A stretch of 64,000 nucleotides of DNA from Octopus vulgaris (lineage: Eukaryota): the NCBI GenBank assembly GCA_951406725.2, contig OX597827.1, positions 27,714,001 to 27,778,000 of the forward strand, in the 5' to 3' direction. The notes below the pieces were generated by a model. That model had not been told where the DNA came from. It searched no databases and saw nothing but the letters and a program-made list of their open reading frames with translations. The translations under genes were made by a program, and so were the position numbers. Each line of letters begins with the position of its first letter. The first letter of the stretch is position 1. This document shows, in pieces, positions 1-64,000 of this stretch.

Positions 1-102
1 TATGTATACGCATGTGTGTATATATCTACATGCAGACACATACACATATGCACACAATCTGTCTGGTCCTGCTCTTTCATGTGTTTGTATGTGTGTATAT
101 GC

Positions 103-161
<59 letters not shown>

Positions 162-340
162 TGTATATATGTATATATATGTATATAGATATATATACAT
201 ATACATGATTACATACATATGTACATGCGTATATATATATGTATGTGTATATATATATACATATATACATATATATATACATACATATATATACATCCAT
301 ATATACGTATGCGCACATACACACGTATACTACATACATA
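1..340. repeat. Compound (TA)n/(CA)n/(TATG)n microsatellite
   Basis: Dinucleotide runs seen directly; the overlapping ORFs are YI/CV/HT artefacts. Confidence 0.9.
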
Positions 341-715
341 ATGCGACAGAAAATCGGGAGAGAGAAAAATGAAAGATAAAAATATAATAGAGAGAGAGAG
401 ACAAAGAGAGACAGAGAGGTGGCGAGAGACTGAGGGAGACAGGGAGAGACAGAGAAAGGGTGAAGAGAGAGTGAAAGAGAGACGCATGAGATAAATAAGA
501 TAGACAGTGAGAAGGCAAGATCACTTATCACCTATACTCAAGGGAAATCAAGAAACATGTTACCAACGAAGAAATATTAACTGAGTTTTTCAATACCAAC
601 TTATGATTCACTAGAAATCCGCAAAACAACATCAAGAATTCACTTTTAAAATTTCTTCTTCATCTTCCATCAGACCTTCGCTAGCAGCTTCTTTCACAAA
701 GCAAATCGTCGTCGT

Positions 716-901
716 CTTCTTCTTCTTCTTCTTCTTCTTCTTCTTCTTCTTCTTCTTCTTCTTCTTCTTCTTCTTCTTCTTCTTTTTCTTTTTCTTTTTC
801 TTTTTCTTTTTCTTTTTCTTTTTCTTTTTCTTCTTCTTCTTCTTCTTCTTCTTCTTCTTCTTCTTCTTCTTCTTCTTCTTCTTCTTCTTCTTCTTCTTCT
901 T
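716..901. repeat. (TTC)n tract with an internal (TTTTTC)n segment
   Basis: Seen directly; it produces the poly-K ORF 632..922. Confidence 0.95.
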
Positions 902-1215
902 GTCCTCCTCGCTCACCTTCACATTAGTTCACTCTCTTCCTTCCATCCATCCATCCTTCCTTCCTTCCTTCCTTCCTTCCTTCCTTCCCCCTACCACACC
1001 TTCCCCCTACCACACCATTCTGTCAGCCCCCTATCTTCTTATCTATCTTGCACACCAAATATATATATATATATATACAGAGATTCATTCTTTGAGTGAG
1101 AATATGTGTGTGTGTGTGTGTGTGTGTGCGTGCGCGCGTGTGTGTATGTGCGAGAGTGTGTGTGTATATCTGACGTTCACTCTAAGTTATCTAAATTCCA
1201 ATCAAACATACAAAC

Positions 1216-1246
<31 letters not shown>

Positions 1247-1440
1247 TGTGTGTGTGTACATATATGTATATGTATGTGTATACATACATGCATACAAACA
1301 CACACACATATTTATATGTACACACATATATATATATATGTATATATACATACATATATGTATATATATATATATATATATATACATATATATAAATGTA
1401 TATATACATACATGTGTGTATATATATACATATATATATG

Positions 1441-1477
<37 letters not shown>

Positions 1478-1577
1478 ATAAAACACGTTCACTCGCTTCA
1501 ATTATACTTAGGAAATAAACAACTGCGCATACAAATTTGCATTAATTTCAATTAAAACCAGTAAATGTATTATACAT

Positions 1578-1794
<217 letters not shown>

Positions 1795-1930
1795 AATGTA
1801 TGTATATATATATAGAAAATAGTAAAAAGTGAAAAAACTACAGAAGGCTTGTTTTAAAAGGTTAAAAAATATATTTGAGTCATTATGTCCGAAGAATGTT
1901 ATAAAAATTTTTTATACATTGACATTTTTG

Positions 1931-1968
1931 AAGAAATTATCGGTTTCGTGTTAACTTTTCAAATTCTC
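1931..1968 (-). ncRNA. Degenerate minimal hammerhead motif (U3-A8 core) in the Penelope pLTR
   Basis: Minus strand: gagaat-UUGAAAA-g ttaaca c-GAAAC cg AUA-atttctt; homologous to 46294..46332. Confidence 0.4.
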
Positions 1969-2099
1969 AAAACATCGTGTTATATCTTCGTCATCAAGTA
2001 TAAAGAAGAGTTCCAGGTAAGGGGAGGTAATAAGTGATTTCTTCCGGTGTAAGGGAGATAATCGCTTTATATTTCTTGTCCCTTTTATTTAATAGGGTG

Positions 2100-4200
2100 A
2101 GTTTCTCTGTATAAGAATGTGGTTAAGAGTGGTTAAGTTTGGGCTTATATTTTTCAATGAAGAATGTTTCCTTGTTTAATCTAATTTGTGTTGGTGTTCC
2201 AATAGCACATTGATAAAGTGGAAAGATTAAAAATTGTGGTAGTAGTTGCTTTGCGCATTTCTCAATATGCTCACTAAAGGGTATCATTCTGTATTCTGGG
2301 AATGCAATCAGTTGTCGATGCAGTGTTTTGGTGGCAGCCCGAGCATCTTATGACATAAATTATGTTTTCAGAAGCACAAGTAAAATTAGATTTGATCTTG
2401 AATTTTTGTCCCTCTTTGAAGAGGAATTCTGATCCTTCTAGAAGGTTTGGGCATGTTGCGCAGTTTGGTCTACTACATTTTTTTACTTTTGCATCCGTAA
2501 TTTCAGAAAATAATTTTGCCTTTGTGAGAGAATTTGTTTTTAAGTATGTTTAGAATTTCCTTTAATTTGGGGTCCTTATGAAGTATTGGTAAATTCTGGG
2601 TGATGATGGAGAAGGCTTCTTTGTTTCTGGGGTTGTATGTGGATATGTAAGGCAGTATTTTCGGGGAAGGTGTGTTGTTGTGTTGAACTTTTCTCAAAGT
2701 TTCTATGTCGATTTCTGTTGCACGTCTGATCCCATCCTCTATGAGTTGAGCTGGGTAGTGTCTGTCAATAAGGGTCTTTTTGAGTTCTTGTAGCCTAAAG
2801 TTCCTGGTATTTTGTTCTGACACTATTGTGCATATCCTTCTTGCAAGGTTGAAAGGGATGTTTGTTTTAGTGTGTTTTGGGTGGCATGAATCAAAAAGTA
2901 GGTATTGTTTAGCGTCTGTGGCTTTGTAAAAAATGTCTGTTTCTATTTTAAGGTTAATTTTTTAAATTAGTATATCTAAGAATGGAAGCTCCTTTTGGTT
3001 GTATTCCATTGTGAACTGTATATTTGGGTTGATGCTGTTCAATAGGTTTTTGAATTTTAGGAGTTTATCTGTGTTTTCATTCCAGAGTATAAAACAATCG
3101 TCCAGGAATCGTTTTCAATTCTCTTTTATGTATTGAGAGAGGGGGTTTCCAAAGGTCGATAAAGATTCCTGGTAAACAATTATTTCCAGGTAGCCCATTG
3201 TTAGGTTCGCAATGACTGGTGCTGCCATAATTATGAGGTATACTGGTATATAAATTAACTACATCAAATGAAACCATGATTGTTTCTTCCTTGACTTTTT
3301 TTGGAAGGTGGTTTAACATATCCAAGTCATCTCTGATATGACTATCGATATTTTAAGGAAGGGTTTCAGGAGGATGTCCATAAATAGACTTAATCTGTGT
3401 GTTTCACAGGTTGGGCCAGCAACAATGGGTCGTAGTTTTAGGTCCCCCGGGTTAGGTGTGTGTATGTATGACTTTGGTGATTTTTTAATGGTTTCATTTA
3501 TAATTTGGCTTTTATGTATTTTTGGCAGGCCATAGAAGAGGCTAGGCTTGCATTTAAAGTTTGTCAGAAAGTCAATCTCTTTGGTTGTTAGTTCCTTTTC
3601 ATGGGTTTTAATTAGTGAAGATAGAGTTTTCATTATTTTTTGCGGGGTGTAGCTGGTAATTTTTTCATAATGTTGATTGTCATCAAGCAAGGAAATTACA
3701 AGATTTCTATAGTATGATGTATCCATTATTACAACTGCACTTCCTTTGTCTGCTTCCTTAATGGTTATATCTTCATCATTTTGAAGTTCTATCAGTTCCT
3801 TCCATTGTGTAGTGTTAAAATTTGAGTTAACTGTTTGTTTATGTATAGTATGGTAGGGAAAGTTCTCAATGTGGCTGCAGAACTCGTCAAGATCTTTATT
3901 TCTTCCTCTGTGGTGGATGTGTTCACTTTTGTTCTTGACTAGTGATTCATCTTCAGTATTGAAACTGGATGATGCTTCTGCTAGTCTTAATTTTCTGCAA
4001 AATTCTGTTATATTATCCTTGATTTCATTTAGGTTGGCTTGCGTGGAATTGGCGTAAATTTTAGCCCTTTTGAGAGGATGTCAATTTTTATGTTAGAGAG
4101 AGGTTTGGTTGAAAGGTTGATTATCTTCGGTTTTTCCTTATTACTAGGTTCCAGCCTGTGTCCTGGTGTCTCTGATCCCGGGCTAAAAAATGTTGGGTGT
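2100..4200 (-). pseudogene. Penelope-type RT/GIY-YIG polyprotein, frameshifted and internally deleted
   Basis: ORFs 3313..3726, 3077..3325 and 2503..2823 are consecutive pieces. The RT jumps from SIPHNYG to MAAPVIANL, implying a deletion, and part of the GIY-YIG is missing relative to 45705..46184. Confidence 0.85.
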
Positions 4201-4886
4201 AATTTTGTTTGTATGAGTTGTCTGTGAGGTTGTGTGATATTGGTTCGGGGGAACGGTGGTATTATTGCCTCCGATTGTTGTGTGTGTGTGGGAATCTATG
4301 GTTGTTTTCGTTTGTGGTGTGTGTAAAATATTCGTATGTGATATATTTTTGTTTCGAATTGCTTGTATGTGGGATGTTGCTTGACTTAGTGGGGTTTTTT
4401 TTGCGTTTGTCTTGTGTTCGGTGGAGACTAGTAATTATGGTGCATGGGGTAGTAGCGACTTGTGTGTGGTGTAGTTATTATTCTAGTGTTATTTTGTGCT
4501 GTTATGTGGTGGTTGGGTCTGGTATTAGGATGTTGTTGGTGTGTTCTGTTCTTGGTGTAATCTATTTCATAGACGCGTTGTCTGTCAGCTTGTTCCCTGT
4601 TAAGTCTTGCGTGGTTCAAAAATGTTGGTTGTGGGTGATTTCTGTTTCTAGTGTATGCAGGATAGTTGGGGGTGGTTTGTGGGTTGTTCGGTTTTTCTTT
4701 TTTATTTTTTGTAATTTTCTTAAGAAAGGGATTTATGTCACTGTATAAAAGAAATTTTATAACATTCTTCTGACATAATGACTCAAATATATTTTTTAAC
4801 CTTTTAAAACAAGCCTTCTGTAGTTTTTTCACTTTTTACTATTTTCTATATATTCAACCACGTGCTTTTACACACCAACTTTCTCA

Positions 4887-4926
<40 letters not shown>

Positions 4927-5040
4927 TACATATACATATGTGTGTATGAGAGTACACGCAAGTCAGATATATATGAGTGTGTGTGTGTGTGCATGTACAT
5001 TTCCACATACACGCATACGCATACGCACACACACACACAA

Positions 5041-5081
<41 letters not shown>

Positions 5082-5087
5082 CATACA

Positions 5088-5165
<78 letters not shown>

Positions 5166-5175
<10 letters not shown>

Positions 5176-5535
5176 TATTAGAGACAAAACCACTATTTTG
5201 CAAAACAAACAAGGAAAGACTTAATCAATACATAAAATTTTAATAAATAGTCAAAAAAACCGCCACTACAATCGTTTCTTGTCTTGATCGACAATCTTCA
5301 GGTGGACTTCAATAATTCAGTTTCAAATTATAAAGATTGTCGATCAAGACAAGAAACGATTGTAGTGGCGGTTTTTTTGACTATTTATTGAAATTTTATG
5401 TATTGATTAAGTCTTTCCTTGTTTGTTTTGCAAAATAGTGGTTTTGTCTCTAATAATATTTTATAATATTTTACTATAAAATTGGATTTAATCCTAAATC
5501 TGATTTTTTTCCCTGTAAATTTGGATTTATTCCCT
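5166..5535. mobile_element. Palindromic pLTR-only Penelope-like insertion
   Basis: About 130-bp inverted arms (about 5166-5298 and 5333-5464) with a spacer of about 35 bp. The right arm continues into an extra tail. Embedded in (TA)n and carries a hammerhead. Confidence 0.75.
5263..5305 (-). ncRNA. Minimal type I hammerhead ribozyme with canonical core
   Basis: Minus strand: ccac-CUGAAGA-ttgtc gatcaa gacaa-GAAAC gatt GUA-gtgg. Stems I, II and III all pair and the cleavage triplet is GUA. Confidence 0.8.
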
Positions 5536-5543
5536 AATATTTA

Positions 5544-5596
<53 letters not shown>

Positions 5597-5653
5597 CATA
5601 TATATACAGATACATATATATATACATACATCTATATATATATAATATATATA

Positions 5654-5704
<51 letters not shown>

Positions 5705-5739
5705 ACATGCACACACATTCACACATACTATGGATGCTT

Positions 5740-6212
5740 TATGCTAGTTTTACGCCTACTTTGTCACGGTACACAAGAGAATATGGTATATTCCACAGGT
5801 TTGCCATGAGGTTTTATGACGTACCTTTTTAAAAATAAAATCTTAGAATATTAATAAAAACAAAATTACTTGAGGCTGTCTTTTTTTCAAGTGCAGTATC
5901 AGTGCATATATATTAACACACCTGTGTTGCACTTGGATATGCAGCAATGCAGATCCTGTTTGCATTTTTCTGCTTTGAAAGCATTTCGGTGACACGTATA
6001 CTACATCAAAGGGACATCATCTTAATTGTTCCAATCACAGCTTTACGGCTTTCGTGTATTTTCGATCATTTTCTGGTACCTGTCTTATTCGTCGGCAATA
6101 TTTTTGGACATTGAAATCAAACAATTTGTTTCATCAGATTGTTTTTAACCTTTTTCCCATACTCGGGTCAATCCCTTCGTTAATCTGGCCATATAAACTG
6201 TGTCAATCATTA
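5740..6212 (-). mobile_element. Possible decayed piggyBac-like transposase C-terminus
   Basis: Minus-frame peptide YTCHRNAFKAEKCKQDLHCCISKCNTGVLIYMH*YC resembles a C-terminal Cys-rich domain; weak. Confidence 0.25.
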
Positions 6213-6218
6213 TATATA

Positions 6219-6265
<47 letters not shown>

Positions 6266-6899
6266 CCTCCCCCACCTCCCTCTCTCTGTATATATAAATA
6301 TAAATACATACATATATCTATGTGTGTTTATATATATATATATATATACTCAAACTGAAGCGTAATAAACTAGTGGCAGCGCAAATTGTAGAATAATAAA
6401 TAAAGTGAATATCTCTTGTGTGGAGAATGGAATGAGAACATTCTACAGGTTCGGTTCGATAGTCGAAGAATATTTAATGTGATGGTTAGTTATATATTCT
6501 TCGTTGGCTATTCACAATGTTGGATAGGATGCGTGTGAAGACAATGACCACACTTAAATTTAATTGAGTTTTCCAATATTTTATTAACCGGCATCGTTTA
6601 TATTTACAAGTGTAAATCCAATAAATTAATGGAACAAAGTCCAGCGAGCATAACGGTTAGGAATATTCTGTATTACAACTTGCTGCTTAATATTATGGAA
6701 GAAGTGCAAGGAATTTAAATCACAGCTTATAAATTAATGTGCGTTGCTCAGCGCTACAAATTAAGATTGGCGCCTTTTGTTGAGTACAACATAAGCATGT
6801 TACGTAAGAAAGATAAAAGAATGGCAGAGACCAACTTGCTGAGCCAATTGACATAGATTCTTCTAGATGTTTGGGTGACTATTTGGCCTGAGGTTGAAT

Positions 6900-7760
6900 T
6901 TCCCGGTTTTTATAGCTATAAGCTACCCTTCAAGAAAGGTCGGCAAAACAGTTTAGAGGTAAAATTCTCACCCTTCCTCGGAAGTTTGCCGCGTCAATTA
7001 TTAGTTAGCCGGTGTTGAATGGTCAGCGATTGGCGTTAATGGTTTTATGACGGTATTTTTCTATTTAAAGAGAATCATTGGACGGTGGTCCTCGATTAAG
7101 AAAATCTGAAAGCTATGGTTTAATACTTTGCTAAGATCTCGCTTCAAATATTAAAGATAAAACAGGAACCTGAAGGTCTTTGCTGGATACAACAGAAGGA
7201 ATCTTGGCACTAAAACAACCGAGATGAGAACACTACTTCGAATATTATCTTTTAATTATCACAGATAATTTTAAAATACAAAAACAGTGGGGGGGAATGA
7301 TTGGGAGATATTCAAATTTGCCACTGACTGTATTGATTTCTCCAATCTCGGAGTGGGACCTGTAAAACCATGCTCAATTTTCTAACTAATCTTGATATCG
7401 GAAAGTGAATATATTTAAGGTTATTACAAGATTTCCAGTTCTATTTTCTTGTTTTGAAAACTTCTGAGAGTATCCACGCCACACGCTAATATTGAATGCC
7501 TACAAGACCTCAAAGGAATACTGGACAAATTTGATTAAAAATACAATTTATTTAGAGTAATCATGACATTAATTGTAGTAATTTTAATGTTTTTTGAGTA
7601 AGGCTCCATATTTATTTACTTTTATGAAGCACAACTTAAACCATCCTTTTGATGGTTTATACAACACTCCCCATTGAACCAATATCCTTGGTCCAACTGA
7701 AGACTGGCTTTTTAAAACAATTTATAAAAAATATTGTGAATTCATGTGAATTATTTTAGG
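6900..7760 (-). mobile_element. Possible very old pogo/Tigger-like transposase relic
   Basis: Minus-strand YKPSKGWFKL near 7635-7665 resembles the FKASxGWF motif; the rest is too decayed to confirm. Confidence 0.25.
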
Positions 7761-7775
7761 TATTACAAAAGCCAA

Positions 7776-7931
7776 GGCCGGGACTGCGTGGTAAATAGCT
7801 TGTTTAACAACCTCATGGTTCCGGGTTCAGTCCCACTGCGTGGCACCTTGGGCAAGTGTCTCCTACCATAGCCTCGGGCCGACCAAGCCTTATGAGTGGA
7901 TTTGGTAGATGGAAACTGAAAGAAACCCGCC

Positions 7932-8020
<89 letters not shown>

Positions 8021-8236
8021 TGTATGTTTGTGTGTCGCTGTTTGTCCCGACACCAACGCTTGACAACCGATATCGGTGTGTTGACGTCCCCGTAAATTAG
8101 CAGTTCGGCAAAAGAGACCGATAGAATAAGTACTAGGCTTACAAAAACATAAGTCCTGGCGTCGATTTGCTCGACTAAAGTCGGTGCTCAAGCATGGCCG
8201 TAGTCAAATGACTGAAACAAATAAAAGAAAAAGAAA
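7776..8236 (+). mobile_element. SINE family A, full length, with internal (TA)n(TG)n
   Basis: tRNA-like head, accttgggcaagtg (CORE-like start), ...gaaactgaaagaa, microsatellite, then a 3' half ending gactgaaacaaataaaaga. Confidence 0.85.
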
Positions 8237-9606
8237 ATATATATGTGTATGTATGTATGTATGTATGTATGTATGTATGTATGTATGTGTGTATGTATGC
8301 ATGTATGTATGTGTGTATGTATGTATGTATAGTGCCTTCACGTATTCCTCCACATGGCATAACAAGCTATATAAGAGGATGATAGAACAAGACAAAATAC
8401 GAGAAATACACACACAGACGCACACACACACACGCATGCACACACATACACACACACACGCTCACACACACATATATATTTATACACACATACATACATA
8501 AATATGTGTCTGGGTATATTCGTGTATGTATATGTGTAGTTATGTATGTACGTATGCATATCATAAATATATATATATACAACTTATAAACAAGGGCTAA
8601 AGAAAATGATTTCTATGCCAATATACTGATAACAGACTTTTAAATCAATTTCCACATATTATTTACTCGCAACAGAAAAGACGTAGAGCTGAAATCGAGG
8701 AAAGCCAGCCAATAGAATTTTTTTTAAAAATGTTCGTTATTTCTATATTGAATCAATTTCGGAATTAATCTCATAATAAATTTTTCCGCCTCAATAGAAA
8801 ATATGAAAAGAAATAAATGAAATACTTACATGCGTCCATGGAAAAAAGCCGAAGCAAAAATCATGAGTACATATAAGTACCCCAGATATATCTAAATATA
8901 AAATCGCTTGGTCAGCCTCAGCATACGTGTGAACTGTTTGCCACCACAGCTTATAGTGGTTACCAGTCCCTATAGCGAATAGTAATAAGTCTACTATTAA
9001 TATAGGATGAAGTTATGTTACAGAAAAAAAAAAATATATATATATACAAGAGCTAGCTCCTGTGGCGGGCTCTTCATTAGGCCTTGGGCCCAACCATGAC
9101 ACTTCGTGCTCTGAGTACATATCAAATTTATTATACTTAAACTATATTTTTAAGCAATGAACTATTTTCATCAGAACAACGATATAATTTGTCGACTTAT
9201 TGCAAAGCTGCATGATAAACAACAATAGCATCACCATCGCCTCCACATCTGCCATCAATACCTTCGACTTCACCGCCTAGCCCTCCACCACCATCACCAC
9301 TGCCTTTCACATCACTTACTCTCGCCGTCATCCCTAGCCGCCTCAGTTACCACCTCACCCTCATCATCATCACCGCCGCCTCCACCTCTATCGCAACTAC
9401 AGCTCATGCTATTTCTATCACCCCATTACCATCAGTGCTCAGTATGTTCGTTCAGTATGTTAGTTCAGTATGTATCTCTCACATACTCACTCTTTCTCTC
9501 TCTTTTAATATTACTCTCACTGCCACCATCAACATTACTACTTTTAATAAAAAACATCATCAGCTCTCCCTGAATTTCTTTGTCTCTCTAACTCTCCCTC
9601 CCTTTT

Positions 9607-9650
<44 letters not shown>

Positions 9651-9819
9651 TCATTCTCTCTCTCTCTCTCTTTGTCTTTGCCATCGCCCTCACCGTCTCT
9701 ATGCCTACTATTACTCACAAGTGTCATTGAATAGTTGTGAGAAAGGGGTCGAAGTGTGACAGTGACACACAGAAATTAGTTTTCACATTTATTATATTAG
9801 ATATACATGCTCTCTCTGC

Positions 9820-9945
<126 letters not shown>

Positions 9946-10370
9946 GTATGTTTATATGTATATTGCACTTTATGTGTATATCTACGTATCTTGTCTGCTG
10001 AAGATAAGGTAGGGCAATTTATGTACTGATAACTGATAATGTCAATTGAGACCGAAACACATTTCCACAATTGTCCTTTTCTTTTCAGACCACAGACTGT
10101 CATTTCTTTAATGGCATCTGTTTTAGATATTCTTTGTCAATTCGTTAGATTATATCGCTTCCTCATTTATATTTCTACCAACGGTTTGGTCTATCTTATG
10201 TATAAGGAGAGATAATTAAAAGGAATCAAGAATTTAATTTTTTTATGTTATTTAATATACTCCTCTTCAGCTATGCTGTCCAAGAGCCTGCTACTGGTAG
10301 TTCTGAGTTATGTATTTTGGTTCGTTTTAGTTTCATACATACATCATGAAGCTTATTTACATATGCATAG

Positions 10371-10532
10371 GTGCACGTGTGGCTGTGTGGAAAGAAGTTT
10401 GCTGCCCATCCACATAACCACATGGTTCTGCTTTCAGTCTCACTTTGTGGCAACTTTAGCAAGCGTCTTCTGCTATAGCCTTGGGCCGACCAAAGGCTTG
10501 TGGGTGGATTTAGTAGACGGAAATCTGTCGTG
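10371..10532 (+). mobile_element. SINE family A, 5' half
   Basis: Similar to 7776-7932. Confidence 0.7.
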
Positions 10533-10560
10533 TATATATATATATATTCATATATAATTA

Positions 10561-10996
<436 letters not shown>

Positions 10997-11084
10997 TATA
11001 TACGTATATATCTTTAGTCTTTAATCTTTAAATTGTTTCAGCATTAAACCTGTGGTCATGCTGGGGCACCACCGTTGACTGAGC

Positions 11085-11590
11085 TACACCATTATTTGAA
11101 ACCTCCTCTGATATGGATCATTTGATGAATGAGGGGGTTTGATACCGCTGCTCTCATATTTCCTGCCGTGAGATAGGTTCATCTGGAAACCGTGATGAGA
11201 GAAGATCCAGTTTTGTTTTGAACACACATCCACGCCATGCTGGTCTCTCAGGCATTTTGGAAGGATACTGAAGAGGTGTGGGCCCTTGAAACCCAACCTG
11301 TTGCAGTATCTGGTTCTGTATTTTGATAGGGATGCTGGGACCTTTGGCACCACCTAGTAGCGCCCTGTTCTGCAGTTTGAGTAATTTTCAATGCCAAAGT
11401 TAGGTACAAGGCCTTCCGGGATTTTCCAGATGTATATCACTGCATATCTTTCCTGCCTTCGTTCTAGTAAGACGAGTTTTAATTCTTTCAGTCTTTCCCA
11501 GTAGCTGATACGTTGCATTGAGATTTTCTCAGTGTAGCTTCCTTGAATTGCTTCGAGCTCCGCTGTTAATTTCATATTGTGTGGTGACCA
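11085..11590 (-). mobile_element. CR1-like LINE 3' fragment
   Basis: SYWERLKELKLVLLERRQERYAVIYIWKIPEGLVPN and YCNRLGFKGPHLFSILPKCLR; the same region recurs at 26465, 28686 and 43025. Confidence 0.75.
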
Positions 11591-11606
11591 TGTGTGTGTG
11601 TGTGTA

Positions 11607-11644
<38 letters not shown>

Positions 11645-11650
<6 letters not shown>

Positions 11651-11828
11651 TGTCGTTCATTACCGCTTGATAACTGGCGTCGTTGTGTTTACGTGCCCAT
11701 AACCTTGTGGTTCGGCAAAAAAAAAAAAAAAAAATAACGATAGAATAATACGAAGCTGGTGTCAATTCATTCGACTAAAAACTCTTGAAAGCCAATCTAA
11801 TGAGTGAAACAAGTAAAAGATAAAAGAT
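11645..11828 (+). mobile_element. SINE family A, 3' half
   Basis: Similar to 8030-8230. Confidence 0.65.
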
Positions 11829-12677
11829 ACACCACCTAACACAACCACACGGAACGTTTCGGGCCTCGTTTAAACGCGTTGCGTCATAGACTAACTTCCC
11901 GTTAATTTCGCAGTTGAAATCACGCCGAGAGATGACTTTCCTTTTCATCTTGGGTGTAGTGGGGTGCGATAAAAAGAAATATCATTGGTAAATTAGGGTA
12001 GGAGATGAGTTAGGGTCCATAGAAAAATGCTTGGCCTTTTACAAATGTTAGACATCTTTTATTAAATTAAAAACTAATCAATATTGTGATTAACATTTAA
12101 TCACATTAATTTTCCCTTATAATTATTAAAATTTATCTCTTTCACAATCGCGAACATTATAATTAAACTGGGAAAAAAACCACACACACACACACAAAAA
12201 AAAATGACAGAATAGAAACATAAATATATATCAACAGTTAGTCAGCAGAGTGGCTATCGTTTGGAATCAGACTTTGTGCTTCATACTGGAACAGCAACGA
12301 ATAAGTGGGGGTGGGGCATCCGAAAAAGAAAAGGATAATAAAGGAAAGTAAATAACCTGTGATAACCTCGATAACCTATCGATTTATTTTCTATAAGATT
12401 AGTTCGACGGGACAACAACGTGTCCCACCGTCCGTTCAATTATGGCCGCTGAATGATGTGGTTGGGGCTTACTCGATAAAACAAACCCAGTATTAATTAC
12501 ATCCTGCCGCTGCTGCCAGTCATCTCAACGAATTGTATTTACTCTGAATACAATGCTTTAAAGAATCATTCAATTCTCATCGATTTCTGTTCACATATTT
12601 ATATATATACGTATTTTTTTCTTTGTTTCAGGAACGATCTTAGATGTCGACATTATATTATATTTTTGTTGTTCCAA

Positions 12678-13300
12678 GGCGGCCACCTGGGGGAATCGTT
12701 ACCGTGCCGGATAAAATGCTAAGCTACATTTTGACTATCATTATGTTCTGAGTTCAAATTAAGTCGACGGGACCACTTTGCTTTTTATCCTTTCGCGTTC
12801 GGTAAAATAAGTAACAGTTGATCCCTGAGGTCGATGTGATCGTCTTAAACCCTCCCTTAAATTGCAGGCCTTGTGCCAAAAATTGAAGCCAGTATCATTA
12901 TCATTGTTGTAAGGCGGCGAGCTGGCAGAATTGTTAGCACGCTGGATGAAATGCTCAGTGGTATTTCGCCCATCGCTACATTCTGAGTTCAAATTCCGCC
13001 GAGGTTGGCTTTGCCTTTCATCTTTTCGGGGTCGATAAATTAAGTACCAGTTTTGTATTGAGGTCGATCTAATCGAGTGGACCCCTCAACCAAAATTTCA
13101 GGCCTTGTGCCCTATAATAGAAAGAGTAAAATGCTATGTAGCATTTCGTCCGTCTTTACGTTCTGAGTTCAAATTCCGTCAAAGTCCACTTTGTCATCCA
13201 TCATTTCTGAGTCGATAAAATAAGTAAAAATTGAGCACTGGACTCGATGTGAACGACTTAACCAATCCTCAAAATTGCTGGCCTTGAACTACAATTTGAA
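12678..13300 (+). mobile_element. Cluster of three SINE family B copies (about 12678-12893, 12912-13123, 13126-13300)
   Basis: ggcggcgagctggcagaa head, ttctgagttcaaattcc box B, tttcatcctttcggggtcgataaattaagtaccag body. Confidence 0.8.
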
Positions 13301-13369
13301 GTTATTGTTGATATTGTTGTTGATGGAACCTGTTGATATTTTCCACAGCATTTTTCTTCGAGTTTCCCA

Positions 13370-13695
13370 TACTTCTAGAGTAATATTTAATGGTGGCGGG
13401 AGCAAATATTAACCAAACGAAGGTGATGGGTTTGCAAATCCATACTTGCAGTGTCAGTTCCTACAACCAACCAGTGATACAGGGATGCTGGACGGACAGA
13501 CCAGTTAACTCGCTTAGATTTATGGTCTGGTTCGATCCAGACCTTCTGATAAATGGTTTCAGGGACGAAGTTATAAAAAAAGTACAGTATGTCACCTCAC
13601 CACAAATTGGCAGAGTGAAATTTAGAACAGAAGTAATGGACGTGAACATAGCTTCTTCTATATATTGCTTTCAAATTTTGGTCACAAGCCCAGCA
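13370..13695 (+). mobile_element. Old diverged Tx1-group ORF2 fragment
   Basis: VAGANINQTKVMGL...CWTDRPVNSLRFMVWFDPDL aligns by eye with VTGAKINREKSVGL...RWTDGPVELLGVWFGPDL of the LINE at about 23410-23570. Confidence 0.65.
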
Positions 13696-13699
13696 ATTA

Positions 13700-13853
13700 C
13701 GGTGGAGGGAGGCTAGTCGATTACATCGATGCCAGGGTTCAACTGGTACTTATTTTATCGACCCCGAAACGATGAAATGGACAATCGACCAAGCAGAGTT
13801 TGAACTCAGAATGTTAAAACTGGGTAAATGTTGCCAAGCATTTTGCCTGGCAT
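13700..13853 (-). mobile_element. SINE family B
   Basis: Reverse complement of the family B body (ggtacttattttatcgacccc...tttgaactcagaa). Confidence 0.7.
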
Positions 13854-14760
13854 CACAGTCCTTGAACATCTCGAGGCTGGTGATTTCGTGTGGCTGTTCG
13901 AGTTATATTTTTAGCTTCTATTTCTAGCATTTGCATGTGCTATTTGACACCCTTATTTATGTATTTGCCTTTTTGGTTTTTCATTGCTGTGGCCACCTAT
14001 ATTATAATGTAGTTAATATATCATAATATATTAATTTATCTTTATAGTATATATTTGTATAAAACTCACAGAATGAAGTATTTTGTTAAAATCCTAAAAT
14101 TTTCTCCGGATTAAAGAGATAACTTGCTTCCCGTTTGCTCATGAGAGGGGGAAAGCGTTGAAGAGCGAGCGCTAAAATTCAAAATGATTCAATCGTATAT
14201 AAAAATACAAATATATGTTGTACATAAACATAATAAATGCACAAGCAAGCAAGAAACATACACAGAAGGTCGCCAAATCCTCATCAGTTATCGGCCAAAG
14301 GGTCAAACGCAAATTCGTGCCTTAACGGTAAAAACGATAATCTCCCTCTGGTAGCGCCGCCAGGAATTGACGAGCCAAAAAACAAAACAGAAAATGAACA
14401 AACAGACAAGAAATAAACTAGTATACGATACAGGAAGTTAACATACGAATGTGGAATAAATATAATTCAAGATATGAGAATTAGTGGACAGACAAGGGAC
14501 AGAGACGAAAACAAAGAAGACGGCTGTGCGCATACAAACGAACTGAAATAAATAAACAAACAAAACAAAGCTTTAAGGCCAGACAGGAAAATAGTCGAGT
14601 GAGTTGACAAACAAAAGAAAGTGGTATTCAACACATATGGGAAGATTTATATATATTACTTAATGGCAGTTTGATTCGCTTCTACGCGCCTGATGAGTTA
14701 CGTTCGGTTAACGAGCCACCGATGCTTCAAGTTGCATGGAGCTGAATCAAACTATTATTT

Positions 14761-14823
<63 letters not shown>

Positions 14824-15236
14824 CACACGCACACTCACATGCACACATACATATATACATACATTTACATATATATATACAAATATACACACACACATAT
14901 AAGCATATACTTTTATGTATATATGTATGTAAATATACATATATACATATATTTATATATGTGTGTGTGTGTCTGTGCGTGTATGTGTGTATTTGTTTAT
15001 GGCCGTTCTTTCTGATAAATTACCAAAGAAATTACCATAATTTAAATTACCACAAATACACATACATATGCACACGCCCACACACAGGCACACACAAGCA
15101 CACACACACACACACAATCACACACCTATACACACACGCAATATAATTAGAGTCTCTTTTGATTGAAGGGAGATTTCAACAGTGATTAAATACATGAAAA
15201 CAACAACATCCACATCATCTACAACACAGCAGCAGC

Positions 15237-15270
<34 letters not shown>

Positions 15271-15893
15271 TCAATGACAACTACGACGAAAGCGACATAC
15301 TCTACCACCACCACCACCACCACCACCACACCAACAACAACAACAACAACAACAACATTCAAACAAAATTCGAAAAATTGAAATTTGCGAAAAATTCGTT
15401 TTATTGCCGTTAATAGTCTTCTTCAGTTGTTGCCGTTGTAATTGTTGTTGTAGGTATTTTGTTATGGTGTTTGTTGTTGTGAATATTGCATTAATATTGC
15501 ACTTATTTGTTTTGTGAGTTGTTGTTATCATATTTATTGTTGTGAGTTTCATTCCAGTTTTAATTGTTATTTTCGTTGTAGTCGTTGTTGTTGTTGTTGT
15601 TTTCTTAAATGGCCGTTCAAAATTTATGAAGATTAAAATAATTAATTCTTCAAAAGTTTGTTGACAGCCAAAGCTGGAGATCTGAGTTCTTGCTGCTGCT
15701 GCTGCTGCTGCTGTTGTTGTTGTTGTTGTTGTTGTGTCTGCGCGCGCAATGTATGTACGGGCGTGCGTGTGTAATTATGTGTGTGTGTGTGTGCAAACGA
15801 CAAATAGAATATATACATATATTTATTTATTTACGTATATATATGTGCATGTATATATATATATGTGTGTATGTATATATATATATGTGTGTA

Positions 15894-15956
<63 letters not shown>

Positions 15957-16100
15957 GTATATATATATATATTTATATAATATATATATATATACATATA
16001 TGTATATATCTATATATATATATGGTCATGTGGTAATCGAACGCTGGCGATACTTCAACATGACTGCAGCCTATAGGCTGAAACGTATAAAACAAAGAAT

Positions 16101-16152
<52 letters not shown>

Positions 16153-16219
16153 TGCATCTATCTATCTATATATATATATACATTCAATATACATACATAC
16201 ATACATATATCTATACATA

Positions 16220-16656
16220 CTTTTACTGGCTTCAGTTTATTTTGACAGCGGCCATGTTGGAGCACCGCCTTAAATATTTTAGTCGAAGAAATCGACACAT
16301 GGTTTGTTCTTTATAAGCTTAATACTTGTTCTATCGTTTACTTTTGCTGAACCGCTAAGAGACATAAGCGTACCAGCATCGGCTGTTAAGCGATGGCGGG
16401 ATGGGAGACTAAACACAAAGTTACACACTCACACTCACACGCACACACACACACACACACACATGCACACACATGCACATATATTTATATATATACGATG
16501 GGCTTCTTTCAGTTTCCGTCTACCAATTCCACTGACAAGGTTTTGGTCCGACTAAGGCTATAGTTGAAGATACTTGCCCAAGTTATCATGCAGTGGGACT
16601 AAACCCAGAACAATGTGGTTGGGAAGCAAGCTTCTTTCCACAAAGCCACGCCTGCA

Positions 16657-16657
<1 letters not shown>
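16220..16657 (-). mobile_element. SINE family A, full length
   Basis: Reverse complement of 7776-8236, including the internal microsatellite. Confidence 0.8.
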
Positions 16658-16716
<59 letters not shown>

Positions 16717-17181
16717 CATATAAGTTATATACATATAAATTAGTTATAAAAATTCACTACAACCTAGGCACATCAACGCGTATACATGCTTTATGTATAG
16801 AACGTATGTTTTTCTATGTGTGAGTTCGAGAACGACTTTGCGTGTTCGTGAATTTATATTTACATTTTAACTCTGAAAGAAACAAAACCTGAAAAAAAGA
16901 AAACAAAAGGAAAAAAACTCATCTCGTCTAAGTACATTTTTTGAGCAAGTAACAAACATCGTTCTAAGTGGAACCAACAGCAACACCAGCAGCAGCAGTT
17001 GGAGCAACAGTAGCAGACAGCAGTGATCTTTTAGCCTCTACAATCTTTGTTTTCGCAACACTATTGAATTAAAGACAATCGTATTCTATTTTAGATCCTC
17101 GTTTGATATAAGGAAGAAGCTTGTTTTCTTTGACATCATAATATCAAGATATTTATAGATTGATGTTTATTTAAGCTCTGC

Positions 17182-17331
<150 letters not shown>

Positions 17332-18532
17332 GGCGGTGAACAGGTGTGGTCGCCGTTTGTGAGGCACGCTTTCCCACAGCTCGTCTCCATGACCGAACTG
17401 CAATCGTGGATCAAAAAGAGGCCGAGGAAGGGCGAATGGCACAGCGAGTGTCGCGTTGCTCTCAAGCAACTCTGCCGTCCTGGGTCAACCTTGAGTGACT
17501 TCAACACAACCAAAGCATTCTATAGAGGATTAGTGGAGGGAAGGTACGACGACAAGCTCGGGGCGAACCTGGACGTCGACGAGGAATACCTGACCCGCCT
17601 GTTCAGGACGACTTTCCGGCCAGGGCCTATGGACAGCTTCCAGAGATCCCTGGCCTGGCAGTGCTACCGAGAAGCGCTACCCGTTTGGGATAAGCTCTAC
17701 AGACACGGCTCGAGAAACACGGGGCCGACCTTCCCGAGATGCGGTCAGAGCGACGAAACCGTTCTGCACGCACTCGTGCAGTGTCCAACAATTTCCGACC
17801 TGTTGGCTTATGTCGAACAACTGCTGTCACGTGTGGGACGAGTCGGTTTATCAGCTGAGTCTATCGTCAATATTGTCACGCGAAGGAAGAGCTATTTTCA
17901 TAATCCTTGTGGCTATGGCGAAAGAATGTATCTGGTGGACGCGTCTGAAAGGATTGGAGACAAACACTTTCCTCTCTGGTCAACCTCTCATCAACTTCTT
18001 CATGTACCACTTGAAATGGAAAGTGAGAGTAGAGAGGCAAGTTTTGTCTAGCGAACGTTTTTAAAAAAAGATGGGTGAATGTAGCAAGGATGGCACGCAT
18101 GAATGACGAAGCCACCTTGAGCATAATCCTATGAACCCAGAAATTGAAAACAGAGGGTTACCCACTTGCAAACAAATGTGGTAAACATATAACAATATTG
18201 ACCAAGGTTACCGTGGTCTTTTTCGTGGGCTTTTCTTCCCACGGATAAACCTTACTTACTTTCCCCTTTACACCATACATCATAACACTGTGATACACGA
18301 TACCTATTGATCGTTTTTTCCTCTTCTCCTTCTTTTTTCATTTTTCTTTTCTTTTGTTCCTTTTCCCTTTTTTCTTTTTTCTTTTCCTTTTTTTGTTCTT
18401 TTTTTTCCCTTTTACGATCCCTTTTGATCGAAAACCTACGCCACCCCTTTTTTTTTTTCATCCCCCAAAAGAAAAGCTCTACCTTGTAACTTGTCCCATC
18501 TGTGTGCAGCCCTGTGTGGCCAATAAAGAAAC
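17332..18532 (+). mobile_element. 5'-truncated Tx1-group LINE
   Basis: Highly similar to about 23901-25161; ends aataaagaaac followed by ttatctatc repeats. Confidence 0.92.
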
Positions 18533-18602
<70 letters not shown>

Positions 18603-18663
18603 GTCTGTCTGTCTGTCTATCTATCTACCTAGCTAGCTAGCTATCTGTCTGTCTGTCTGTCAG

Positions 18664-18761
<98 letters not shown>

Positions 18762-18762
18762 G

Positions 18763-18823
<61 letters not shown>

Positions 18824-18857
18824 CCTATCTATGTCTGTCTGTCTGTGTCTCAGTGTA

Positions 18858-18901
<44 letters not shown>

Positions 18902-18905
18902 TCTA

Positions 18906-18968
<63 letters not shown>

Positions 18969-19017
18969 GCCTGTCTATCTATCTATCTATCTATATATAT
19001 ATATATCTATCTATCTA
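18533..19017. repeat. Compound (TATC)n/(TGTC)n tract between the two LINE copies
   Basis: Seen directly. Confidence 0.9.
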
Positions 19018-19243
19018 TTATCCCACGATGGACGGACGCTAGTCATATCGGCTCTACGTAAGTTGGCCACTTTTACATGTTTAAAACTCCTTGTTGATAA
19101 ATATTTTGTTTTAATCGTTGTGCAAGTTCATTCACTAAAAAACCTGAGAATTATTCACGTAGAATTCCGCCCCTGTATGGGCGAAATTACCAAAAACTTT
19201 CAAAACTTTCGTTGTTTCTTTTTAGCCATTTTTCATTTTGAAA

Positions 19244-21241
19244 ATGGCAACTAGAAACCACGTGGCTAGCCCGCCAGTCATGCAGAACGGTAGCGAAACA
19301 CTATTGCTACCACTAGCTGCTAAACCTCGCAGCTTGAACACCGCTGTCACCACCAACAACAACAGCAAAACTAACGGCGCAAGACCATTCACCATAGCCG
19401 CGACCGAAAACATTAACTTAGATTTCCCCCCACTCCCTACACCACTTGTCGATGATAAAAGGACGGAGAAAGGGATTTCAAAAACGAATACAGACGAAAA
19501 CATGAATGCCAGCACCACCACCATCACCACCAACAACAACAACAACGAAATGGGCACAAAGCCGCTTACCAAAGACAACACCTCCAACACCAACGCCACT
19601 ACTACGACTTCAACTGCTACAACTAACCCTTCTGCTGCCAACACCGCCAACACCAACACCACTACCACGACTTCAACTGCTACAACTAACCCTTCTGTTG
19701 CTAACACCGCAAAATTTAAAACGAATTTTGCGGATGTGACAAAACAAAAACGAACAATTGTAAAATTCACCACACAGGAAATAAACCGCACAAAAGCACT
19801 CTTCACCAAAGAAGGAGACAAATTGCACCTTCACATTCCACAACACATCGTGGAAAACACAAAAAAAAAATCAATAATTTATAAAGTAATAAACAAGAAA
19901 ACAAGACGAACAGAAAATGCACCGCAGGAAAAAATTGAAAAATGCCTTCGTCCTGCATGGGACTCCAAGGAATATATCAGTTGGGGAAATAAATTTGGTA
20001 CAGTCCAAGTACGTTTCCTCAACGAAAATTTAGCAAAACGTTTTTCCACATTGGAGTTGCATTCGGACGACTTGGTAATGATACCAGTCTATTTAAACAA
20101 GAGAGTCACGAAAGTCCATATAAAAAAGGTACCCCTTGAAGTCGTAACACAATGGTTAGTCTCTGCCATCTGCTTTGAAATGACAGAGACAATGTCAGAG
20201 ACAAACATCCTTGAAATCGCTGTTCTAGGAGAGAAAGACTATGTGGGAAAATCAATCGAATTCCTTCTTCAATTGGATGAAGCAGCAAGAGAGAAGATAC
20301 CCACCACTATAGAACTGCCAGGAGGCTACAAACTCTATGTAGTGGTAGAGGGCAGGCGACCACGCTGCTATTTGTGTGGAAGCGAAACACACTTGAAAAA
20401 GACGTGCCCAACCACTGCACACCAAGAGCAACAACAACAACCACTACCACAACCAAAGCACTCCGGAAAAAAAGCTCTACTACCCACACCACCATCAACA
20501 CAGAAGACGACAAGAGAAGCACACCAAGCTAATCCGTCATCAACCAAAAACCACTCAACACCTGAAAAAATACCAACACCACCAACAACAGCAAGAACCA
20601 AAGGAACAGAAAAACAAAGAAAACACACAAAAACTGATCCCCCATCCCTTATACCGCACTCAACACACACAAACACTCAACAACCAACAATAACGAAAAC
20701 AACAACACAACCACTTACACAGACATACATAGAAGCCCACAACATACCCCTACCTCCTACTGATTCCTCAGAAATTTCGTCGGAAGACGAAACCAGTGAG
20801 GAATGGCAAATAGCTACAAAAAGAAGGAAAATAAAGAGCAGAAACACAACCAAACCAAATGCAAACACGAACAAAGCAGGGGGAAATACATCTCCCGAAG
20901 ACATTTCAAAACCCAACACAAACAACAGCCACACCAACACCACAAAAATATATACAGCAAACATGCTCACAGCTATATACACCAAAAACACAAATTTGAT
21001 GGAATACATCCAATCAAAAACAAACATAACAGAAGATGACATAAAAACAATCACCCATACACAACACCACCAGACCACATCAAAATATTACACATCTCCA
21101 AAAGTCTGCACCACACACTCAAAGGCATTTTCCCCAGTGCGGTTGGTAAATGCCAAAAATATCTCACAAAGAAACTGTACTGGGATCTCCTCGAGGACAA
21201 ACCAAAGGAGGAGAAAGCAAAAACTTTCGAGCAGTAAGTAA
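19244..21241 (+). CDS. LINE ORF1 nucleic-acid-binding protein
   Basis: Open for about 665 codons from the ATG at 19244. [24 protein letters not shown] is a Tx1-type zinc knuckle, flanked by Thr/Asn/Pro-rich disordered regions. The C-terminus may be frameshifted. Confidence 0.8.
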
Positions 21242-21281
21242 CCCTCTGTTCCTTTCACTTGTATTCTAATTCATTAGGATT

Positions 21282-24200
21282 ATGATCAAGATTGGTTGTG
21301 TAAATGCGCGTGGCTTGGGGTCCCTTTGGAAACAAGGGTACCTCTTAAATGACATAAAGTCACATAAGTTAGAAATCATAGCCATAAGTGAGACCAGACT
21401 CCACAAACCGCGGGTCCTAAAGACCATGTTTGGCGGACAGTTCAACATTTATTTTCCCCCTGTCTGCCGAGAATGGGCGGTAGTGGCACCGCGGTACTTT
21501 TTCGCAAGAGTCTGGATCTCAAAGTAAGGACAATATTCGTAGACCCGGAGGGTAGACTGGTCGTCCTGGATGTCGACGGCAGCAATGGGTGCGCTTTTCG
21601 ACTCGTATCAGTCTACGCACCGCCCTTAACAGGTCGGGCGGATTTCTTTCAACGTCTAGAAGTATTCTTGGGAACGTCTCGTCCTTTACTCTTAGTGGGG
21701 GATTGGAATGCTACCTTGGACACGCATGTAGACTACGTGGGTAGAGATAGGAATAGACGGGGATGCAAATGCCTCAGAGACCTGCTCAGACGCTTTCAAC
21801 TGTCTGACAGGTTCCGACTAGACCACCCGAATGCGCCAACGTGGACATGGAGCAACCGCATCGGGTCGTCGAGATCGTATCTAGATAGGATACTCTGTAG
21901 GACAGTAGACAGAGATAGCATAGGATGTCCACAATTCCACATAGTCAGCTACACGGATCACAAACTTGTGACATGTACGCTAGACTTAGGTAAGACACAT
22001 AGGCAGGGTCCCGGATACTGGAAACTAAACGCGTCTTTCCCATCGAGACAGGTTTTCAGAGACCGGATTAGCACACTAGTAAAGAGGGTTTTGACGGGGG
22101 CCATCATCAACAACAAATGGTGGTTTGCCCTCAAGAGAGCAGTAAAAGCTGAAGCGATTAGGTACAGCAAAGCACTAGCCATAGATAGAAATAGAGTAGA
22201 GGGTGAGCTAGTTAAGAAGCTAGAAGAGGCAATTAGAAGCGGCATCGCATCCGACGTTTTGGCGGCGAGGTTTGCCCTCGACCAACACTTCAACGCCAAA
22301 CACGAAGGATGTGCTGTCAGAGCTAGGACGCGTGCTCTAAGGAACGAAGGTGTTGGAGCCGCGAGAGAGGCCCTGGTGGCAGAGGCGCAACAGGGCAACA
22401 AAGCCACCATTCGGTCCCTGGTAGATGAACAGGGGCGCGAATTGCTTGAGCCAAGTAAAATGTGTGAGGCCTTTCAGCAGCATTTTGCCCGACTGTTCGG
22501 GACGAGTGGAGGGCAAGAACGTAGGGTGGACTTCAGTGCCTACCTACATAGCCTACCACGACTCTCGACAAGAAAGGCAGGGTGCTGTGAAGGTGCCATC
22601 ACGGCGGCGGAAGTGCAGGACGCGATGGCAGAATGCTCGAGGGACAAATCACTGGGTTTGGATGGTCTATCCTACGAGCTTTACAATTATATGCCAGACT
22701 TGTTTGGAGATCTCTTGGCGGCGGTGTCCTGCAACTGGCAGAAAAACGGGATCATTCCTGGTTTTGTGAGCCGAGGAGCCGTAACACTGCTGAAGAAAGA
22801 TCTAAACAAGGGAAATGTAATAAATAACTTTAGGCCCATCACTCTGCTTAATGCAGACTTGAAAATTTTGACCAAGGTGCTAGCCAAGAGGTTGGCGCTT
22901 GTCATCGAGAAACTGGTCGACAAGGCGCAAACATGCGCCGTGCCGGGCCGGACCATCCATGACAACCTCCACCTGATGCGCTACATCATAGACAGGGTAG
23001 TTAACGAACCTGGCATGGGTGGGGCGCTGATCAATTTGGCTCAATCGAAAGCTTTCGATAGGGTAGACCATCGATACTTGGAGGCGGTCCTCAGAGCGGC
23101 TGGCTACGGTCCCGTCTTCCGCGGCTGGATAGCCGCTTTATACAGAGGCATCCGTTCGGTAATTCGCGTGAATGGACATCTATCGAGACCCTTCGACATC
23201 GCACGTTCGGTCCGTCAGGGATGCCCCCTCTCGTCGCTTCTATACGTATTGACTCTCGAGCCATTATTGCGGAAGCTGGCAACTTTGAGGGGCATCCCGC
23301 GAGAACTGGGATGCGGGACGAGCGTGTCTGCATACGCGGACGACGTCACCGTCATAGTGTCTAGCCACGAGCACATCGAGCAGGTCGGCAAGACACTGAA
23401 AAACTACGAAGCGGTGACAGGAGCGAAAATCAACCGGGAAAAGTCAGTGGGCTTGCGACTAGGCACCTGGAGAAGCAAGCCCATGCCGTCCATCAGCGCC
23501 TCCGTCGTGGGACGCTGGACCGACGGCCCGGTTGAGTTGCTCGGGGTCTGGTTTGGTCCGGACCTCCAAGTGGAGAAGAACTGGAACGAGATAACGAGTA
23601 GGGTGGTCACTCTCGCCCGGCAATAGGCCGAGAGGAAACTGTCCCTAAAAGGTCGGGCGGAGGTGGCGAACACGTACATCGCGTCCGTCATCTACTACCG
23701 CCTGACCGTCGTACCTTGTCCCGACCCTACCATCACCAAACTAGAACGCATTCTCTTTCGCTTCTTGTGGAAAGGATGCGTCCCGATGGTTAGGCGATCC
23801 ATTTGCTGTCAACACCCGTTAAAAGGAGGACTGGGCATGCCGTGGTTGATGATGCGCAGACACACGCTGAGACTGCGACATCTCAGGCTCTTCGTAGACG
23901 ACGGTGAACAGGTGTGGTCGCCGTTTGTGAGGCACGCTTTCCCGCAGCTCGTCTCCATGACCGAACTGCAGTCGTGGATCAAAAAGAGGCCGAGGAAGGG
24001 CGAATGGCACCGCGAGTGTCGCGTTGCTCTCAAGCAACTCTGCCGTCCTGGGTCGACCTTGAGTGACTTCAACACAACCAAAGCATTCTATAGGGGATTA
24101 GTGGAGGGGAGGTACGACGACGAGCTCGGGGCGAACCTGGACGTCGACGAGGAGTACCTGACCCGCCTGTTCAGGACGACTTTCCGGCCAGGGCCCATGG

Positions 24201-24704
24201 ACAACTTCCAGAGATCCCTGGCCTGGCAGTGCTACCGAGAAGCGCTACCCGTTTGGGATAAGCTCTACAGACACGGGGCCGACCTGCCCGAGATGCGGTC
24301 AGAGCGACGAAACCGTTCTGCACGCACTCGTGCAGTGTCCAACAATTTCCGACCTGTTGGCTTATGTCGAACAACTGCTGTCACGTGTGGGACGAGTCGG
24401 TTTATCAGCTGAGTCTATCGTCAATATTGTCACGCCTCCTTACTTCAAACGGGAAGGAAGAGCTATTTTCATCATCCTTGTGGCTATGACGAAAGAATGT
24501 ATCTGGTGGACGCGTCTGAAAGGATTGGAGACAAACACTTACCTCTCTGGTCAATCTCACATCAACTACTTCAAGTACCACTTGAAAAGGAAAGTGAGAG
24601 TAGAGAGGCAAGTTTTGTCTAGCGAATGTTTTAAAAAAAGATGGGTGAATGTAGCAAGGATGGCACGTATGAATGACGAAGCCACCTTGAGCATAATCCT
24701 ATGA
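21282..24704 (+). pseudogene. LINE ORF2 (APE endonuclease, reverse transcriptase, CCHC), disrupted
   Basis: NARGL, ISETR, VGDWNA, SYLDR, TDHK (APE); FRPITLLNADLKI, KAFDRV, VRQGCPLS, AYADD (RT). Frameshift near 21455, TAG at 23624-23626, and a 14-nt deletion near 24275. Confidence 0.9.
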
Positions 24705-25446
24705 ACCCAGAAATTGAAAACAGAGGGTTACCCACTTGCAAACAAATGTGATAACATATAACAACATTGACCAAGGTTACCGTGGTCTTTTTCATAGGCT
24801 TTTCTTCCCACGGATAAACCTTACTTGCTTTCCCCTTTGCACCATATATCATAACACTGTGATACACGATCCCTATTGATCGTTTTTTTTCCTCTTCCCC
24901 TTTTTTCCCCTTTTTTCTTCTTTTTTCATTTCACTTTTCTTTTGTTCCTTTTCCTTTTCTTTTTTTTCTTTTTTTTCTTATTCTTTATTTTCTTTATTTT
25001 TTTTGTTCTTTCCTTCCCTTTTACGATCCCTCTTGATCGAAAACCTGCGCCAACCCTTTTTTTTCTTTTGTTTTTTGTTTTTTGTTTCATCCCCCAAAAG
25101 AAAAGCTCTACCTTGTAACTTGTCCCATCTGTGTGCAGCCCTGTGTGGCCAATAAAGAAACTTATCTATCTACCTATCTATGTCTGTCTGTCTGTCTGTC
25201 TGTCTGCCTGTGTCTCAGTCTATCTGTCTGTCTGTCTGTTTGTCTGTCTATCTATCTATCTATCTGTCTAACTGTCTATCTGTCTGTCTATCTTTCTGTC
25301 TGTCTGGCTGTCTATCTTTCTGTCTATCGGTTTGTCTGTCCCCGCTCTCTCCTCGTTGTGTTTGCCAATTTCCCTCTCCACATCACATGTTACTCAATCA
25401 TATACATACATGTGTGCGAGGTGTGTGCTTATATATTAAAATATCG

Positions 25447-25612
25447 TTTATCTTTTATCTCACGCTTCTTTATGTCATCAGACTGCGGCCACGCTGGGGC
25501 AACGCCTTGAAAAATTTGTTGTCGAATGTACCGACCTCAGTATTTTCTCTTACGTCTGGTATTTATTATATCGAACCGCTAACTTATGGGGACATAAACA
25601 CGCCAACATACG
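25447..25612 (-). mobile_element. SINE family A, 3' half, decayed
   Basis: gactgcggccacgctggggcaacgcc...gaaccgctaa. Confidence 0.6.
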
Positions 25613-25677
25613 CACATATACACATACATACACACACACAAATATATGTCAACGTAGGGGGCTATACATAATATAAA

Positions 25678-25877
25678 ACCAAAGAGGAAAAATTCAATTG
25701 TCACGGAGACTATTGGGCAGCACATATATTGCTAGAAATAAGAGTTAAAACCCTTAGAATTGCAAGGAAACACATCTTCATATACTAGCAGAAGGATTTT
25801 TAACTATTATTTCTAGCCGCATGTTTATTACTCAACACCCTCCGTCATAATTGTTGACGATTGAATTTTTCCTTCTA

Positions 25878-25880
<3 letters not shown>
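25678..25880. mobile_element. Short foldback/MITE-like element
   Basis: Terminal inverted repeats accaaagaggaaaaattcaattgtca and tgacgattgaatttttccttctaggt; internal agcacatatattgctagaaata is shared with 61859. Confidence 0.5.
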
Positions 25881-25911
<31 letters not shown>

Positions 25912-25912
<1 letters not shown>

Positions 25913-26074
25913 CCGCAGGCGTGGCTGTGTTGTAAGTAGCTTGCTTACCAGCCACATGGTTCTGGGTTCAGTCCCACTGGATGGCACTTTGGGCAAGTCT
26001 CTTCTACTATGGACTCGGTCCGACCAAAACCTTGTGAGTGGATTTGGTAGACGGAAACTGAAAGAAGCCCGTCG

Positions 26075-26144
<70 letters not shown>

Positions 26145-26161
26145 TGTGTGTGTGTGTGAGT

Positions 26162-26198
<37 letters not shown>

Positions 26199-26408
26199 AT
26201 AGAATGCATATCTGTGTTTGTCCCCCAACATCACTTCACAATCGATCGATGCTGTTGTGTTTACGTCCCCGTAATTTAGCGGTTCGGCAAAAGAGACCGA
26301 CAAAATAAGTACTAGGCTTACAAAGAATAAGTCCTAGGGTCGATTTGTTCGACTAAAGACGGTGCTCCAGCGTGGTCGCAGTCAAATGACTGAAACAAAT
26401 AAAAGAAT
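25912..26408 (+). mobile_element. SINE family A, full length
   Basis: Best-preserved copy; same layout as 7776-8236. Confidence 0.85.
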
Positions 26409-26464
26409 ATATATGTATGCATGTATGTATTTATTTTACTCTTTTACTCGTTTCTGTCATGGCT

Positions 26465-27390
26465 TTTCTGATTTCTTCAGTCTAGGGTGTTTCACATCAC
26501 CACTCCCGTATGCTGACCCATTTAGTGTATAACGGAGTTTGATTCCGCTGCCTTCGTCTGCACCTCATGCCGGGCTGTTGGTTCATTTGCTATTGTGGAG
26601 AGGAGGATGTCTAGTTCCTTTCTGAAGACTTCGACTTTATGCATATCTCTTATTTTTGTGGCTGGGCATTGGAGAGCTGTGGGACTTTGAACCTTAGACT
26701 ATTGCAGGACATGATCCTGAATTTAGATGGAGTGGATCGTACCTTTGGTACAATACAATGGCGTCTAATTCTACGTTTTGTATAACATTCAATGCCGAAA
26801 TTACTGGCCATTCTAGAGTTTTCTATATAAATCCTTATATAGATGGGGGGCCTTCACTCCAGGGAATAAAGTTGCAGTTTTCTCAGCCTATCCCTGTAGC
26901 TCATCCGCTGCACGGTTTCAATCTTTTTAGTGTAGTGGCGTTGAACTGCTTCACGCTCCGCTGTTAGTTTGGCACAATCTGGTGACCACAACTAAGAGCA
27001 GTAGTCCAGGCGGCTAAGAACAAAGGTTCTCTTCAAGGTCAACATACTTTCTTGGTTTCTTGTCTTGAAAGACCTCAGTATCCATTCTGGCTATTGTCTG
27101 CACTTTGCTGCAATCTTGGTAATGCGCATATAAAATGATGCATCATTGCACATACTGATCCCCATGTCTTTCACTGCCCGTGACTCTGGGATTGTAGTAC
27201 CTTCGGGTCCTGTAAAGGTAGATTGTATTATATATGTGCTGAGTTGATAGTGCAGTGCTTGAAATTTTCCAGCATTAAACTGCATGTTGTTTGATTTGGC
27301 TCCCTTGTATATCGAAGCATTTCTATATCGAATAACAGATCCCGCTGTAATTTTGCGATGTCATCTTGATTTTTTTAATTACCTGCGACC
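26465..27390 (-). mobile_element. CR1-like LINE 3' fragment
   Basis: NMQFNAGKFQALHY, RTFVLSRLDYCS, and a downstream region homologous to 11085-11590. Confidence 0.7.
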
Positions 27391-27522
27391 ATTTTGTATG
27401 TATATATATGTATATGTATATATATATAAGTGCGGTGATGCAAACAGGAACATAGAACTCAAAGGCTGAGTACATACATATTTTTATTGATATTTAGCAT
27501 AAGCAACAGAGTGAGACCAAGA

Positions 27523-27573
27523 GTTTCGTGCGTTGGCACTTACCTCACTTTGTTAAGTGCCAACGCACGAAAC
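27523..27573. repeat. Perfect 20-bp inverted repeat, probably a micro-remnant of an inverted Penelope pLTR
   Basis: gtttcgtgcgttggcactta, 11 nt, taagtgccaacgcacgaaac; each arm contains gtgc-caac-gcac-GAAAC. Confidence 0.55.
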
Positions 27574-27656
27574 ACTCGGCCCTTAAGCCACTCATTTTTT
27601 TCTGCTATGGACAACAGGTATTAAATGAGGATGATAACGGTGGGAATGTATAATCT

Positions 27657-27702
<46 letters not shown>

Positions 27703-27829
27703 ATTATATATATCATATACGTATATGTATATGCATGCATTTATATATATATATATATTTATTTATTTATATATATATATACATGCATTACATTTATATA
27801 TATATATATATCCATATATATATGTATGT

Positions 27830-28490
27830 ATGGTGGCTACCCTCTCGTTATCGAGTATGGCCATTGCACGAAGCTTAATCAATGTTGTTATCGTGCAATG
27901 CCTGTGCAAGAAGAGTGGAAAGGCTGTGCGCTGAGTCAATCCCACTCACTAAGCAACAGCAGCCATAATCCGAAAAGAAGAACAAGTCAACATCATCGGT
28001 AACCACTGAGCCGCAGGTTTCATGTCGGAGTTATCCTAGTTACCTGAGTTACCTTCTCCTAGAAGGATGCCCTAACAAAGGCTAGGAGTCCTTCACTCCC
28101 AATGGTGTAACCGCGCGATAGGGTATTCAGTCCGATTATTTCTATGTCCCCGCGCATGATACAGCCTTAAGACATTTATTGGATGGCCGTTGACTCTCAA
28201 GAGTTCCTCCGCCCTTTGACGGGTTTTGTTTTTCATCCCGCAGGGTGTCCAATAAACACCCTCCTCACCAAGAAAGCTTGGTGGGGCTGCCAGTTTAGTC
28301 GCCGACGACCCGACCATGCAACAGGTTGTACTGGGTTACATGTTACCATCATCAACATCATCATTGTTCGACCGTGGTCGAGACAATGGAATTTACCATG
28401 CTACGCCAGACTTCACGGTCCAACATATCCATGCATAATCTTCTGCTCATATAGGCTCGTCCGTTCATCTGATGACACGTTGCGGTAGAG
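27830..28490 (-). mobile_element. RTE-clade pieces: 3' end with (TGA)n tail (28348-28490) joined to a 5' UTR (27830-28347)
   Basis: Minus strand DREVWRSMVNSIVSTTVEQ* then tgatgatgttgatgat; agcctttgttagggcatccttctaggagaagg resembles RTE leaders; related copy at 35015. Confidence 0.55.
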
Positions 28491-28580
28491 TCACGCGACA
28501 TGCATGTTTAAATGTATGTATGCATGTTTCTATTTATCTATCTATCTTTCTTTCTCTCTCCCTCTCTCTCTATATATATG

Positions 28581-28615
<35 letters not shown>

Positions 28616-28652
28616 GTGTGTATGCATACATATATATACATATATCTGTGTA

Positions 28653-28685
<33 letters not shown>

Positions 28686-28689
<4 letters not shown>

Positions 28690-29470
28690 CGGAACTTGAG
28701 GCAGACCAGCGCCGCCACACAAAGACTATTGATTCAGTGATACAGATTACCTCCTGGGGGAAGCGTGAAGAACTGAAACTTTAATCCCTAGTGAAAAGGC
28801 GTGAAAGATATCCAGTGATATTCATATGGAAGATACTGGAATGTCTAATTGACAAGTTTAAAATTGGAAGCTCTACGAAGAACTTAAGTGGACGGCACTG
28901 TATAATACCAAAGACCCCATTTTCTCTACGTAGAATAACGATTCAGTACTGTAATAGTTTGGGCTTCAAAGACCTGAAACTATTAAGCATTCTGCTGAAC
29001 AACATCAGATATTTGTGAGTTGTAGATGTGGAGTTCTTCAAAAAGCGTCTGGACAAATTTTACTCTGAGCCACTAGATCTTAGGTTCTCAAAGTGGGCGC
29101 TACCGCTCCCTGGTGGGCGTTGAGTCAGTACAGGTGAGCGCTGGTGCATAAAAGGGCGGTATGGTTTAGTGAGCGTTAAACAAAAAGGAGGCGTTGGGTG
29201 GAAGGCAGTGGATTGGGGGACGCTATGAATTTATATTATTATAGTATTGTATACAAATTATATAATATATTAAATATCAAATGATTCATAATATATACAA
29301 ATTAGTAAAATATAAAATTTTTATTTATACATAAAAGTAGAAGTGGGGCACTGGGGGTATTACGTGGTCATGGGGGGGGGGCAGAAAGTTTGAGAACCTC
29401 TGCACAAGATGATCCCACATAGCAGTAGGAAGCACAAAGAAGAGCGGTTCTGTGCAATGCGCTTCTTCAG
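28686..29470 (+). mobile_element. CR1-like LINE 3' fragment interrupted by a hAT MITE
   Basis: KRRERYPVIFIWKILE...YCNSLGFKDLKLLSIL. Confidence 0.65.
29079..29402. mobile_element. hAT (Charlie-like) MITE
   Basis: TIRs cttaggttctcaaag and gtttgagaacctctg; 8-bp TSD cactagat/cacaagat (7 of 8 match). Confidence 0.75.
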
Positions 29471-29777
29471 CAGAAACTGTACAGAAAAAAAGCCCAAACA
29501 CACTGAAAGGTGGTTTTCCAGCATTATATATATGTTGTTATATTTCTGGAATGCTTATATTTTGCTAATTAAACACACGCGTACGAATGTTTAATTGGAT
29601 TGGCAAAATATGGGCATACCCAACTATAACAAATTGTTTCAATACACGATTTCGCATTAAGAATCTTGCAAAACAAATACATATATATGTATGTATGTAT
29701 GTACGTATGTATGTATGTATGTATGTATGTATGTATGTATGTATGTATGTATGTATGTATGTATGTATGTATATATG

Positions 29778-29808
<31 letters not shown>

Positions 29809-29996
29809 ATATGTGTGTGTGTGTCTGTATATATATATATATATAGGTATGTATATATATATATATATATAAATATATACACATATATCTTTATATATAT
29901 TATATGTATATCTATCTATATCCATATATATATAAATAAATATATATATATATATATATATACATATATATATGTATGTATATATATATATGTATA

Positions 29997-30479
29997 GTCA
30001 ATAATAAAAGGGCAAAATTAATTAATTATCAATTAATTTTACCAAGTAGTGTTCAGTATGTAAAAAGACCATTAACGGTATATTTAAAACATTATGTTAT
30101 ATACTTAGGCTTCAGTAAAATAATTTACTTTACCACACACCGAACTTTTAGAAATAGCAGCCAAAAAATCTTAGCTATTTCCTCTACTATAAGAAAAGTC
30201 TCCCAGACAATGTATACTCAAAAATAATTCACGCAGGTATAGAGGGAAAAATAACGAAAGATCACACGTACATCGATTACTTGAGAACGCCGTTTCTGGA
30301 TTAGTTGGATATAGAGATCAACATTTCCGTCATCAGCCCAAGATTTCTTTAGGTTTGGATTTGAGAGCACTAAAAATCGACCATACCCGTCTGATATGAG
30401 TAATCCCAGACAAACCATCTTCGACCGCTAGTACTAATGAATTCAAAAAATAGAAATCTTGGGCTGATGACGGAAATGT
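29997..30479. mobile_element. Inverted Penelope-like pLTR remnant with right arm truncated
   Basis: 28-bp inverted repeat at 30321-30348 and 30452-30479 overlapping a hammerhead core; follows (TA)n. Confidence 0.55.
30280..30342 (-). ncRNA. Minimal type I hammerhead motif
   Basis: Minus strand: cttggg-CUGAUGA-cgga...tcca-GAAAC ggc GUU-ctcaag. Stem I is 6 bp, the first stem II pair is mismatched and the GUU triplet is suboptimal. Confidence 0.6.
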
Positions 30480-30509
30480 GCAAGTTGTTTGCAAGACATC
30501 TAAGACCTT

Positions 30510-30657
30510 GTGGTAGGTAACCACTGACAAACCGGATAGACGGTTAGGCATCTTGGAAAGACAAGAGGACTGCTCGGAAAGACCAGCGGACAATAGGAAA
30601 GACTATCGACACCAGGAAAGACTGGCGGAGGCTGCGGACTTACGATCCTCGCCTCTG
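30510..30657 (+). promoter_or_regulatory. Structured 5' UTR: array of five G-GA(A/T)AGA-C hairpins with flanking stems
   Basis: Loops start at 30535, 30556, 30577, 30597 and 30616, each with a different self-complementary stem. Confidence 0.7.
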
Positions 30658-30750
30658 TATTTTATTGTAACAGACATAACAGGAAATGACAGCCCCACGA
30701 TTGACCGAGAGGGGGGAGTCTAGAATCAATCAAACCCAGTCAGCACGGAA

Positions 30751-33700
30751 ATGACCTCTGAAACGAACATGATTATTCATTCGAACAGCGAACGAACTGC
30801 AAACAACTTTGGATGCAAGCTGGGCTATAGAACCTTTGCAACTGAGAGAGGTTTGAAGATACATCAGGGAAAGACTTGTGAGAAGAGGACAGAGCAGTGT
30901 GGATCGTCAGATCGTAAAACACGTGGCAAATCATCCCCGGACTCAAACCACAGCGGATCGATAAATGCTACAGCAGAGAACTCTTCACGTGAAGAAACTA
31001 CAAGTCATGAAACTGGTGCATCAGATAATACTCAGAGGAAACCGAGGGTTTTGTGGCCTGCTGCTAATGAGAAAGTGAAATATAAAGAGTTTGAAAACAA
31101 GGTTTGTCGGGCTCTTTATAAAATGACAGGCTCTACAGTGGAGAAACTGGGAAAATTATCAAGCTCAATATACGATATAGGAAAATATTTATTTGGAATA
31201 AAAGAGAATATCCGACTAGAGAAAGGAAAGTGTGGACCAAGCAGGAGGATCAGAAAAATGCAGCAGTTGAGGAAGGAAAAGTCCGACTTAAGAAAGCGAT
31301 GGAGATGTGCTGCACTAGATGAGAAACCTGGCCTTGCGTTGCTGTATAACGATTTGAAGAGGAAATGTCGTTATGTGCAACGACATATCCGCCGATATGA
31401 GCGTCGAAAAGAAAGTTAAAGGACTCGGAGGCAGTTTCTGAAGGACCCGTACGGGTTTACTAAGAAGCTGTTCACTGAGTGGTACTTTATCGTGCACTAA
31501 AGAAGAATTGGATGCTCATATCAAGGAAACCTACAGCGATCCGCACCGTAATCAGCCGCTGCCACCTCTACATGGGCTAAATCATCTCTCAGGACCTGAT
31601 ATCTAATTCCAGATTGGGGACATCAGGGAGAGAGAGGTGAAAGATTTCGTAAGAAAAGCTAGAGCAAAGAGTGCCCCAGGAGGTGATGGCGTCTCATATA
31701 AAGTCTACAAATACTGCAATCGTCTGCGAAAGAAGCTCTTCGTCCTAATCCGACAACTGTGGCGCGAGGAGACTATAGTAGAGGATTGGTGTAAGGCAGA
31801 AGGTATATACCTGACGAAAGAGGCCAATGCAAAGACCATAAAACAGTTTAGGCCGATATCCTTATTGAATGTGGAAAGCAAGATCATTATGGGAATTCTG
31901 TCGAGGAGAACAGTGGCATATTTACAGAGTAACGGATATGTTGATGAATCTGTTCAAAAGGCCGGAATCCCCGGGATCCCTGGATGCGTTGAACGCTGTT
32001 TTTCGATTTGGAAAGAGATCCAGGATGCCAAACAGAACAAGAAAAGTCTGAACGTGGTATGGCTCGACCTAGCTTACGCGTATGGTTCAGTGCCACACAA
32101 ATTACTAATAACAGCCATGGACCACTTCCACATTCCTGACAAAGTGATCAAAATAATGAGGATGTACTATGAAAGTTTCGAAATGAGGTTTACAACTGGA
32201 AATTTTACAACAAATTGGCACCGATTGGAGGTTGGCATTGCTGCTGGCTGTACAATATCTGTCACGTGGTTTATCTTAGTCATGGAGTTGATTTTAAAAG
32301 GTGTAGATTTTTCGGAACAAATCGCCCATGTACAATCGCCTAAGAAAGCCTTCATGGATGACGTGACACTTCTAGCTACAGATAAACAAATCATGCAGAA
32401 TGCCCTTTTGAGATTAGATGAACTTGTAAGGTGGTCAAGGATGCGATTTAGAGCAAAAAAGTCGCGTAGTCTGACATTTGTTAAGGGAGTGCAGAAAGAA
32501 TTTAAATTTCGAATATCTGAAGAAAGCATTCCAACAGTCAAGGAAGAGCCCGTCAAGAGCTTGGGACGAGTATACGCTGGAACATTGTCAGACAGAAGTC
32601 GTGGGATTGAAATTATGAAACAGGCCGAGGCTGGGTTATCAGCGATTGATGTTTCGAAGTTACCAGGTAAATATAAAATTTGGTGCTTGCAGTTCGGCTT
32701 GTACCCGCGACTTGCGTGGCCACTTGTAATATACGAAGTAGCATTGTCACGAGTTGAAAGGATTGAACAAAAATGTAATGTGTTCATTAGAAAGTGGCTA
32801 GGTCTACCTCGTATGTTGAACAGCTCAGCTCTTTATCATAAAAGAGGTTCGTTGCAGTTACCAATAGCATCAATAGTCGAAATATATAAGTTGGGGGAAG
32901 ATACGGACGGTCATGATGCTGAGAGAATCGAAGGATATGGAAATTAGGCGTAATGCACCAGAGGTGAAAAGAGCCAGGAAGTGGAAAGCAGAAGCAGAAA
33001 CTGACAACATCTTGTCTTCTCTTATACACGGAGATATGGTGGGAGCAACGCAGAACCATCGGAAAGGATTTGGTTTTGGCGCAGATCAGTTCAGACCGTT
33101 TGCAAGCATGATACCGTGTGAACGCAGATCTGTTGTTAGCAACAGCGTCAAAACAAGAGAAGCAGAGAGAAGAGAGCTTCATTTGATCCGATGTGTTCAT
33201 CAAGGTCAGATGACGAGATGGGAAGAACATGTTGTTGAGAGGAAGATAAGTTGGGATGAGATGTGGAAGTGGACGACATCTCGGCTGAGTTTCCTGATTC
33301 GTTCATCTTATGATGTTTTGCCATCACCTACGAATCTAGTAAGATGGAACGTCTTAGAGAATGACATCTGCAAATGTGGAAAAGTCGGTACACTAAAACA
33401 TATTCTTTCCAACTGTTCATTAGCATTGAACAGGTACACATGGAGGCACAACTTGGTCCTTAAGGTTATCTTCAATGCTATAAAGAACCAAATTCATCTC
33501 AACAACACTGAGGAAAAATCGTTAAAAGTACCATCAAGAGAGTTCATTACCTTCGTGCGACCAGGTCAGCAGATCCGTTTCAAGAAGAAGACCAAGAAAC
33601 TTCCTGAGAAAAATGAAAAGTGGAACGGCTATTGGGAAGTAACTGCAGATTTACCTGGGTGCCAGGTTTTCTTTCCCATCTCAGTTTCGAAAAAACCACA

Positions 33701-34037
33701 TATTTTGATGTGGTGTGAAAGAAAGAAAGTTGTAAATATAGTCGAGCTAACGGTTCCTCACGAAGATAATATGGACGCCGCTCGAGCTCGAAAATTAAAC
33801 CGTTATGAAAAGCTCCTCGAGGAATGTGAAGACGCGGGCTGGAAAGCGGAACATTTTCCTATCGAAGTCGGATGTAGAGGGTTTGTAGGACACAGCGTGA
33901 GACGACTGTTGTTATCGTTAGGCCTAACTCATCGTAAAGTCAATACCACCATGACTGATATCCAATCTACAGTGGAGAAGGCTAGCCACTGGATTTGGTT
34001 AAAAAGAGACGATGAGCGATGGCTAGAAGTATATTGA
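30751..34037 (+). pseudogene. Zinc finger-RT-CCHC-RLE polyprotein, disrupted
   Basis: ORF pieces 30751..31419, 31637..32947 and 32913..34037 are separated by stops or frameshifts; the catalytic PD appears as PH. Confidence 0.85.
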
Positions 34038-34229
34038 GTTCTTCATAACCAGCTGATCTAGCAAGCGGGGCTTCATATCAGTGAGGGGGGCCGGTGCGTA
34101 CTGATGCCGTCGAGAGGTAGGCCCCGAAACGGCGCGCATTCTCTCCTGATGACCCCATACACTTGCTAGCTTCCGATATACGGAGCTTTTAACCGGTAGC
34201 ACTTGCATGTGCAAGTTGTTTGCAAGACA

Positions 34230-34334
<105 letters not shown>

Positions 34335-34777
34335 ATATATATATAGTATATTGGGATTTGGATTTCTCTCCTTATACTCTTCCTGCAAATTATAGTCTGG
34401 CCATGAGCAGAATAATTCAACTGGTTTCACCAGATAAAGCTATTTTGGTAAATGTTAATTAATTCCTGAACAACATCCTCTTTTTTGAATGCGTGGAGAG
34501 AGACAGAGAGAGAGTAGGAGAATCAGAAAGAGAAAGAAAGAAAGTGGGAGAGGGAAGAGGAGGGGCAGAGAGAGGATATTGGGATATTGATAATTAAATA
34601 TAATTGATATTCTGTGAATATTTTGATCTAGAATATCTACGTAACTAAGTTAATTACACCTAGGAGAATTAATTGTTACTAAAATATGACAACAAAAGAA
34701 AAACAAAAAAACAAAAAATTTAACCAGCGAACGTCTAATTGTACCGTATTATCGCTTATTATTATCATATTATCTTA

Positions 34778-34985
34778 GGGCAGTGAGCTGACAGAATCAT
34801 TAGAGCTTCGAAAATAAAAAAAAAAGGAAGAAAGAATAAAAAAGAAAAGAAAAATACCTCGTGGAATGTGTTTCAAATTTTCTCCGTCTGGTTTCAAATC
34901 GCGCTGAGGTCAACTTTGCATTCCTCCTTTGGTAATCAAGAAAATGAAATATCAATCAATTTCAAGGCTGAATGTTATCGATTAA
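34778..34985 (+). mobile_element. SINE family B, decayed
   Basis: ggcagtgagctgacagaatcattag...gctgaggtcaactttgc. Confidence 0.5.
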
Positions 34986-35014
34986 CCCTTAATGTCAGGT
35001 CACTTGTGAGGTCT

Positions 35015-35310
35015 GGCATGAGTGCTACTAGTAACATGGAATTCAGTGCAAGCAGTTCCATGGTCTGATCGTCGGCGACTAAACCGGCACCTGCACTAGG
35101 CTTGCCTGGTGAGGAGGATTACTAGAAACCCAACAGGACTGAAAACGGACGAAACTAGTGTAGGTTCAACGACTATCTAGCAATATCAGAGGGTCTCAGA
35201 AATTCCAGGTTGGTGTCCGGCGTGCTGGAAGATTGACACCAACACTATATTATGGTCTCTAGCCAGTCCTGGCACACTACGGGTTGATGTGCAGAGACAC
35301 TTATGGACTC
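35015..35310 (+). mobile_element. RTE-like 5' UTR fragment
   Basis: catggtctgatcgtcggcgactaaaccggca...ggtgaggagg matches the minus strand of 28260-28347. Confidence 0.55.
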
Positions 35311-35686
35311 TATAATAAATGTGTGTGTGTGTGCGCGCACGCGCGCGTGTGTTTTCCTTTATGCGCTATTATAAAAATAATGAGAGAGAAATAATCTTAA
35401 AGACAGAGGTGACGAAAGGATTAAGGAGGAGGGGCAGAGCAGAAGAAGAGAAGTGGGAGGAGGAGGAAGTGAAGGAGGATTGGGGAAAATGGGAGAGTAG
35501 CATGGGAGAGGTTATACAAACGAGGAATTTACTCTTTTACTCATTTATATGCTTCTGCCCAAAGACTGCGGACATGCTAGAGCACCACCAGTGAAATCTG
35601 TTTAATTTTTATTTGCAACTCATTTCATTGTTTTATATAAAATGATGAAAAAATTTCGTAAAAGATAAAATTATGATTATTGTATC

Positions 35687-35844
35687 TGTTGTGTGGAAGT
35701 AGAACACCCCTATTAATTGGCTCCTAATGGACTGTGCCACAATATAAATGGACATACGCAGAGAGCCTTCAGGAGTGTAAAGCTGGGAGTTGCGTATTGT
35801 CGAGGGTCATCACCACTACCTTAAGTAGAACGTGCGACACAACA
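35687..35844. mobile_element. Candidate short solo LTR
   Basis: TG...CA ends, 8-bp terminal inverted repeat tgttgtgt/acacaaca, flanks gtatc and gtatg. Confidence 0.35.
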
Positions 35845-36166
35845 GTATGCAAGCCATATTTTCTGATATTGCCAATGGTTACGAAAGTTTTATTTCCAAT
35901 GGTACCCGTCATGTGACGCGGAACTTCTTATATAATTCATTGGAGGAAAACCACGCACCGACAACGAAATAGGCAATTAGGGAGTTAAATAAGATATCTG
36001 GTGAAGGGAGTTGGTGTGTGTGTGTGTTTGTATACACATGCACACGCACATATACATATAGGAAAAGAGATAGATAATGATATAGAAAGATTTCTATCTA
36101 TCTATGAATGCCTGCTGTTTATTATAGATCGTTAGATAGCTATGTATATATATATATATATATATT

Positions 36167-36216
<50 letters not shown>

Positions 36217-36730
36217 TACACACACACACATATATATACACACATACACACAGAACACAAAGAGAAAAAGTGAGAGGAAGAGCGAGAATGAAAGTGGCAG
36301 TGAGCGAGAGAGGAAGAATAGAAAACGACGTCAATAAAATCTCGTCTTATATCAACAAATAGGACTTGAAAATTAAACGGAAACGATTTTGAGAATTTCA
36401 AGAAGGTTATACAATTCCAAGAATAATGGTGGGCAGTGAATCATGCATTAAATATAAACGGAAGAAATATGTTTTCCATTGTCTTTAATTCAATAAGAAA
36501 GCACATTTTCATGGTTCTACAATATTTCTTAAGAGATTTCATACACGTTCAATGTTTCGCTTTAAAAGCATTCAGTAATATATCTGAAAGGAAACCCAAC
36601 TAAATTAACAGCCATGTTAAACCAGTCTATTTGCCGCATTTTAGTTAAATCTTTTTAAATTTCGAGCTCAAATCCTGCTGAAGAACTATTTATTTATTTA
36701 TTTATTTATTTATTTATTCAGTCACACCTT

Positions 36731-36998
36731 TGGCACTCGGTCGGTTACGACGAAGAGCGTTCCACTTCATTATGGAATAGTCTACTTGTGAAATTAACGA
36801 GCAAGGGGAGAACTGCGTTCAGCGTAACACAGAAAGCGACAAGGCTGGTCCCTTTGACTTACAACTACAATTCACTTTTACCTACAGAGTAGACTGGCGC
36901 AACGTGAAATAAAACGTGTCACTCAAGGACGCAACGCGGCGCCAGGAATCGAATTCACGAGCGTGATCCGAATACCCTGACCACTCACCTACCTGACG
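36731..36998 (-). mobile_element. tRNA-derived SINE family D
   Basis: Minus-strand head with ttcgattcc and ccttgagtgacacg; tail cgtcgtaaccgaccgagtgcca is shared with 44120-44150. Confidence 0.6.
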
Positions 36999-37127
36999 CA
37001 TGTCAAACGTAAATGATATCGGTACAACATCGATTTTCCTGACTTTTGATCCCAAATCCGTTCTGGATTACTGATGCCTCCGAACCTGCGATGGTTCGTT
37101 CTGACTCTAAGCTGAATGAGTATCGAA

Positions 37128-37868
37128 CGGATTCCGGGTTCAGCCCCAGTCCGTGGCTCCTTGGGCAAGTGTCTTCTGCTATAGCCCCGAGTTGACCAAA
37201 GCCTTCTGAGTGGATTTCGTAGACGGAAACTGAAAGAAGCCCGTCATACATATTCTTTTACTTTTGCTTGTTTCAGTCGTTTGACTATGGCCATGCTAGA
37301 GCACTGCCTTTAGAAATCCACCTCAGGACATATTCTTTGTAATCTTAGTGCTTATTCTATCAGTTTCTTTTGCCGAACCACTAAGTTACGGAGGCGTAAA
37401 CACACTAACATTGGTTGTTAAGCGATTATGGAGGGACAGAGAAAGACACGCATTAACACAAACACACATACGACAGGCTTCTTTCAGTTTCCGTATACCA
37501 AATCCACTCACAAGGCTTTTATCGGCCTGAGGCTATAATAGAAGGCACTTTCCCAATTTGCCATGCAGTGAGACTGAACCCGGAACTATGTAGTTGAGAA
37601 GCAAGCTTCTTACCGCACAACCACTCCTGAGATAGAGAGAGAGATGTATGAGGGCGTGCGCGTGTGAGTGTATTTGTGTTTGTTCCTCACCACCGCTTCA
37701 CAACCGCTGTTGATTTGTTTACGTTTCCGTAACTTTGACAAAGAGAGATCGATAGAACAACTTGTAGACTTTTCGGACAAACACAGATCGATTTAACCGA
37801 CTAAAGCCTTCAATCCGCTGCACCAGAATGGCCGCAGTCTAATGACTGTAACAAGGAAAAGATAAAAG
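37128..37868. mobile_element. Nested SINE family A: plus-strand halves (about 37128-37248 and 37665-37868) around a minus-strand copy (about 37253-37628)
   Basis: Family A motifs in both orientations. Confidence 0.7.
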
Positions 37869-38429
37869 CTCCATTCAATGAAATAGAAGGACCTGTCTTC
37901 ATTACTATAAATGGTACAAAGCTTTTAAATACTATATTGTGCAAAGCCCTAGACTGTGCAAGGTCCCAGTAAACTAGTCTCGCAGCCGCGGGAATTTGGA
38001 GTTCCTACTTGTAAATTAGAGCGGATTATGGGAGGCTCCGGGATTAGCAGTGTCTGGAAATCCGGTGTTGTACCACTATGAAGCTGTTCATCTGAGTAGA
38101 AAATAGATGCAGTTGACTAAACGCTAAGAAGAAATATTTGAACAAGCCAATCCATGAGCGGTAGTCCTTGGTACACTTGCTGTGTATGAAGGTTTACGAT
38201 TACAGTGGTGGATTCCTATTACAGGCTTCCTTTTTCTCATCTCTCTGACCTCAAGCTGTAAGTACCCTTGCAAATATTATGTAGCTGTGTGTACGTAAGT
38301 ATGTCTCTGTATGTGTGTCATTATTCAGTCTATTTCAAGATTTCTTGCCAATAGAGTAAGATCCGGTTTCGAACCTAGATCCAAGTCTACTTCATTGGAA
38401 TTTTTACATCAACAACTGGGTATACATGC

Positions 38430-38775
38430 ATGCATGTATGTATGTATGTATGTATGTATGTATGTATGTATGTATATATATATATATATTTATGTATGTA
38501 TGTATGTATGTATGTATGTATGTATATATGTATGTATGTATGTATATATTTATGTATGTATGTATGTATGTATTTATGTATGTATGTATGTATATATGTA
38601 TGTATGCATATATTTATGTATGTATGTATGTATTTATGTATGTATGTATTTATGTATGTTTGTATGTATGTATTTATGTATGTATGTATTTACGTATGTA
38701 TTTATGTATGTTTGTATGTATGTATGTATGTATGTATGCATGCATGTGCAGATTTATATGTTTTATGTATGTACG
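38430..38775. repeat. (TATG)n degenerate tract
   Basis: Seen directly. Confidence 0.9.
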
Positions 38776-39275
38776 CTCATGCTCATATGTATTTAAAGGA
38801 AAAACTTTTGGAAAGTTTTACTGATTTTTACAGGTCCAGTGATGAACTGGATCTGTAGTCTTCGAATTAGCTTTCTCCTTTTGGATTTTGAGAAGCCTAA
38901 TTTCTCAAAATTGGTATTTAGTCTGTGTGTTACATATCCCAAGGCCCCAACATGTATGTATGTATGTATGTATGTATGTATGTATGTATGTATGTATGTA
39001 TGTATTCATACACACTCTCACAAACACACACACATACACAGATTCACATACTTAAGTATATATGGATACATACACATACGTGTATACCCCTATATATTAT
39101 ATATGATATAGTACATTTCCTATAAAGAGCGCTTTATTTTTTCCCAGATGTGATACATCTGGAACTAAATTTTCGTTTAAGCATTGAAGAATGTGATATT
39201 TACGATTTTTGCTTGCTGGCACTTTCTATTTATAGTGAGCGAATCGGCCTCATAAGTGGTCCCACCATTTTCTAT

Positions 39276-39542
39276 ACAAGTGGATCTCGATCTGGGACCA
39301 CATGTCCCTTGCATTCCATATAAAAGTTTTAATTGTTAAAAATCATGAGAAATAAATCGAATATACCTCAACAATACACAAGATATTTTATCAATATCTA
39401 TTTTATCAATTCCTAATATTGCAATATTCAATTATAAAAATATAAAGGGATTTTTCAAAACTTCAAATGGCTTGAGGGATGGACACTAGAATACAAAAAA
39501 AAATCAAACGGTTCATAGGCAAAAAGTGTTTGAGAACCATAG
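39276..39542. mobile_element. Decayed hAT-like MITE
   Basis: Ends caagtggatctcga and tttgagaaccatag resemble CAGTGGTTCTCAA; TSD not resolved. Confidence 0.4.
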
Positions 39543-40162
39543 CCCTCTATAATCTCAGTAGTTAATCCTCGTCCTGGCCAGAACGATTGCGCCAAATCAC
39601 GAAGAAATAAGTTTAATTCTAGTGATACGTAATTATTATTATATTCTCAAATCGCGATAAACGTGAAGCAACGTAAAATTAATTTATCAAAGAAAGCGAT
39701 ATGTTGTATAAATTCTCAACCGAAGCATTTAACCAATTGTTACATTATTCAACCCCCAGCACCACCATCACCACCAGGCAGCTACTTCCTTCGATATTTT
39801 CACACCAGCTCGGTTGTATGATATTGAGTCATTCCTAAATTGTAACCCGAAACCAATTCTCTAATGCCGTTCACCAATTTAAGCTAACACCAAATCACTA
39901 ATATAACACTAAAACCATGGTCCTAATGGGATCTGACACAAATTTTCCATTCTCTCAAATTATGAAAGCATTACGTTGTATGGTTTATATCGATACAATG
40001 TACACGTACACCTACACGCATACACACACACGCGAGCGTGCTTACATACAATCATAAATATACTCTAACGCACAATGATATATAGACATACACACCCAAT
40101 ATATACATGCAAATATATGTGTATGTATGACTCTCTTTCACTCCTTCTTTCTGTCTGTCTCC

Positions 40163-40193
<31 letters not shown>

Positions 40194-40507
40194 ATATGTA
40201 TATACATACGTACGTACAAACAGATTGCCTATATATTTCTACGCGTACACATCTTCCTTTGTATTCAGGTTTATACTTGTGTATACACGTATACGATGCA
40301 TTTAGGTATCTTTCTCTCTCGCTCAATCTCTCTCCCCCCTCTCTCCCCCTCTCTCTCTCAATAATACATATATATACATAAATACATACATACATACATA
40401 TATATACATATATAAATATACATACGTTCTTGCATACATGCATACATTCACATATATATATGTATAAATATATATTTATACATATATATAGATACATATA
40501 AATATAT

Positions 40508-40546
<39 letters not shown>

Positions 40547-40949
40547 TATACATATATTATATGTATATATATTATATATATATATTATATTATATATATA
40601 TATATGATATACATAGATATATTATATATATATATAAATATATAAATATACCATATATATATATATGTATGTATGTATATATATATATATATATATTTAA
40701 ATATATACATACATATAAATATATGTAGTGAGACAAATAGTGAGAGAAAGGGAAAGAGATTGAGAGAGAGAGGCAGAGAGAGACAAAGAGTGTCAGAAAC
40801 AATTGAATGTGGTGTGTGCGAATTTATATTCGTAACCACATTGAATACGGATATATATATATATATATATATACACATCTATAAGTTACATATACATACA
40901 TGCATACCATACATACATGCACTCATGTATACATACATATAGGTATGTA

Positions 40950-40984
<35 letters not shown>

Positions 40985-41872
40985 ATATATATATATATAA
41001 ACATACACACACACACAAATATATACACGTATATATACGTACTTCGATATATACGTGTGTATATAGGTATATATATGTGTATGCATGTATGTATGTTCGT
41101 ATACTATCACGAGTACATATTTTTATATCTTTCGTTACGGTAAGACACAAACAGACAGACCAATTCTCGCAGCAGACAGTACACCAAAACCATTACCCAA
41201 AATATTCTAGCTTCCAAAATTGTTTCAAATTGTTGCAGACAATTAGCAATGAAACTACACTAAAACGGAATTAATATCTTACCATTCTTTAAAGTAATAA
41301 CACGAGTGCCAGCAAGCAATGTCCATTTACGACTTCTTGTTTCTGTCACGTTCCGCTTTAATAAACTCGAAGCTGTGAAACGCAGCTGCGATTGTTTGGT
41401 AAAGAAGTTCGCTTCGCAAGTGTCGGAGTTTAGATGTGATCCCACTGCATAAACTTCTTCTGTCACACTCTTGGATCAACTAATGACTTGTGACCAGGAA
41501 TTGGTAAATGGAAACCATGCAAAACACCGCTATATTTGGCTAAAAAGAGATGATGAAGCCAGGTTGAAGAGGTGATGTGTGGACATGAGGCAAACATTGG
41601 TTTCTTATGTGGTAAGCCAGGCGTACATGTCTCCAGAATTTGAAAGGTACTTTTGATCGCAATATAACCACGTTTGTCAGCTCATCCAGTAGCCGAGACC
41701 GTCCATCAGTGGGTCTGGCGGTTCGTTGTAAAGCCGTCGTGACGTAAGCACAGAATGGGGGCGCATCTCTCCTATTGATCCCTAAAAGCTACTGGTTTTC
41801 GATATGCGGAGTCTTCGATCGATTGCACTCGCACGAGCAAACTGTTTCTAAATCTTTCCTTCTCTCTCTTTC

Positions 41873-41916
<44 letters not shown>

Positions 41917-42035
41917 TATATATATATATATATCTATATATCTGTCTATCGCTATCGCTCTATCTTTCTCCACATATATATACACATACGCACACACGTA
42001 TACACACACACACACATACGCACACACACACACAT

Positions 42036-42091
<56 letters not shown>

Positions 42092-42117
42092 AAGGGAAGA
42101 AGATAGGAGAGGGAAAC

Positions 42118-42175
<58 letters not shown>

Positions 42176-42396
42176 CTGTAAATATACATATCCATTGGTT
42201 ATATTGTCGTATGATTGAGAGAGGAGTGCTCAGTACGTATTCTAGAGCGTTTGGGTTTCATCATTGAAAGTGAAAGTTGATCTCGTGACTCAAAGATCGC
42301 AGAGCGTGAAACTCGAGTTGGTTTCTGTTTCAATTATGGATATACAATATACATACATACATACATGCATGTATATATATATACATACATACATAC

Positions 42397-42513
<117 letters not shown>

Positions 42514-42779
42514 TATATATATACATATATATAGAATTTTTTCCTCCGTCTTCCCTTCCTTGGACCTTTCCTTTTGCTATGTTTCTAACGAAATGTTAAA
42601 TCCTCCTTCTTTCTTTCCTTTACTGAGCGCCAATAATACTATACTTGTTCCACGTCCTGGCGTTATTGTGTTTCCTCTTTGTGTTTTCATGTTTGGATTA
42701 ACTCCACATATATATATACATATACATATATATACATATATATAATCAAAACAAGCAACAAGTCTATATCTAGAGGTAA

Positions 42780-42865
42780 TGAAATACGATCGTTTCACGC
42801 AACTCCATTTAATTGAACAATGCAACTATTACATCAATTTAAATTTAGAGCAATCCTCAGCTGCA
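42780..42865 (-). ncRNA. Degenerate hammerhead motif with long loop II
   Basis: Minus strand: tgcag-CUGAGGA-ttgc...gcgt-GAAAC gatc GUA-tttca; palindromic stem III, eroded stem I. Confidence 0.45.
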
Positions 42866-42880
42866 CAAAGACATAGAATT

Positions 42881-42952
<72 letters not shown>

Positions 42953-43024
42953 TTTTCTTTTTCTTTATGAAGTTACAGCTCAGAGCTGTTATTGCTGGGA
43001 GCTTCCTCTAAAATGTGGCACTTA

Positions 43025-43583
43025 GTGAAGAATGGAGTTTGATGTCGCTACCCTCATTTGTACCTCTTGTCGTGAGGTAGGTTCATCTGGGACTCTCGAC
43101 AGGAAGAGGTCCAGTTTTGTTATGAAAACCTCTACATCCACTCTGTGTAGGTTCCTCAGGCTCTTTGGCAGAATATTAAAAAGCTGTGGGCTCCTGAAAA
43201 CCAGGCTGTTACAGAAACTGGTTCTGAAGTGCGAGGCATTGCTGGGATCTTTGACACAGCGCGGTGTCGACGCGTCCTGGCATTTGTGTAGCTTTTAATG
43301 CCAAAAGTTGGCCCAATTCTTTCCAGGATCTTCCAGATTATATAACTGCATACCTCTCCCGACTTCGCTACAGGGAGTAGAGTCTTTGCTCTTTCAGCCT
43401 TTCCCAATAGCTGAGCTGTTGCAATGAGACGATCTTCTTTGTGCAGCTTCGCTGGATTGCTTCAAGGTCCACTGGTAATTTTACACTGTTGGGTGACCAT
43501 AGCTGGGAGCAGTAATCCAGGCGGCTGACCACGAATGTCTTCCAGAGGATCATTATGGTTTCCTTTTCTCTGGTTCTGAACGT
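43025..43583 (-). mobile_element. CR1-like LINE 3' fragment
   Basis: MILWKTFVVSRLDYCSQLWSP...SYWERLKEQRLYSL, IIWKILE. Confidence 0.8.
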
Positions 43584-43638
43584 TCTATATATTTATGAGT
43601 AAATATGCATGTATGTCTGTATATTTAAGTATATCGAA

Positions 43639-43685
<47 letters not shown>

Positions 43686-43689
<4 letters not shown>

Positions 43690-43804
43690 CTGCTCGCTTA
43701 GCCAGCGGGGTGGCGTTATTCGAAGGCTAAAACAATGCGAATGCATTGTGACCAGCGATGTGTAACAACATCTGATGGTCTGGTCGGTCACGTGATCACG
43801 TGAG

Positions 43805-43858
<54 letters not shown>

Positions 43859-44152
43859 TGAGCGAAAACACCTAAAGCTCCACGAATCTCCGGCAGTGGG
43901 TGGTGGCGAACCCTGCTCTACTCTTTCACCACAAATTTCTTTCACTCTTTCTTCCTGTTTCTGTTGTACCTGTATTTCATAGGGGTCAACCTTGTCACGC
44001 TCTGTGTCACGCTGAATCTCCCCCGAGAACTACGTTAAGGGTACACGTGTCTGTGGCGTGCTCAGCCACTTATACGTTAATTTCAGAAGCAGCTGTTCTG
44101 TTGATCGGATCAACGGGAACCCTCGTCGGCGTAACCGACAGAGTGCCACGTT
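43686..44152 (+). mobile_element. Non-coding retroposon sharing its tail with SINE family D, with internal microsatellite
   Basis: 3' end ccctcgtcggcgtaaccgacagagtgcca matches the minus strand of 36731-36760. Confidence 0.5.
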
Positions 44153-45704
44153 AAATATATGTGTGTGTGTGTGTTTATACATATATGGACACAGATACAT
44201 ATACGTGTGTATATATATATATATATAGAAAATAGTAAAAAGTGAAAAAACTACAGAAGGCTTGTTTTAAAAGGTTAGAAAATATATATTTAAGTCAATA
44301 TGTCTGAAGAATATTATAAATTTTTTTCTTACAATGACATAGTTTAGAAGAAAGCCCGGTTTCGCGTTTAGCTTTTCAAATTTCTTATGTCGTTATGTTT
44401 ATGTTGAGCAGAGTTATCGTTATGTTTATGTTGAAGAGAGTTCTAAATAACGGGAGGTAATGAGTGATTTCTTCCGATGTAAGGGAGATAATCGCTTAAA
44501 ATTTTTTGCCTTTCCCTTGGTGTGAATGGCTAAGTCTGGGCTTGTACTTTTCAATGAAGAATGTTTCCTTGTTTAGTCTAATTTGTGTTGATGATCCGAT
44601 AGCACATTGGTAAAATGGAAAGATTAAAAATTGTGGTAGTAGTTGTTTTGCGCATTTCTCAATGTGCTCACTAAAAGGTATCATTCTGTATTCTGGCATG
44701 CAATCTATTGTCGATGCAGTGTGCATCTACATCTGAGTGATAGTCCCGTGGATCCCACGTAATCTTGGTGGCAGCCCGAGCATTTTATGACATAAATTAT
44801 GTTTTCAAAGGCACAAGTAAAGTTAGATTTGATCTTGAATTTCTGTCCCTCTTTGAAGAGGAATTCTGATCCTTCTAGCAGGTTTGGACATGTTGCACAG
44901 TTCGATCTACAACTTTTTTAACTTTTGCATCCGTAATTTCAGAAAACAATTTTGCCTTTGTGGGAATCTTTTTTAAGTGATTTAGGTTGTTTGTAGCTTT
45001 TAATGATTTGGTGTATGTTTAGAATTTCCTTTAATTTGGGGTCCTTATGAAGTATTGGTAAATTCTGGGTGATGATTCCCCCGACCCAATATCACACAAC
45101 CTCACAGACAACTCATACAAACAAAATTACACCCAACATTTTTTAGCCAGGGACCAGAGACACCAGGACTCAAGCTGGAACCTAGTAATAAGGAAAAACC
45201 GAAGATAATCAATCTTTCAACCAAACCTCTTTCTAACATTAAAATTGACATCCTCTCAAAAGGGCTCAAATTTACACCAACTCCATGCAGAGCCAACCTA
45301 AATGAAATCAAGGATAATATAACAGAATTTTGCAGAAAATTAAGACTAGCAGAAGCATCAACCAGTTTCAATACTGAAGATGAATAACTAGTCAAGAACA
45401 AAAGTGAACACATCCCACACAGAGGAAGAAATAAAGTTCTTGACGAATTCTGTAACCACATTGAGAACTTTCCCTACCATACTATACATAAACAGAAAGT
45501 TAACTCAAATTTTAACACTACACAATGGAAGGAACTGATAGAACTTCAAAATGATGAGGATATAACCATTAAGGAAGCAGACAAGGGAAATGCAGTTGTA
45601 ATAATGGATACATCATACTATAGAAATCTTGCAATTTTCTTGGTAAAATCATTAAAAGCTACAAACAACCTAAATCACTTAAAAAGATTCTCACAAAGGC
45701 AAAA

Positions 45705-46184
45705 TTGTTTTCTGAAATTACGGATGCAAAAGTTAAAAAATGTGGTAGATCGAACTGTGCAACATGTCCAAACCTGCTAGAAGGAACAGAATTCCTCTTC
45801 AAAGAGGGACAGCAATTCAAGATCAAATCTAACTTTACTTGTGCCTCTGAAAACATAATTTATGTCATAAAATGCTCCGGCTGCCACCAAGACTACATGG
45901 GATCCACGGGACTATCACTCAGACGTAGATGCACACTGCATCGACAACAGATTGCATTCCCAGAATACAGAATGATACCTTTGAGTGAGCACATTGAGAA
46001 ATGCGCAAAGCAACTACTACCACAATTTTTAATCTTTCCATTTTACCAATGTGCTATCGGATCATCAACACAAATTAGACTAAACACGGAAACATTCTTC
46101 ATTGAAAAGTACAAGCCCAGACTTAACCATTCCAATATACTGATACAGAGAAATTCACACCAAGGGAAAGGCAAAAAATTTTAA
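45705..46184 (+). pseudogene. Penelope GIY-YIG endonuclease domain with Cys-rich linker (Neptune-like)
   Basis: KCGRSNCATC...NIIYVIKCSGCHQDYMGST..LRRRCTLHR..LSEHI..RLNTETFFIEKYKPRLN. The domain is open but has no RT or real start. Confidence 0.85.
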
Positions 46185-46293
46185 GCGATTATCTCCCTTA
46201 CACCGGAAGAAATCACTCATTACCTCCCCTTATTTAGAACTCTTTTCAACATAAACATAACGATAACTCTGCTCAACATAAACATAACAACGT

Positions 46294-46332
46294 AAGAAAT
46301 TTGAAAAGTTAAACGCGAAACCGGTCTTTCTT
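46294..46332 (+). ncRNA. Minimal hammerhead motif with U3-A8 core
   Basis: aagaaa-t-UUGAAAA-g ttaaacg c-GAAAC cg GUC-tttctt; palindromic accggt stem III. The sister copy at about 44348-44386 (minus) has GGC at the cleavage site. Confidence 0.55.
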
Positions 46333-47459
46333 CTAAACTATGTCATTGTAAGAAAAAAATTTATAATATTCTTCAGACATATTGACTTAAATATATATTT
46401 TCTAACCTTTTAAAACAAGCCTTCTGTAGTTTTTTCACTATTTACTATTTTTTATATATTCAACCACGTCCTTTCACAAACCAACTTTCTGATTTATATA
46501 TATATATATATATAGATTTATATATTTAGTTTGTGCTTTAAATTCATGGTGAGGGAACCGCTTGTTTGATTAGATATGCAAATGTTAATACTTGCAGTTT
46601 TGATGTTTGTAGTTTTATTGTCTTTTAAGCAGTTTAATTAGCTTTAAACATAGCAAGGTTTATAATAATAGTTAATTACAAGTACTTTTATTAGTTGCTA
46701 TTTAATAAAATTTAAGTGTATATTAGTCGCTGGTAATTAAATATTATAACTTGTAGTGGAAATATATTAATGAGTATGAAGTGTTCTTTTATTAACTTTT
46801 GAATGATAAAATAATGTATATCACTCATAAAAATATTAGTTAAATTAATTTCAGTCTTTTTTTGTTTTGGAGAAATTTTATAAGGCTTGAACTTCCATTT
46901 TAGTAGTATCTATGGAAGACCGGTGGGATTATTATTTATATGGACTTAAAGATGGGTGGTAACTTAGCATATAATTTAGTTATTGCCGTTTACTATTAAT
47001 ATCGATACAATGGACATTGGTTTATATGTCTCTTTCTTGTAGTTCTATTAAAGTTAGTGTTTAATCCTGTCTATAAATTGATTGAATGAATTAATGTGGC
47101 ATCCAATCTTTTATTTTTATATTACATTATGGAAGACGGTAGGGATTATAATTTTTGTATGACTTAATAGAGTTGTCACTGTTTAGTTACGTATTTAGGA
47201 GTGATTGTAATTTACTTATGGAATTTATTTAGCGATAGGGTTGTACATAGGATAAATGTGTTTGAAAGTTGTGGTTTCTTTAGTTTGTTCCCGATCAACA
47301 CTAATTTTAGTGCTGTTGACACCGCCGGATTGAATGGTACTGCTCAGGTTTCGAAACCATAATGATATCCGAGGGGCAGCTGATGATGGAGGTATGTTGG
47401 CTTGTTGGTATGGCTGTGGAATAGTATTATAACACATCCTGTTGATACATACATGCATG

Positions 47460-47491
<32 letters not shown>

Positions 47492-47644
47492 CAGCATGTT
47501 CTTTGTCTATCGCCTTACCTTCTTGGAGGTTTTAGGTAAAATTATACTAATGTGTCCATCTGTTTTAATTTAATTCTATGTATTTATGTAGCTGAGGATT
47601 ACTCTGCATTTAAGTTACCTCTGGATATCCTGTTGCTTATTTTG

Positions 47645-47763
<119 letters not shown>

Positions 47764-49324
47764 TACATTTATAATACATATATAATGCAAAACGGACCCT
47801 ACAGATTGTAGTAGCCAATAAAATATTTGTCTGTGAGGCTCAGTCCTAAAGAATCGAAGGCCTGTCTGAGGACCCGTTTTTTAACCAATAAATTATTCAT
47901 TGAAACCGTTCATATTATATATAATTTTCCTCTCTCACTGCATCATTTTTTTTTCTGGTTCCCATTTTGATACACCTTACTTGAAATATTTTAGCACTAA
48001 CTTAAAGTATCAAGAATGACGTATTTTATTTATTTATATAAATGTCCAAAATTACAGCAAGTAATAAAAATCTTTACAGAAGAGAATAGAATATAAAAGA
48101 ACAAAGAGAATGGAATAAACCAGAATACAATGGGATAAACCAGAATACAATAGAATGCAATATAAACAAATATCTTAATATTTTCCTTTGCTGTCGTGTG
48201 TGATACGTAAACAGAAATACCACTTGACAAAGCTTGAATATTAAATTGTAGAATATAAAATAGATGACACAGATAATCAATATGTCTTCAAAAAGAAAGT
48301 CGGAAAATAACAAAATATAGAATTCTCAATATATATCTACAATTTTCAATGAATGCAATTGAACTCAAAGCATTTTCAGATCGTTCGCTCATTCAACGTG
48401 GTTACAAAACAACGCAAGAAATCTATTACTAAAATTGACTTCTGTTGTCTTTGGAAACCCAAAATCTTAATCTTCGAGACTTTATTTATAAAGAAATACA
48501 TCTTTTTGTAGATATGAAAGGAAAAGACAAATGTGTATATGTTCATGTGTGCATAGGTGTATGTATATATATATATATATGCACACACACACACAAATAT
48601 ATACGTATATGTACATATGTATATGTGTGTGTGTGTATGTGTGTGTGTGTGTGTGTGTGCGTGTGCGTGCGGGTGTGTAGATTCTTTCGATTATTTCATC
48701 AAACTGGATGTACTGCTGCTAAAAAATTTCTATCATGGTTCTAACTAAATATCTGGGGATAAACCATAAAAGTACATACATACAAAGCTATACACATATA
48801 CATACATACATGCATATATATATACATACACACATACATACATACATACATACCACAAATGCATAAAAACATGCATGCATGTATATGTATATATATATAT
48901 ATATACAAACTGAGATAGGAGTTGTAAATGCAACCCTCTATGGGATAACGTATATCCAATATACTGCTAGTGAAGTACCCAACAAAGTTAATACATAAAT
49001 GTTAATGATTGCGATGCAATCAATTCATTTACTGTTTTATATGGGCAAAGGTAAAATGATTTACCACAAATTACTAATACAAGATAAGAAAATGGAGAAA
49101 CACATCTAAATCAAATATCAATTATCAGATAATACTCAATCACATACTTTATTAAACCTCCACATAAGAGACTGTAGGGTTAAATATAAAAAGCAGAACA
49201 AATCAGTGTACATAAAGGAATGTACATAAAAAAGTGTACATAAAAGAGTAATGTTGTATAATAATTAGAATATATATAAAAAAGAATATGAATACAAGTA
49301 AATATAAATATAAGCATACATCAG

Positions 49325-49451
49325 ATCTTACAGCTGTTTCGGCCATGTCGATAATTATGTCTCATTTTACCAATATTAGCCCTTTATGGTTGGTCAATAT
49401 ATAGATATAAATGAGACATTAACAAAAATATCACAAGGCCTCTTCGGAGAT
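49325..49451 (-). ncRNA. Hammerhead motif with extended stem-loop II and a U4C core
   Basis: Minus strand: atct-CCGAAGA-ggcc-(long loop containing atgtctcattt/aaatgagacat)-ggcc-GAAAC agct GUA-agat. Confidence 0.55.
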
Positions 49452-50586
49452 TATGTAATATAACACAGTCTACACATATACCCACATGAGTGTGGGTGCG
49501 TACCCATAATACAACATATATATATACATATGAGTGTATATAATCACACTCCTATACATATAAAAAAAATATACATTTACATAATGATATAAATAAATAA
49601 TATAAATTAGTAAACATATATATGTTTTCCACACCAAATGTCTCAGTTTTTTGACTTAATATTGTGATAATAAACATACACAAATTAATATCTAGATGTA
49701 AATATACATAGTCAATAGTACTTTATATCACTTCATAATAGGTTCAAAGTGTCATTAAAGTTAGTATCATTATCGTTGTCAATACAATTAATGTTATCAT
49801 TGTTATCATTCATAATATTATTAATAACTCTTACATTATGATCCAGAGCAGAATATATGTATGTCCGTGATCCAGTTAATAATTTTCCTTATGGCATAAA
49901 TATACTATTGGATTTGAATTTAAAATTATCATTATTTTCCTCACGGTTGGTCAATTGAGAACCGCCCGACCTCCACCACACCGTACAAGCAAAACATACA
50001 CATCCACATCTAACCCTAAACCCATAAATCCACACAGAGACTCACACACACATGTACACACACATGAATACACCCCGACACCTCTCTACAATAAATTGGA
50101 GAGTGCATGTCTGTCATCGTATTGCTTATAGACATATCAGTACAGGCAGCAGTGTCTAACACTAACACACACACTCACACGCACATCCGCATATACGCAT
50201 AAATATTAATACACTTTCCTATACTGTGTCAGGGAACTTTCGCACACACATATATATATATGTTTTTTTAAATATATATCTGCGCACTCATACGTACAAG
50301 TAGAACCCATATTTATATCTACCCATGAATGAATATTCGCATATACATATATACACATCCAAACACGCATCTGCGTGCTTATATGTGTAATAAAAACATA
50401 CATCCGTACATCCACCCACGATCATACCTATATGTACAAAAACATATATACTTATACATACACATTTTCACACACCTACAGAGGTTACTATTAATTTAGA
50501 ATAAGTTTATTAATTATAAGTTAAATTAATAATAGATTAGTAAGTGCCAAATAAACAAAAATAAATAATTAAATAAATAAATATGA

Positions 50587-50649
<63 letters not shown>

Positions 50650-50927
50650 TATGGCCTCGTTCCTACATTCTTGGCTTATTTTGCTATCACTGTTTTCGTG
50701 GTGGAAAATCTTCCATCTTATTCTGTGAATTATGTACACTGATTTGTTCTGCCTTTTATATTTAACCCTACAGTCTCTTATGAGGTGGTTTAATAAAGTA
50801 TGTGCTTGAGTATTATCTGGTTATTGATATTTGATTTAGATGTGTTTCTCCATTTTCTTATCTTGTATATATATATATATATACACATATACATATACAT
50901 ACATACATACATACATACATACATACA

Positions 50928-50998
<71 letters not shown>

Positions 50999-51560
50999 AG
51001 AATTCACGAAAAATCAAATGACGAAGACAGGTGGTATAGAAAACAAACAGATGTATTAGTATAAGATATATATATATATATATTTCTTTACGTATGTATT
51101 TATATTTATATCGAAAACACGACTATATTCTGGTTGCATCTTTTCTATCAGAGATTATTTTCCTTCGTTTTTGCACGCCAGCACCTTATTGTTCGCTTCG
51201 AAGAATAAAACACCCACATTTTTCATTATCGACATTTCCTGTCTTCAGGAACTTTATTGTTCCAAACGATTAGCAGTTCTAATATAAAGACACGAAAACA
51301 AAAATAGAGTTGATAAAAAGAAATATCAAATATAATCATAGTCGTGTTTTTTCTATCATATTTAAAACAAAATCTGCTTCATATACACCCTCCTACCCTC
51401 ACGCATATACCTGCATACACACACACACATACACACATACAGCATATATACTTCATTTTTGTATCTAGTTTGCAAGATTCTTTATGTGAATGCATGCATT
51501 GAAACAAAGTTTGTTGTGTTTAGGGAGAGTTATTATACCATTATTATTAACACACGTACT

Positions 51561-51965
51561 AAAGCGGCGAGCTGGCAGAAACGTTAGCACGCCGGGCGAA
51601 ATGCTTAGCGGTATTAAGTCTGCCGTTACGTTCTGAGTTCAAATTCCGCTGAGGTCGACTTTGCCGTTCATCCTTTCGGGGTCGATAAATTAAGTACCAG
51701 TTACGCACTGGGGTCGATATAATCGACTTCATCCGTTTGTCTATCCTTGCTTGTCCCCTCTATGTTTAGCCCATTGTGGACAATAAAGAAATAAGAAACG
51801 TTAGCACGCCGGGTGAAATGGTTAGAGATATTAAGTCTGTCTTTAGGTTATGAGTTCAAATTTCGGAAACGATAAATTAAGTGCCATTTTTTTACTGGGG
51901 TAGATCTAATTGACTGGCCTTCTCCCCAAAAGTTTCGGGGCTTGTGCCTAGAGTAGAAAAGATTA
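51561..51965 (+). mobile_element. Dimeric SINE family B; first monomer ends in a Tx1-like tail
   Basis: Monomer 1 is 51561-51794 ending ...tgtggacaataaagaaa; monomer 2 is 51795-51965 ending cttgtgcctagagtagaaaag. Confidence 0.85.
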
Positions 51966-52153
51966 TCATCACACACTCTAGTTTAATTCCAGTCCTTTAT
52001 TGTAAATCAACTAATTAAATATCCAACTAACTAATTGATTAGTCTGTTGCATTTTTAATTAATTGACTAACAACAAGGGAATGTAATTGAAACTGCGATT
52101 GTTAATAATATTGCCATAATGATACTCCCTAGACACAATACATATACACACGC

Positions 52154-52239
<86 letters not shown>

Positions 52240-53030
52240 ATAATATAATATATAACATATAATATATATATATATATACATATGTATTTGTATATACATA
52301 TTATATATGTATATGTATCTGCATACATATATAATTATTGCAGCTCACAGCTCTCAGCTGGTTCGAATTTCACGCTCCCGAGCTTCAGACTACATACAAA
52401 TTACTGTTATAATTATAAAGCCCTCTCGCTCCTTGGCATTGTGTGCAGTTCTGAGCTTCTCGCTTGTATCTAGGTTAACTATAAACATACACATACAAAC
52501 ACGCACAAACACACTCATACATGTTACTGGCGCTCTAGCAAGGCTTTGATTTAACGCTCCACAAACCACCGAATACATCTATAGATTTATGGTAAGACAG
52601 TGTCAGAGGCAAATTTTAATACCTTGATGTTGTTGAGACATAAAGGGGTATCAGCTGAACTATTTTCAGTCTTTTGCTTGAATTTCGTTGGCAACAACTG
52701 ACTACCCTCTGTAGCCACCCAATTCTGTAGATATTTATCTAATGTTTTGTTTAAGAAACAAATGTAAGCTTCTTGCTTTATACACATGATATTCATGGTG
52801 AAGAAAGACAGCGCTCAATCAGATTTATTTCAATTTTGTTTTACGATTACATCAATAAGATCACAAAGTTTTTATATATGAAAAAGACGTGTCTACATCC
52901 ATGCAGTCCCTGACTACAATTTATAGGTATATTTAGGCATTTATTGAAAGTATCATTCCATTTTTTGTTAAAAAACAGCAAAGTTGTAATTAGACGAAGT
53001 TTTTGTTGCTAATATTTCTAATATGACATC

Positions 53031-53245
53031 AAGGGAGCGAGCTGGAAGAATCGTCAGCACTCCCGGCAAGCTGCTTGAAGGAATGTCGTCCTTCTTTACG
53101 ATCCGAGTTCCAATTCTGTCGAGATCGACTGTACCTTTTATACTTTTGGGGTCAATAAAATAAGTACTACTTGAGCACTTGGGTTGATGTAATCGACTTA
53201 TTCCCTCACCGGATATTGCTGTCCCTATACAAAAATTTGAGACTA
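53031..53245 (+). mobile_element. SINE family B, decayed
   Basis: gagcgagctggaagaatcgtcagcac...ggggtcaataaaataagtac. Confidence 0.65.
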
Positions 53246-53576
53246 ATATATCTAGTAAGTTTGACCGATGACGTATAGTCTCAAACTGACTCGATACCTT
53301 CCTTTTAAAAGAGATTAAAAAGTAATTTGCATGTTAATATCTACACTTGAAATAGCCTTAGAATTAAAATATTAGTGCTGATACTATTTATGATGTGTAG
53401 AGAAGAATGGAATGACAGAGAAACTTGTATGTTAAAAGCAGAAGGCTTCACAAAGAACTTCGGTGGATCATTAGAAACAGTATTTCGATTGATTTATTCT
53501 CCTCAATATCAAATATCCCGGACCTTCTAAGCTAAGCCCAAAATATTTGTTCTGATATAGAAATCCACAGCCAAAG

Positions 53577-55100
53577 TGCGAAGTACATACAAAAGTATCA
53601 GACTTTATTTTTCCCCGCCAAAACTAATGCTGTATGAGCAAACTCTTTTTGGGTGGGAGGTGACGCTATCCTTCCAACGCATTTTTGTGCCGGTAAGCCG
53701 CACCAGTTCCCGGCTGTTACGCCTGGAGTACAGACGTGTAGAACTCGCTCAACTGATTTTCGTTTTCACATCAAGCTGAAACTACAAACCCATTTCTTAT
53801 CACCGGTAATGTTGGTCTTCATGAAGTTTGGGTCATTGTTTGCACAGACCAGCATGTCCTGAGGTATTTCCATGCAGAGCTGCTTCCGCTGCTCCAGTAC
53901 TTTGTGGAGGACTTTTGCCGACACACACCGCATGCACAAATCCTCCGTTAAAACGGAATACACTAATCCCGTGCTTATTCTCACTTTGTAAGCAATTTCT
54001 TAGATTATCACACGACGGTCACCCATGACTATTCACCGAACCTTTTCAACAGGCTCCTCGTTTTGGCTTGTGGACGATCTACCAGAAAGTTCTTCGCTCT
54101 CCACTTAGTTGTGGCCGTGTTTGGAGCGGTTGTACCAATGACGTTAGCACGCCGGGTGAAATGCTTAGCGGTATTTCGTCTGCCGTTACGTTCTGAGTTC
54201 AAGTTCTGCCGAGGTCGACTTTGTCTTTCATCCTTTCAGGGTCGATAAATTGAATACCAGTTACGCAATGGGGTCGATATAATCGACTTAATCCGTCTGT
54301 CTGTCCTTGTTTGTCCTCCCTGTGTTTAGCCCCTTGTGGGTAGTTAAAAAATAGGCATTTCGTTTGTCTTTACGTTCTGAGTTCAAATTCCGCTGAGGTC
54401 GACTTTGTCTTTCATCCTTTCGGGGTCGATAAATTAAGGACCAGTTACGCACTGGGGTCGATATAATCGACTTAATTCCTTTGTCTGTCCTCGTTTGTCC
54501 CCTCTGTGTTTAGCCCCTTGTGGGTAGTAAAGAAATAGGTATTTCGTTTGTCTTTACGTTCTCAGTTCAAATTCCGCTGAGGTCGACTTTGCCTTTCATC
54601 CTTTCGGGGTCGATAAATTAAGGACCAGTTACGCACTGGGGTCGATATAATCGACTTAATTCCTTTGTCTGTCCTCGTTTGTCCCCTCTGTGTTTAGCCC
54701 CTTGTGGATAGTAAAGAAATAGGTATTAAGTCTGTCTTTAGGTTATGAGTTCAAATTTCAGGATCGATAAATTAAGTGCCAGTTGCATACTGGGGTAGAT
54801 CTAATTTGAATTTTGCCCACGACATCATCGCCAAAGGCCTTTTGAATTTTCTAGATGTCTTCAGCTTGAATATCACCAAGCTTTTAGCAAAATGTGTTTC
54901 AATATCTCAGCCTGTTCGGTGGAAACGAAAATCCTACAAGTGCGCGCTACACGACTCTACTCTTGGCGTAACAACCGATGACTGCAGCAGCTTACAAGCA
55001 TCAGGAAGGATGTCGTTACCACCTGCCCAAAGAATTTTGTCCACGCGGCATTAATATAAGCGGAAAGAATGAAGTCGGATACTTTTGAACACACCTCGTA
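53577..55100 (-). mobile_element. Internally deleted mariner transposon interrupted by a SINE array
   Basis: TIRs tgcgaagtacatacaaaagtatcagact and agtcggatacttttgaacacacctcgta; peptide LCMRCVSAKVLHK...FMKTNITGDKKWV. Confidence 0.75.
54141..54806 (+). repeat. Tandem array of about four SINE family B monomers, period about 180 bp
   Basis: Unit junction ataggtatt... recurs near 54352, 54535 and 54719. Confidence 0.85.
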
Positions 55101-55777
55101 TACACTATAATTTGTGCGAAATCTAGTAGGGCTACAATTAAAATCACACACACACTTAAAACAGGCTTAGATTCAAATACATGCGTTTATAACTTGCATA
55201 CGAATGCAAACATGGAACGGCACAAGAAGTAATATTTTATCCTAAAGAACTTCTCAGCGAAGCCCTTTATTAAAAGCACGGAATTCAGCTCTATATGTTT
55301 GGGTAAAGTGAGGCTACAGCTGCTTTTCCTAGCCTAGCAAGTACAGCAAATGTTGATTTGACAACAGCTTCATTTGTAAACGAATAAAGAAAAGCAAACG
55401 TTTATCTAGAAACTGGAATATTTTTCTCGTTTTCTCTGCAAACGTTTCATTTATTCTCGACCTCCTTATAATGCGTTCATTCGGGTTTGTTTTTTAAAAT
55501 CTTTTTCTTTAATTTCTTGGGTTTTGATTCTTGGCTTGTGCTTTACATTTTCTTGTGAAATGCGATTAAGTAGCATGTAGATTTATGGCTAACCTAAGTG
55601 GAAATGATGACAAGATTTTTCAAGAGAGACGAGAAGAGGAGAGCCAAAGAAGCTGTTGTTGTGTTTGTTGTTTTATGATGATGTTATGGTATGTTACCTT
55701 GTATGTTATAGAGTTTAATTTATTTACTAGACTCCAACAATACGCATACATACGTAAATATCACACATACATATATG

Positions 55778-55816
<39 letters not shown>

Positions 55817-56047
55817 AAAAAAATATATAAAAATACAAAATGGGACAAGAACGCAAAACATTCAAATAGACGACACAAAAAATGGACGGGTCATTCGAAG
55901 CCTCTAATCTTCATCCGTACCCATGTACTTATACACATATATGGACATATACGTAAATACACATACATGTACATGTATGCATATATATGTGCATACAAAG
56001 ACACATGTATTTCTATGTATATGTGTGTGTGTGTGTGTACGTGTGTG

Positions 56048-56265
56048 TTTTCTGTTACTTGTTTCAGTCATCTCACTGCGGCTATGCTGGAGCTCTGTCT
56101 TCGGTCGAACAAATTGACCCCAGGACTTATTCTTTGTAAGCCTAGTACTTATTTTATCGGTCTTTTCTGCCGAACTGCTAAATTACGGGGACGTTAACAC
56201 ACCAACTTCGGTCGTCAAGCGATGGTGGGAATGGGACAACCACACACACATATCTACGAAGGGTT
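56048..56265 (-). mobile_element. SINE family A, 3' half
   Basis: ttacttgtttcagtca...gtaagcctagtacttatt...gccgaactgctaa. Confidence 0.75.
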
Positions 56266-56293
56266 TCTTATACGTATATACATGTATATACAT

Positions 56294-56339
<46 letters not shown>

Positions 56340-56605
56340 ATATATGTATATCACTATGCATGTGTGTGCGTTGTGTGTGTAGAGGGGCTTTGCTGTTTTT
56401 CTCCCTAGAAAGATACATAAGTAAACAAATGTTAATTCCTAATATTTGAGTTTCTAGACGGCTTCCTTCCTTCTGCAATATCTGGTTACTGTTGACTTTG
56501 TTGTTGTTGTTGCTGTTGTTGTTGTTTTCGTTGTTGTTGTTCTTCTTGTTCTATTCATCTATCTACCTAGCTAGATAAATAGATCAATAGAGTGTGTATA
56601 TATGC

Positions 56606-56671
<66 letters not shown>

Positions 56672-56787
56672 TTATATATTTGTGCGTGCGTATGTGTGTG
56701 TGTGTGTGTCTGTGTCTGTGTCTGTATATATATATATATATGTATATGTATGTATATATATATATACAGACACAGACACATACGCAC

Positions 56788-56822
<35 letters not shown>

Positions 56823-57176
56823 CAAATATATATATCTGTTTCTCTCTCTCAGTTTTTCTCTCTCTCTGCCCACTCTCTTTCTCTCTCTCTCTCACTCACT
56901 CTCTCCCTTTCTCAATCTCTCTCTCTCTCTCTTATGTCTCAACTAATTATCTATCTCTCAGCAAATATCAAGTATAATATAAACCCAACAACCAGATGTT
57001 GATAATTAAGAGTACAAATCCTAGCTTTTAGAGCTGGGTTGGAATATGTATGTGTGCAAATATATATGTATGTGTGCAAAGATGATTCTACGTCTGTATA
57101 AATGCACACACTCACAAACAGACATACACACGCAAGCACACACACACAGGTAATGTATGTCGTATACATATATACT

Positions 57177-57209
<33 letters not shown>

Positions 57210-57274
57210 GTGTGCATGTGTGTATATGTAAATGTATATATATATGTATATATATGTATGTATATCTATCTATA

Positions 57275-57382
<108 letters not shown>

Positions 57383-58315
57383 AAATATTTATTTCTCTAT
57401 ATATATGTGTGTATTTGTATGTATATGTGCGTGTGTATGTATTTGTATGTATATATACACGTACGTGTGCGTATGTGTGTATACTTTTGTGCCTGGATAA
57501 GGTGTGTCTGATATTTATCTCTATTAATTCTGACACTTAATGGCGGTGCTGTTATTTCGGGTTTTCTCTCTTTATATTCACCTTTACCGTAAACAGGAAT
57601 ATTGACAAATGAAATCCGAAACATTTCGTAGCAGGAGAAAGAAAGGAAGAGAGAGTGAAACAAGAGGAGGTTCAGGAAGTGGGGAGCTGGGGGTGGGCGT
57701 TAACTTTCATGAAGTCAGTTATTGTAATCCTGTCCAAGTTGACTGGAATCATGGGGGTCTGGCACTTCCTTTGCTTCTTTCATGATTTATGTTATTTTAA
57801 TTTATCCCAAAGTTTTGTGCTGTTATAAACCCGTCAGCATTAGACAATGTTTCAGCTAACACACAGTTGGTTCAGGAAGGGCCTTCCAGTTTCCATTTAA
57901 ATGAAATGAAACTAATTTTGTTTGATATGAGAATGTGAGATGTTCATGCATTTCGGAAATGAAACTGATGCTGCTGCTGATGATGATGATAAGTATATTC
58001 ATGTCTGTCAACATCTCACAAATGTATGCTGTATGTGAGTGATTGGTTGAATGGCTAGAAATAGCAACAAGATGTTTCTCAAATCATACACTATCATCTT
58101 AATACGAATGTCAGTAGAAAAGTTCATAGGTTGACTATGGAGTGGTGCTAAAGCTGTGAAATATTGCATGTATTACATTATTTACATTTGACGGATATTC
58201 GTCCTCTTCTTGTTTGTTGTTAACTCAACATTTCGGTTGATATACACTCCAGCCTCCAACAGGTGTCTTGGGGGAAATTTCGAACCTAGGTTCTCATTCC
58301 TAAAGTATTTTTCAA

Positions 58316-58408
<93 letters not shown>

Positions 58409-58411
58409 CAT

Positions 58412-58978
58412 TATTCAGTAGTTTTATTTTTATAGCGTGCTTTCACTTCACTACCGAGCGCAGCTCTGTGTGCCTTGGGTATGTGCTGTGATTTGTTGTG
58501 ATGCTCTGATGGTTATTGTATGGAAAGTGTTCTGCGTAGGATGTGTGCAGTGCCTAGTAGTGCAATTTTCTGTATGTTATATGTGTTTGTAAGTCCTGGT
58601 GTTTTGTTATGTATTTGTCTGAATATTTTTTTATCATGCCTAATGCACCTACTCTGATAGGAATTGTTTCTGTTTTCAGATTCCACATTCTAGTTACCTC
58701 TATTTCCAGGTCTTTGTATTTTGAGAGTTTCTCCATTTCTTTTAGAGACACGTTGTCATCTGCCGGTATTGATACATCAATTAGAAAGCACTTTTTTTCT
58801 TCATGATCTCTGACAACTATATCTGGTCTGTTGGCCTTAATTTCTCTATCTGTGTGTATCGGCATATCCCAGAGTATGGTTGCTTTCTCGTTTTCTGTGA
58901 CCTTTTCTGGTGTGTGCCTATACCATCTTTTTTCTGTTGTTATTCCATAATGTTGGCATAGCTTCCAATGTATGTAGG
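58412..58978 (-). mobile_element. 5'-truncated R4/Dong-clade LINE (RLE domain) in (TAA)n
   Basis: HTDREIKANRPDIVV...FLIDVSIPAD..KEMEKLSKYKDL...IPIRVGALG; (TTA)n on both sides. Confidence 0.85.
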
Positions 58979-58990
58979 TTATTATTATTA

Positions 58991-59148
<158 letters not shown>

Positions 59149-59690
59149 GAGTGAGAGAGCAGTTCATGCCATCAAAGTGACACTGGGGTAAAATATACGA
59201 AGCCCAATATACCCATCATGACTACCTGTCTGATAAGGGTACACCAGGCACATGCATCACAACCATATGTGCGCGACATGGTGATCTCATATCAAGATAA
59301 ACAGTACATGACCATGCAGGTGGGGCTCAGTTAGAATTTTCTTCAGGTTGTGTAGCTCATCCCGCTCAAAAGGTCCCTGAATAAGGGTTGTTTAAGGATG
59401 TTGAAAGAACCACCCATGTTTCCAGAGGTGAATTATTCAAACCCCAAAGAATCCCTCTCAACACATGGCTATGATGCTCCCCCACTACTTCTGCTCGTGA
59501 TTAGAGATGCACATATCGTTAGCCACTAAGGAACATGCTCAACTGGTTAAGGTCAAACAACTGACAAGCAAATCTGTGGTATTGAGCAGAATATTTGCTG
59601 TAGCCCAAGACAAAACAATGTACATGATAACACTTCCAATCAGTTAAGATCATAAGCCATGAGAGCCACTGCCTGGTACTGCATCAGGGC

Positions 59691-59692
<2 letters not shown>
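59149..59692. mobile_element. Unclassified non-coding insertion of about 545 bp in (TTA)n
   Basis: Sharp boundaries against (TTA)n on both sides; no recognisable ORF, TIR or tRNA head. Confidence 0.5.
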
Positions 59693-59742
<50 letters not shown>

Positions 59743-59767
59743 TTGTTGTTGTTGTTGTTATTATTAT

Positions 59768-60110
59768 TTCCTTCTTTCTTCAAATTTTCTTCCATTTCTC
59801 GCCGAGTGTTTTCTGTACACCTAGGGCAGAGAAGCTCATTGTATGTATTCCCAGACTACACACGCAAATTCACAGGTAAAATATGTATTAAAAAAATAAA
59901 AAATTAAAAAATTAAAAAATTCATGAATGGATGTTGTTTTCACAACGATAAATGCTATTCTCAGTACATGATCCGTTCCAGTTAACGCGATTTTTTGCAC
60001 TTCCTGTGGGGATAATAAGCCTGGTATCATTTTCAAATAGGTTTCAGTACCTTTTTTTATCATTCCTAGAGCTCCTACAATCACTGGTACTGTAGTCGCC
60101 TTGAGATGCC
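59768..60110 (-). mobile_element. Second, divergent R4/Dong 3' fragment
   Basis: VPVIVGALGMIKKGTETYLKMIPG...EVQKIALTGTDHVLR; flanked by (TTA)n. Confidence 0.75.
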
Positions 60111-60129
60111 TATTATTATTATTATTATT

Positions 60130-60161
<32 letters not shown>

Positions 60162-60218
60162 CGTCGTCGTCGTCGTCGTCGTTGTTGTTGTTGTTGTTGT
60201 TGTTGTTGTTGATGATGA

Positions 60219-60273
<55 letters not shown>

Positions 60274-61120
60274 ATTGTTGTTACTGTTAACATCGAAATA
60301 TACCTTAAGAATGAGAACCTAGGTTAGAAATTTCCTCAAGATACCTAATGAAGGCTGGCTGGTATATCAGCGGAAACGTTGTGCTAACAACAAACACGAT
60401 GAGGAGAAATATCCGTCAAATGTAAATAATGTAAATAATGTACATAATTCCTCATCTCTTAAATATAGAACTGTACTTGTATGCATTAGTTTCGTCTCTT
60501 CTTATTAATATCTGTATTGTTTCTTTCCAGGTAAACTGATATCTGACTATTCAGAGAAGACTTCAAAAGTAACTAGTAGCGACTCCTATTGAAAACGGAC
60601 AAAATTTAGCAAGGATATTCATGCTGATATGGTTACTAGATTAGGGGATGATGCTCCAGCTTTATCAACGGTGCAAAAGTGAGAAGTTAAATTTAGGACG
60701 AGATGGAAGATTCGTGAAGATGACACAAAGTCTGAACGGCCTGCAACTGCCACCACCGACGAAAAGAGTGATCATGCTTATCACATGGTGGTACATTAGA
60801 TAATATTGTCCTGGATGCTCACAACGATGGTCATGGAAGATAACTCTTATTGCAATTGGTCTGTTTGATCATGGCTCTCTTCATGTTAAACGAAAATAAT
60901 AACAAAGATTTTAATGATAATGAGGCGCTGGTGGGGCTCCATATGATTCTTCTTTGATATGCTGGAAAGGACAGCATCATCTTCAAAGCAAGTAATAAGG
61001 CTGTTTATAAACAATACATCATATACTCTGTTGTATACTTCAGTGTCAACAGAAGATCGGATCAAATTACTTGCCAGACAAGAACAATTCGAAACCATTT
61101 CATTTCGATTTTTTTTTCTG

Positions 61121-61548
61121 AAAGCGGCAAGCTAGCAGAAACGTTAGCATGCCGGGAGAAATGCTTAGGGGTATTTCGTCTGTCTTTACGTTTTCAAATT
61201 CCACCGAGGTTGGCTATGCCTTTCATCCTTTCGAGGTCAATAAATTAAATACCAGTTACGTACTGCGGTCGATCGAATCGATTGCCCCCTTCCCAAAAAT
61301 TTTGGGTCTTGTGTCTCGAGTGGAAAAGGATAAAGGCGGCGAACTAGCAAACATTAGCATGCTGGGCGAAATGTTTAGCGGTATTTCGTCTGTCTTTACG
61401 TTCTGAGTTCAAATTCTGCCGAGGTCAAATTTGTCTTTCATCTTTTCGGGGTCGATAAATTATGTACCAGTTACGTACTGTGGTCGATCTGATCGACTGC
61501 CCTTATCCCCAAAATTTCGGGCCTTGTGCCTAGAATAGAAAAGAATAT
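61121..61548 (+). mobile_element. Two tandem SINE family B copies with the non-Tx1 tail
   Basis: Heads at about 61121 and 61332. Confidence 0.8.
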
Positions 61549-61559
61549 TTTTATATGGC

Positions 61560-62127
61560 TTCTTTCATTTTTTTCTTCTTTCACTCATTACACTGCAGCC
61601 CTGTTGGGGCACCGCCTTGAAGGATTGTTAGTCAAATGAATCGACCCACACCCACTACTTTCTTTAAAACCTGGTACTTATTCTATCGGTCCCTTTTGTT
61701 GAACCTCTACAGGGAGGTAAATACTTCAACACCAGTTGTTGTCAAGCGGTGACAAGAAAAACACATACACATAGTATAACATTAATGTAGGCAGCTGGCG
61801 CAATATAATCCGTATAGACAAAATTTAGTCGTCAGTATTTGTGACTGTATGTGCTACAAGCACATATATTGCTAGAAATAGCTGCGTTAAAGCACATTTA
61901 TATATACTGACAGGAGAGACAACTGTCCCATGAACAAAGCAAAACTAGAACATTTGACGGCACAATTTCACCCCAAAGGGAATTGTCAATAGTGTGCTTC
62001 CAATGCCTCCATGCAGCAGTTATCTCCCCTGTCATTGTATATAAATGTGCTTTTGCGCAGCTATAAGTGGTTTAACTCTTATTACTAGCAATATGTATGC
62101 TTGTGGCACATACAGTCACAATTAGTG

Positions 62128-62186
<59 letters not shown>

Positions 62187-62205
62187 TATGCATGTGTGTG
62201 TGAAC

Positions 62206-62242
<37 letters not shown>

Positions 62243-62249
62243 TACATAC

Positions 62250-62283
<34 letters not shown>

Positions 62284-62332
62284 ATGTACACACACACACA
62301 CTCATACATACTCACACGCAAAGGCACGCGTA

Positions 62333-62399
<67 letters not shown>

Positions 62400-62560
62400 G
62401 CGATGGGCTTCTTTCAGTTTTTGTCTACCACATCCGCTCACAAAACTTGGATTGACACCAGACTATAGTGGAAGACACTTGGCCATGGTGCTACGTAGTG
62501 GGACTGAACCCCGTGTTCAGTCGTTACCGCAAACCTGTTACCGCACAGCCACACCTACGC
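61560..62560 (-). mobile_element. SINE family A split into a 3' half (61560-61765) and a 5' half (62398-62560)
   Basis: Family A motifs on both sides of a foldback element and (TA)n. Confidence 0.65.
61830..62130. mobile_element. Foldback element with imperfect inverted arms of about 95 bp
   Basis: ttgtgactgtatgtgctacaagcacatatattgctag...gcacatttatata and tatataaatgtgc...ctagcaatatgtatgcttgtggcacatacagtcacaa. Confidence 0.6.
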
Positions 62561-62898
62561 CTTATAGAAGACTATATTATAGTCTTAGTCAAAGTTGGTA
62601 TTTGGATGCTGGAAAAAATGTTTGTGCAAAAACGTGTACGTAATAGCACCAAAGATTGAAAATTTGTCAGGTGATCCAACGGATCAGGGATGGACAGAAG
62701 CTTTGGTATGATTTATACGAATCTATTTACAGAAGATCTCGTCTACCAGTAGCGCCTGCCTAAAAAACCAACTCTCACTTATGGTTTTACGAAATATCTG
62801 CACACAGCAGTCCTCGATCTTCTGGATGATGGTGTTGACTGCTCGGCTAAACAAAGATGAAGGTAAGCAACGAGTTTTAAACCAATGCTAAAATTATA

Positions 62899-63148
62899 TT
62901 GGGTTGGTGCATAATTATTGCGGCTTTTTTCAACAAATTTTATTCAACAAAAACAATAAGAACATGCAACAAAAACATCTTTAAATGATTATTCCGGAGC
63001 ATATTTACCATCTGCTCCAATTACTGCTTCCCATTTGCTTAGCAGGCGGTCAGACCGTCATTTAAAGATGTTTTTGTTATATAGTGTTATTGTTTTTGTT
63101 GAATAAAATTTATTGAAAAAAAGCCGCAATAGTTATGCACCAACCCAA
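62899..63148. mobile_element. Mariner-derived MITE with TA TSD and inverted arms of about 90 bp
   Basis: ta-ttgggttggtgcataattattgcggc ... gccgcaatagttatgcaccaacccaa-ta; the core encodes RLLSKWEAVIGADGKYAPE* on the minus strand (mariner C-terminus). Confidence 0.85.
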
Positions 63149-64000
63149 TATTAGTGCTTGTTACGCTGCACATGCGAAAATTGAATTTCCAGTGAGTTGC
63201 ACGAAAGAACCCAATCATCTATGATCAAGGTAAATCGGACATAAAGATGGTATACAGAATCATTACTGTATCTCAAAGCACAGTGAAGGAGCTAAATTGT
63301 TTTGGTCAATCAGATGCCTCCTTGATATATCTCCATTCGCCACGCCAATGGTTCAAGCTGTCACAGACGAGTGAGTGGGGCTGGTCGCTGGTAAAGCTCT
63401 CTTTCTAATCCATGTCTAGTGAAAGTCAAGACTCGAACCTTTTGGAACCACAGAAGGCAATCAGGGATCTAAGTAGCATGTGTGTCTGTTTTAAAGAAAT
63501 TCCTCGACTTTCGTGGTTTTCCCGCTCGTGAGGAGACACGGAAGCGGCAGATTCCGTGGAATGGACCAATCACAATTTTCTTGTCATTTACATGACTGTC
63601 TTCTGCCTTGCTGCTACTCTTTAAGAAGTACCGTCAATTTCTAAGAGGTGACATTTTGGAAATATTTGAAATTAGAGGAGGAAAAGCAACGATTTATCTA
63701 AATTGACAGTTGGAAATATATACCTCTAAAATTAATGGTGTGGAAGCATGAATATCACAACATCTCATAATGTTTTTATGTGATATATCAATTGTTATAT
63801 TGAAATTAAATTATGCTATCTTACACGGTAAATACTTTTTTGGAAAGGTATGCAGATCACAGCATCTATAGTGTCCACACTTACCCCTGCTAGAAATAAA
63901 CACAGGACTTGTGTACCATGACAGTTGTTGTGCATGTGGTAAATAGTGTTAAAGCATGTCATGTAGCAAAACGCTTTCGATTCCTGCTTCAAGCTGTTTC

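Follow-up and report, generated by a model that had tools for sequence, protein, structure and literature searches.

In the window, that is, the whole 64,000-nt stretch of Octopus vulgaris DNA that was analysed, five short hairpins stand in a row ~60 nt 5′ of the first AUG of a LINE, and the question is what such an array is for. In the reading that we prefer, to which we give a rough probability of 0.45, the array is a landing pad that would position the element protein to start reverse transcription internally on an RNA that is likely circular. A hammerhead-like fold in the 3′ UTR and the head-to-tail ends of the element provide the context in which the array is to be seen.

The loops of the five hairpins start at 30535, 30556, 30577, 30597 and 30616 (spacing 21, 21, 20 and 19 nt), and the letters of the window and the predicted folds agree with the earlier note on these positions. 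The repeat unit is G(A/G)C-N-stem-GAAAGA-stem, on the + strand. Module 1 (30526–30545) has a GAC linker, a 5-bp stem and a loop with a private A-to-T change, while module 2 (30547–30566) has a GGC linker, a 5-bp stem and a GAAAGA loop. Module 3 (30568–30587) has a GAC linker and a stem that is mismatched in the window copy, and modules 4 (30589–30606) and 5 (30608–30625) both have a GAC linker and a 4-bp stem. Counted as Watson-Crick pairs, the five stems have 5, 5, 1, 4 and 4, the mismatch of hairpin 3 adjoining the closing pair. The linkers had been described as variable, but the G(A/G)C linker is conserved and belongs to the unit. A leader hairpin directly 5′ of module 1 (30510–30524, +) and a closing hairpin 3′ of the array (30626–30657, +) bracket the modules, as had been proposed, and the MFE and centroid folds both contain the five hairpins and the two bracketing stems. 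A CTGG..CCAG hairpin equivalent to the leader hairpin lies 5′ of the array in 13 junction loci of relatives.

Across the 64-kb window, GA(A/T)AGA hexamers on the + strand have a stem of at least 4 bp in 4 of 69 cases, all four being this array, and those on the − strand in 2 of 246, both within TA repeats. The folding z-scores of the array are moderate (−2.5 and −2.1), and since the reverse strand folds equally well (−3.1), folding energy alone cannot choose the strand and the case rests on comparison. The array is present in every copy that covers its region. The GATAGA loop of hairpin 1 is private to the window copy (A at that base in 24 of 25 aligned copies), and the column of the stem-3 mismatch holds the pairing G in 12 of 30 copies, C in 17 and A in one. 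In young copies whose ORFs are unbroken, hairpin 3 is mismatched, so the array need not consist of five perfect units. Within the family, variation amounts to 3.1% in stems, 1.0% in loops and 2.8% at other positions, and compensation is not seen; here the variation of the array looks neutral, with the loops slightly quieter.

Relatives were taken from one metagenome scan, in which 80 of 176 loci were confirmed, mostly 35–57% identical to the sister protein. For these comparisons, the module is defined by a pattern based on sequence only, G(A/G)C-N4-7-G(A/G)N1-2AG(A/T/G). In 33 leader windows of relatives, the matches to this pattern are strand-biased (117 versus 10), and a stem of at least 4 bp is found in 65 of the 117, as against 18 of 616 motif matches within ORFs and, for the reverse strand, 1 of 10. 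Several pair types occur at every stem position of the module. The earlier note had pointed out that the stems differ yet stay paired, and the relatives bear this out by keeping the array with compensated stems. It had also named outcomes that would speak against an array of this kind (homologues that lack it, stem changes that are not compensated, or an array that is flanking DNA), and none of these was found in the sequences examined. At least two units are present in 24 of the 33 leaders, with a peak spacing of 21 nt; among the nine leader windows with fewer than two, several are 5′-truncated copies or the two outgroup loci. The latter are distant (26–27% identity) and have neither array nor ribozyme. 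A second family in G000, with about 49% protein identity, also has the array. In a quick-method RT tree, whose labels were assigned by the author and which includes no named HERO reference, the array and the hammerhead-like fold are spread over the clade. A linker-to-loop pseudoknot should make the middle of the linker covary with the final base of the loop, and no clear covariation of this kind was found among the relatives' modules. The sequence GGAAAGAC presumably resembles a segment of the 23S rRNA peptidyl-transferase region. That the module is real and conserved we regard as very nearly certain.

The element itself is inserted as a copy (30476–34233, +) that consists of one 3731-nt unit (30503–34233) and 27 nt of a second unit. 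Its single ORF (30686–34037, +) is that of an RLE LINE, with an N-terminal zinc finger, RT, CCHC knuckle and restriction-like endonuclease. In the window copy this ORF is broken by stops and frameshifts (pieces 30724–31419, 31607–32947 and 32877–34037), and sister copies in G000 have unbroken frames of 1112–1175 aa. We take the motifs in the unbroken sister protein P0001 to be those known as zinc finger, CCHC and PD-(D/E)xK. RVT_1 matches the element ORF with E=1.5e-18, the best solved relatives of the protein are R2 proteins and also L1, and there is no match to a GIY-YIG domain in the element. Compared by eye with a published alignment (PMC5678591, the accessible part of the supplement), the RT motifs agree with its rows for HERO-1_BF and HERO-2_DR, and, as in HERO, the RT is followed by a CCHC knuckle and a PD-(D/E)xK endonuclease in a single ORF. 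We file the element as a putative Hero-type RLE LINE, an assignment for which the named HERO references were compared by eye only. Homologous proteins are mostly found on contigs of 3.4–4.7 kb, roughly the length of a single element unit, which is what an assembly that collapses tandem or high-copy units would give.

Ten internally deleted derivatives (L010, L013, L014, L017, L022, L023, L024, L028, L091 and L504) have lost the ORF and keep both the array and the ribozyme. In these, the 5′ part is joined to the last 300–630 nt. The breakpoints of L022, L023 and L028 lie within about 20 nt of each other, which suggests amplified non-autonomous families. Because the derivatives retain 260–820 nt of 5′ sequence, the array is not singled out by them.

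The array had been placed in the 5′ UTR of a Hero-like LINE. It is indeed part of the element, and the element is Hero-like as far as the comparison above goes, but the region is not a simple 5′ UTR. Directly upstream of the unit, at 30476–30502 (+), lie 27 nt that are left over from the 3′ end of a preceding element copy and are identical to 34207–34233, so that the copy is a partial, pseudo-LTR-like tandem. We considered this repeat as a target site duplication and rejected it, since other copies carry from 8 to more than 1500 nt of 3′ end at the same place. A leader query gave 90 candidates, of which 40 were scored and 30 fetched (a 3′ query gave 2274). The element's own 3′ end stands directly upstream in 25 of 25 fetched copies that reach the leader start, and the other five of the 30 end inside the array. 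The repeat is longer than 122 nt, and hence extends past the predicted cut of the ribozyme, in 18 of the 25; the longest reported is 1977 nt, in a young copy (L074). An overlapping set of 30 copies, collected with an N-terminal query, has the repeat in 20 and a stop in the leader in ten (within the array in eight of the 30), and none starts at the junction. The first half of the junction has 92 matches, and 20 of 20 tandem junctions are in register, with the proviso that the pattern itself selects the first bases of the junction. Among the relatives, seven contigs are ordered C-terminus, UTR, N-terminus (L293, L305, L314, L336, L337, L344 and L349), so the tandem or circular structure is general. 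The array region is not the true 5′ end of the element; it sits at the 3′-to-5′ junction of head-to-tail copies.

Whether a repeat derives from the copy that it precedes can be judged in a few cases. In three of 12 copies, L079, L082 and L085, the upstream repeat clearly resembles the 3′ end of the same copy more than that of any other; the differences to the own end versus the nearest other copy are 4 versus 13, 8 versus 13 and 11 versus 19, respectively. L083 (16 versus 9) and L074 (11 versus 6) are contrary, and most young copies cannot discriminate. Contigs of four of 24 listed runs were examined (X1, X5, X6 and X15). In X1, which we guess to be RNA, one contig spans the 3′-to-5′ junction and the array, a kind of evidence that cannot show ends, strand or circles.

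The 3′ ends of the insertions are staggered at 34227–34236 (+), which we infer to be the priming point, 122 nt downstream of the predicted cut. By hand count of the first 100 of 936 junctions, these ends spread over about 2–9 nt and have no poly(A). In the same first 100, the flanks are unrelated and many are TA repeats, so insertion is non-specific or biased towards microsatellites, and AT is found at 89 of the junctions, hinting at an AT target preference. The leader's G continues 29 of 72 non-tandem ends that reach CTAA (p=8e-6 against 18%). No convincing target site duplication is seen around 13 whole copies, where shared stretches are 3–5 nt or microsatellite. In all seven comparable families, the insertion 3′ end lies 6–27 nt upstream of the first module: 21–27 nt in the window family, 8–10 in the second family, 16 in L285/L324 (via blast, the other six families by eye), 18 in L309 and in L304/L317, 17 in L290/L291 and about 6 in L299/L301.

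The 3′ UTR contains a predicted hammerhead-like ribozyme with the rare S-G-C order (34060–34165, +). Helix P1 pairs 34067–34070 with 34153–34156, P2 occupies 34071–34086, and stem II pairs 34087–34092 with 34120–34125. The first block is the cleavage site, with the predicted cut after C34111, and it is followed by GAAA (34126–34129) and then CUGAUGA (34146–34152); stems I and III have 6 bp each, and all hammerhead core bases are present. The core is found in 21 of 30 loci that have the ORF end and 260 nt beyond, and a perfect four-way junction in 20 of the 30, with no hit in 263 kb of minus strand or in 180 kb of ORF. The nine misses comprise two with a U3-A8 core, three that look decayed by eye, the two outgroup loci and two with nothing. 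In an alignment of 20 folds, the only invariant columns are hammerhead core bases; position 7 varies, and every cleavage triplet is NUH. Positions 3 and 8 are C-G, or U-A in one lineage (L304, L305 and L317), and a U3-A8 swap is reported for Penelope hammerheads in the accessible text of PMC4209133. Stems I and III show many pair types across 24 distinct folds, with partner-swapped controls at 0.52 and 0.69; the stems were used to detect the fold, so these pairing percentages are biased.

The predicted fold differs from the canonical one around stem II. The 10.1-11.1 pair is absent in all 20 four-way folds and also in the window, and C11.1 pairs with a G of the upstream strand in 26 of 26. Stem II is rebuilt as a four-way junction with P1 and P2, and A9 leads into another helix. 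The helix that joins the stem I and stem II sides has 5–11 bp in 19 of 20 folds and 3 bp in one. Plain folding of the 3′ UTR gives z = 0.24, which is expected for a pseudoknotted fold and therefore uninformative. In G000, copies that start exactly at 34112 number 11 among 710 matches, versus 1 and 3 at control sites (p=0.002; counted by hand, two ambiguous rows excluded). The last flanking base of these copies is T in nine of the 11, and AT in six of these. Some 98% of copies continue past the predicted cut, a pattern that a slow or inactive ribozyme would give as well. We consider the ribozyme probably active.

The module is not confined to Hero elements, as the earlier note had framed it, and occurs in phages and bacteria. 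With patterns chosen on sequence only there are 90 distinct viral matches, of which 53 have both stems of at least 4 bp (~290 stretches estimated), and 86 distinct bacterial matches, of which 44 have both (~230 estimated). A set of 144 paired cases divides into 47 in the interior of tmRNA, ten at most 100 nt away from a tRNA, 20 immediately ahead of a ribosome-binding site and 67 elsewhere. All but one of the 47 tmRNA cases are bacterial, making up 46 of 71 bacterial paired cases, and their record titles are dominated by Acidimicrobiia. Wherever a tRNA or tmRNA neighbours the module in the 144 cases, it is on the same strand (57 same, 0 opposite). In phages the module stands just before a ribosome-binding site in 18 of 73 cases, and nine of ten ORFs tested behind it belong to phrog_13908, whose function is not annotated and which is weakly like head scaffolding proteins. 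In most phrog_13908 genes found, the module lies 14–19 nt 5′ of the start codon (e.g., L165:1247-2137). No Hero relatives were found in viral contigs.

Several individual arrangements are of interest. In tmRNAs of the Acidimicrobiia type, the region of pseudoknot 3 contains three modules in tandem (L365, L366, L369, L398, L402 and L434). A phage tRNA cluster (L098:3231-3298 and 4126-4193) includes two hammerheads of type II as well as an array of the module lying between tRNAs. Runs of five or more units occur in a Pseudophaeobacter genome (L370 and L403), and in a Saccharibacteria genome a module pair stands directly 3′ of the 16S rRNA gene (L381:701-738). A search of window positions 30300–34400 with Rfam 15 (E up to 1) gave a TA-repeat match only, leaving the array and the 3′ UTR fold unmatched. 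In 56 phage and bacterial loci, Rfam matched the tmRNAs that contain the module, and neighbouring RNAs, and never the module itself. We found no description of the module in a literature search, which was not exhaustive, so an earlier description is possible. The module is probably an RNA fold complete in itself, which phages and bacteria employ in different contexts.

The preferred reading joins these results as follows. A partial-tandem copy of the kind observed would be transcribed through two copies of the ribozyme, whose cores and stems are in place, and both would cut after C34111 to release a unit-length RNA of ~3.7 kb. Its ends would be ligated into a circle. The protein would then bind at or near the array and nick non-specific, AT-rich DNA, and priming would occur 6–27 nt upstream of the first module, where the insertions end, through 2–9 nt of microhomology. 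Copying would proceed through the 3′ UTR, the ORF and the array and then round the junction, and a random stop would leave the partial tandem that is found in the genome. A circle primed internally is the simplest explanation of the cut 122 nt before the insertion end, the repeats that cross the cut, the in-register junctions and the lack of a 5′ end; on these grounds the template is somewhat more probably circular and closed at the ribozyme site than not. Our figure of 0.45 applies also to the whole chain of predicted self-cleavage, circle and array-positioned internal priming.

We favour a protein-loading, start-site-setting role for the array, since on such a circle it would be the first structure downstream of the priming point in the families checked and since it is kept in ORF-deleted derivatives. 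The evidence against protein loading is that bacterial copies of the module cannot bind the Hero protein, and the phage modules before ribosome-binding sites favour a translation role, although the two roles are not exclusive. The main rival reading keeps the same ribozyme and circle but takes the array to serve cap-independent translation by attracting the ribosome or a conserved factor, which would be needed in an RNA that, once cleaved or closed into a circle, is uncapped. The position ~60 nt before the first AUG, the 14–19 nt before the start codon in one phage gene family (phrog_13908) and the 46 of 71 bacterial paired cases inside tmRNA, a ribosome-bound RNA, all fit, as does the link between self-cleavage and cap-independent translation that the accessible texts report for viruses (PMC13725137) and for R2 and L1Tc (PMC6765202). 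We nevertheless consider this rival rather unlikely, because the array is retained by derivatives without an ORF, the modules beside tRNA genes (10 of 144) and after the 16S gene (L381) precede no ORF, and the fixed distance of 6–27 nt to the insertion ends is left unexplained. A doubtful alternative, less probable again, is a protein-free shield or rigid spacer that blocks 5′-to-3′ decay or prevents the ribozyme and ORF from misfolding together. The array does lie 145 nt downstream of the predicted ribozyme-made 5′ end, eight of 30 copies stop within it as expected of a stable structure, and elsewhere the module is found in a tmRNA pseudoknot region and flanking tRNAs, always on the RNA strand. 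Yet a circle, being closed, would not have to be protected at a 5′ end, the stems measure no more than 4–5 bp, and a tertiary contact is not demonstrable because the linker C and the loop G are invariant.

The circle itself could be dispensed with if the RNA were linear and the partial tandems arose by RT jumping from the 5′ end to the 3′ end of templates, or by read-through from a tandem source; the fold would then be slow or protein-binding, and the array would mark the 5′ end or an internal promoter. The RT of R2 is able to jump between templates, most copies read through the predicted cut, and the own-repeat test is mixed. This account is unlikely in view of the 20 of 20 junction matches in register and the absence of any start at the junction among 30 copies; moreover, the U3-A8 swap speaks for a catalytic core, as does the excess of starts at 34112, and if read-through were the only process, the repeats would shrink from one generation to the next, yet those of young copies reach 1977 nt. 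It is highly improbable that the array is flanking DNA or a tandem repeat that has diverged neutrally. The moderate folding z-score, which is not strand-specific, and the lack of compensation within the family would fit, but the array is in all copies covering the region, its motif is biased 117 to 10 towards one strand, and paired, differing stems are kept across the RT tree.

If the preferred reading holds, the element would combine features of several known systems. It shares with the HERO clade (HERO-1_BF and HERO-2_DR) the single ORF, the RT and the C-terminal RLE. HERO is described without a strict target site in the available text of PMC4640811, and the 3′ junctions of the window element likewise indicate none. 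In our literature search we found no description of HERO with a hammerhead, a tandem end or a leader array; the search was not exhaustive, and an earlier description is possible. Penelope-like elements and non-LTR retrozymes form partial head-to-tail tandems with a hammerhead in the repeated part, and a circular RNA template has been proposed to explain more-than-unit copying (PMC4209133; bioRxiv 10.64898/2026.07.22.740005; both as far as their available text goes). The partial tandem ends, holding a hammerhead that is predicted in the window element, are thus shared with Penelope-like elements. Penelope, however, has a telomerase-like RT with GIY-YIG, as opposed to the LINE RT and RLE of the window element; and unlike in Penelope and the retrozymes, the ribozyme predicted here is not type I and a hairpin array stands at the priming site.

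Type-SGC hammerheads were validated in vitro and not found in genomes of known organisms, according to the accessible part of Eckert et al. 2023 (PMC10085705), which places stem II between blocks G and C and assumes the blocks to be uninterruptible. The predicted fold shares with that type, as described there, the S-G-C order, a linker between stems I and II that is short, and an additional helix that connects the sides of these two stems. It differs in that stem II is not between blocks G and C, the pairing G being upstream, and in that it sits in an animal genome. For R2, the available text of PMC6765202 describes a 5′ HDV-like ribozyme that would release the RNA of the element and, ahead of an ORF without a cap, a structured, IRES-like leader. 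A ribozyme, here a predicted one, and a structured leader before the ORF are common to both, but the window element has a ribozyme of another class, located in the 3′ UTR, whose cut does not define the inserted ends; no HDV ribozyme match was found in the element (Rfam, window 30300–34400).

Lambda boxB and CsrB-type arrays are also series of short hairpins in which a purine loop stays constant while the stems vary; at the boxB/N site the hairpin has a GNRA-like pentaloop, is accompanied by boxA and binds an arginine-rich peptide. The array resembles such systems in its repeated short hairpins, constant purine loop and variable stems. It differs from them in its loop of 6–7 nt ending in AG(A/T/G), in the G(A/G)C linker that precedes it and in having no Rfam match, and the boxB comparison is an analogy only.

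What we judge to be new is a Hero LINE that would work like a Penelope element, an SGC-like hammerhead with new wiring, as predicted, and an uncatalogued module that crosses domains. The broadest statement is that Hero LINEs are rolling-circle retrotransposons: a hammerhead of new topology, its catalytic strand interrupted by a four-way junction, would cut and close their RNA, and target-primed reverse transcription would begin within the circle at a site set by an ancient module that also occurs in phage mRNAs, tRNA operons and bacterial tmRNA, so that a single fold or conserved partner would serve in more than one domain of life. This is tentative and falls somewhat short of even odds. If true, an RLE-type LINE would replicate through a Penelope-like circle, against the textbook start of LINEs at the RNA 3′ end; animal genomes would hold a natural hammerhead whose topology violates the block rule by which the possible permutations were enumerated; and an uncatalogued RNA module would be represented hundreds of times among bacteria, phages and the retroelements of animals. 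Priming inside a circle by a non-site-specific relative of R2 would also be of interest for retrotransposon-based gene insertion.

Two other features of the window may be mentioned. A second, unrelated LINE at 19226–24412 has Exo_endo_phos (apurinic endonuclease) and RVT_1 domains, and the 671-aa frame that precedes it has no Pfam match. Upstream of the Hero element lies a MITE-like pair of 28-nt inverted repeats (30322–30349 and 30453–30480), and the 5′ junction of the Hero copy overlaps the last four bases of the inverted repeat, which suggests microhomology.

What the first reader, a model, noticed from the sequence alone, without database searches (positions are those of the whole stretch)
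51745..51794. SINE monomer ends in a copy of the Tx1 LINE 3' terminus (candidate SINE-Tx1 partnership)
Seen: SINE 51750-51791 cttgtcccctctatgtttagcccattgtggacaataaagaaa against LINE 25119-25160 (also 18490-18531) cttgtcccatctgtgtgcagccctgtgtggccaataaagaaa gives 35 of 42 identical, ungapped, counted by hand. Both end at the same AATAAAGAAA. The same tail ends three monomers in the 54141-54806 array. A small gcc...ggc hairpin precedes AATAAA in the LINE. Known: shared 3' tails mark stringent SINE-LINE pairs, mostly for CR1, L2 and RTE, while mammalian L1 partners rely on poly(A). Inference: this tRNA SINE was mobilised by, or captured its tail from, a Tx1-group element with sequence-specific 3' recognition.
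Basis: partly seen in the sequence, partly recalled or inferred. Interest (0 to 1): 0.75.

Follow-up and report, generated by a model that had tools for sequence, protein, structure and literature searches.

The report
Octopus SINE with L1/Tx1-type LINE tail
Some units of a very abundant short repeat in this likely octopus genome carry a 42-base piece that matches the very end of an L1/Tx1-type retrotransposon (35 of 42 bases), which likely let the repeat borrow that element's copying enzyme, a pairing rarely reported for this group, although in this window the piece always sits inside chains of repeats and never at their end.

Summary
The match is real: 35 of 42 bases ungapped, and the best background position in the window reaches 23 of 42. 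It survives removal of the A-rich end (25 of 32; background 20) and holds for the majority letters in four public runs. The LINE has an L1-type endonuclease/RT ORF2, a zinc-knuckle ORF1 and (TATC)n flanks, so it is L1/Tx1-group; Tx1 proper was not tested on a tree. The host is an octopus (inferred from homologues). Corrections: (1) this 'tail A' is a minority tail; 8 of 12 tailed monomers in the window end otherwise; (2) all 4 tail-A monomers are followed at once by another monomer, so tail A is never an insertion end here; (3) the two LINE copies share a flank motif and the two SINE loci a deletion, so neither pair is independent; (4) the LINE hairpin is unstable. Best reading (0.5): tail exchange from an L1/Tx1-group LINE that then likely mobilised the subfamily. 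Passive carriage (0.25) and capture in the reverse direction (0.12) remain open. No animal L1/Tx1 tail pair turned up in the papers searched; Repbase, Dfam and SINEBase could not be checked.

The parts
51561..51793 (+). SINE monomer with full head, body and tail A
   Evidence: A-box-like 51573-51583 and B-box-like 51635-51647 read from the sequence; no tRNA hit by ARAGORN or Rfam
51750..51791 (+). LINE-matching part of tail A (gapped extension back to 51740)
   Evidence: 35 of 42
51769..51781 (+). 4-pair hairpin with a 5-base loop; this copy has two private changes (51773, 51780), one breaking the stem
51794..51966 (+). second monomer of the dimer: lacks the first 17 bases, has an internal deletion, ends in tail B; the actual 3' end of this insertion
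   Evidence: weak candidate target duplication 51543-51555 / 51962-51974, 11 of 13, reached by 3.2% of random 30-mers
54141..54806 (+). tandem SINE array, 184-base period, three tail-A monomers (tails 54310-54351, 54494-54535, 54678-54719) and a cut-off last monomer
   Evidence: the last monomer is 77 of 85 identical to 51827-51911 and shares its deletion
19023..25160 (+). apparently full-length L1/Tx1-group LINE, ORF2 broken
19244..21241 (+). ORF1 (665 aa) with a C-X2-C-X4-H-X4-C zinc knuckle
   Evidence: translation; no Pfam hit
21283..24704 (+). ORF2 region: AP-type endonuclease, RT and C-terminal Cys-rich domain; one in-frame stop (23624-23626) and frameshifts
   Evidence: PF03372 E 1.4e-12, PF00078 E 8.4e-30; best solved relative human LINE-1 ORF2p E 2.2e-40 against R2 E 2e-18; zf-RVT in the sister copy E 1.7e-4, below the curated cut-off
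25087..25162 (+). 76-base terminal block after the pyrimidine tract, identical in both LINE copies; holds the SINE-matching 42 bases
   Evidence: chance of no difference at the copies' 3.5% divergence is 0.065, so not significant
17332..18531 (+). 5'-truncated second LINE copy, 96.5% identical over aligned bases
17181..17331 (+). CT(TATC)37 left of the truncated copy; the same CT(TATC)n start follows both LINE ends, so it may be target sequence and the LINE may end at 25160/18531
18532..19022 (+). (TATC/TGTC)n between the two LINE copies; shares an interruption motif with the flank 25161-25340
12675..13312 (+). three related SINE monomers with tail B or an older B-like tail (comparison set)
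61121..61548 (+). SINE dimer, both monomers with tail B (comparison set)
13655..13855 (-). older SINE monomer with decayed B-like tail (comparison set)
53030..53250 (+). older SINE monomer with decayed B-like tail (comparison set)

Best explanation
A subfamily of this abundant, likely octopus SINE carries a tail that shares its last 42-52 bases with the 3' end of an L1/Tx1-group LINE; it likely took that tail from an ancestor or sister of the LINE in this window by template switching or recombination, and the tail likely let that LINE's reverse transcriptase copy the subfamily. Shown: the match, its place at the LINE terminus, its presence as majority sequence in runs from three coded organisms, the swap point near 51729, and that tail-A monomers here lie inside dimers and arrays. 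Inferred: the direction (LINE to SINE), mobilisation by that LINE, and that tail-A monomers were later built into compound elements that end in tail B.
For: Statistics. The match stops at the LINE's last base before the microsatellite. Head and body are shared by all monomers and only the part after 51728 is swapped (loose ends at 51728-51729), the usual pattern of SINE tail exchange (PMC4824008, PMC11481361, passages). Length and identity fall inside the range accepted for bivalve SINE/LINE partners, 35-61 bases at 72-95%. Tail A is amplified: its depth is 14-17% of body depth in 4 of 4 runs (summed contig depth, not copy number). Tail-A monomers are more alike (89-97%) than tail-B (84-85%) or older monomers (69-73%), as expected for a late-acquired tail. 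Depth at 51798 is only 19-43% of that at 51783, and the variant tied to the second junction here is 15-19% at 51783, which leaves room for copies that end after tail A (weak hint). AATAAA is natural at a Pol II LINE end and is the majority in the SINE (74-85% at 51781, 81-85% at 51783).
Against: 0 of 4 tail-A monomers here are terminal or followed by (TATC)n, the LINE's apparent target. No loose end at 51791-51795 is among the 24 shown (2113 not shown, so this says little). The 7 differences are more than the two LINE copies show in that block (0 of 76), so this exact LINE family is not shown to be the donor. The LINE hairpin is not stable and in the SINE register has a C-C mismatch. The tail-A monomers are locally related, which inflates their likeness. 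Tail A also faintly resembles tail B, so it could have arisen within the SINE family.
Confidence: 0.5

Rival explanations
1. The piece was captured once from the LINE but is a passenger: it became an internal module of a compound SINE that is copied by whichever LINE recognises tail B, and the arrays grew by slippage or unequal crossing-over.
For: 4 of 4 tail-A monomers are internal. The 51561-51966 dimer ends in tail B with a weak candidate target duplication. The junction into base 51 of the next monomer recurs in the runs as a loose-end consensus at 51610 (X5, X12). Bases 51733-51748 resemble a worn (ATCT/GTCT)n repeat, as if a very short LINE insertion in its microsatellite target had been captured (seen by eye, post hoc, untested).
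Against: The depth drop after the tail in 4 of 4 runs looks larger than the two known junctions explain (rough). The SINE hairpin is kept, with a G-U variant at 51781.
Confidence: 0.25
2. Reverse direction: tail A evolved inside the SINE family from a tail-B-like ancestor, and the LINE acquired it as a new 3' end when its RT began on SINE RNA and switched to LINE RNA.
For: Tails A and B share a hairpin with the same loop at the same place. The SINE is far more abundant than the LINE. The LINE's hairpin looks like the weaker version.
Against: Tail A versus B similarity is weak (p 0.005-0.64 over 8 comparisons). The shared part lies inside a 76-base LINE terminal block. This route still needs the LINE's RT to start on tail-A RNA.
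Confidence: 0.12
3. A target-specific Tx1 relative inserted short 5'-truncated pieces into SINE copies, so the 'tail' is an insertion and not a tail.
For: Tx1 families that target other transposons are known (PMC4494074). The piece lies between SINE sequences in 4 of 4 cases.
Against: The SINE sequence does not resume where it broke off: it stops near base 170 and restarts at base 18 or 51 of a new monomer. The left junction is the same in 4 of 4 copies, which is not what independent truncations give.
Confidence: 0.06
4. Chance or convergence on a poly(A)-signal region.
For: 10 of the 42 bases are the A-rich end, and the comparison was found by eye.
Against: 25 of 32 without that end against a background maximum of 20; 0 of 150 shuffles as high; 0 matches in 100 window shuffles at up to 3 mismatches, though that pattern was built from these copies.
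Confidence: 0.02

Closest known systems
L1-clade SINE/LINE tail pairs: maize ZmSINE2/ZmSINE3 with LINE1-1_ZM, Chlamydomonas SINEX-3_CR with L1-1_CR (Ohshima 2012 PMC3472496, part 1 of 3 read; Ohshima 2013 PMC3747384, passages and Table 1)
   Same: tRNA-type SINE sharing about 45-80 terminal bases with an L1-group LINE; hairpin near the end.
   Different: Those are plants and algae, and were the only 3 L1-clade pairs among 58; Table 1 lists no Tx1 partner and no animal L1-clade partner. Their hairpins are stable (-11 to -18 kcal/mol); the LINE hairpin here is not. Their tails are terminal.
Crocodilian SINEU with Tx1-Mar (Kojima 2015 PMC4494074, parts 2-4 of 5 read)
   Same: SINE thought to be mobilised by Tx1; tandem insertions; Tx1 relatives that target microsatellites ((TC)n, (TTC)n, (TTCC)n, (TTTC)n).
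   Different: SINEU has snRNA heads and a poly(A) tail, and no LINE sharing its 3' end was found; the link rests on shared targets. Here the link is a shared 3' sequence and a shared target is not shown.
Octopus OK/OR1/OR2 tRNA-derived SINEs (Ohshima and Okada 1994; paper not seen, known only from citations, which name OR1 or OR2 as CORE-SINEs)
   Same: Host group, abundance, A/B-box-like head; the body looks CORE-like (recalled, not tested).
Bivalve conserved-domain SINEs with several LINE partners (PMC11481361 and PMC4824008, passages)
   Same: One SINE body with exchangeable LINE-derived tails of 35-61 bases at 72-95% identity; tandem-like arrangement.
   Different: Partners are CR1, CR1-Zenon, L2 and Nimb; 'Tx1' does not occur in either main text.

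Membership tests
Stringent SINE/LINE pair | SINE shares significant sequence with the extreme 3' end of a LINE | tested here: met
   majority letters
Stringent SINE/LINE pair | the shared tail is the 3' end of independent SINE insertions | tested here: inconclusive
   0 of 4 in the window, from two related loci; depth pattern hints at other endings; no genome held
Stringent SINE/LINE pair | conserved 3' stem-loop in both partners | tested here: inconclusive
   4-pair stem in the SINE majority with both-side changes between tail types; only 3 pairs and no stability in the LINE
Stringent SINE/LINE pair | shared target or target-duplication signature and overlapping ages | not testable with these tools
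   needs the genome; no tail-A copy in (TATC)n in the window
Stringent SINE/LINE pair | trans-mobilisation depends on the tail | not testable with these tools
   bench assay
L1/Tx1-group LINE | two ORFs; ORF2 with N-terminal AP-type endonuclease, RT and C-terminal Cys-rich domain, closest to L1 | tested here: met
Tx1 clade proper | RT groups with named Tx1 families, not with L1 | not testable with these tools
   no named Tx1 reference among the hits or the cluster members
Tx1 clade proper | target-specific insertion | tested here: inconclusive
   2 of 2 copies in (TATC)n, but they share a flank motif and may come from one site; among AP-endonuclease LINEs only Tx1 and R1 hold site-specific members (PMC13295347 passage)
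Tx1 clade proper | ORF1 with CCHC zinc knuckle (feature recalled, not from a call) | tested here: met
   motif visible; Pfam did not call it
tRNA-derived SINE | 60% or more identity to a tRNA over 60 bases (SINEBase definition), with A and B boxes | tested here: inconclusive
   A- and B-box-like motifs present; no tRNA hit from ARAGORN or Rfam; no direct alignment to tRNAs was made
tRNA-derived SINE | short, non-coding, interspersed, high copy | tested here: met
   13 monomer segments at 6 places in 64 kb; 72,723-397,777 contigs laid per run
Octopus OK/OR1/OR2 (CORE-SINE) | sequence identity to the published families and CORE domain | not testable with these tools
   SINEBase supplements not available; none found in the supplements searched

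The most novel reading that the evidence does not exclude
All tails of the dominant octopus SINE family (A, B and the older B-like tail) are successive captures from one radiating, microsatellite-targeting Tx1 lineage whose RT reads a 4-pair hairpin with a CUUGU loop. The stem flipped from GGC/GCC to CCC/GGG as partners changed. Tx1, not RTE or CR1, would then have driven the octopus SINE expansion, and animals would have kept stringent RNA recognition in the L1 group.
Probability: 0.12. Interest if true: 0.75.

Novelty: new variant of a known kind. Interest (0 to 1): 0.5.

Why it matters
SINEs make up 11.6% of the O. vulgaris genome (PMC13282606), and no partner LINE for them appeared in the papers read. 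The 2012-2013 survey found only 3 SINEs with L1-clade tails among 58 pairs, none in animals, and left open whether stringent 3' recognition was ancestral in the L1 group. A Tx1-group LINE sharing its 3' end with an animal SINE would be a test case for that question, with a short defined element to mutate. The value drops if tail A proves to be only an internal passenger.

Tried and rejected
No whole genome is held. Pattern scans for more tail copies: metagenome contigs gave 1 hit, a chance match in a bacterial gene (L001); viral contigs 0; prokaryote genomes 0; a scan with alignment A1 could not run. No RNA holder is on record; X12 is only guessed to be RNA, so nothing is said on expression. 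Tail B has no non-SINE match in the window, and the SINE does not match the second LINE at 30470-34240 (scores 19 and 20). The rest of the L1/Tx1 element has no SINE match (score 20) and no snRNA or tRNA head. Naming the clade through homologues failed: named hits were only 'hypothetical' or 'uncharacterized'; the Atlas gave generic endonuclease/RT clusters. Target duplications around SINE loci were weak, in AT-rich flanks (0.4-3.2% for four loci, 89% for the array, 41% if tail A is taken as the end), and are not relied on. 'TX1' in PMC4176376 is a mutant name and irrelevant. Literature searches that found no SINE-Tx1 shared tail and no partner for octopus SINEs; open-licence papers only. Repbase, Dfam, SINEBase and Ohshima and Okada 1994 were not seen and may already hold this pair; the supplements of PMC3531059 and file 1 of PMC4824008 could not be read and may bear on the family's name. 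Rejected: that the two LINE copies or the two SINE loci count as independent events.

Full report
Host. No genome is held. The LINE ORF2's closest named relatives are an Octopus bimaculoides fragment (87% identity over 6% of the query) and an Argonauta hians protein (53% over 68%), so the host is inferred to be an octopus.

The observation. The SINE stretch 51750-51791 matches both LINE ends at 35 of 42 positions without gaps. Over all window positions on both strands, background reaches at most 23 of 42, while the four SINE tails give 35, 33, 33 and 29. Without the last 10 A-rich bases the figures are 25, 24, 24 and 22 of 32 against a background maximum of 20. Aligned to the whole LINE, 3 of 4 tail-A monomers hit its last 42 bases with 0 of 150 shuffles as high, the fourth had 14 of 150, and 0 of 9 other monomer segments were significant. 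Two gaps extend the match about 10 bases upstream.

The LINE. It runs from about 19023 to 25160, with an intact 665-aa ORF1 that carries a CCHC knuckle and a broken ORF2 with AP-type endonuclease and RT. Its best solved relative is human L1 ORF2p. A 5'-truncated copy (17332-18531) is 96.5% identical and identical over the last 76 bases (chance 0.065). Both lie in (TATC)n. CT(TATC)n follows both copies and also precedes the truncated one, which suggests the element ends at AAAGAAA, exactly where the SINE match ends. The microsatellites after the two copies share an interruption motif, so the copies may come from one site by a long duplication, a tandem duplication or 3' read-through, and are not independent insertions. 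L1/Tx1-group membership is met. Tx1 proper is likely from the knuckle (feature recalled) and the microsatellite site (compare Kibi, Koshi and crocodilian families, PMC4494074) but was not tested on a tree.

The SINE. Thirteen monomer segments share head and body; 12 have a tail. Four have tail A, four tail B and four an older B-like tail; the switch lies after 51728. A- and B-box-like motifs are present, but neither ARAGORN nor Rfam sees a tRNA. All 4 tail-A monomers run through TA into another monomer that lacks its first 17 or 50 bases. The insertion at 51561-51966 is a dimer that ends in tail B. Its second monomer and the last monomer of the 54141-54806 array share a deletion and 77 of 85 bases, so the two loci are kin.

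Population view. Contigs of four runs (three coded organisms; 4 of the 24 listed) were laid on 51556-51975. Majority letters differ from this copy at 51750 (T, 91-96%), 51773 (C, 89-96%) and 51780 (G, 89-98%), and keep the AATAAA form (C at 51781 in 74-85%, A at 51783 in 81-85%). Position 51762 is not among the 40 rows shown (116 not shown); the other three window copies have the LINE's letter there. Majority identity to the LINE is therefore 34 or 35 of 42, so the match is a family trait. Tail-A depth is 14-17% of body depth. Depth at 51798 is 19-43% of that at 51783, a drop that looks larger than the second junction explains and hints that some tail-A copies end or continue otherwise. The tool warns that summed contig depth is no copy number, and no loose end at the tail-A terminus is among the 24 shown (2113 not shown). 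This is a weak hint only.

Hairpin. The LINE's gcc/ggc stem has 3 pairs, and 186 of 200 shuffles fold as well. In the SINE majority the same place forms a 4-pair stem around CUUGU, and tail B has the same loop with an inverted stem. On a loop-anchored alignment of 11 rows (10 distinct), 33 of 40 cells pair and 3 of 4 pairs change on both sides; 0 of 500 shuffles reach the pairing or covariation score, but 93 of 500 reach the count of both-side pairs. Caveats: I picked the structure by eye, rows are related, and I left out 2 of the 12 tailed monomers (13655-13855 and 53030-53250), which pair at only 1 of 4 positions each; with them it would be 35 of 48. Overall similarity of tail A to B-type tails is weak (p 0.005-0.64, 8 comparisons), and of the LINE end to B-type tails mixed (0.001, 0.005, 0.24, 0.46), uncorrected for 21 tests.

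Mechanism. Shown: shared sequence at the LINE terminus, a modular tail swap, amplification of tail A, internal placement here. Inferred: capture from an L1/Tx1-group LINE by template switch or recombination, then copying by that LINE's RT, then incorporation into dimers and arrays (0.5). Seven differences suggest that the donor was an ancestor or sister of this family. Rivals: passenger module copied through tail B (0.25), capture in the reverse direction (0.12), Tx1 insertion into SINEs (0.06), chance (0.02).

Known systems. Ohshima's survey lists 58 pairs, 3 of them L1-clade, all plant or algal (PMC3472496 part 1 of 3; PMC3747384 passages and Table 1). Kojima inferred Tx1 mobilisation of SINEU from shared targets and found no shared 3' end (PMC4494074 parts 2-4 of 5). 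Bivalve SINEs swap tails among CR1, CR1-Zenon, L2 and Nimb with 35-61-base matches at 72-95% (PMC11481361 passages; PMC4824008 passages; PMC4758252 passages). Tail exchange and LINE-derived internal parts are discussed in PMC5786205 (passages). Octopus repeat surveys report L1-Tx1 and abundant SINEs without pairing them in the parts seen (PMC13282606 part 1 of 3 and supplement search; PMC8967140 passages). PMC3531059 (passages), PMC13295347 (passages) and PMC5804259 (listing and supplement search) added definitions or nothing. Ten searches found no report of this pair; Repbase, Dfam, SINEBase and the 1994 octopus SINE paper were not seen.

Verdict. A real SINE-LINE shared tail of an uncommon kind, a new variant of a known kind. 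Its functional reading depends on one genome-wide count that could not be made here. Interest 0.5.

Noticed in passing
window 30476-34233: A second, unrelated non-LTR element with RT and a C-terminal restriction-like endonuclease region (HERO/NeSL-like by recalled motifs; broken ORFs) is flanked by an exact 27-base direct repeat (30476-30502 and 34207-34233), a likely long target duplication.
   Followed up: partly
window 17181-25340: Two L1/Tx1 copies head to tail in (TATC/TGTC)n; the flanks after both share an interruption motif reaching at least 50 bases from the end, which implies an unusually long target duplication, a tandem duplication or 3' transduction.
   Followed up: partly
window 12864-12880, 13098-13114, 51935-51951, 54511-54527, 61517-61533: All SINE tail types carry a small hairpin with a CUUGU loop whose stem is inverted between tail A and tail B; the partner of tail B is unknown.
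   Followed up: partly
window 12675-13312, 51561-51966, 54141-54806, 61121-61548: This SINE family forms dimers, trimers and a 184-base tandem array; head-to-tail joints after tail B recur in the runs (table 5).
   Followed up: partly
window 19576-19710: A 63-base tandem duplication inside LINE ORF1, in a Thr/Asn-rich region, keeps the frame.
   Followed up: no
window 44212-46528, 1799-2607, 3688-4253, 4734-4922: Another repeat family; 44221-45009 and 45646-46459 form an inverted pair about 94% alike, resembling a DNA transposon or foldback element.
   Followed up: no
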